Assembly (NCBI RefSeq): GCF_000025685.1
Contig: NC_013964.1
Location: 60,001 to 92,000, forward strand
From: Haloferax volcanii DS2
Lineage (GTDB): Archaea; Halobacteriota; Halobacteria; Halobacteriales; Haloferacaceae
Direction: 5' to 3'
DNA: 32,000 nt
The notes beneath the pieces were generated by a model. That model was not told where the DNA came from. It made no database searches and saw only the letters and a program-made list of their open reading frames with translations. Each line of letters begins with the position of its first letter. The first letter of the stretch is position 1. This document shows, in pieces, positions 1-32,000 of this stretch. The position numbers were made by a program, and so were the translations under genes.

Positions 1-2022
1 CTCGACTTCGGCCTCGTCGGAGCCGACATCGCCGTCCGCGCCGCGGATGGCCTCGGCGTCGTCGAACCCGAGTTCGGCCGCGAGGTCGAGGTCGTCGACC
101 GCGTCGACGAGGAGTTCGCGGAGTTGGTCGCCGCGCTCGGGGCGGGCCTCGTCCATGCCGGCCTCGCGGTACTCGCGGGCGAGTTCCTCGAGGTCCGCGA
201 GGTCGTCGTAGGTTCCCGCGGTGCGCATGACCGGCGTGAGGTAGTCCACGATGGCCGCGTACGACCGGCGCTTGGCCTGCGTCCCCTCGCCGGGGTTGTT
301 GATGATGTACGGGTAGACGTTCGGGAGGTCCGAAACCAGTTGGTCCGGCGCGCTCTCGCCGTTCAGCCCGACGGTCTTGCCGGGGAGCCATTCGAGGCTG
401 CCGTGGGTGCCGAGGTGGACCACGGCGTCGGCCTCGAACGACTCGCGGAGCCACGCGTAGAACGCCACGTAGTCGTGCGGCGGCTGGAGGTCCGAATCGT
501 GGTACACCTTCGAGGGGTCCATCCCGAAGCCGCGCGGGGGCTGGACGGTCACGAGGACGTTCTCGAACTCGACGCCCGGAATGGCAAAGGGTCGCTCCGG
601 CGGGTCGCCCCACTCCTCGACGACGTTGTCGCGGAAGCGGTCGTCGGCGTCAGCGAACCAGTCGGCGTACTGGTCGGGAGCCACCACGTCGACGCTCAGG
701 TCCCGCACGTCCTCGGGGGCGACCCAGCGGTCGTCCAACGTCAACTGCGAGGTGAGGTCGTCGATGAGCGCCTGCCCGTCCGCGGGGAGGTCACCGACGG
801 CGTAGCCCCGCTCCCGGAGTTCGGACAGGAGATTGACCGTGCTCTCGGGGCTGTCCATCCCGAAGGCCGTCCCGATGCCGTCGTCGCTCGGCGGGTAGTT
901 GTGGAGGACGACCGCGACGTTCTTCTCGTCGTTCGGGAGGTGGCGGAGCCGCGCCCAGTTGACCGCGAGGCGGGCGACGTGGTCGACGCGGTCCTCGATG
1001 GGGAAGTGCTGTTTCGGCGCGCTCCCGACGCCCGCCTCGTCTTCCATCCGCTCTTTCCCGCTTATCGGGTGGGTGATGACGTTGCCGTCGAACTCGGGGA
1101 GCGCGACCGACAGCGCGAGTTCGAAGCCCATCACGCCCGTGTCGCTCGACTCGTACCGGCTTCGAGAGCGCATGGTCGTGATGGCCTGCAACACGGGGAC
1201 GCCGAGTTCGGTGAGGAACACGTCTTCGGCGGCCGACCCCTCGTCGTCGGCGTCGCGGCCCCGCTCGCTCATCGACAGCGAGAACATGAAGGAGCTGACG
1301 ACGGCGTCGACGACGGGGCCGTCGTCGTCCGAAAACCAGTTCCGGGCGACCCACTCGGCGTTCTCCTGTCCCTCCTCGTCGGTCGCGGGGTTGCAGAACG
1401 CGGGTAAGACGTTCGCGCCGAGCGATTCGAGGCGCTCCACGAGCGCGTCCACGTACCGGGTGTTCGCGTGCGTCCAGTGGGACTCGTAGAACCAGACGCC
1501 GATGGTCGGCTTGTCCGGGTCGTGCGTGTCGAGCAGTTCGTCGTACTCGACGCCGGGGTAGTCGGGGTGGTAGACGCCCTCTGTCGGGAGTTCGACAGGG
1601 TCGTCGACCTCGGTCTCGACGCCGGCGTACTCGGCGGCGAGGAACCGACAGAGGTTCTCGACGTTCACCGCGCCGCCGCGGTCGAGGTACTCGCAGACGC
1701 GCTCGCGGTCCGCGTCGGCGACGGTCGTGTCCCGGCGAGCGAAGGCGTCGCCCGTGGCCTTGACGACGAGCGGCACGCCCGCCGCTTCGAGTCGTTCGAC
1801 CGCGTGGTCGTAGCCGGGCATGCTGTCTTCGGCCCCGTGGAGCCAGAAGACGGCCGCCGTCGTCGACTCCAACTCGTCGACGAAGGCGTCCGCGTCGCTC
1901 ACGTCGTCCAAGTCGCTCGCGGAGCGGACGACGAGGTCGATTCCGTCGAGTCGGCGCGCGGCCCGCTGGACCGCGCCCAACTCGTTTTCGGTCGCTGTGT
2001 ACAGTCCGATTGTCGGTGTCAT
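1..2022 (-). CDS. cobN: Cobaltochelatase large subunit CobN (N-terminal ~674 codons; 3' end lies beyond the left window edge)
   Basis: Not in the supplied ORF track because it runs off the edge. My reverse-strand translation from ATG (complement of 2020..2022) gives MTPTIGLYTATENELGAVQRAARRLDGIDLVV... and stays open to position 1. It contains CobN/BchH-family blocks VLHNYPPSDDGIGTAFGMD (about 850-905), VVHLGTHGSLEWLPGK (about 370-425) and YPYIINNPGEGTQAKRR. Confidence 0.9.
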   Translation of the reverse strand, partial: MTPTIGLYTATENELGAVQRAARRLDGIDLVVRSASDLDDVSDADAFVDELESTTAAVFWLHGAEDSMPGYDHAVERLEAAGVPLVVKATGDAFARRDTTVADADRERVCEYLDRGGAVNVENLCRFLAAEYAGVETEVDDPVELPTEGVYHPDYPGVEYDELLDTHDPDKPTIGVWFYESHWTHANTRYVDALVERLESLGANVLPAFCNPATDEEGQENAEWVARNWFSDDDGPVVDAVVSSFMFSLSMSERGRDADDEGSAAEDVFLTELGVPVLQAITTMRSRSRYESSDTGVMGFELALSVALPEFDGNVITHPISGKERMEDEAGVGSAPKQHFPIEDRVDHVARLAVNWARLRHLPNDEKNVAVVLHNYPPSDDGIGTAFGMDSPESTVNLLSELRERGYAVGDLPADGQALIDDLTSQLTLDDRWVAPEDVRDLSVDVVAPDQYADWFADADDRFRDNVVEEWGDPPERPFAIPGVEFENVLVTVQPPRGFGMDPSKVYHDSDLQPPHDYVAFYAWLRESFEADAVVHLGTHGSLEWLPGKTVGLNGESAPDQLVSDLPNVYPYIINNPGEGTQAKRRSYAAIVDYLTPVMRTAGTYDDLADLEELAREYREAGMDEARPERGDQLRELLVDAVDDLDLAAELGFDDAEAIRGADGDVGSDEAEVE

Positions 2023-2066
2023 TGATAAAGTGTTATTGTCTTACTGCAACTACGTTTTCGTATTCG
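2023..2066. promoter_or_regulatory. 44-bp AT-rich divergent spacer between cobN and chlID (two back-to-back promoters, probably leaderless or near-leaderless mRNAs)
   Basis: The sequence attgataaagtgttattgtcttactgcaactacgttttcgtattcg is the only AT-rich stretch between the two start codons. It contains ttgataaag and cgaaaacg (complement) as candidate TATA/BRE-like elements. Confidence 0.5.
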
Positions 2067-4187
2067 ATGACGACTCAGACGCTTCCGTTCTCGGCTATCG
2101 TCGGGCAAGACGAACTGAAACAGGCGTTGTTGGCGGTCGGAGCCAACGACGACCTCGACGGACTCCTCGTTCGCGGCGAGAAGGGCACCGCGAAGTCGAC
2201 CGCGGTCCGCGCGCTTTCGGACCTCCTGCCCGAACAGGCGGTCGTCGCGGACTGTCCGTACGGCTGCCCGCCGGACCCGGACGACCCGGCCCGCCAGTGC
2301 GACTCGTGTCGGGCCCGCGACGACCCCGCGGTCGAACGCCGGTCGGTCCCGCTCGTGACGCTCCCGCTCGGCGCGACCCGCGACCGGGTCGCGGGCACGC
2401 TCTCCGTCGCCGACGCGCTGGACGGCGAGGCGTCGTTCGACCCCGGGCTCTTGGCCCGCGCGAACCGCGGCATCCTCTACGTGGACGAGGTGAATCTCCT
2501 CGACGACCACCTCGTCGACCTGCTCTTGGACGCGGCCGCGAGCGGCGTCAACCGCGTCGAGCGCGACGGGATGAGCGTCGAACACCCCGCCGAGTTCACG
2601 CTCGTCGGGACGATGAACCCCGAGGAGGGCGACCTCCGCCCTCAGCTCCGGGACCGCTTCGCCCTCCAGGCGACCGTCGTCGGCAGCCGCGACGTCGACG
2701 ACCGCGTGGAGATTATCGACCGGGCGCTGGCGGGCGGCGACGACCCGGAGACGGTCGCCGACGCCCACCGCGAGGGGACCGCGGCGCTCGAAACCGCGCT
2801 CCGCGAGGCGACGGCCCGCCTCGACTCGGTCGCCCTCCCGACCGAGTTCAAACGCGACATCGCCGAACTCTGCGTCGACGCCGGCGTCGAGGGCCACCGC
2901 GCCGACATCGCCATCGCCCGCGCGGCCCGAACGCTCGCGGCGCTCGACGGCCGGACGAAGGTGCTCGAAAGCGACGTGCGCGAAGCGGCCGCCCTCGCGC
3001 TCCCGCATCGACTTCAGAGCCGGCCGTTCGACGACGACCCGGACGTCGACGACGTGCTCGACGACCACTTCGACGAGGACGAAGACCGGGACGACGACGG
3101 GGGCGGCGACGCTAACGACGGGGACGGTGAGGGTGACGATGCGGGCGATGCCGACGACGGCGGGAGTGACGACGGCGACGCCAGCGACGGCGAGGAACGC
3201 GCCGAGGGAGGCGACAGCGACGCCGACGCCCCCGGCGCGGCTCCCGACTCTGATGCCGGTGGTGACGACCGAGGCGGCGAAGTCGGCGGAGCCGACGAGC
3301 GCGGACCCGAAGACGGTGATTCGGAAGGCGGAAATTCCGAAGACGGCGATACCGACGGCTCCGGCGACGACCCCGACGAGGCCACGCCGCTTCTCCCCGG
3401 TCAGAACCGGGCCGCCGTCGGCGACGCCGAGCGCCCGCCGGTCGAGGACGCCGCCCTCGACGCGGAGACGCCGGGTGACGGCAGCCGCGCCGCGGTTCGG
3501 GAGTCGCGTCAGGGTCGAGGCTCGCGGGTACGAACCGAACCGGCGACCGAGACCGACGACATCGACGTGCCGGCGTCGGTCCGGGCCGCCGCCTCGGCCG
3601 GCCGGTCCCGCGTCACCCGGTCGGACCTCAGAACCGCGGTCTCCCGCGGGTCGGCCGCGACGCTCGTCGTGTTCGTCGTGGACGCGAGCGCGTCGATGCG
3701 CGCCGCTATGCGGCAGGCGAAGGGAACCGTGCTGTCGCTCCTCGAAGACGCCTACGAGCAACGCGACGAGGTCGCGTTCGTCGCCGTCGCGGGCGACGAG
3801 GCCGAGGTGTTGCTCCCGCCGACCGACAGCGTGACGCTGGCGGCGCGGCACCTGAAGGAGCTTCCGACGGGCGACCGGACGCCGCTTCCCTCCGGGTTGG
3901 ACGCCGCTCGCCGGGTCATCGACCGCTCGGACGCCGACGCCGCGCTCGTCGTCGTCGTCACCGACGGCCGGGTTACCGTCGCGGACGGCAGCCCCACCGG
4001 ACAGACCCGGTCGGCGGCGCGGAGCCTCGCCACCGCCGACGCGTCGGTCGTCGTCGTCGACGCCGGCGATGACGGCATCGGCGTGACCGACATCCTCGTC
4101 TCCGAAACGGACGCGCGGCGCATCCCGCTTTCCGACCTGTCGGCCGAGCGGGTCGCTGAGGCCGAGCGCTTCGCGGACGGGCAGTAG
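2067..4187 (+). CDS. chlID: Fused ChlI/ChlD-type chelatase ATPase subunit (AAA+ module, acidic linker, vWA module), the expected partner of CobN
   Basis: Track ORF is 2010..4187. I prefer ATG 2067 (MTTQTLPFSAIVGQDELK, a canonical ChlI/BchI N-terminus), because the 19 codons upstream are AT-rich spacer. Supporting motifs: Walker A GEKGTAKST, Walker B ILYVDEVNLL, GTMNPEEGDLRPQLRDRF, a roughly 120-aa D/E/G-rich linker, and a C-terminal vWA domain with MIDAS-like VVDASASM. Confidence 0.9.
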   Translation: MTTQTLPFSAIVGQDELKQALLAVGANDDLDGLLVRGEKGTAKSTAVRALSDLLPEQAVVADCPYGCPPDPDDPARQCDSCRARDDPAVERRSVPLVTLPLGATRDRVAGTLSVADALDGEASFDPGLLARANRGILYVDEVNLLDDHLVDLLLDAAASGVNRVERDGMSVEHPAEFTLVGTMNPEEGDLRPQLRDRFALQATVVGSRDVDDRVEIIDRALAGGDDPETVADAHREGTAALETALREATARLDSVALPTEFKRDIAELCVDAGVEGHRADIAIARAARTLAALDGRTKVLESDVREAAALALPHRLQSRPFDDDPDVDDVLDDHFDEDEDRDDDGGGDANDGDGEGDDAGDADDGGSDDGDASDGEERAEGGDSDADAPGAAPDSDAGGDDRGGEVGGADERGPEDGDSEGGNSEDGDTDGSGDDPDEATPLLPGQNRAAVGDAERPPVEDAALDAETPGDGSRAAVRESRQGRGSRVRTEPATETDDIDVPASVRAAASAGRSRVTRSDLRTAVSRGSAATLVVFVVDASASMRAAMRQAKGTVLSLLEDAYEQRDEVAFVAVAGDEAEVLLPPTDSVTLAARHLKELPTGDRTPLPSGLDAARRVIDRSDADAALVVVVTDGRVTVADGSPTGQTRSAARSLATADASVVVVDAGDDGIGVTDILVSETDARRIPLSDLSAERVAEAERFADGQ

Positions 4188-4222
4188 CGGGGTATCGCTC
4201 GTCTCGTGTCGCATGGTTTCTT

Positions 4223-5461
4223 CTATCGAATCGGTCGCGTGCGGAGTCGGTAGGCTCCGCGCGTGACGCCCTCGTCGTGGTACTCGACCGGCTCTTCGAC
4301 CACCGCGAGGACGCCCCCACCCGCGGCGACCGCGGTCGGGATGCCGGGGAGGTCGTCGGTCCGGACGTGCCCCGCCGTCGCACCGAACGTGTGGACGCCG
4401 TGGCGGTCGGCCTCTCGCTCCCGGAAGTGCTGGGCGGACGGTACGAAGACCCGCGAGCCGGCCGCGACGGCGGCGCGCGCGAACCCGCCGGTGTCGCGGG
4501 TCCACAGGCGCTCGCCCCCATCGACGGAGACGCCGACCGCGGTGTGTTCGTCGGGATGTCGCGCGTCCGGGTCGCGGGTCGACTCCGCGAACGTGTTCCC
4601 CGTGACGAAGGCGGCGGTTTCGCCGGCGACGCAGACGTGGGTCGGATAGGCGTAGACGGTCTCGTCGCCGACGCGCCGCTCGGAGGCGAGGTCGATTCGC
4701 CACCGCTCGTTCCCCTCGAAATCGAGGAGGTAGCCGCGTTTGTCGCCGTGGCTGGCGACGGCCAGCGCGTCGCCCGCGAACGCCACGTCCCCGACCCGCC
4801 GGTCGCCGTCGGTGCCGGGGTCCCACGACGCGACTCGCCCTCCGGTGTGGGCGTCGAGGAGCACGAGACCGTTCTGTTCGGGGTTCGGACAGCGGTTGTA
4901 CGCGACGGCGACGCGGTCCCCCTCGGCGGCGACCGCGATGGGCGAGGCGTGGACGCGTCTGCGCCACGCGACCCGGCCGTCGCGGCCGAACCCGAGGACG
5001 ACGCTCCGCCAGACTCGCTCGTCGCCGTCGCGTTCGTACCGTCGGGCGGCGACGACGACTCTGTCGCCCGTCACCGCGAGGTCGACGACGTAGGGTCGGA
5101 AGAACAGCGAGTCTCTCGCCGCGGTGCCCACGTCGTCGGTCGTCGCGTACGTCCAGCGCGCGTCGCCCGTCTCGGCGTCGAGGACGCGAACGAGTCCGTC
5201 GCCGCCGCGCTCGCCGACGACGAGGAAGTCGTCGGCGGCGGCCATCGACACGACGGGGTTGTCGCCGCGCGCCTCCCAGCGGTCGTCGGAGTCGGATGCG
5301 GAGTCGGCAGCGGCTTCCAGCGCGACGACGCGGCCGGCCGCGGTTCCGACGAAGACGGCGTCGTCGGTCGCGGCGACCGCCGAGCGCGTCCAGTTGTGGC
5401 GACTGCTCGCGGGGTCGACTTCACCGAGGTCGCGGCGGGCCGAGAGTGGAGCCGATGGCAT
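4223..5461 (-). CDS. PQQ/BamB-like beta-propeller repeat protein, function unknown; last gene of the cob operon
   Basis: 412-aa ORF with an acidic composition. It carries recurring propeller-type repeats (GRVVALEAA, LVRVLDAETGDARWTY, LVLLDAHTGGRVASW, GYLLDFEGNERWRI, VSVDGGERLWTR). Its ATG at 5461 lies only 4 nt after the upstream gene's stop (5466). No hydrophobic signal or TM segment is visible. Confidence 0.75.
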   Translation of the reverse strand: MPSAPLSARRDLGEVDPASSRHNWTRSAVAATDDAVFVGTAAGRVVALEAAADSASDSDDRWEARGDNPVVSMAAADDFLVVGERGGDGLVRVLDAETGDARWTYATTDDVGTAARDSLFFRPYVVDLAVTGDRVVVAARRYERDGDERVWRSVVLGFGRDGRVAWRRRVHASPIAVAAEGDRVAVAYNRCPNPEQNGLVLLDAHTGGRVASWDPGTDGDRRVGDVAFAGDALAVASHGDKRGYLLDFEGNERWRIDLASERRVGDETVYAYPTHVCVAGETAAFVTGNTFAESTRDPDARHPDEHTAVGVSVDGGERLWTRDTGGFARAAVAAGSRVFVPSAQHFREREADRHGVHTFGATAGHVRTDDLPGIPTAVAAGGGVLAVVEEPVEYHDEGVTRGAYRLRTRPIR

Positions 5462-5465
5462 CGGT

Positions 5466-5849
5466 TCAGTCCTCGACGGGGAAGGCGTCGTGAAGCGTGT
5501 GGTGGGCCTCTCCGAGGTCGTCGAGCAGCGCGTCCGTGCCCTCGCGGAGACGGCGAAGCGACCGTTCGGCGTCGCGGACGGCGACGAGTCGGCCGCGGAG
5601 GTAGCCGGCCTGCGGGTCGTCGTCGTCGATTCGCGTCGCCTCCGATTCGAGGTCGACGAGCGCGGCGTCGAGATGTCGCTGGGCCTCGTCGAGCGTGGTC
5701 GCGTTCGCGAGCGCCTGAATCGGGCCGGGGTCGGCGTCGCCGAGGTAGTCTTCGAGTTCGGCTTCGGCGTGTCGCTTCGCGTGTTCGTCGGTCGTTCCGG
5801 TGATGTTCAACAGCGCCAGTCGGAGCGCTTCGAGTTCTGCGCAGGCCAT
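5466..5849 (-). CDS. Small acidic all-helical protein of unknown function (possibly DUF3209-like), embedded in the cob operon
   Basis: The track ORF 5466..6005 has an Arg-rich 52-aa leader that overlaps the cbiX coding region, so I regard that leader as spurious. ATG 5849 (MACAELEALRLALLNITGTTDEHAK...) lies 2 nt after the cbiX stop. The product is 127 aa. The DUF3209 assignment comes from memory, not from a search. Confidence 0.65.
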   Translation of the reverse strand: MACAELEALRLALLNITGTTDEHAKRHAEAELEDYLGDADPGPIQALANATTLDEAQRHLDAALVDLESEATRIDDDDPQAGYLRGRLVAVRDAERSLRRLREGTDALLDDLGEAHHTLHDAFPVED

Positions 5850-5851
5850 GA

Positions 5852-7072
5852 TTAGAGTGATTGGTGGACGAGGTTCGAGACGATGCGGTCCCGTTCGAGG
5901 TGGGACGAGACGATGCGGTCGGTGTCGTCGGGCGTCACGCCGCCGTACCAGACGCTGTCGGGGTAGACGGCGACGATCGGGCCGTCGCCGCACTGGCCGA
6001 GACACGAACTCCGGGAGACGTGTACGTCGCAGTCGTCGGCGTCGCGCACGCCCTGTCTGAGTTGTTCGAGGACGGTCGCCGCGCCGCTCGCGGCGCAGGT
6101 CTGGTTCGTGCAGACCGCGACGTGCTTCTCGGGGGCGTCGTGGACGTGCGGGTCGTCGTCAACGTCGCTCCGGTCGGCGTGTTCCGCCTGGTGGACGAGC
6201 GAGCGAAGCATCGCGCGAGCGCCGCCCTCGTCGTCCTCGTAGCCGGCGAGTTCGACCTTGTACTTGCAGGTGTCGCACGACATCTCGACGCTCCCCGACC
6301 GCGCCTCTTGATAGCGGTCGGCCAGCGTCTCGACCACCCGGGCGTCGGTGCCGAGCGGTCCCGACGCGCCGGCGTCGACGTAGGGGTACTCCTCGTCGAA
6401 CGTCTCGGCGGTGTCCACGATTCGTTCCGTCAGCACGCCGTCACCGAGCATGTACGGGAGGACGACGACGGCGTCCGGGCGGTCCTTGGCGACGGTGTGA
6501 AGCGTCTCCTCAAGCCGGGGCGTCGTGACGCCGATGAACGCCGATTCGACGCGGGTGAACTCGCGGCCCTCGTACAGCAGGCGCGCCAGTTTGTGCACGT
6601 CGCCGTTCGAGTCGGGGTCGCTCGACCCGCGGGCGCAGAGCACGACCGCCACGTCGTCGTCCTCGCGGTCGACGCCGAGGTCGGATTCGACCGCCCGCGC
6701 CCGCTCGTCCAACAAATCCACGAGCGAGGGATGGATGCCGAGATGTGAGCCGAACCGGAACTCGGTGTCGTCGTGGGTCGCGCGGGCCCGCTGGACCGCC
6801 AGCGGCACGTCGTTTTTGACGTGGCTGGCGGCGAAAAGCGAGAGGGGAACGACGGTCATCGTCCGGCAGGTCGGAGCCATCGTCTCGATTGCGTCGTCTA
6901 TCGACGGCTCGGCGAGTTCGATGTACGCCGCGTCCACCGGGACCGACAGCCGCGATTCCAGTTTCGCGGCGAGGGTCCGCACCTGCTCGTTCGACTCCTC
7001 GCGGCGCGAGCCGTGGCCGACGAGGAGCACCGCGTCGTCGTCGAGCGCCGGGTCGGGCCGTTCGAGGCTCAT
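5852..7072 (-). CDS. cbiX: Sirohydrochlorin cobaltochelatase CbiX (two-lobe long form) fused to a C-terminal thioredoxin-like [2Fe-2S] ferredoxin domain
   Basis: 406 aa. The N-lobe starts AVLLVGHGSRREESNEQ and the C-lobe starts VAVVLCARGSSDPDSNGD, which are CbiX/SirB-type repeats. An MSCDTC (MxCxxC) motif sits at aa 264-269. Residues 316-400 carry C321-x4-C326-x30-C357-x3-C361 (VAVCTNQTC...SCLGQCGDGP), a NuoE/thioredoxin-like ferredoxin pattern. The start overlaps the upstream gene in an ATGA junction at 7069-7072. Confidence 0.88.
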   Translation of the reverse strand: MSLERPDPALDDDAVLLVGHGSRREESNEQVRTLAAKLESRLSVPVDAAYIELAEPSIDDAIETMAPTCRTMTVVPLSLFAASHVKNDVPLAVQRARATHDDTEFRFGSHLGIHPSLVDLLDERARAVESDLGVDREDDDVAVVLCARGSSDPDSNGDVHKLARLLYEGREFTRVESAFIGVTTPRLEETLHTVAKDRPDAVVVLPYMLGDGVLTERIVDTAETFDEEYPYVDAGASGPLGTDARVVETLADRYQEARSGSVEMSCDTCKYKVELAGYEDDEGGARAMLRSLVHQAEHADRSDVDDDPHVHDAPEKHVAVCTNQTCAASGAATVLEQLRQGVRDADDCDVHVSRSSCLGQCGDGPIVAVYPDSVWYGGVTPDDTDRIVSSHLERDRIVSNLVHQSL

Positions 7073-7746
7073 GCGTTCTCCGCCTCTTCGAGGCTACGGA
7101 CGAGCTTTCGACGCCGCGTCGGCGCGAACAGGTTCGTCTCGTCGCTCCCCTCGTAGACCCACTCACCGAAGCCGGCGGCCGCGTCGTCGTCGATACCGAA
7201 CCAGTAGCCGCCAGAGGAGGTCTCGCCAATCTCGCCGGTCGGCGCGTCAACGGGGCAGGCGTCGAGCAGTCGGTCAACGGTTTCGAGGAGCGCCCGGTCG
7301 TCGTGGACGAACGAGATGCCGACCGTCCCCGACGAGGATTTGAAACAGACCGTCCCGCAGGATTCGAGCAGGCCGCGGAGGAGCTGTTTTCGCCGGGCGT
7401 CGAACACGTCGAAGCGGTAGCCGCCGGCGTCGCCGCCGACGGGGAGGCCGAACGCGGCGCTCGCGCTTCGCACCACGTCGCCGTCGACCGTCACGCGGTA
7501 CTCGTCTTTGACGCGGGTGACGGCGGTGTTGTGGGCGTACTCTCGCGCCGTCTCCCGGCGGTCGATGTCGCCGCCGCCGGCGATGACCGCGAGGCGGTTC
7601 GCGCAGGTCTCGTCGCCCGTCGAGACGGTGAACTGCGCTCGTTCGATTTGGCCGCCGCCGGCGACGTGGCCCCAGAGGTAGGCCGTCTCGGGCGCGCTTT
7701 CGAGGAGGTCGTCCGCGGGGGCGACGCCGGCGTTCGCGTCGCTCAC
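7069..7746 (-). CDS. Conserved cob-operon protein of unknown function with two degenerate LAGLIDADG-like motifs
   Basis: 225 aa with a GTG start at 7746 that forms a GTGA overlap with the ferredoxin stop. Its own stop overlaps the cbiX ATG. The composition is acidic. Two motifs, AYLWGHVAGGGQI and QLLRGLLESCGTVCF, resemble the paired helices of LAGLIDADG folds but lack the terminal acidic residues. This is pattern recognition, not an HMM result. Confidence 0.7.
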   Translation of the reverse strand: MSDANAGVAPADDLLESAPETAYLWGHVAGGGQIERAQFTVSTGDETCANRLAVIAGGGDIDRRETAREYAHNTAVTRVKDEYRVTVDGDVVRSASAAFGLPVGGDAGGYRFDVFDARRKQLLRGLLESCGTVCFKSSSGTVGISFVHDDRALLETVDRLLDACPVDAPTGEIGETSSGGYWFGIDDDAAAGFGEWVYEGSDETNLFAPTRRRKLVRSLEEAENA

Positions 7747-7997
7747 GCGTCCACCTCCCGGACCGAAATCGCGCCCGGCGGGCAGGCTCGGGTCGCGAGC
7801 GTCGCGTCGTCGTCCGACTCCGCGTCGCCTTCGAGGACGGCGACGACGCGCCCGCCCGTCTGCTCGACGCGCACGACGCCGGCCGCGTCGGGGTCGATTG
7901 TGGCGAGTCCGTCGTCGTCCTCGACGAACCGCCCGTCGCGGGCGAGACAGGCGAAGATGCCGTCGCAGGCGTCTCGGTCGATTTCGATTTCGAACAT
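7743..7997 (-). CDS. Small single-cluster ferredoxin ([3Fe-4S]/[4Fe-4S] type)
   Basis: 84 aa, MFEIEIDRDACDGIFAC...TRACPPGAI. The Cx5C...CP pattern is typical of small single-cluster ferredoxins. There is a 1-nt gap to the upstream cbiH stop and a GTGA overlap with the downstream gene. Confidence 0.75.
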   Translation of the reverse strand: MFEIEIDRDACDGIFACLARDGRFVEDDDGLATIDPDAAGVVRVEQTGGRVVAVLEGDAESDDDATLATRACPPGAISVREVDA

Positions 7998-7998
7998 C

Positions 7999-9033
7999 TC
8001 AGTACTCGTACTTCTGCTCGTAGCCCCGCGGCGTCACCATCCGGTCGTCCCAGACGTACGTCTCCTCGTTGCCGACGAGCAGCGTCGTCGTCATGTCCAC
8101 GAGGTCGGTCTCACCGAGGTCGGGCAGGTCACCGAGGTCGACGATTTCGACTTCCTCGTCGTCGCGGCCCGCGCCGTGGACGATGCCGACCGGCGTGTCT
8201 GGCGCGCGGTGTTCGAGGAGAATCTCGCAGCACTTCTCGTAGTTCGACCGGCGCTTGCGGCTCCACGGGTTGTAGATGGCGATGGTGAAGCCCTCCTTGG
8301 CGGCCGCGTGGAGGCGCGACTCGATGGTCGGCATCGAGGTCAAGTGGTCCGAGAGGCTGATGGTCACGGTGTCGTTGACGAGCGGCGCGCCCAGTCGGGC
8401 CGCGCAGGACTGCGCCGCCGGGACGCCGGCGACCACGTCGAAGTCGACCATGCTCGCGGTCGCGCCCTTCGATTCGAGGATTTCGAGCGCGAGGCCGGCC
8501 AGCGCGTAGACGTTGGGGTCGCCGCTGCCGACGATGGCCACGTCGTTGCCGGCGAGCGCCCGGTCGACCGCCTCCTCGGTCCGGGAGACCTCGCCGCACA
8601 TCGGCGTCGAGTAGATGTCCTCTGCGCCCTCGACGACGTCGTCGGGGAGGAGTTCGATGTAGGTCGTGTAGCCGACGATGTGGTCGGCCTCGCGGAGCGT
8701 GTCTTTCGCCAGCGTCGTCATCTCGCTCGCGCGGCCGGGACCGAGGCCGACGGCGACCAACTGCCCCGGCTCGCCGTCGAAGTCCTCGATGGTCGCTTCG
8801 ACCTTCTCTGCGGTCTGTTCCTTCTTCGACCCGCCCGAACTGCCGCCGCACTTCGACGCCGAGTCGTCGTCCGTCGTCGAGGACGACGCGCCGCAGTTCG
8901 AGGTCGTGTCCGTCTCGGTCTCCGTCTTCGTCCCGCCGCAGTTCGATTCTGAGTTGGTCGTGTCGGTCGATTCAGTCGATTCGGTCGTCGCACCGCCGCA
9001 GTTCGATTCGGTTGTCGTGTCTGAGTCGCTCAT
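7999..9033 (-). CDS. cbiH: CbiH-family cobalt-factor III / precorrin-3B C17-methyltransferase paralog with an N-terminal Cys-repeat extension of about 90 aa
   Basis: 344 aa. The TP_methylase core includes VAVGLGPG, GSGDPNVYA, GVPAAQSCAARLGAPL and the CbiH-type TISLSD. The N-terminus, MSDSDTTTESNCGG...SNCGG...SNCGA...SKCGG, is not part of the canonical fold. Confidence 0.85.
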   Translation of the reverse strand: MSDSDTTTESNCGGATTESTESTDTTNSESNCGGTKTETETDTTSNCGASSSTTDDDSASKCGGSSGGSKKEQTAEKVEATIEDFDGEPGQLVAVGLGPGRASEMTTLAKDTLREADHIVGYTTYIELLPDDVVEGAEDIYSTPMCGEVSRTEEAVDRALAGNDVAIVGSGDPNVYALAGLALEILESKGATASMVDFDVVAGVPAAQSCAARLGAPLVNDTVTISLSDHLTSMPTIESRLHAAAKEGFTIAIYNPWSRKRRSNYEKCCEILLEHRAPDTPVGIVHGAGRDDEEVEIVDLGDLPDLGETDLVDMTTTLLVGNEETYVWDDRMVTPRGYEQKYEY

Positions 9034-9036
9034 GGG

Positions 9037-9921
9037 TTAGAAGTCGTCGACGTCGCGCCCGCCGCGGGGCGTGACGAGGTACGTTTGGTAGTCGTTGCTC
9101 CAGGGTTCGGTCTCGTGGGTGCCGATGAGAATCGAGGTTCCCATCCCGCCCACGTCGTCGTCGTGGGCCTTCGCGTCGCCGAGGGTCGTCACCGAGAACG
9201 TCTCGTCGTCCAGATTCCGGCCGGCCTCGCCGCGGCCGGCGTCGTTGAAGATGCCGACCGGCACGTCGTCGGCCCGCTCCTCGCGGACCACGTCGATGGC
9301 GCGTTCGTAGTTGCGCCAGCAGTTGTACAGGACGATGACGAAGCCGCTGATGGCGGCCGCGCGCAGTTTCTCCTCGATTTCGTCCCAGCCGCGCCACTTG
9401 TCGGACAGCGAGACCGTACAGAAGTCGTTCGACAGCGGCGCGCCCATCATGGCCGCGCCGCCGAGCGCCGCGGTGACGCCGGGGACGATTTCGATTGGCA
9501 CGTCGGTCGCCTCGTCGCCCTTCGCCATCGTGAACACGAGGTCGGACTTCCCGTAGACGTTCGGGTCGCCGCCGGAGACGTGGACCACGTCCTCGCCGTC
9601 GCGGACGCGCTCGAACGCCTCGCGGGTCAGTTCGACCTGCTTTCCCATCGACGAGCGGACGACCTCCGGCCCGTCGTCGCTCCCCTCGGGCGGGAGGGTT
9701 CCGTCGTCGCGGAGGAACTCCTGATAGAGGTTCGAGGCGACCACGCAGTCCGAGGTGGAAATGAGTTCCTTCGCCCGCTTCGTCATGTGGTCCGGGAGAC
9801 CGGGCCCGATGCCGACGACGTAGAGGGTCCCGTAGTCGTCGGGGACCTCGTCGCGGTCGTCGGCCGCCGGTTCGGTCGCTGACTCGGTCGCCGGTTCGGT
9901 CGGCTCGCGACCGTCGTTCAT
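9037..9921 (-). CDS. cbiH: CbiH-family cobalt-factor III / precorrin-3B C17-methyltransferase paralog
   Basis: The track ORF 9037..10611 has a long Arg-rich spurious leader. The real start is ATG 9921 (MNDGREPTEP...), which forms an ATGA overlap with the cbiG stop (9918-9921). Motifs: YVVGIGPG, VSGGDPNVYG, GVTAALGGAAMMGAPL, TVSLSD. The product is 294 aa. Confidence 0.85.
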   Translation of the reverse strand: MNDGREPTEPATESATEPAADDRDEVPDDYGTLYVVGIGPGLPDHMTKRAKELISTSDCVVASNLYQEFLRDDGTLPPEGSDDGPEVVRSSMGKQVELTREAFERVRDGEDVVHVSGGDPNVYGKSDLVFTMAKGDEATDVPIEIVPGVTAALGGAAMMGAPLSNDFCTVSLSDKWRGWDEIEEKLRAAAISGFVIVLYNCWRNYERAIDVVREERADDVPVGIFNDAGRGEAGRNLDDETFSVTTLGDAKAHDDDVGGMGTSILIGTHETEPWSNDYQTYLVTPRGGRDVDDF

Positions 9922-10898
9922 CGTCCCACCGCCACGGTCACGGCGTCGTCGTAGCGCCGCTTTTCGACGACCAGTTCGTGGTCGCGGCCGCCGGCGATGG
10001 CGCTCGCCTCGGCGATGCCGGGCCAGCCGATGAGTTCCTTCGACCGCGAGGGGGTCGGCCCTTCGAACTCGGTCAGCGTCTCCTTTTCGAAGTAGACGAC
10101 GCCCGCGCCGATTTCCTCGGCCGCGTCGAGCATCCCCGGTTCGTCCGCCTTTCGCGTGCCGGTCGCGACGAAGTCGACGTCGTCCCAGTCGCAGTCGGCG
10201 TCGTCGAGCGCTTGCTCCCACGCCGTCAGGAACTGCGCTTTCTTCGCGCCGGAGACGCTCCCGGTCCCGAGGACGACGCCGTCGCCGCCGTTGCGCTTCA
10301 GGACTGTCACGTCGTCGCCGACGAGGACCGCCTTCGGGCCGTCGAGTCGGGCGACGGGACCGAGTTCGTCGTTGAGGACGGCGAGGTTCGTCGCCACGGT
10401 CGAATCGCCGTTGACGACGTGGGAGTCGAGCGCCTTCGCCTTGCTCTCGACGCCCTGTTTGCCCGCGGCCTCCGAGGCGGTCGTCATCGCCGGGACGGCC
10501 CCGAGTTTCGAGAGGTCGTGGGCGACTTGGTTCGCGCCGTGGTGGCCGCCGGTGAGCGGAATCGCCCACGTCAGTTCCTCGTCGACGACGACGACCGCCG
10601 GGTCCTCCCACTTGTCGTCGAGGAGGCCCGCGGTCTTCCGCATGGCGATGCCGCTGGCCATGAGGCCGACGAAGCAGTCGTACTCGCCCCAGTGGTCGGC
10701 GAACACGTCGCCGTGGTAGGTGAGGACGTCTATCCGGTCGTAGTCGTCCGCGAGGTCGCGCTTGATTTCTTCCGCCGTGTCGAGCTTTCGTTCGAAGCTG
10801 ACGATGGCGATTTCGTCGGCAACCTCGCCGTCGCTGTCTGGCGTTTGACAGTGGCCGCTTCCGGAGTCGGTGTCCGAGTTGGTGTCTGTGTCACTCAT
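9918..10898 (-). CDS. cbiG: Cobalt-precorrin-5A hydrolase CbiG
   Basis: 326 aa with CbiG-like N and C modules (GLMASGIAMRKTAGLL..., IPLTGGHHGAN, GWPGIAEASAIAG). The ATG at 10898 overlaps the cbiF stop by 8 nt (10891-10898). Confidence 0.85.
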   Translation of the reverse strand: MSDTDTNSDTDSGSGHCQTPDSDGEVADEIAIVSFERKLDTAEEIKRDLADDYDRIDVLTYHGDVFADHWGEYDCFVGLMASGIAMRKTAGLLDDKWEDPAVVVVDEELTWAIPLTGGHHGANQVAHDLSKLGAVPAMTTASEAAGKQGVESKAKALDSHVVNGDSTVATNLAVLNDELGPVARLDGPKAVLVGDDVTVLKRNGGDGVVLGTGSVSGAKKAQFLTAWEQALDDADCDWDDVDFVATGTRKADEPGMLDAAEEIGAGVVYFEKETLTEFEGPTPSRSKELIGWPGIAEASAIAGGRDHELVVEKRRYDDAVTVAVGR

Positions 10899-11730
10899 TG
10901 TCTGGCTCCTGTGTTTCGGTGTCGGGTTCGTCGTTCGGTGCGTCGCCGCCGCGGGCCCAGTCGCCGTAGAGGAACGACCGCTCGTACGCCGAGCCGTTCA
11001 CCGCCTCGCCGATGATGACGAGCGCCGAGGCGCGGTAGCCCGCGTCTTCGACCCGCTCGCCGATGGTCTCGATGGTGCCCTCGATGACGTCTTCGTCCGG
11101 CCACGAGGCGTGGTAGACGACCGCAACGGGCGTGTCGGGGTCGTGGCCCTCGTCCAGCAGGCGGTCCATCGTCTCCGAGACGGCGTGGGTGCCGAGGTAG
11201 ATACAGACCGTGGTGTCACCGAAGCCGACGAAGTCGCTGATGTGGTCCTCCTCGGCCGAGAGCGTCCGGCCCCGCGGCCGGGTGAAGACGACGTGATTCG
11301 AGACCTCGTTGAGCGTCAACTGGGTGCGGAGCGTCGCGCTCGCGGCGAACGCCGAGGTGACGCCGGGAACGAGGTAGCTCGGCACGCCAGCCTCGGCCAG
11401 CGCGTCCATCTGCTCCAAGGCGGCCCCGTAAATCGCCGGGTCGCCGCTGTGGAGTCTGACGACGGTCCGACCCGACTCGTAGGCGTCGGCCATCAGCGGA
11501 ATCAGCTCTTCGAGGTCCTTGCCGACGCTGTTGACCCGCTCGGCGTCGGCGCAGAACTCGTCCAACAGTTCGCTGTTGACGAGCGACCCCGCGTGCACCA
11601 CGAGGTCGGCGTCCTCGACGAGTTTCCGCCCGGCGACGGTGAGCAAGTCCGGGTCGCCCGGTCCCGCGCCGACGAAGGGGATTCCCTCCTCGTCGGTGAA
11701 GCCGGTGTCCGCCTCGCCGTCCGCGCTCAC
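10891..11730 (-). CDS. cbiF: Cobalt-precorrin-4 C11-methyltransferase CbiF
   Basis: The track ORF 10891..12234 has a spurious leader. I place the start at GTG 11730 (VSADGEADTGF...), which makes a GTGA overlap with the cbiL stop (11727-11730), matching the coupling pattern elsewhere in the operon. Motifs: FVGAGPGDPDLLTV, RLHSGDPAIYGA, VPGVTSAFAA. The product is 279 aa. Confidence 0.85.
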   Translation of the reverse strand: MSADGEADTGFTDEEGIPFVGAGPGDPDLLTVAGRKLVEDADLVVHAGSLVNSELLDEFCADAERVNSVGKDLEELIPLMADAYESGRTVVRLHSGDPAIYGAALEQMDALAEAGVPSYLVPGVTSAFAASATLRTQLTLNEVSNHVVFTRPRGRTLSAEEDHISDFVGFGDTTVCIYLGTHAVSETMDRLLDEGHDPDTPVAVVYHASWPDEDVIEGTIETIGERVEDAGYRASALVIIGEAVNGSAYERSFLYGDWARGGDAPNDEPDTETQEPDNE

Positions 11731-12434
11731 GCCGACCCCCCCGATTCGACGCCGTCGAACTCGGCGGTCGCCACGTCGCGCTCGACGCCCTCGCGCTCGG
11801 CGTAGGCCAGCGTGTAGTAGTCGCGCTCCGCGAGTTCGTCGGGGTCGTCGGTGACGACCGTCTCGCCCTGCTCCATGAACAGGCGGCGGCCGAAGCGAAC
11901 GTCGTAGCCCGCTTCGGTCAGCTTCTCGTGGGTCGCCGGCGCGTCGGTGACCTTGAACAGCACCATGCGGTCCGGGCCGGTCGGCGCGGCACCGTTGGCG
12001 GCCTCGCGGAGCGCCAGCCCGGTTCCGGATTCGATTTCGACGCCGAGCGCGGTCGTGAAGGCCGTCATCGCGCTCACGCCGGGGACGACTTCGAGGTCGA
12101 CCTCGGGGTGGAACGCGTCGAGGGTGCGGCGGAGGTGGCCGAACGTCGAGTAGACGTTGGGGTCGCCGAGGGTCACGAACGCCACGTCCTCGGAGTCGGC
12201 GCGGGCGGCCACCTCGGCGGCGGCCTCCTTCCACGCGCGGCGGAGTTCGTCGGGGTCGCGCGTCATCGGGAAGTCGAGGTCGCCGATGCGCTCCTCGGGG
12301 ACGTGGTTCAGCGCGACCGTCCGCGAGAGGCGGCCGGGCGAGTAAACCACCGCCGCCGATTCGAGCAGGCGTTTCCCCTTGACCGTCACGAGGTCGGCCT
12401 CGCCCGGGCCGAGACCGATGCCGTAGACGGTCAT
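11727..12434 (-). CDS. cbiL: Cobalt-factor II (precorrin-2) C20-methyltransferase CbiL
   Basis: The real start is ATG 12434 (MTVYGIGLGPGEADLVTVKG...), which forms an ATGA overlap with the cbiT stop. Motifs: TLGDPNVYSTF, VPGVSAMTA. The product is 235 aa. The longer track ORF (to 13043) crosses cbiT in another frame. Confidence 0.85.
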   Translation of the reverse strand: MTVYGIGLGPGEADLVTVKGKRLLESAAVVYSPGRLSRTVALNHVPEERIGDLDFPMTRDPDELRRAWKEAAAEVAARADSEDVAFVTLGDPNVYSTFGHLRRTLDAFHPEVDLEVVPGVSAMTAFTTALGVEIESGTGLALREAANGAAPTGPDRMVLFKVTDAPATHEKLTEAGYDVRFGRRLFMEQGETVVTDDPDELAERDYYTLAYAEREGVERDVATAEFDGVESGGSA

Positions 12435-12985
12435 AGCCCCTCCGCGTCGCGTCGGCCGACGACGACGTACACCGGGTTGTTCGACCGGAAACTCGTCGCG
12501 CCGGCGAGTTCGTAGCCGTGGCTCACCTGCAGCTGGACGACCGCCGAGAGCAGGCCGCGCTCGCGGAACGCCTCGATGGCGTCGCCGGCGGGTTCGACCC
12601 GCGAGACGTTCATGACGATTCGGTCGACGCCGGTCTCGACGGCGTGGTCCAACACGGCTTCGAAGTTCCGACTGCCGCCGACGAACATCGCGTCGGCGTC
12701 GGTCGGGAGGCCGTCGGGAGCCTCCGCCTCGCGGAGCGTCACGTCGGCGTCGTAGTCGTTCGCCGCGAGGTTCTTCCGCGTCACGTCCAGTCGGTCCGGC
12801 TTGCGCTCGACGGCGGTCACGCGCTCGACCCGCCGGGCCGCCTCGATGGTGACCGAGCCGGTACAGGAGCCGACGTCGACGAAGTGGTCCGTCGGCCGCA
12901 AGCCGAGTTTGTCGAGCGTGACCGCTCTCACCTCCGGTTTCGTGGGTCCCGCCTTGGCGTCGTGCGGGAGCGTTACCTGTGACAT
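12431..12985 (-). CDS. cbiT: Cobalt-precorrin-6B C15-methyltransferase (decarboxylating) CbiT
   Basis: The track ORF 12431..13093 includes AT-rich promoter sequence. I prefer ATG 12985 (MSQVTLPHDAKAGPTKPEVRAVTL...). The class I SAM-methyltransferase motif VDVGSCTGSVTIE is present. The product is 184 aa. This is the first gene of the operon. Confidence 0.85.
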   Translation of the reverse strand: MSQVTLPHDAKAGPTKPEVRAVTLDKLGLRPTDHFVDVGSCTGSVTIEAARRVERVTAVERKPDRLDVTRKNLAANDYDADVTLREAEAPDGLPTDADAMFVGGSRNFEAVLDHAVETGVDRIVMNVSRVEPAGDAIEAFRERGLLSAVVQLQVSHGYELAGATSFRSNNPVYVVVGRRDAEGL

Positions 12986-13154
12986 TCGACTCGACAATCC
13001 CGGCGCGGTTTGAAAACAATTGTGCTTGTTGTACCACAAACAAGGTTTCATAAAATCCGCCCCGGAGTTATTAAATCGAGGTTGCTGAAACACAATCTCG
13101 CTTGTTCTCGAAAGTTTTACAACTGTGCTTGGTTTTCATCAATCCGAGTTTACC
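12986..13154. promoter_or_regulatory. Divergent cbiT / cbtB promoter region
   Basis: A 169-bp AT-rich spacer. For cbtB, a BRE/TATA-like ctcgaaagttttac sits at 13107-13120, about 35 nt upstream of the ATG. For cbiT, a TATA-like ttttcaaa (complement of 13011-13018) sits about 26 nt upstream of the ATG. Confidence 0.55.
13016..13133 (+). repeat. Three same-orientation copies of a 15-nt element, ACAAT-N3-GCTTGTT-like
   Basis: The copies are 13016-13030 acaattgtgcttgtt, 13092-13106 acaatctcgcttgtt and 13119-13133 acaactgtgcttggt. Identities to copy 1 are 12/15 and 13/15. Copy 1 begins with the perfect palindrome ACAATTGT. Confidence 0.7.
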
Positions 13155-13340
13155 ATGGCTACGGCGAACACCGTCAACGGTCGCATCGAACGCGCACGAA
13201 CGGAACTGACCCCCGCGCAGATGGCTGCCGGTTCCCTCTTTATCGTCGCGCTGGGCTTTACGCTCCTGTTCGTGCAGGACCCGCTCGTCCACGACTCGCT
13301 GCACAACTTCCGCCACGCGGCCGGCATCGCCTGCCACTGA
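13155..13340 (+). CDS. cbtB: Cobalt transporter small subunit CbtB
   Basis: 61 aa from ATG 13155 (MATANTVNGRIER...). It has one hydrophobic helix (GSLFIVALGFTLLFV) and a C-terminal HDSLHNFRHAAGIACH, matching the CbtB His/Cys tail. The stop lies 2 nt before the cbtA ATG. Confidence 0.8.
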   Translation: MATANTVNGRIERARTELTPAQMAAGSLFIVALGFTLLFVQDPLVHDSLHNFRHAAGIACH

Positions 13341-13342
13341 CG

Positions 13343-14179
13343 ATGTTCGGGGAGTACCTGACGCGGGGAGTGAAGGCGGGGGTCGTCGCCGGACTGGTGT
13401 TCGGACTGTTCATGGCCGTCGTCGCCAACCCGCTCGTCGGCTACGCGGACGACCTGAACCACGCGACAGTCGAGGAGAGCGGACATACTCACGAGGCCGA
13501 AAGCGCCCACAGTCACGAGGCCGAGGGGGCTCACAGCCACGAGTCCGGTGACTCCCACGCCGGCGAGAGCGGCGGCCATCACGACACCGCGGTGTCGATG
13601 GCGGTCACGAAAGCCGTGAGCGTCGCGGCCGGCGGCCTGTGGGGCGTCGTGCTCGGCGGCGCGTTCTTCGGGGTCGCCTTTTTCTTCCTCGAACCGGCGA
13701 TTCCCGGACCCGACGCCGCGAAGAGCTATCTGATGGGATTCGCGGGGTTCGTCACCGTTTCGGGCGCGCCGTGGTTGGTGCTCCCGCCGGTCGCGCCGGG
13801 GGCGGAACAGTCGCTCTCGACGGCGACGCGGCTCCCGCTCTACGCCGGGATGATGCTCGCCGGGGCGCTCGCCTGCCTCTCGGCCGGCTACGTCTACACC
13901 CGCCTGCGCGAGTCGCGGGGCCTCGGTGCGGCTCTCGTCGGCGCGGCCGTCCCGTTCGGCCTGCTCGCGGTGCTGGCCGTCGTCGCCCCCGAAAACGCGG
14001 TTCGCGGGGCGCTGTCGCCGGCGCTCGAAACCGGACTCACCGGCCTGTTCGCGTTCGGACAGGTCCTCCTGTGGCTGGTCCTCGCGGCGGCGCACGCGCG
14101 GTTCCGGCCGTCGAGTGAGTCCGAGTCCGAACCGGGGATTCCGACCGCCGGCCGGGACTCGGCTCCCGCGGCCGACTGA
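13343..14179 (+). CDS. cbtA: Cobalt transporter subunit CbtA with a His-rich loop
   Basis: 278 aa from ATG 13343 (MFGEYLTRGVKAGVVAGLVFGLF...). Several hydrophobic helices are present, plus the loop HTHEAESAHSHEAEGAHSHESGDSHAGESGGHH. The track ORF 13010..14179 starts far too early, inside the promoter and cbtB. Confidence 0.8.
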   Translation: MFGEYLTRGVKAGVVAGLVFGLFMAVVANPLVGYADDLNHATVEESGHTHEAESAHSHEAEGAHSHESGDSHAGESGGHHDTAVSMAVTKAVSVAAGGLWGVVLGGAFFGVAFFFLEPAIPGPDAAKSYLMGFAGFVTVSGAPWLVLPPVAPGAEQSLSTATRLPLYAGMMLAGALACLSAGYVYTRLRESRGLGAALVGAAVPFGLLAVLAVVAPENAVRGALSPALETGLTGLFAFGQVLLWLVLAAAHARFRPSSESESEPGIPTAGRDSAPAAD

Positions 14180-14520
14180 TGCGCGACCGAACCGACGAGG
14201 TCCGCGAGCACGGCTTTACGGACCACGTGTTGGTCTGTACGAACGGCCGCGAGTCCGAGTACGCCGACTGCGCCGAGGCCGACGGCCCGGCGGTGTACGA
14301 CGCGGTGACCTCGTGGTTGCGCGACCGTGGCGTCTTCTGGTCGCGGGTCCACGTTGCAGAAACGAGCTGTCTCGGCCTCTGTAGTGCGGACGGGGCCGCG
14401 GTCGCCATCCACCCCCGAAACCGGTGGTACTCGGACGTTCGCCCGGACGACGTGCCGGCGCTGTTGGCCGAGGTGTTCGGTCCCGACGCGTCGAACCTCG
14501 GCGTTCGACCCCGCGACTGA
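14179..14520 (+). CDS. Thioredoxin-like [2Fe-2S] ferredoxin, a paralog of the CbiX C-terminal domain
   Basis: 113 aa with a TGATG overlap onto the cbtA stop. The Cys pattern is C20-x10-C31-x32-C64-x3-C68 (HVLVCTN...SCLGLCS). It aligns by eye with CbiX residues 316-400 (HVAVCTN...SCLGQCG...YPDSVWYGGVTPDD versus HPRNRWYSDVRPDD). Confidence 0.8.
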   Translation: MRDRTDEVREHGFTDHVLVCTNGRESEYADCAEADGPAVYDAVTSWLRDRGVFWSRVHVAETSCLGLCSADGAAVAIHPRNRWYSDVRPDDVPALLAEVFGPDASNLGVRPRD

Positions 14521-14610
14521 CCGTCTCGGGGACGACCGTCGGTGTCTGCGCCGCGCCGTTCTCACCGCCTCTTGTCGTTCCCTCCCCGACGCGGGCGGGG
14601 TTGAACGCAG

Positions 14611-14622
14611 AACAATAATATC
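14611..14622 (+). promoter_or_regulatory. TATA-like box of the Lrp/AsnC gene (leaderless mRNA likely)
   Basis: The box aacaataatatc lies 24-34 nt upstream of ATG 14645. Confidence 0.4.
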
Positions 14623-14644
14623 GGTGCACACCTGATTACGGTCC

Positions 14645-15139
14645 ATGGACGAGAAGGACCTTCGAATCCTCAAGGCCATCGGGACGCTCGAATCGGGGAG
14701 TCCCGACCGGATAACCGAGGAGACGGGCATCCCGAAGTCGACCGTTCACTACCGCCTCGAACGGCTCCAAGAGCAGGGCATCATCAAAAACGACATCTTC
14801 GATATCGACTTCGAGAAGGCCGGGCTAAACCTCACGCTCATCACCGAGGTCTGGGCCGAGTACGGCTCGGAGTACCACAAGGAGGTCGGAGACAAACTCG
14901 GGGAGGTGCCCGGCGTCAACGAGGTCTACTTCACGCTCGGCGACACCGACTTCGTCCTGATTTCCCATCTCGCCTCGCGCTCGATGGTCGAGGACCTCAT
15001 CTCCGAGTTCGAGGAGATAGACGAGATTTCGCGGACGAGTTCGACGTTCGTCATCACGACCATCAAGGACGAGCCGAACCCGCTGAACGACTACGAACTC
15101 GAAGAACTGAAAGCGGCGCTTCTCCCCGACGTGTCGTGA
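14645..15139 (+). CDS. Lrp/AsnC-family transcription regulator
   Basis: 164 aa. The N-terminal wHTH reads MDEKDLRILKAIGTLESGSPDRITEETGIPKSTVHYRLERLQEQGII, followed by a C-terminal RAM-like domain. The AT-rich box aacaataatatc lies 24-34 nt upstream. Confidence 0.85.
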   Translation: MDEKDLRILKAIGTLESGSPDRITEETGIPKSTVHYRLERLQEQGIIKNDIFDIDFEKAGLNLTLITEVWAEYGSEYHKEVGDKLGEVPGVNEVYFTLGDTDFVLISHLASRSMVEDLISEFEEIDEISRTSSTFVITTIKDEPNPLNDYELEELKAALLPDVS

Positions 15140-15206
15140 CGCGGCCCGTGCCGTATCCGCACGAACCCCGCCGCACCGCGTTTCGACCGCCGGAAGCGAA
15201 AGCGAA

Positions 15207-16619
15207 TCAGTCTTCGAGCTGCTGGGCGCTCAGGTGCGCCTTCGCTTCCGTCCGGGTCGGCAGCCCGCCGGCGACGGCCAGCAGGACGACGCCGAGCAGG
15301 CACCAGCCGCCGACCATCGCCCACTCGTAGGGCCACGCCAGCGCCGAGGGCGAGCCGGGGAGGTAGAGACCGACGAAGAACACGGTCAACAGCAGCCCGA
15401 GCGCGCCGACCGCGTAGCCCGCCGGCAGCTTGAACGGCCGGTCGAAGTCGGGGTCGCGGTACCGGAGCACGAGGAACGAAACGACGACGAGAAGCCACGC
15501 CGTCACCATGCCGAGCCCGCCGGCGTTGACGACCCACACGAGCATCTGCTCGCCGAACAGGGGCGCGAGCGCCGCGAGGCCGCCGACGAGCACGATTGCG
15601 GTCGACGGCGTGTCGTGGTCGTCGTGAATCGTCGCGAGCTTCTCGGGGAGCATGTGCGAGTCGGCCATCGCGTAGATGGCGCGGCTGGCTCCGAGGACGA
15701 ACCCGTTCCAACTCGTGAGGATGCCCGCGAGGCCGGCCAGCGCCATGATGCGGCCGATGGTCACGCTGTCGAACGCGATTTCCATCGCCGTCGCGGCGGG
15801 GAGCGAACTCTCGACGAGCGTCGTGCCCGTGGCGACCTGCCCGGCCGCCCAGATGACGGCGATGTAGAACGCGGCGGCGCAGGCGACCGAGAGCCCGATG
15901 AGCCCGCCGAGGAGCTTCGGTGACACGTCGGCCTCGCCCGCGGCCTGCGGAATCACGTCGAAGCCGACGAACATGAACGGCGTCATGATGGCGATCGTGA
16001 ACACGCCGCCGATGCCGGCTCCCGCGAGCGGCGGCGACGACGGCGACGTGCCGTTGAACAGCGCGCCGAGAAGGAGCGTCAGCCCCGACAGCGTGATGAC
16101 GAGCGCGAGAATCGCCTGGAACTGCGCCGCCGGCCGGACACCCCGATAATTGAGGTACGTGATAACCACGGAGCCGATGACGCCCGTCGCGACCCACGTA
16201 CCGTAGACCGGCTGGCCGGCGACCGTCCAGAGTTCGAACACGTTGAAGCCGGGGACGATGTACGCGAGGGCGCTCGGCAGCGCGACCGCTTCGAACGCGA
16301 CGACGCTGATGTAGCCGAAGATTATCGCCCACGTACAGGCGAACGAGCCGGCCGGCCCCAACGCCCGCATGCTGTAAACGTGCTCGCCGCCGACGAACGG
16401 CATCGCGGAGGCGAGTTCGCCGTAGATGAGCGAGACGACGGTCACCATGAACCCGCCGAGGACGAACGCCGAGATAGCGCCGGTGACGCCGCTTTGGTCG
16501 ATGAAGTACCCCGTCTGCACGATCCAACCCCATCCGATCATCGCTCCGAGTGCGAGCACGAACACGTCGCGCTTCGAGAGGACGCGTGAGAGTTCTCCTG
16601 TCATGGTTATGAGTGACAT
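15207..16619 (-). CDS. APC-superfamily amino acid permease
   Basis: About 470 aa with roughly 12 hydrophobic segments. The N-terminus has the APC-type block LSKRDVFVLALGAMIGWGW. The track start at 16625 is GTG. I prefer ATG 16619, and ATG 16604 is also possible. A TATA-like tatata box lies about 25 nt upstream, so the mRNA is probably leaderless. Confidence 0.85.
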   Translation of the reverse strand: MSLITMTGELSRVLSKRDVFVLALGAMIGWGWIVQTGYFIDQSGVTGAISAFVLGGFMVTVVSLIYGELASAMPFVGGEHVYSMRALGPAGSFACTWAIIFGYISVVAFEAVALPSALAYIVPGFNVFELWTVAGQPVYGTWVATGVIGSVVITYLNYRGVRPAAQFQAILALVITLSGLTLLLGALFNGTSPSSPPLAGAGIGGVFTIAIMTPFMFVGFDVIPQAAGEADVSPKLLGGLIGLSVACAAAFYIAVIWAAGQVATGTTLVESSLPAATAMEIAFDSVTIGRIMALAGLAGILTSWNGFVLGASRAIYAMADSHMLPEKLATIHDDHDTPSTAIVLVGGLAALAPLFGEQMLVWVVNAGGLGMVTAWLLVVVSFLVLRYRDPDFDRPFKLPAGYAVGALGLLLTVFFVGLYLPGSPSALAWPYEWAMVGGWCLLGVVLLAVAGGLPTRTEAKAHLSAQQLED

Positions 16620-16700
16620 CACCACATTCTAACTTACCCACTATATATCTTACTGTGTTCAATTTTTAGTCTCTATTAGAAACACAGTTCAATAGTAATC
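16620..16700 (-). promoter_or_regulatory. Permease promoter with a TATA box and a flanking inverted/direct repeat
   Basis: On the minus strand, agatatatag (complement of 16641-16650) lies about 25 nt upstream of the start codons. Immediately upstream, ACTGTGTT (16652-16659) and AACACAGT (16681-16688) form an inverted repeat. A direct repeat GTTCAAT occurs at 16657-16663 and 16687-16693, a 30-nt spacing. Confidence 0.55.
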
Positions 16701-16786
16701 CGTCATCTGGGACGACAAATCGAGCGACGATTCACCGGAAAATCGCCAAACGGCCGTCGGTTCGAATAGTAGTCAACTCGTCGAGC

Positions 16787-16795
16787 AGAAAGAAA
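16787..16795 (-). terminator. Candidate oligo-U terminator tract after the aldehyde dehydrogenase gene
   Basis: The minus-strand sequence reads tttctttct about 100 nt after the stop codon. It is the first T-rich run downstream. Archaeal terminators are typically U-tracts. Confidence 0.3.
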
Positions 16796-16819
16796 CGGCG
16801 TCCGCGCTCGATTCGCGTT

Positions 16820-16894
16820 CCGGGCGTCGTCGCGGGCGTCGCGCCCGGTGTCGCGTTGGGTGTCGCTCCGGGTGCTGGGTCGGGCGTCGTCGCG
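16820..16894. repeat. About six degenerate tandem copies of a ~12-nt GC-rich unit (YYGGGYGTCGCG) in the aldehyde dehydrogenase 3' UTR
   Basis: The units are ccgggcgtcgtcgcg / ggcgtcgcg / cccggtgtcgcg / ttgggtgtcgct / ccgggtgctgg / gtcgggcgtcgtcgcg. The first and last units are near-identical. The array ends 1 nt before the stop codon at 16896-16898. Confidence 0.6.
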
Positions 16895-16895
16895 C

Positions 16896-18275
16896 TCACT
16901 CGTCGGCGGGCGCGTCCTCGACCCAGACCGTCTTCGTGTTGACGAACTCCCGAATCCCGTGCCGGGAGAGTTCGGTCCCGTAGCCCGAGTCCTTCGTCCC
17001 GCTGAACGGGACCCGCGGGTCAGACGCGACGACGTGATTGACCGCGACGTTACCCGCGGTGAGCTTCGTCGTGAGCGCCTCGCCGCGTTCGGCGTCGGCC
17101 GTCCAGACGCTCGCGCCGAGGCCGTAGGGCGTGTCGTTCGCCACGCGGACCGCCTCCGCCTCGTCTTCGACTCTGATGACGGTGGCGACGGGGCCGAACA
17201 GTTCCTCGGTCCTCGCGGGCGCGTCCTCGGGCACGTCGGTCAGCACCGTCGGCGGGTAGTAGTGGCCGGGTCGGTCCAGCGGTTCGCCGCCGAGGCGGAG
17301 CGTCGCGCCGGCCTCGACGGACGCCGTGACCTGCTCGTGGAGCGTCTCCATGAGGTCCGCCCGCGCCTGCGGCCCCACGTCGGTCTCGGGGTCGGTGGGG
17401 TCGCCGACGGTCAGTGCGCGCATCTCCTCGGTGAAGCGCTCGACGAACTCGTCGTAGACGGCCTCGTGGACGAGAAAGCGCTTCGCGGCGATACACGACT
17501 GGCCGTTGTTCTGCGTTCGCGCCCGTGCGGCCCGCTTCGCGGTCGCTTCGAGCGGCGCGTCGTCGAGGACGACGAAGGGGTCGCTCCCGCCGAGTTCGAG
17601 CACCGTCGGCTTGAGTTCGCGGCCGCTCGTCTCCGCGACGGCCCGCCCGGCGCGGGTGCTCCCCGTCAGGCTGACGCCCCGAACTCGGTCGTCTTCGATG
17701 ACGCCGGCGACGCGCTCGGCGGGAATCCGGAGCGAGGTGAACACGTCGTCGGGGTAGCCCGCCCGCTCGAAGACGGAGGCGATTGCGTCGGCGCAGCCGA
17801 AGACGTTCGGCGCGTGCTTGAGCACGGCGACGTTTCCGGCGGTGATGTGCGGGGCCGCGAACCGGAACACCTGCCAGAACGGGAAGTTCCACGGCATCAC
17901 CGCGAGCACCGGGCCGATTGGCTCGTAGGAGACGTACGTCTTCGACCCCGGCACGGTGCCGATGTGCTCGTCCTGCAGGAACTCCGACGCGTGTTCGGCG
18001 TAGTAGTCGCAGACCCACGCGCACTTTTCGACCTCGGAGACCGCCTGCTCGACGGGTTTGCCCATCTCCTCGGTCATCAGCGTCGCGTACTCCTCGCTGT
18101 GTTCGCGCAGCACGTCGGCCGCGGCCGCGAGCAGTTTCTCGCGCCGCGAAATCGGCGTCTCGCGCCACGATTCGAACCGGTCCCACGCGGCGTCCAATCG
18201 CGCGTCGACCGTCGCTTCGTCGTGTTCCTCGTGCGTCTCGATGACCTCCTCGGTCGCGGGGTTGATGGATTTCAT
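16896..18275 (-). CDS. NAD(P)-dependent aldehyde dehydrogenase of the succinate-semialdehyde dehydrogenase type
   Basis: The real start is ATG 18275 (MKSINPATEEVIETHEEH...), giving 459 aa. ALDH hallmarks are present: VLELGGSDP (catalytic Glu), NNGQSCIAAKRF (catalytic Cys) and EELFGPV. The 64-aa track leader crosses an AT-rich promoter and is not credible. Confidence 0.85.
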   Translation of the reverse strand: MKSINPATEEVIETHEEHDEATVDARLDAAWDRFESWRETPISRREKLLAAAADVLREHSEEYATLMTEEMGKPVEQAVSEVEKCAWVCDYYAEHASEFLQDEHIGTVPGSKTYVSYEPIGPVLAVMPWNFPFWQVFRFAAPHITAGNVAVLKHAPNVFGCADAIASVFERAGYPDDVFTSLRIPAERVAGVIEDDRVRGVSLTGSTRAGRAVAETSGRELKPTVLELGGSDPFVVLDDAPLEATAKRAARARTQNNGQSCIAAKRFLVHEAVYDEFVERFTEEMRALTVGDPTDPETDVGPQARADLMETLHEQVTASVEAGATLRLGGEPLDRPGHYYPPTVLTDVPEDAPARTEELFGPVATVIRVEDEAEAVRVANDTPYGLGASVWTADAERGEALTTKLTAGNVAVNHVVASDPRVPFSGTKDSGYGTELSRHGIREFVNTKTVWVEDAPADE

Positions 18276-18533
18276 GGTCGGCTCTCGGGAGCGCGGCGGT
18301 CGCTCGTCGCTCCCGCTTGGACCCACTGTCGTCCCATATGTTGATAAATGTTCCAGACACAGCAGAATACTCGGACTGTGTTCAAAACACGTCGGTGACG
18401 AACGCAGTCGAGTACGGAGCTCCCAGGCGCGTTCGAGTCTGGAACGACCGCCCTCGTCCCGACACACCCGCAGTATTCTGTATGATATTCCACACAGAAT
18501 AATTTATTAGGATTCAGTTTGGAACTTGTGTTC
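18276..18533. promoter_or_regulatory. Divergent aldehyde dehydrogenase / aminotransferase control region with two TATA-like boxes and several repeats
   Basis: For the minus-strand gene the box is ttgataaatg (18341-18350). For the plus-strand gene it is aataatttatta (18497-18508), about 26 nt before ATG 18534. The repeats are detailed in the findings. Confidence 0.55.
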
Positions 18534-19844
18534 ATGAGAGAACGGACGACGAACTCGTCGGTCGAGGCGGCGTACGACGACTACCTCATGCCGATTTGGA
18601 AATCGCTGAACGTCCCGGTCGAGCGGGCGTCCGGCTGTACCCTCGAAGACTTCGACGGCAACGAGTATCTCGACGTGTTCTCGGGCATCTCGGTGACGAA
18701 CGTCGGACACAACAACGAGGCGGTCGTCGAGGCCGCCACGGAGCAGTTGGAGGAGTTCGTCCACGGCTGTTCGTACGTCCATCCGAACCGGCCGGTGGCC
18801 GACCTCGCCGAGACCATCGCCGAGGTGACGCCGGGCGACCTCCAGAAGACCTTCTTCTGTAACTCCGGCACCGAAGCCGTCGAGGGAGCTATCAAACTCG
18901 CCCGGAAGTACACCGGCTCGAAAGAGGTCATCTCGCTGGAGATGGGCTTCCACGGCCGCACCCTCGGCAGCCTCGCGCTCACCGGCAACAGGGCCTACAA
19001 GCAGGACATGGCCCCGACCATCAACGACGTGGCTCACACCGCGCCGCCGTACGCCTACCGCTGTCCCCGCTGTGACGGCGACACCTGCGGCGCGGACTGC
19101 GCGGACGCGCTCGAACGGGTCATCGGCTCGCACACCAGCGGCGACCTCGCGGCGGTCGTCGTCGAACCCGTCATGGGCGAGGCCGGCATCGTCGTCCCCT
19201 CGGAGGCGTGGCTCAAGCGCGTCCGGGACATCGCCCACGACCACGGCGCGCTCCTCATCGCCGACGAGGTCCAGACCGGCTACGGCCGCACCGGCGAACT
19301 GTTCGCCAGCAAGCAGTTCGGCGTCGAACCGGACATCCTGACGCAGGCGAAGGGCATCGCCAACGGCCTGCCCCTCGGCGCGTTCACGGCACCCGCGGAC
19401 ATCGCGGACGCGTTCGGCTCCGGCGACCACCTCTCGACGTTCGGCGGCAACCCCGTCGCCTGCGCGGCAGCGCTGGCGACCATCGAGGAACTCCAGAACG
19501 GTATCGTCGACAACGCCTGCGAGAACGGCGAGTGGCTCTCGGCCGAACTCGCCACGCTCGAATCCGACTACGACGTGGTCGGCGAGGCCCGCGGCCTCGG
19601 GCTGATGCAGGGCATCGAACTCGTGGACCCCGAGACGACCGGCCCGCAGCACGTCGCGCCCGCCCCGGACAAGGAACTCGCGGCCGCGGTCGGCGAGCAC
19701 CTCCGCGAGGAGTCCAACGTCGTCATGGGCGTCGGCGGCTACTACAAGAACGTCATGCGCTTCCAGCCGCCGCTGACGATTTCGCAGGCGCAGCTCGGCG
19801 AGGCCGTCGACGCGCTCCGAACCGCGCTGAACGACCTGGCCTGA
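18534..19844 (+). CDS. Class III (omega-amino acid / GABA-type) pyridoxal-phosphate aminotransferase
   Basis: The track start at 18519 is TTG. I prefer ATG 18534 (MRERTTNSSVEAAYDDY...). Motifs: FFCNSGTEAVEGAIKLAR, LIADEVQTGYGRTG, TQAKGIANGLPLGA (PLP lysine context) and STFGGNP. The product is about 436 aa. Confidence 0.85.
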   Translation: MRERTTNSSVEAAYDDYLMPIWKSLNVPVERASGCTLEDFDGNEYLDVFSGISVTNVGHNNEAVVEAATEQLEEFVHGCSYVHPNRPVADLAETIAEVTPGDLQKTFFCNSGTEAVEGAIKLARKYTGSKEVISLEMGFHGRTLGSLALTGNRAYKQDMAPTINDVAHTAPPYAYRCPRCDGDTCGADCADALERVIGSHTSGDLAAVVVEPVMGEAGIVVPSEAWLKRVRDIAHDHGALLIADEVQTGYGRTGELFASKQFGVEPDILTQAKGIANGLPLGAFTAPADIADAFGSGDHLSTFGGNPVACAAALATIEELQNGIVDNACENGEWLSAELATLESDYDVVGEARGLGLMQGIELVDPETTGPQHVAPAPDKELAAAVGEHLREESNVVMGVGGYYKNVMRFQPPLTISQAQLGEAVDALRTALNDLA

Positions 19845-20011
19845 GCCGCCTGCGTCGACCGCGACACCCGCTCACGGCTTCATTTCGATTGCTCTCGGTC
19901 TCGCGGCTTACGGTGGTGATAGTTGTGGATTGGTGCCGGGGATAGCCCCCGCTGAAACGGCCGCCTCCGCCGGAAGCGCGTCTCGACCGTCGGTCTGGGT
20001 CAGGGTGTGTC

Positions 20012-21061
20012 TTACTCGTCGACTTTCACCATGACCTTGATTGCCTCGCGGTCGTCCATCGCCTGATAGCCTTCCGGGACGCCGTCGAGGTCGACGGTCT
20101 TCGTCAGGATGGGCGACGGGTCGAGGGTGCCCTGCAGCACGTCGTCCATGAGTTCCTCGATGTAGTTCCGGACGGGTGCGCCGCCGGCGGAGAACGAGAG
20201 GTTCTTGTAGAATATCGGCTGGAGGAAGTCGGCGGACTCGACGTGCGGGACGCCCACGGCGCCGATGGAGCCGCCGGGACGGGCGACCTGCGCGGCGGTT
20301 TCGAGCGCCGACGCCGCGCCGACGCATTCGAGGACGTGGTTCGCGCCGCCGTGGGTGAGTTCGAGGACTTCCTCGACGGCCTCTTGGCCGCGGGACGAGA
20401 CGGTGTCGGTCGCGCCGAGTTCGCGGGCGACTTCCAAGCGGTCCTCGTGGTGGCCGACCGCGATGATTCGCTCTGCGCCGATGCGCTTCGCCGCGAGGAC
20501 GCCGCACAGTCCGACCGCGCCGTCGCCGATGACGACCGCGGTGTCGCCGGCTTCGAGGTCCGCCAAGACGGCGGCGTGGTGGCCGGTCGACATCACGTCC
20601 GTGAGCGGGAGGAGCGATTTGAGCGTCTCTTCGTCGTCGGCGTACCGCTCGGGGACCCGAACGACCGTGCCGTCGGCGTGGAGGACGCGGACCTTCTCGG
20701 CCTGTGCGCCGCCGGTCTCGTCGCCGTGCGGACCGAAGAACCCGCCGTCTACACACGCGGTGTGGATGCCTTTGCGACAGAACTCGCACTCCCCGCAGCT
20801 GTACGCGAACGGGACGAGCACGCGGTCGCCCGGTTGGACGCTCGTGACGTCCTCACCGACTTCCTCGACGATACCCATCGGCTCGTGGCCGACCCCGGAG
20901 CCCTCCTCGTGTTCCTCGTGACCGCGGTAGAACCAGAGGTCGGACCCGCAGATGGCGGTGTGAGTGACGCGGATGACCGCGTCGGTCGGTTGTTGAAGCT
21001 CCGGTTCTGGTTTTTCCTCGATGCGAACGTCGCCCGGACCGCGATAGACTGCTGATTTCAC
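20012..21061 (-). CDS. Zn-dependent medium-chain alcohol (formaldehyde-like) dehydrogenase
   Basis: Motifs: ICGSDLWFYRG, GHEPMGIVEEVG, structural-zinc CGECEFCRKGIHTAC, and a Rossmann VIGDGAVGL. I prefer GTG 21061 (VKSAVYRGPGDVRIEE..., 349 aa). The longer track form (to 21181) adds a non-acidic leader that spans a TATA-like box (ctatatgaatag, 21103-21114). Confidence 0.8.
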   Translation of the reverse strand: MKSAVYRGPGDVRIEEKPEPELQQPTDAVIRVTHTAICGSDLWFYRGHEEHEEGSGVGHEPMGIVEEVGEDVTSVQPGDRVLVPFAYSCGECEFCRKGIHTACVDGGFFGPHGDETGGAQAEKVRVLHADGTVVRVPERYADDEETLKSLLPLTDVMSTGHHAAVLADLEAGDTAVVIGDGAVGLCGVLAAKRIGAERIIAVGHHEDRLEVARELGATDTVSSRGQEAVEEVLELTHGGANHVLECVGAASALETAAQVARPGGSIGAVGVPHVESADFLQPIFYKNLSFSAGGAPVRNYIEELMDDVLQGTLDPSPILTKTVDLDGVPEGYQAMDDREAIKVMVKVDE

Positions 21062-21214
21062 GTACGCTGTGAGGTACGGACCTTGCGGGCATAGATGCGA
21101 TGCTATATGAATAGTCCATTTAACTGCGGCCGGGCGGCCGTCCCGCTCGTCCACGGGGAAGCGAGCCGACCGCGTGGGCACGTGGCCCAGCGGCGGTTCA
21201 CTGCGTGGGCAGGC

Positions 21215-21886
21215 TCACTGCGTGGGCGGTTGCATCCGCGCCTGCATGCCCAGCGAGGAGGTAATCAGTTCCCGTTCGCCGCGTCGGAGGAGACTCGACA
21301 GCGACGGTTGCGAGATGCCGAGTTTGGCGGCCAGCTCCTCGGCCGTAGTCTGTCGCGGACTCTCGTAGTAGCCGCGCGAGACGGCGAGCGTCAGCGCCTC
21401 CCGCTGGCGGTCGGTGAGGCTGTCCGTCGGTTCGTCGGACGCGGACCCCTCCGACGCGATGGACACGAGGTCCAGCGAGATGCCGTGGGCCTCACAGCTC
21501 TCTCGGAACTCGTTGAACCCCTCGTACTCCTTGAACACTTTCGTCTCGTGCCAGCCGTCGGCGGTGACGACCGTCGGTTCGACCTGTGCGCCCCCGAAGT
21601 CCGGCTCGAACGCCTTCGAGACCGACTCCGCCAGTTCGACGGTGAGCTTGTAGACGCCCTTGTCGGCGGTCTCTCCGATTGCGTCGGCCGCGACGACCTC
21701 GTCGCGCGTCAGGAGGTCAGCCTTAGTGACGCCGTCTTCCCGCTCGAACTGCACGGTGAATATCTGCACGTCCGGTTGCAGACAGAGTGCGTGAACGCAC
21801 TCGACCTCGTCCGGCCGTAGCGCGGTCGGAATGCTGACCAGCGGAAGCGAAGTCGACCGAAGAACGAACTCCGTGGTGATAGCCAT
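21215..21886 (-). CDS. HTH_10 (bacterio-opsin-activator C-terminal type) transcription regulator
   Basis: 223 aa. The C-terminal LTDRQREALTLAVSRGYYESPRQTTAEELAAKLGISQPSLSSLLRRGERELI is the haloarchaeal HTH_10 signature. The N-terminal part resembles the Bat-associated sensor domain. Confidence 0.85.
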   Translation of the reverse strand: MAITTEFVLRSTSLPLVSIPTALRPDEVECVHALCLQPDVQIFTVQFEREDGVTKADLLTRDEVVAADAIGETADKGVYKLTVELAESVSKAFEPDFGGAQVEPTVVTADGWHETKVFKEYEGFNEFRESCEAHGISLDLVSIASEGSASDEPTDSLTDRQREALTLAVSRGYYESPRQTTAEELAAKLGISQPSLSSLLRRGERELITSSLGMQARMQPPTQ

Positions 21887-21960
21887 TGTGTGGTATCACG
21901 CCGTCCGGCGAGTTAACGTTCTGGGGTCTCCGCTGCGTGGGGGTGACCCGACCCTTCGAT

Positions 21961-22491
21961 TCAGGGGCGGTCCAGCTCTTTGTCCCACGCCTTCCACGTC
22001 TTCAGAAGCGGGATGATGGTGTAGTCGTCGACGATTTCCTCGCCGTCGAAGAGGTCCCAGACGTACTCTTTCAAGGTGTTCAGGTCGGTGTGCCACGCGC
22101 TAAATACGAGGTCGTACTCGCCGAGACAGGAACTCGTGTTGTAGACGAGTCCCTCGTCGATGAGCATCGTGATGAACTCGGTCCGCACCTCGGAGGAGAC
22201 GTGCTGGTCGAACGAGACGAGTATCTGCGCGTCGGCGAGGTCGGCCTCCTGGAGGACGATGACCGCGAGGATTTCGAGCACGTCGCTCTCTTGAAGCTTC
22301 TCGCGGCGGCGACGGACCGCGGTCCGGGAGAGTCCGACGCGCTCGGCGAGTTCGGTGTCTGAGATGCGGCCGTTCTCGTTGAGCGCGCGGAATATCTCGT
22401 AGTCGTGCTCGTCGAGGTAGTTTTCGAGGACCGCCTCCGGCGTGTTCGGGTCGGGCGGCGCGTCGGCGGACGTGAGGTCGGGGTTTTCCAT
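21961..22491 (-). CDS. Lrp/AsnC-family transcription regulator
   Basis: I prefer ATG 22491 (MENPDLTSADAPP...), giving 176 aa. The wHTH reads DYEIFRALNENGRISDTELAERVGLSRTAVRRRREKLQESDVL, followed by a RAM-like C-terminal domain. A TATA-like tttcaaat box (complement of 22515-22522) lies about 24 nt upstream. Confidence 0.8.
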   Translation of the reverse strand: MENPDLTSADAPPDPNTPEAVLENYLDEHDYEIFRALNENGRISDTELAERVGLSRTAVRRRREKLQESDVLEILAVIVLQEADLADAQILVSFDQHVSSEVRTEFITMLIDEGLVYNTSSCLGEYDLVFSAWHTDLNTLKEYVWDLFDGEEIVDDYTIIPLLKTWKAWDKELDRP

Positions 22492-22628
22492 GGTCGGCTG
22501 TATTGGTGGGGTTCGATTTGAAACTGTGGGTGGCGTAAACGAACCAAAACGATACAATAGTTGTGTCGAATTGGCTAGTTCACGGCTTGCGGTGGGTTGG
22601 TGGTGGGTAGCGAGCGATTCGGTCGTGG

Positions 22629-22651
22629 GACGCCGCGCGAAACGCGGCGTC
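22629..22651 (-). terminator. Perfect 9-bp stem / 5-nt loop hairpin about 50 nt downstream of the DUF917 operon stop
   Basis: The hairpin reads gacgccgcg-cgaaa-cgcggcgtc. No adjacent U-tract is present, so its function as a terminator is uncertain. Confidence 0.3.
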
Positions 22652-22703
22652 GAGGGCGATTCAGCGGCGAGGCCACCGGCGCGACCGAAGCGTCACCACC
22701 GGG

Positions 22704-23819
22704 TCACCACCCCGTCTCGTCCCGCGGTAGCGGGTCGTACGGAACCTCGTACCCGAACGCTTCGGGGCCGATGACGTCGAGCGCTTCGGGCGTCGTGAGC
22801 AGTTCGGGCGCGGGCACGCCGAGGACGCGGACGCGCTGGCCGTACCGCAGGGCGTCGGTCGTGACCGGCGCGCCGGTGTCGGTGTCGACGAGGCAGATGA
22901 GGTCGGGCACGGTCGTCCGGAGGTCGCCGTCGTCGTCCCGCGCGACGAGGAACTCGTTTTGGAACTCGATTTCGAGGGTCGCGTCCTCGTCCAACCCGGC
23001 GAGCGTGACGCTCCCGAGGGCGAAGCCGTCGCGGTTGCGGCGGTGCACGTCCACGATTTTCCCGGCGAACAGCTCCTCGCCGCCGAGCAGTTCGCGGCCG
23101 GCGTCGACCGGGTCGGTGCCGGCGTCGCGGGCGCGTTCGACCGCCCGCCCGAGTTCGGTGGCGAGCGAGACGGTGTGGGGAACCGCGTACTCCGAGACGA
23201 ACGCGCCGGTCATGAGCGGGAAGGCGTAGCCCGAGCGGCCGCCCATCTGGACGGTGATGGCCCGCGCGAGGTCTTCGAGGCGCTTGGCCGAGTCGATGTC
23301 CCGGTAGACGACCTGATTGCCGCGCTCGTCGGTCGTCGCCGCGTAGTTCACGGGCGTGCCGTAGATGAAGAACGTGTCCATCTGGAGTTCGGGGAACGCC
23401 CGGCCCATGCCGTCGGCGTCGACCACGGGGAGGTCGGTCATCGCCGCCACGCACAGCGGGGCCATGCTGTTCGCGCCGCCGATTTCGCCGGGGATGAGCG
23501 CGTCGACCGTCTCGCCGGAAAGCTCCTCGATGGCCCGAAGCGACTGCACTTCCTCGTCGCCGCCGGCGAACTTCTCGACGCTGATGGTGGGCGCGCCCAT
23601 CCCGCCGACGCTCGCCACGGTGGCGTCGGGCGGCAGGTCCCGCGGGTCGACCAGTTCGACCGAGTCGGGGTAGGCGTCGTCTTCGAGGAGCGTCTGGAGT
23701 CGCAGGCGGCCGAGGCGGGGGTTGCCGCCGCCGCCGGTGCCGAGGATGCCCGCGCCGGTGCCGAGCGCTTCGAGGTCGTCGAGCGTTATCTCCGTCAGGT
23801 GTGGGATGTCGAAACTCAT
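22704..23819 (-). CDS. DUF917-family protein, paralog a (last gene of the operon)
   Basis: The real start is ATG 23819 (MSFDIPHLTEITLDDLEALGTGAGILGTGGGGNP...), which forms an ATGA overlap with paralog b. The product is 371 aa. Shared blocks: VDADGMGRAFPELQ, GKIVDVHRR, FQNEFL, PDLICL, RYGQRVRVLG. The long track leader (to 24389) is spurious. Confidence 0.8.
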   Translation of the reverse strand: MSFDIPHLTEITLDDLEALGTGAGILGTGGGGNPRLGRLRLQTLLEDDAYPDSVELVDPRDLPPDATVASVGGMGAPTISVEKFAGGDEEVQSLRAIEELSGETVDALIPGEIGGANSMAPLCVAAMTDLPVVDADGMGRAFPELQMDTFFIYGTPVNYAATTDERGNQVVYRDIDSAKRLEDLARAITVQMGGRSGYAFPLMTGAFVSEYAVPHTVSLATELGRAVERARDAGTDPVDAGRELLGGEELFAGKIVDVHRRNRDGFALGSVTLAGLDEDATLEIEFQNEFLVARDDDGDLRTTVPDLICLVDTDTGAPVTTDALRYGQRVRVLGVPAPELLTTPEALDVIGPEAFGYEVPYDPLPRDETGW

Positions 23820-24904
23820 GGGTGGTCCGCGAGTGGTTCGTAGGTCGCGTCGAGGCCGAACGACGCCGGCCCCCACACGTCGAGCGCGGCGGGCGTCCGC
23901 ATTATCTCGGGCGTCCGGATGCCGAGCACGCGGACTCGCGCCCCGTACCGGAGGCTCTCGGTCGGAATCGGACCGCCCGTCTCGCGGTCGAGGACGGTGA
24001 TGAGGTCGGGGACGGTCGCCACGTAGCTCCCGTCGACCGCCGCGCCGAGGTTCTCGTTTTGGAACTCGATGCGCATCGTCGAGCCCTCGTCGCCGTCGAG
24101 GCCGTCGATATCGACGTGGCCGAAGACGAACCCGCGCTCGGTGCGGCGCTGGACGTCCACGATTTTCCCCTCGAACAGCGACCGCGCCTCGCCGTAAATC
24201 GACTCGCGGGTCACCTCGCGGATGGCGCTCATCGCGTCGTCCTCGGCGAGTCGGAGCGCGCGGCCGAGGTTCTTCGCGAGCGACATCGTGCCGGGGATGG
24301 CGGTCTCGTTGACCTGCGTCCCGGTCATCGGGTAGTCCGAGACGTAGGCGACGCCGCCCATCCTGACGGTGACGCCGCGGGCCAGCCACTCCAACTGGTC
24401 GTTGTCCTCAGTCTCGATGAGGCAGGTGCTCCCCTGCTCGTCGCTGACGGCCGCGGGCGTCCCGCTGACGCCGTAGATGTTGAACGTCTCGTGTTGGAGT
24501 TCGGGGAAGGCGCGTCCCATGCCGTCGGCGTCCACCACGGGGAGCCCGCGGCGGGCCGCGACGGCGAAGGGGAACGTCGAGTTGATGCCGCCGCACTCGA
24601 TCGGCATCGTCGCGTCGGCGGTCTTCCCGAGTTCGCGCTCGATGCGCTCCATCGAGGCGACGGCCTCCCGCCCGCTCGGGAGCTTTTCGACCGAGACGGT
24701 CGGCGCGCCCATCTGGGCGGTCGGGATGACGAAGTCGTCCGCGTCCAGTTCGTCCGGGGGGAGGAGTTCGACGGGGCCGAACTCCTCGATGGCCTGCTTC
24801 GCGACGAGTTTGCCGACGTGGGGGTCGCCCCCGCCGCCGGTGCCGAGGACAGTCGCGCCGAGCGCGATGTCTTCTATCTCCTCGACGCCGATTTCGACCG
24901 TCAT
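23816..24904 (-). CDS. DUF917-family protein, paralog b
   Basis: 362 aa, MTVEIGVEEIEDIALGATVLGTGGGGDPHVG... Shared blocks: VDADGMGRAFPELQ, GKIVDVQRR, FQNENL, PDLITV, RYGARVRVLG. The ATG at 24904 shares 1 nt with the hyuA-like stop. Confidence 0.8.
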   Translation of the reverse strand: MTVEIGVEEIEDIALGATVLGTGGGGDPHVGKLVAKQAIEEFGPVELLPPDELDADDFVIPTAQMGAPTVSVEKLPSGREAVASMERIERELGKTADATMPIECGGINSTFPFAVAARRGLPVVDADGMGRAFPELQHETFNIYGVSGTPAAVSDEQGSTCLIETEDNDQLEWLARGVTVRMGGVAYVSDYPMTGTQVNETAIPGTMSLAKNLGRALRLAEDDAMSAIREVTRESIYGEARSLFEGKIVDVQRRTERGFVFGHVDIDGLDGDEGSTMRIEFQNENLGAAVDGSYVATVPDLITVLDRETGGPIPTESLRYGARVRVLGIRTPEIMRTPAALDVWGPASFGLDATYEPLADHP

Positions 24905-26448
24905 CAGTGGTCGAGCGCCCCGGCGGCCTTCACCTTGATTCGCACCGCGTTGCCGGGCAGGTACGAAAGCGGGACCTCCTCGACGTCGACGATGTCCACG
25001 GTGTCGGCGTCCGCGCCGGCGGCGAGCGCGTTGTCGGTGGCCTCGTCTTTCGCGTGCTGGATGGCCTCCTCGCGGTCCATCTCGTCGAGGCTGTAGATGC
25101 GGTCGACCTCGCCGGAGACCTGCGCGATGGCGACGCCGACGGCGTTCGCGACCTCGTAGTGGTCGGGCTTGTGGACCTCGCTCGCGCCCGCGATGTCGTC
25201 GGGGACGAGGATGCTCCCGCCGCCGACGATGACCACGGGGACCGGCTCGGCGCTCGTCTTCATGCGGTCGACCTCGCGCTCGACGCGCTCTCTGACGTAC
25301 TCGCGGGCGGCCTCGACGATTTCACCGTCGACGTCCGGCGTCTCGGAGCCGATGTCGATGGTGCCGGCGGCGACTTCGAGGTCGGTCGCGGTCAGCGTCT
25401 CCCCGCCGAAACACTTCGCCTCCTCGGTCAGTTTGTAGCCGACGCTCTGGGGGCCGACGGTGACGCCGCCGTCGGTCGAGACGATGGAGCCGCCGCCGAT
25501 GCCGATGGCGATGATGTCGGGCATGCGGAAGTTGGTCTTCACCTCGCCGATTTCGACGGCGACGCTGCTCTCGCGGGGGAAGCCCTCGGTGACCGCGCCC
25601 ACGTCGGTGGTCGTGCCGCCCACGTCGACGATGATGCCGTTTTCGACCGCGGAGAGGTACGCCGCGCCCCGGACCGAGTTCGAGGGGCCGCTGGCGACCG
25701 TGAAGATGGGGTAGCGGATGGCGTAGTCGACGCTCATCAGCGTCCCGTCGTTCTGGCCGAAGTAGAGGTTCGCGTCGATGCCGCGTTCGTTCATCGCGTC
25801 GACGAAGGCGTTCGCGGCCTCCGAGGCGACGCTCGTGAGCGCGGCGTTGAGCGCCGTCGCGTTCTCGCGTTCGAGCAGGCCCACGCTGCCGATTTCGTTC
25901 GAGACCGAGATGGGCACGTCGTCACCGACCTCCTCGCGGATGAGTTCCGCGACCCGCGTCTCGTGGTCGTCGCGGACGGGCGAGAAGACGCTCGTCACGG
26001 CGAAGGCGTCCACGTCGGAGAACTCGCGAATCTGCGCTCTGACCTGCTCCTCGTCGAGGTCGTTGAGGAGTCGGCCGTCGAACTCGTGGCCGCCGTCGAG
26101 GATGGCGACGTTGTTGCCGATGGCCGCGGCGAGGTCGTCGGGCCATTCGAGGAGCGGGCGGATGCTCTGGGTCGCGGGCGCGCCGATGCGGATGACGCCG
26201 ACCTCGTTGAGGCCGCGCCGCTCCGTGATGGCGTTCGTCGCGTGGGTCGTGCCGAGCATCACGTAGTCGAGTTCGTCCTCGGAGACGCCGCTGTCGTCGA
26301 GGACCACGTCGAGGGCGCTGAGGATGCCCGAGGTGATGTCTTCTGTCGTGGGGGTCTTCGTCTTCGCGAGGAGGTTGTCGTCGCCGTCCATGACGACGGC
26401 GTCCGTGTTGGTGCCGCCGACGTCGATTCCGATTCGGTAGTCAGTCAT
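24904..26448 (-). CDS. Hydantoinase/oxoprolinase-family (HyuA-like, ASKHA fold) ATPase, short form
   Basis: 514 aa. MTDYRIGIDVGGTNTDAVV is the ASKHA phosphate-1 motif, and a second glycine-rich block reads IIVDVGGTTTDVG. The overall layout is Hydant_A_N plus Hydantoinase_A. An 8-nt overlap joins it to upstream paralog c (26441-26448). Confidence 0.85.
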   Translation of the reverse strand: MTDYRIGIDVGGTNTDAVVMDGDDNLLAKTKTPTTEDITSGILSALDVVLDDSGVSEDELDYVMLGTTHATNAITERRGLNEVGVIRIGAPATQSIRPLLEWPDDLAAAIGNNVAILDGGHEFDGRLLNDLDEEQVRAQIREFSDVDAFAVTSVFSPVRDDHETRVAELIREEVGDDVPISVSNEIGSVGLLERENATALNAALTSVASEAANAFVDAMNERGIDANLYFGQNDGTLMSVDYAIRYPIFTVASGPSNSVRGAAYLSAVENGIIVDVGGTTTDVGAVTEGFPRESSVAVEIGEVKTNFRMPDIIAIGIGGGSIVSTDGGVTVGPQSVGYKLTEEAKCFGGETLTATDLEVAAGTIDIGSETPDVDGEIVEAAREYVRERVEREVDRMKTSAEPVPVVIVGGGSILVPDDIAGASEVHKPDHYEVANAVGVAIAQVSGEVDRIYSLDEMDREEAIQHAKDEATDNALAAGADADTVDIVDVEEVPLSYLPGNAVRIKVKAAGALDH

Positions 26449-27532
26449 GTCTGGGTTGCTGGAGAGTTTCGATTGGTTCGTAGTCGATGCTGTAATCGAA
26501 GTACGCCGGGCCGACGAGGTCGAGTCCCTCCTCGGTCCGCCACTTCGGTGAACACGGCATGCCGATGACCCGCACCCGGTGGCCGTAGGCGAGTCGCTCG
26601 GTGGTGACGGGGTCGCCCGTCTCGGCGTCCACGACCGTAATCAGGTCGGGGGTGCTCGCCACGACGCCGCGCTCTGAGTCGCGGGCGACGAGGTTCTCGT
26701 TTTGGAAGTCGAGGGCGAACGTCCGGCCCTCGCAGTCGTCGATGCCGTCGAGGGTCGCCTCACCGACGGCGAAGCCGCCTTCGGTCCGGCGCTCCACGTC
26801 GGTTATCTTCCCCGCGAACAGTTCGTAGCCGTCGGTGAGGTCGAGGACCGCCTCGACGGGGTCCTGCGAGCGGTGCTTGGCGGTGCGAATCGCCTCGCCG
26901 ATGTCGTGGGCGAGGGACATCGAGTCGAGAATCGCGTGCTCGCGGACTTCCGCGCCGGAGAGCGCGTAGGTGCCTATCATGCACGCGCCGCCCATCTCGA
27001 TGCTCGTCACGCGGGCGAACGCCTCGGCGTACTCGTTGCTGACGGTGTTCACGAGAAGCGAGTTGCCCTTCTCGTCGGCGATGCTCATCGGGGTCGCGCT
27101 GACGCCGCCCATCGTGAGCGTCACCATCTGCACCTCGGGGAACGCCCGGCCCATGCCGTCGGCGTCCACGAGGGGAAGCCCGAGCGCGGCGGCGACGGCG
27201 ATGGGGACGGTGCTGTTCAGCCCGCCCGCCTCGATGCTCATCGTCGCGTAGGCCTCCTGTCCGAGGTGCGTTTCGAGCGCCTCGAAGGCGGCCAACGCCT
27301 CGGTTCCCTTCGGCATCTTCTCGACCATCACGGTCGGCGCGCCGAGCATCGCGCTCGGGATGACGAGCGCGTCGTCGGGCACGTCTCGCGGGTCGATGAG
27401 GTCGACGGGACCGTGCTCTTCGATTGCCTGCTGTGCCATCAGCTTCCCGATGTAGGGGTCGCCCCCGCCGCCCGTCCCGAGGACGGTCGCGCCGGTGGCG
27501 AAGTCGTCGATGTTGTCTGTGGTTATCTTCAT
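26441..27532 (-). CDS. DUF917-family protein, paralog c
   Basis: The real start is ATG 27532 (MKITTDNIDDFATGATVLGTGGGGDPYIG...), which forms an ATGA overlap with the ABC ATPase stop. The product is 363 aa. Shared blocks: VDADGMGRAFPEVQ, GKITDVERR, FQNENL, PDLITV, AYGHRVRVIG. Confidence 0.8.
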   Translation of the reverse strand: MKITTDNIDDFATGATVLGTGGGGDPYIGKLMAQQAIEEHGPVDLIDPRDVPDDALVIPSAMLGAPTVMVEKMPKGTEALAAFEALETHLGQEAYATMSIEAGGLNSTVPIAVAAALGLPLVDADGMGRAFPEVQMVTLTMGGVSATPMSIADEKGNSLLVNTVSNEYAEAFARVTSIEMGGACMIGTYALSGAEVREHAILDSMSLAHDIGEAIRTAKHRSQDPVEAVLDLTDGYELFAGKITDVERRTEGGFAVGEATLDGIDDCEGRTFALDFQNENLVARDSERGVVASTPDLITVVDAETGDPVTTERLAYGHRVRVIGMPCSPKWRTEEGLDLVGPAYFDYSIDYEPIETLQQPRHD

Positions 27533-28599
27533 GGCTCTTGGTTCGATGCGACCCCCTCGTCGGCGACCGCCGCGACGGCCACCTCGGGCACGTCGTCGAA
27601 CGCGTCGGCGTACGCCTCGTCGTAGATGTGACACCGGACGCTGGGGCCGGCGTCGACCGCGACGAACGCCGGTTCGTCGGCCGAACACGCGTCGGTCGCG
27701 TAGGGACACCGCGTGTGGAACCGACAGCCCGTGGGCACGTCCCGCGGACTCGGAATTTCGCCCCGGAGCGGTTCGTGCCGCGGCTTGTACGCCTCTTCCT
27801 CGTCGGTCGTGACGGGAATCGCGGACAGAAGCGCCCGGGAGTAGGGGTGTCGCGGCCGCTGGAAGACCTCCTGCGTGGGGCCGCGCTCCTGAATCTCACC
27901 GAGATACATCACGGCCGTCTCGTCGGCGAAGTTGCGGACCAGAGAGAGGTCGTGGGTGATGAACAGGTAGGTGAGCCCGAACTCCGCCTGTAAGTCCTCG
28001 AGGAGCGCGATAATCTTCGCCTGCACGCTCACGTCGAGGGCGCTCGTCGGCTCGTCGAGCAAGAGCAGTTCCGGCTCGACCGCGAGCGCGCGGGCGATGT
28101 TCACCCGCTGTTTCTGCCCGCCGGAGAGTTCGTGGGGGTACTTGTTCCAGTACTCGTCGTTCAACTCGACGCGTTCGAGCAGGTCGACCACGCGCTCCCG
28201 GAGGTCGGACGTCGCCACGCCGCGGGCCTTCAGCGGGACCGCGAGCGACTTGCCGATAGTCCGCCGTGGGTTCAGACTCGACGTGGGGTCCTGAAACACC
28301 ATCTGGACGCGCGACCGGAGGCGAGCCAGTTGCTCGTCGGCCGCGTTCGTGATGTCCTCGCCGTCGAACCTGACGGTCCCGCCGGTCGCGCCGGTCAGGC
28401 CGATAATCGTCCGAGCGACGGTGCTTTTGCCGGAGCCGGACTCGCCGATGAGCGCGAGGGTCTCCCCGCGCTCGATGTCGAACGAGACGCCGTCGACCGC
28501 TTTCACGTAATCGGACGTGCGCTTGATGATGCCGCTTTTGACGGGGAAGTACTTCTCGAGATCGTCGACGTCGAGCAGGGGTTCGGACACGTCAGTCAC
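27529..28599 (-). CDS. ABC transporter ATP-binding protein, DppF/OppF type
   Basis: 356 aa. Motifs: Walker A GESGSGKST, signature LSGGQKQR, Walker B LLLLDEPTSALD, and an oligopeptide-type C-terminal domain with GCRFHTRCPYATDAC...C. The start is GTG 28599 (8-nt overlap with the upstream gene). The GTG three codons downstream is an alternative. Confidence 0.88.
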   Translation of the reverse strand: MTDVSEPLLDVDDLEKYFPVKSGIIKRTSDYVKAVDGVSFDIERGETLALIGESGSGKSTVARTIIGLTGATGGTVRFDGEDITNAADEQLARLRSRVQMVFQDPTSSLNPRRTIGKSLAVPLKARGVATSDLRERVVDLLERVELNDEYWNKYPHELSGGQKQRVNIARALAVEPELLLLDEPTSALDVSVQAKIIALLEDLQAEFGLTYLFITHDLSLVRNFADETAVMYLGEIQERGPTQEVFQRPRHPYSRALLSAIPVTTDEEEAYKPRHEPLRGEIPSPRDVPTGCRFHTRCPYATDACSADEPAFVAVDAGPSVRCHIYDEAYADAFDDVPEVAVAAVADEGVASNQEP

Positions 28600-29704
28600 C
28601 CCCCGTCTGCTTGCCCGGTCGCCGGGTCATGTGGCTCCGGGTCTCTTCGACGGTCGGCCGCTCGGACGCCGGGACGACCTCGTCGTAGAGGACGCACTCG
28701 ACGCCGGTCTGCGGGCCGCGCTCGTACATCTCCGGGCGGGCCTCCTCGCACTCGGCGGTGGCGTAGGGACACCGCGGCGCGAACCGACAGCCCGGCGGCG
28801 GGTCGAGATACTCGGGAATCGAGCCGTCGATGCCGGTCGCCATCTCGTCGCCCGTCAGGCGCGGAATCGACGCGATGAGCCCCTGCGTGTAGGGGTGTTT
28901 CGGGTTCTCGAACAGCTCGTCTGTCGGCGCGGTCTCGACGATGCGGCCGCCGTACATGACGTACACGCGGTCGCTCACCTGTCGAGCGACGCCGAGGTTG
29001 TGGGTGATCATCAGGACGCTCAGGTCGTGGTTCTCGATGAGATCCTTCAGCAGGTCGAGAATCTGGTCGTGAATCGTCACGTCCAGCGCGGTACCGATTT
29101 CGTCGGCGATGAGCAGGTCCGGCTCGTTCAGCAGGGCCTGCGCGATGAGCGCGCGCTGACGCATCCCGCCGGACAACTGCGACGGGTACGAGTCCATGAT
29201 GTTCTCGGGGTCCGGCATCTGAACCTCGCGGAGCATCTCCAAGACGCGCTCGCGCGCCTCGTCGCGCTCGCCGCTGAAGCGGCGGCGGAAGAACTCCACG
29301 ACGCCCGTGTCGCTGTCGCCGCCGAACTGCGCGGTGTCGGTGAGCTGTTCCCCGATGGTGAACGTCGGGTTCAGGCTCGACATCGGGTCTTGGAAGACGA
29401 GGCTCATCCGCTGGCCCTTGACGCGCTCGAACTCGCGGTCCGAAAGCGACAGCAGCTTCGTCCCGTCGAACGTGATGTCGCCGCTGACGCGGGCCGGCGG
29501 CTGATTCAGGAGGCGGAGGATGGACTTCATCGTCACCGACTTGCCGCAGCCGGTCTCGCCGGCGATGGTGACGACCTCGCCTTTGCCGATAGAGAGGTTG
29601 ACGCCGTCGATGACCTCCGCGAGGCCGTCGAACGACTCGAAGCCGACTTCGAGGTTCTCGACGGTCAAAAGCGGGTTCTCGGCGACCGGCTCGTCGAGTC
29701 TCAT
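28592..29704 (-). CDS. ABC transporter ATP-binding protein, DppD/OppD type
   Basis: 370 aa. Motifs: Walker A GETGCGKS, signature LSGGMRQR, Walker B LLIADEIGTALD, and a C-terminal GCRFAPRCPYATAEC...C. An ATGA overlap joins it to the permease stop (29701-29704). Confidence 0.88.
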   Translation of the reverse strand: MRLDEPVAENPLLTVENLEVGFESFDGLAEVIDGVNLSIGKGEVVTIAGETGCGKSVTMKSILRLLNQPPARVSGDITFDGTKLLSLSDREFERVKGQRMSLVFQDPMSSLNPTFTIGEQLTDTAQFGGDSDTGVVEFFRRRFSGERDEARERVLEMLREVQMPDPENIMDSYPSQLSGGMRQRALIAQALLNEPDLLIADEIGTALDVTIHDQILDLLKDLIENHDLSVLMITHNLGVARQVSDRVYVMYGGRIVETAPTDELFENPKHPYTQGLIASIPRLTGDEMATGIDGSIPEYLDPPPGCRFAPRCPYATAECEEARPEMYERGPQTGVECVLYDEVVPASERPTVEETRSHMTRRPGKQTGGD

Positions 29705-30600
29705 CGGTTCACCTCCACGTCGAACAGGTCACGGAGGCCGTCTCCGAGCATGTTGAACCCCATCACGAGGACGAAGATGGCGAGGCCGGAGAAGACGCTC
29801 ACCCACCACGAGTCGGGCAGGTACGACGTTCCTTGGCTGACCATCGTGCCGAGGCCGGGCTGGGGCGGCTGGACGCCGACGCCGATGAACGACAGGCCCG
29901 CGCCGATGAGGATGACGAAGCCCGCGTCGAGGGTCACTTTGACCAGAATCGGCGACAGCGTGTTCGGGAGAATCTCTCGAAAGAGGATGTGCGGCGTGCT
30001 CGCGCCGGCGAGTTTCGCGGCCTGCACGTACTCCTCGCTGCGCTCGCTGGCGACGATGCTCTGGACGAGGCGGGCGTGCCACGTCCACCACAGCGCCGCG
30101 ATGGCTATCATCGCGTTCGTCAGCGTCGGCTCCAAGGCCGATGTGATTGCCAACGCCATCACGAGCGGCGGTAAGGCGAGCGCCGTGTCGGTCGCCCGCA
30201 TGATAATCGTCTCGGTCCAGCCGCCGTAGTAGCCGGCGACGAGGCCGAGCAGCACGCCCACGGGGACGCCGAAGCCGAGGACGACGGCCACGAGCATGAG
30301 CGACAGCCGGTAGCCGAAGAGGATGCGCGAGAGCACGTCGCGGCCGACGTGGTCGGTCCCCAGCGGGTGGTCGACGCTCGGCGGCTGAAGCGTGTTCGAG
30401 AAGTCGGTGAACTTCCCGGCGTGTTCGGGGTACGGCGCGACGACGGGCGCGAAGACGGCGAGCAGGACGATGGCGATGATGATGCCGAGACCGACGACGC
30501 TCATCGGCCTGCTGGTAAAGCGCTTCCACGACCGTTGCCAGAGTTCGCGGCGCTCGGCCGAGACGACCCGGTCGAGGACGCTCGTCGACTCGGCGCTCAT
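29701..30600 (-). CDS. ABC transporter permease, DppC/OppC type
   Basis: The real start is ATG 30600 (MSAESTSVLDRVV...), giving 299 aa. Hydrophobic helices are present along with the BPD_transp_1 EAA-type loop (YVQAAKLAGASTPHILFREILPN). It forms an ATGA overlap with the upstream permease. Confidence 0.88.
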   Translation of the reverse strand: MSAESTSVLDRVVSAERRELWQRSWKRFTSRPMSVVGLGIIIAIVLLAVFAPVVAPYPEHAGKFTDFSNTLQPPSVDHPLGTDHVGRDVLSRILFGYRLSLMLVAVVLGFGVPVGVLLGLVAGYYGGWTETIIMRATDTALALPPLVMALAITSALEPTLTNAMIAIAALWWTWHARLVQSIVASERSEEYVQAAKLAGASTPHILFREILPNTLSPILVKVTLDAGFVILIGAGLSFIGVGVQPPQPGLGTMVSQGTSYLPDSWWVSVFSGLAIFVLVMGFNMLGDGLRDLFDVEVNR

Positions 30601-31628
30601 GTCGCCTCCTCCATCGCCAGTCTGATGCGCGGGTCGACGCGACCCAACAGCACGTCGACGAGGAAGTTGATGCTCACGAACGCGACGCCGATGGTCATCG
30701 TGACGCCGACGACGGCGTTGAAGTCGTTGTTCAGCACCGCGGTGACGCCGTAGGACGCGAGGCCGGGCCACGAGTAGACGAGTTCGATGAGGAACGCGTT
30801 GCCCAGAAGCGAGGCGTACAACAGCCCCAGAATCGTGAGCGTCGGGATGAACGCGTTCTTGAGCGTGTACTTGTACGTGACGAGCCACGAGGGGAGGCCG
30901 AAGCCGCGTTCGGCCTCGACGTAGTCTTGGTCTTTCACGTCAATCATGCTCGACCGGGTGATGCGCATCACCTGTCCGATGCCGGCGAGCGAGAGCGCGA
31001 GCGCCGGGAGGATGATGTGCGCCCACGCGTCGACGTGGGCCGCGAGGTTCCCCGACAGCAGGGTGTCCACGAGCAGGAAGCCCGTGAACCGCGAGACGCC
31101 CGAGCCGAACTCCGAGCCGAGCCGCCCCGTGATGGGGAGCCATTCGAGCAGGTAGCCGAATATCAGCTGGAACATGATTGCGACGAAGAAGCCGGGCACG
31201 CTCACGCTGAAGAACGCGACGAGCCGCGTCGCGTTGTCGGCGAGCCCGTCTTTGTTCTGCGCGGCGATGACGCCCAGCGGGATGCCGATGACGACGGTGA
31301 GGAACATCGACACCGTGATGAGTTCGAGCGTCGCCGGCAGGTAGTAGACGATGTCGGTGCTGACCGCGCGCTTCGTTTCGAGGCTCGTCCCGAGGTCTCC
31401 GACGAGCAGGCCCCGCATGTAGTCGAGGTACTGCAACGGAATCGGCTTGTTCAGGCCCATCTCGGCGGCGAGCGCCTGCACCTGCTCTTCGGACGCGAGC
31501 GCGCCGAGGGCCATTCGCGCGGGGTTCCCGGGGAGCACTCGTGACGTGGTGAAGATGATTATCGACAGGCCGATGAGACTCACGAGGATGCCCGCGAGCC
31601 GGCGCACGAGATACTGCCAGTACTTCAT
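30597..31628 (-). CDS. ABC transporter permease, DppB/OppB type
   Basis: The real start is ATG 31628 (MKYWQYLVRRLAGILVSLIGLSIIIF, a canonical DppB/OppB N-terminus), giving 343 aa. An ATGA overlap joins it to the SBP stop (31625-31628). Confidence 0.88.
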   Translation of the reverse strand: MKYWQYLVRRLAGILVSLIGLSIIIFTTSRVLPGNPARMALGALASEEQVQALAAEMGLNKPIPLQYLDYMRGLLVGDLGTSLETKRAVSTDIVYYLPATLELITVSMFLTVVIGIPLGVIAAQNKDGLADNATRLVAFFSVSVPGFFVAIMFQLIFGYLLEWLPITGRLGSEFGSGVSRFTGFLLVDTLLSGNLAAHVDAWAHIILPALALSLAGIGQVMRITRSSMIDVKDQDYVEAERGFGLPSWLVTYKYTLKNAFIPTLTILGLLYASLLGNAFLIELVYSWPGLASYGVTAVLNNDFNAVVGVTMTIGVAFVSINFLVDVLLGRVDPRIRLAMEEAT

Positions 31629-32000
31629 TCTTGGTAGATGTCGGGGAACCAGTAGTCGAAGCTCATCGACGGCCGGAAGGTGTAGCCCGCCACGTCGGCG
31701 GCGAAGGCGTGTTTCTTCGACTGGACGAAGATGAACAGGTCGGGGTACTGGTTCGCGATGCGTTCTTGCACCTCGGCGTACAGTTCGGCGCGGGCGTCGG
31801 CGTCGACCGTCGAGCGCGCCTCGTCGATGAGGGAATCGACGTTCTCGTCTTCGAGGTGTTCCATGCTCATCCACGTCGAGGCGGCCTCGGAGTGGTACTG
31901 GTTGTAGAACACCGTGTCGGGCGAGGGGTACACCGGCCCGTAGAACACCTGATTGATGTGGGGCGTGTCCTCGACGCTCGTGGCGAGTTCCGTCATCGTC
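31625..32000 (-). CDS. ABC substrate-binding protein, family 5 (peptide/opine/nickel type), C-terminal ~125 codons only
   Basis: The frame stays open to the window edge, and the M at 31996 in the track is internal. The sequence ...DARAELYAEVQERIANQYPDLFIFVQSKKHAFAADVAGYTFRPSMSFDYWFPDIYQE is a typical SBP_bac_5 C-terminus. Confidence 0.75.
   Translation of the reverse strand, partial: TMTELATSVEDTPHINQVFYGPVYPSPDTVFYNQYHSEAASTWMSMEHLEDENVDSLIDEARSTVDADARAELYAEVQERIANQYPDLFIFVQSKKHAFAADVAGYTFRPSMSFDYWFPDIYQE

Follow-up and report, generated by a model that had tools for sequence, protein, structure and literature searches.

In N-methylhydantoinase, 5-oxoprolinase, and caprolactamase, the HyuA subunit phosphorylates the ring carbonyl oxygen of the substrate, and the addition of water and elimination at the activated carbon is the role of HyuB in the classical enzymes. 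We know of no classical HyuA (of N-methylhydantoinase, oxoprolinase, caprolactamase, or acetone carboxylase) that completes catalysis alone. The HyuA/HyuB enzymes used for comparison were N-methylhydantoinase (EC 3.5.2.14), the 5-substituted hydantoinase of Pseudomonas sp. NS671, 5-oxoprolinase OplAB, caprolactamase CapAB, and the acetone and acetophenone carboxylases. A second relevant group is the DUF917 (S-Me-THD) family with its (S-methyl)thiohydantoin desulfurases, which presumably belong to ergothioneine catabolism. The characterised DUF917 relatives act, to our knowledge, without an ATPase, and DUF917 is therefore not intrinsically dependent on HyuA. Some DUF917 relatives are named (S-methyl)thiohydantoin desulfurases in Pfam and NCBIfam (NF058529 and NF058532); the statement of the original prediction that DUF917 has no accepted role is outdated in this respect. 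Firmicutes carry a triad of genes for a cytosine/NCS1 permease, DUF917, and hydantoinase (Lacticaseibacillus rhamnosus WP_005715297-99; Clostridioides difficile CDR20291_1615-1617), which, like the Haloferax locus, combines a short HyuA and DUF917 with a dedicated importer. However, that importer is an NCS1 permease and not an Opp-type ABC transporter, there is usually a single c-type DUF917, and the triad is uncharacterised. Genes for DUF917, hydantoin racemase, and dipeptide ABC transporters are also enriched around non-CDPS cyclodipeptide-oxidase-like (CDO-like) genes (Nat Commun 2024, PMC11055893); the relevant passages of that paper call DUF917 uncharacterised and do not mention a partnership with HyuA. 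No published characterisation of a short HyuA-DUF917 pair was found in the literature searched.

In the window, i.e., the whole 32,000-nucleotide stretch of the Haloferax plasmid analysed here, nine minus-strand ORFs are joined by overlaps of 1, 4, or 8 nt. All eight junctions were read directly (five ATGA, two of 8 nt, and one TGATG), in agreement with the overlapped nine-gene operon originally predicted, and no minus-strand terminator-like site was found within the operon. The predicted gene order was retained and the extent of the unit was corrected: the gene for the substrate-binding protein (SBP) runs past the window edge, and a gene for an Lrp/AsnC-family regulator belongs to the unit. 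Upstream of the SBP gene are a gap of ~720 nt and then a divergent SMP-30 gene.

The predicted peptide-type ABC importer was identified as an Opp/Dpp-type system on the basis of the Pfam domains of its SBP, permeases, and ATPases. The window holds the C-terminal 124 amino acids of the family-5 (DppA-like) SBP (positions 31625 to 32000), a fragment with weak NCBIfam matches to Opp4A, GsiB, and DppA. The full protein, read from a 98%-identical Haloferax alexandrinus plasmid, has 573 amino acids and an SBP_bac_5 domain (E value, 6e-78); its closest solved relative is Escherichia coli DppA (1dpe; E value, 7e-37), and it is 43 to 44% identical to SBPs from bacterial loci that also hold HyuA and a-type and c-type DUF917. 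Then follow, each with an ATGA overlap, an OppB/DppB-type permease (343 amino acids; 30597 to 31628; BPD_transp_1, 2e-35; BPD_transp_1_N, 1e-14), an OppC/DppC-type permease (299 amino acids; 29701 to 30600; BPD_transp_1, 4e-28; OppC_N, 1e-15), and an OppD/DppD-type ATPase (370 amino acids; 28592 to 29704; ABC_tran and oligo_HPY), whose top NCBIfam match is OppD with 274 bits, under the cut-off. The OppF/DppF-type ATPase (356 amino acids; GTG start; 27529 to 28599; ABC_tran, 1e-37; oligo_HPY, 3e-18) overlaps the preceding gene by 8 nt (28592 to 28599; GTGACTGA).

The regulator gene, also on the minus strand (21961 to 22491; 176 amino acids; HTH_AsnC-type domain, 2e-14), lies downstream of the operon. 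It keeps its position in Haloferax mediterranei pHM100, Halorarum halobium, Haladaptatus, and a Halobacteriales metagenome-assembled genome (MAG) with differing flanks, and the 10-gene unit is kept in Haloferax, Halorarum, and Haladaptatus, where the flanking genes also differ; judged from this conservation, the regulator gene is part of the unit. An adjacent Lrp/AsnC gene is also present in a Shinella locus. The 212-nt spacer between the last DUF917 gene and the regulator gene (22492 to 22703) has a T-run, GTTTTGGTTCGTTTA (minus strand), and an AT-richer stretch; the operon probably ends within it, and the regulator gene probably has its own promoter there. Unlike the CDO-like clusters, the Haloferax operon is without CDO-like genes, and it also lacks carbamoylase and racemase genes, any of which could have helped to define the substrate. 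We consider that there is about an even chance that this is a substrate-inducible catabolic operon, in which HyuA and DUF917 would together make up an enzyme that hydrolyses an imported cyclic amide or ureide at the expense of ATP.

The ATPase of this putative enzyme (24904 to 26448, minus strand; 514 amino acids) matches Hydant_A_N (3e-47) and Hydantoinase_A (1e-33), the latter over profile positions 1 to 176 of 291 only. As in the HyuA/HyuB enzymes, its N-terminal 365 residues are those of a HyuA-type ASKHA ATPase, and it aligns to classical HyuA over this region only. It lacks Hydant_A_C and is ~170 amino acids shorter than classical HyuA, as the original prediction had noted for the protein's length; the C-terminal third is missing, and the protein has its own unique C-terminal 150 amino acids. 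Its best solved relative is N-methylhydantoinase (7hk5; E value, 3e-35; query residues 5 to 364), and the other top ones are the acetophenone carboxylase gamma subunit and 5-oxoprolinase. The ASKHA-fold motifs for ATP binding do not vary among 42 short HyuA homologues (DVGGTN at 9 to 14, D275-G277-G278-T279-T281-D282, and GGGS at 409 to 412), and the Haloferax protein is 58 to 60% identical to those of Archaeoglobus and Firmicutes. NCBIfam equivalog scores are far under the cut-offs (e.g., CapA, 110 bits versus 1000), and the AlphaFold model is poor (pLDDT, 68.5).

The short HyuA could instead be an ATP-dependent activase, reactivase, or chaperone for DUF917 and not a substrate kinase, in the manner of the GlmL/MutL-type and BcrAD/HgdC-type ASKHA proteins. 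It has weak Pfam matches to MutL (PF13941, 2e-8) and BcrAD_BadFG (3e-5), and one ATPase gene per one to six DUF917 genes would fit a single activator with several clients. However, Hydant_A_N and Hydantoinase_A match far more strongly, the MutL match covers only residues 259 to 299, a generic ASKHA phosphate-2 motif, and the top solved relatives are HyuA subunits that phosphorylate their substrates. DUF917 also has no cofactor or radical-enzyme signature requiring reactivation, and we regard an activase as improbable.

Neither the remaining called genes of the window nor the region upstream of the SBP gene on the H. alexandrinus plasmid includes a Hydantoinase_B gene, which bears out the predicted absence of a HyuB partner from the window. 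In a sample of 80 short-HyuA loci from genomes of many phyla, 76 have no HyuB within 10 kb, and in the other four HyuB lies beside its own classical HyuA of 685 to 724 amino acids. The short HyuA might nevertheless work with a HyuB whose gene lies at another place in the genome, with the DUF917 genes as unrelated neighbours. H. mediterranei has a classical HyuA-HyuB pair on pHM300, a replicon other than that of the operon (pHM100), so the genome-wide absence of HyuB cannot be used as an argument, and a Halobacteriales MAG has HyuB-HyuA divergent from short HyuA-DUF917. However, every HyuB seen is accompanied by its own neighbouring full-length HyuA that includes Hydant_A_C, the C-terminal third of the classical subunit is missing from the short HyuA, and the loci without a nearby HyuB contrast with the almost constant presence of DUF917; a distant HyuB partner is thus extremely unlikely. 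The prediction that DUF917 stands in for HyuB agrees with this conserved pairing and the general absence of HyuB, but not as a homologous replacement: no similarity in sequence or fold between DUF917 and HyuB was detectable (hhalign probability, 0.14%; no HyuB chain among the Foldseek matches), and any replacement would therefore be nonhomologous.

Of the 80 loci, 79 have a DUF917 gene no more than 7 kb from the short HyuA, and in 72 the distance is at most 300 nt. The two genes usually overlap (median estimated junction gap, -1 nt) and occur in either order. Sequence comparison thus supports a conserved pairing of the short HyuA gene with DUF917 in more than 10 phyla and both domains. The Haloferax versions of both partners share ~55 to 60% identity with those from Firmicutes, Chloroflexota, or Archaeoglobus, an unusually strong conservation. 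Most loci also encode a transporter, an NCS1 permease in 39 cases and an Opp-type ABC system in 19, in line with the predicted tie between importer and enzyme genes, and other neighbours include PucR regulators (12 loci), Asp/Glu/hydantoin racemase (10 loci), and CN_hydrolase (3 loci). As in the HyuA/HyuB systems, the short HyuA is coupled to a second gene, often in hyu-like clusters with permease, racemase, and CN_hydrolase, whereas the partner is DUF917 and not HyuB; in many loci, the pair takes the place that a hydantoinase has in hyu-type clusters.

The same neighbours bear on a synthetic direction, in which DUF917 would substitute an amine or ammonia at an ATP-activated carbonyl, or close a ring, and the imported compound would be modified for salvage or biosynthesis and not degraded. 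Ligase-like enzymes do occur within the Hydantoinase_A fold (MfnF and an H4MPT-linked family are weak NCBIfam matches), the DUF917 names would imply leaving-group substitution at an sp2 carbon, and CDO-like tailoring enzymes (a nitroreductase and DUF6092 pair) are present in 6 of the 80 loci and in Archaeoglobus. Nevertheless, the importers, the PucR-, Lrp-, and TetR-type regulators, CN_hydrolase, and racemase look catabolic, and the loci showed no core genes for biosynthesis. We therefore consider a synthetic role very unlikely.

The three DUF917 proteins, all encoded on the minus strand, flank the short HyuA. DUF917c (26441 to 27532; 363 amino acids; PF06032, 5e-60; PF20906, 8e-69) is directly upstream with an 8-nt overlap (26441 to 26448; ATGACTGA), DUF917b (23816 to 24904; 362 amino acids) is joined to HyuA by TGATG with an overlap of 1 nt, and DUF917a (22704 to 23819; 371 amino acids) is the last gene. 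All three match PF06032 and PF20906 (5e-53 to 8e-69), the two-domain fold family that they share with the desulfurases. The AlphaFold model of DUF917c (pLDDT, 86.6) gave a Foldseek fold match only to 2o3i, the sole solved family member. The paralogs, described as well diverged by eye in the original prediction, are 49% (a/b), 51% (b/c), and 45% (a/c) identical. In a 53-sequence alignment, all three keep every family-invariant residue, so that there is no sign of a degenerate copy among them. Each is closer to bacterial proteins (54 to 61%) than to its sister copies (45 to 51%), which argues for an assembly of old subtypes and not a local triplication. DUF917c is 50 to 61% identical to HyuA-adjacent DUF917 proteins of bacteria and Archaeoglobus, DUF917b has its nearest relatives in Actinomycetota and Alphaproteobacteria loci (53 to 59%), and 10 of 18 ABC-linked loci include an a-type protein, which all 39 NCS1-linked loci lack. 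By these comparisons, the Haloferax copies are three old subtypes: c, the near-universal HyuA partner, a, and a third type, b. Multiple copies are not the unusual feature they had been taken for, as 40 of the 80 loci hold at least two DUF917 genes; the number varies from one to six, with up to six in some Chloroflexota loci, a phylum in which the gene order of the Haloferax operon is also seen.

This variation is odd for a complex of fixed stoichiometry and counts against a two-part enzyme, as do the missing C-terminal third of HyuA and the lack of any HyuA-DUF917 fusion among ~90 loci. The products could instead be separate enzymes of one pathway, with no complex or shared intermediate: the DUF917 proteins would be stand-alone hydrolases or desulfurases, and the short HyuA would catalyse a different ATP-dependent step, for example, phosphorylating or opening a second ring or amide of the imported compound. 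The desulfurase names, the ATPase-free relatives, and the variable DUF917 number against a single HyuA are consistent with this, as are extra DUF917 copies kilobases away from HyuA (L001, L003, L011, and L012). In a few loci (L039, L066, and L089), DUF917 adjoins a complete HyuA-HyuB pair and so could be an extra step and not a HyuB substitute. However, the near-constant proximity with stop/start overlaps in either order is tighter than usual for sequential enzymes, and classical HyuA needs a second subunit, so separate enzymes seem unlikely. The Haloferax DUF917 proteins score 87 to 119 bits against the NCBIfam desulfurase models (cut-offs, 440 to 450); they are thus not desulfurase equivalogs, and their chemistry may differ. 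In contrast to the desulfurases, they comprise three subtypes, and their genes are coupled to an ATPase and an importer.

In the two-part hydrolase that we favour, the DppA-like importer would take up a small cyclic amide or ureide that resembles a dipeptide, with hydantoin, dihydropyrimidine, lactam, or diketopiperazine type compounds as candidates. By analogy with classical HyuA, the short HyuA would phosphorylate the ring carbonyl oxygen with ATP, and DUF917, presumably in a physical complex with it, would add water, with subsequent elimination at the activated carbon opening the ring. This step would parallel the replacement of the thione or S-methyl leaving group on thiohydantoin implied by the names of the stand-alone enzymes; read in this way, thiohydantoin substrates come preactivated, and ATP should not be required. 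The c-type DUF917 would be the core partner, and the b-type and the a-type, the latter tied to ABC importers, may either let the enzyme accept more substrates or assemble with c into mixed oligomers. The recurrent pairing in many bacteria and archaea points to a widespread enzyme of two parts, whose probable reaction is the opening of nitrogen-containing rings.

An ORF check showed that the nine minus-strand genes of the original prediction, which run from 22704 to the right edge of the window, are real, with their coordinates unchanged. The gene overlaps, read from the sequence, are also present as described at every junction (five ATGA, two 8-nt, and one TGATG). Lying on one strand, with stop/start overlaps at all junctions and without an internal terminator, the genes are predicted to form a single translationally coupled operon. 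A bacterial promoter/terminator scan, the models of which are uninformative for a haloarchaeon, detected no terminator-like site on the minus strand within the operon, and a scan with Rfam yielded no matches in the window or in the extended locus. The GC content of the window is haloarchaeal (65 to 72%). Pfam confirmed the three DUF917 proteins, the HyuA-type ATPase, and, for the transporter, two permeases along with two oligo_HPY ATPases. Together with a family-5 substrate-binding protein (SBP), the permeases (one with an OppC_N domain) and their ATPases make up an Opp/Dpp-type (PepT family) ABC importer. The closest solved relative of the SBP is Escherichia coli DppA. All NCBIfam matches of the importer were under the equivalog cutoffs, and its substrate is therefore not assignable from them.

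The region from 22000 to 32000 shares 98% identity with megaplasmids from Haloferax alexandrinus and Haloferax lucentense, 96% with Haloferax gibbonsii, and 94% with plasmid pHM100 of Haloferax mediterranei. The SBP gene of the near-identical H. alexandrinus plasmid encodes 573 amino acids and is preceded by ~720 nt and then a divergent SMP-30 gene, so that no HyuB, the classical partner subunit of HyuA (PF02538), is located immediately upstream of it. The absence of a HyuB partner was likewise borne out among the called genes of the window. The same gene order (SBP, permease, permease, ATPase, ATPase, DUF917, HyuA, DUF917, DUF917, Lrp/AsnC) is found in H. mediterranei pHM100, in the chromosome of Halorarum halobium, and in Haladaptatus sp., and thus the predicted combination of three DUF917 genes, HyuA, and an ABC system is kept in all three genera. 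As the flanks are wholly different in pHM100, Halorarum halobium, and Haladaptatus sp. while the order is kept, the conserved unit comprises ten genes, including the Lrp/AsnC regulator gene (21961 to 22491). The spacer before the regulator gene is 212 nt long and contains a T-run and an AT-richer stretch, which suggests that this gene could have a promoter of its own.

The ATPase of the operon, here called short HyuA (514 amino acids; 24904 to 26448, minus strand), scored 161.1 bits with Hydant_A_N (Pfam gathering cutoff, 25.2) and 116.8 bits with Hydantoinase_A (cutoff, 22.9), the latter over profile positions 1 to 176 of 291 only, and gave no match to Hydant_A_C even at E values of up to 10. 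The ASKHA nucleotide-binding motifs (DVGGTN at residues 9 to 14; D275, G277, G278, T279, T281, and D282; and GGGS at 409 to 412) are invariant in 42 homologues. Classical HyuA proteins, which have a full architecture of ~680 amino acids, can be aligned with short HyuA over residues 1 to 365 only (29% identity to a 723-amino-acid HyuA adjoining a HyuB), and the last 150 residues of short HyuA have no counterpart in them. Among solved structures, N-methylhydantoinase 7hk5 is the closest relative. AlphaFold modeled the protein poorly (pLDDT, 68.5; pTM, 0.51), and the model was left out of the fold search. Short HyuA also scored under the NCBIfam equivalog cutoffs for caprolactamase alpha (CapA, 110 bits versus 1000) and acetophenone carboxylase (ApcC, 90 bits versus 1500), and "N-methylhydantoinase A," as its relatives are named in the source records, is a routine misannotation. 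The family is remarkably conserved: the Haloferax protein, which has a 98%-identical counterpart in H. volcanii, shares 58 to 60% identity with those of Archaeoglobus or Desulfotomaculum.

The three paralogs DUF917a (22704 to 23819), DUF917b (23816 to 24904), and DUF917c (26441 to 27532) are mutually 45 to 51% identical. In each of them, domains PF06032 and PF20906 scored 180 to 231 bits (gathering cutoff, 27), and all three retain each residue that is invariant in a 53-sequence alignment of the family. The original prediction held that DUF917 has no generally accepted biochemical role. This is no longer entirely accurate for the family, since Pfam now names the two domains S-Me-THD_N and S-Me-THD_C, after S-methyl thiohydantoin desulfurase, and NCBIfam holds two desulfurase equivalogs. 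The three Haloferax proteins scored only 87 to 119 bits with NF058529 and NF058532 (cutoffs, 440 and 450). Genes for ergothionase and thiourocanate hydratase, which we take to be the expected context of thiohydantoin desulfurases (ergothioneine catabolism), are absent from the window and from the flanks of the Haloferax, Halorarum, and Haladaptatus units.

The AlphaFold model of DUF917c was good (pLDDT, 86.6; pTM, 0.88) and had a single PDB match, 2o3i from structural genomics (TM score, 0.79; E value, 7e-21), with no HyuB chain among its fold matches. A profile-profile comparison of DUF917 with HyuB detected no relationship either (probability, 0.14%). The proposal that DUF917 stands in for HyuB is partly supported by the conserved pairing described below and by the rarity of HyuB, but neither sequence nor fold revealed homology between the two. 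While a classical ATP-dependent hydantoinase or lactamase has HyuB as its second subunit, the Haloferax operon has DUF917 as a putative, nonhomologous second component.

We surveyed one genome per species, which gave at least 583 relatives of short HyuA among the 600 pattern matches listed, and examined the best 80 loci by family-targeted detection on all stop-to-stop ORFs with Pfam-validated labels. A DUF917 gene was located within 7 kb of short HyuA in 79 of these best 80 loci and within 300 nt in 72. The only locus with no detectable DUF917, tblastn included, was L074, a 9.6-kb contig of a Spirochaetaceae MAG. The median gap at the HyuA-DUF917 junction was estimated at -1 nt, and both gene orders occur (DUF917 followed by HyuA 66 times and the reverse 42 times). 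No HyuA-DUF917 fusion ORF was found in about 90 loci. That the two proteins are independent enzymes acting sequentially is an unlikely, though credible, account of so close a pairing.

HyuB was found near short HyuA in only 4 of the 80 loci, and all four HyuB genes adjoin their own HyuA of 685 to 724 amino acids. In a Halobacteriales MAG (L089, 5005 to 11683), a classical HyuB-HyuA pair is divergent from the short HyuA-DUF917 genes, and its HyuA contains the Hydant_A_C domain; Amidohydro_1, amidase, and arginase genes are neighbors. H. mediterranei carries a classical HyuA-HyuB pair on pHM300 and the operon on a different replicon, pHM100. Classical pairs are complete on their own, and it is hardly credible that short HyuA partners a remote HyuB. 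As these loci show, a genome can have both DUF917 and classical modules, and the two may cooperate in one pathway. DUF917 genes were also seen directly upstream of complete classical HyuA-HyuB pairs in L039 (~17000 to 21542) and L066 (~6500 to 13811).

In a neighbor-joining tree and in identity tables, the three Haloferax DUF917 copies fell into three separate clades with bacterial members. The c-type is present almost everywhere and is 50 to 61% identical to its bacterial partners. The b-type is 53 to 59% identical to relatives in loci of Actinomycetota and Alphaproteobacteria, and the a-type is 44 to 54% identical to its bacterial relatives. Of 18 ABC-linked loci, 10 have an a-type gene, compared with none of the 39 NCS1-linked loci. 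Since all three copies resemble bacterial proteins more closely than they resemble one another, the operon brings together old subtypes and did not arise by recent duplication. Nor is triplication special, as had been thought, since multiple DUF917 copies are common: within 7 kb, the 80 loci had no copy (1 locus), one (39 loci), two (29 loci), three (7 loci), four (1 locus), five (2 loci), or six (1 locus). In five Chloroflexota loci (L070, L047, L040, L045, and L037), the importer genes (SBP, permease, permease, ATPase, ATPase) are followed, as in Haloferax, by DUF917, HyuA, and further DUF917 genes. Lrp/AsnC, HyuA, and DUF917 genes are also found together with an SBP, two permeases, and two ATPases on a Shinella plasmid, indicating that the link to a peptide-type importer is not specific to haloarchaea. 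Besides the main pair, loci of Bacillaceae and Brevibacillus (L013, L015, L019, L025, and L039) contain a second, divergent DUF917-HyuA pair (25 to 35% identity to the Haloferax proteins; HyuA of about 510 to 530 amino acids) located behind a sigma-54 activator, and there are thus at least two lineages of HyuA-DUF917 pairing.

Short HyuA usually has transporter genes nearby, which encode an NCS1 permease in 39 of the 80 loci and an Opp-type ABC system in 19. Operation of the pair in the synthetic direction is very improbable. An Asp/Glu/hydantoin racemase gene recurs near the pair (10 of the 80 loci), as do a gene pair for a CDO-like nitroreductase and DUF6092 (6 loci), a CN_hydrolase gene (3 loci), and PucR, TetR, or sigma-54 regulators. 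Based on these accessory genes, the pair occupies the hydantoinase slot of a classical hydantoin-utilization cluster in several loci (for example, L003, L011, L012, and L052). The CDO-like pair, with its nitroreductase-fold protein, was often seen beside HyuA-DUF917 (Archaeoglobus sulfaticallidus, L001, 12928 to 15542; L022, L027, L029, L034, L041, L056, and L066), sometimes with a racemase gene and an MR_MLE enolase-superfamily gene as well. This arrangement matches the non-CDPS CDO clusters of PMC11055893, where DUF917 is called uncharacterized. The NCS1, racemase, CN_hydrolase, and PucR genes around the pair suggest a hydantoin or ureide compound as the substrate, and the DppA-like SBP, the association of the a-type with ABC systems, and the CDO-like neighbors point to dipeptide-shaped rings such as diketopiperazines.

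Outside the nine genes, the window contains an omega-amino-acid catabolic set (14645 to 21181) consisting of Lrp/AsnC (+), an APC permease (-), a succinate-semialdehyde-dehydrogenase-like Aldedh (-), a class III aminotransferase (+), and a Zn-ADH (-), as well as an HTH_10 regulator gene and a second Lrp/AsnC regulator gene. This set would be a logical route downstream of a lactam-opening enzyme. We rejected it as a marker of a lactam pathway since H. mediterranei, Halorarum, and Haladaptatus do not have it next to the operon, and these neighbors are therefore probably coincidental. In H. alexandrinus pBNX82-1 (L005), an IS200/IS605 element (TnpA and TnpB, ISHal1 family; 9313 to 10966) lies between the ADH and HTH_10 genes and is absent from the corresponding site of the window (~21181 to 21215). 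A cobalamin biosynthesis cluster occupies positions 1 to 14200 and includes a partial CobN, a ChlI/ChlD-like AAA+VWA protein, a PQQ-repeat protein, CbtA, CbiX fused to a 2Fe-2S thioredoxin-like ferredoxin domain, several TP_methylase genes, CbiG, and a CbiT-like methyltransferase. In the window, no Rfam hit to a cobalamin riboswitch attained the gathering score. Inside or beside the cluster, two ORFs with coding-like GC3 have no Pfam match (7069 to 7746 and 13894 to 14730, both minus strand).

In the mechanism that we propose, short HyuA would phosphorylate and thereby activate a ring carbonyl in the manner of HyuA subunits, and DUF917 would then add water and eliminate at the activated carbon; we consider this scheme about evenly balanced between right and wrong. 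The names of stand-alone DUF917 relatives presumably imply a like step on rings with a thio or S-methyl substituent; as such rings are activated from the start, ATP should be unneeded. With an oxygen-analogue substrate, the proposed mechanism would explain why a DUF917 enzyme acquires an ATPase. Alternatively, short HyuA could serve DUF917 as an activase, which we regard as improbable. Taken together, and tentatively, at somewhat less than even confidence, the pair may be a widespread two-component ATP-dependent cyclic-amide/ureide hydrolase, in which a fold unrelated to HyuB performs the hydrolytic half-reaction on a phosphorylated intermediate and the a-, b-, and c-types are exchangeable modules, for specificity or for oligomer formation, that fit the kind of importer present. 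In a sharper version, the ABC-linked a-plus-c form would be the long-sought diketopiperazine (cyclic dipeptide) hydrolase.

We found no characterization of the HyuA-DUF917 pair in the literature searched, where the genes of the pair are mentioned in passing. A search with the putative H. volcanii tags HVO_B0073 to HVO_B0078, extrapolated from HVO_B0065 as the ferredoxin/thioredoxin-domain gene, gave nothing. The Haloferax operon exemplifies a widespread uncharacterized module carried by gut Firmicutes, Eggerthellaceae, soil Bacillaceae, Chloroflexota, Actinomycetota, and haloarchaea. Because of this broad distribution, the module could explain the scavenging of stable cyclic nitrogen compounds such as hydantoins, lactams, and cyclic dipeptides. 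ATP-dependent hydantoinases and lactamases are valued in biocatalysis. As H. volcanii has a copy and is genetically tractable, the hypothesis is directly testable, and the three subtypes in one operon would allow a clean dissection of the contribution of each DUF917. If the pair is one enzyme, it would provide a function for a misannotated ATPase and for one of the larger DUF families that remain and would represent a second, nonhomologous solution to the hydrolytic half of ATP-driven ring opening.
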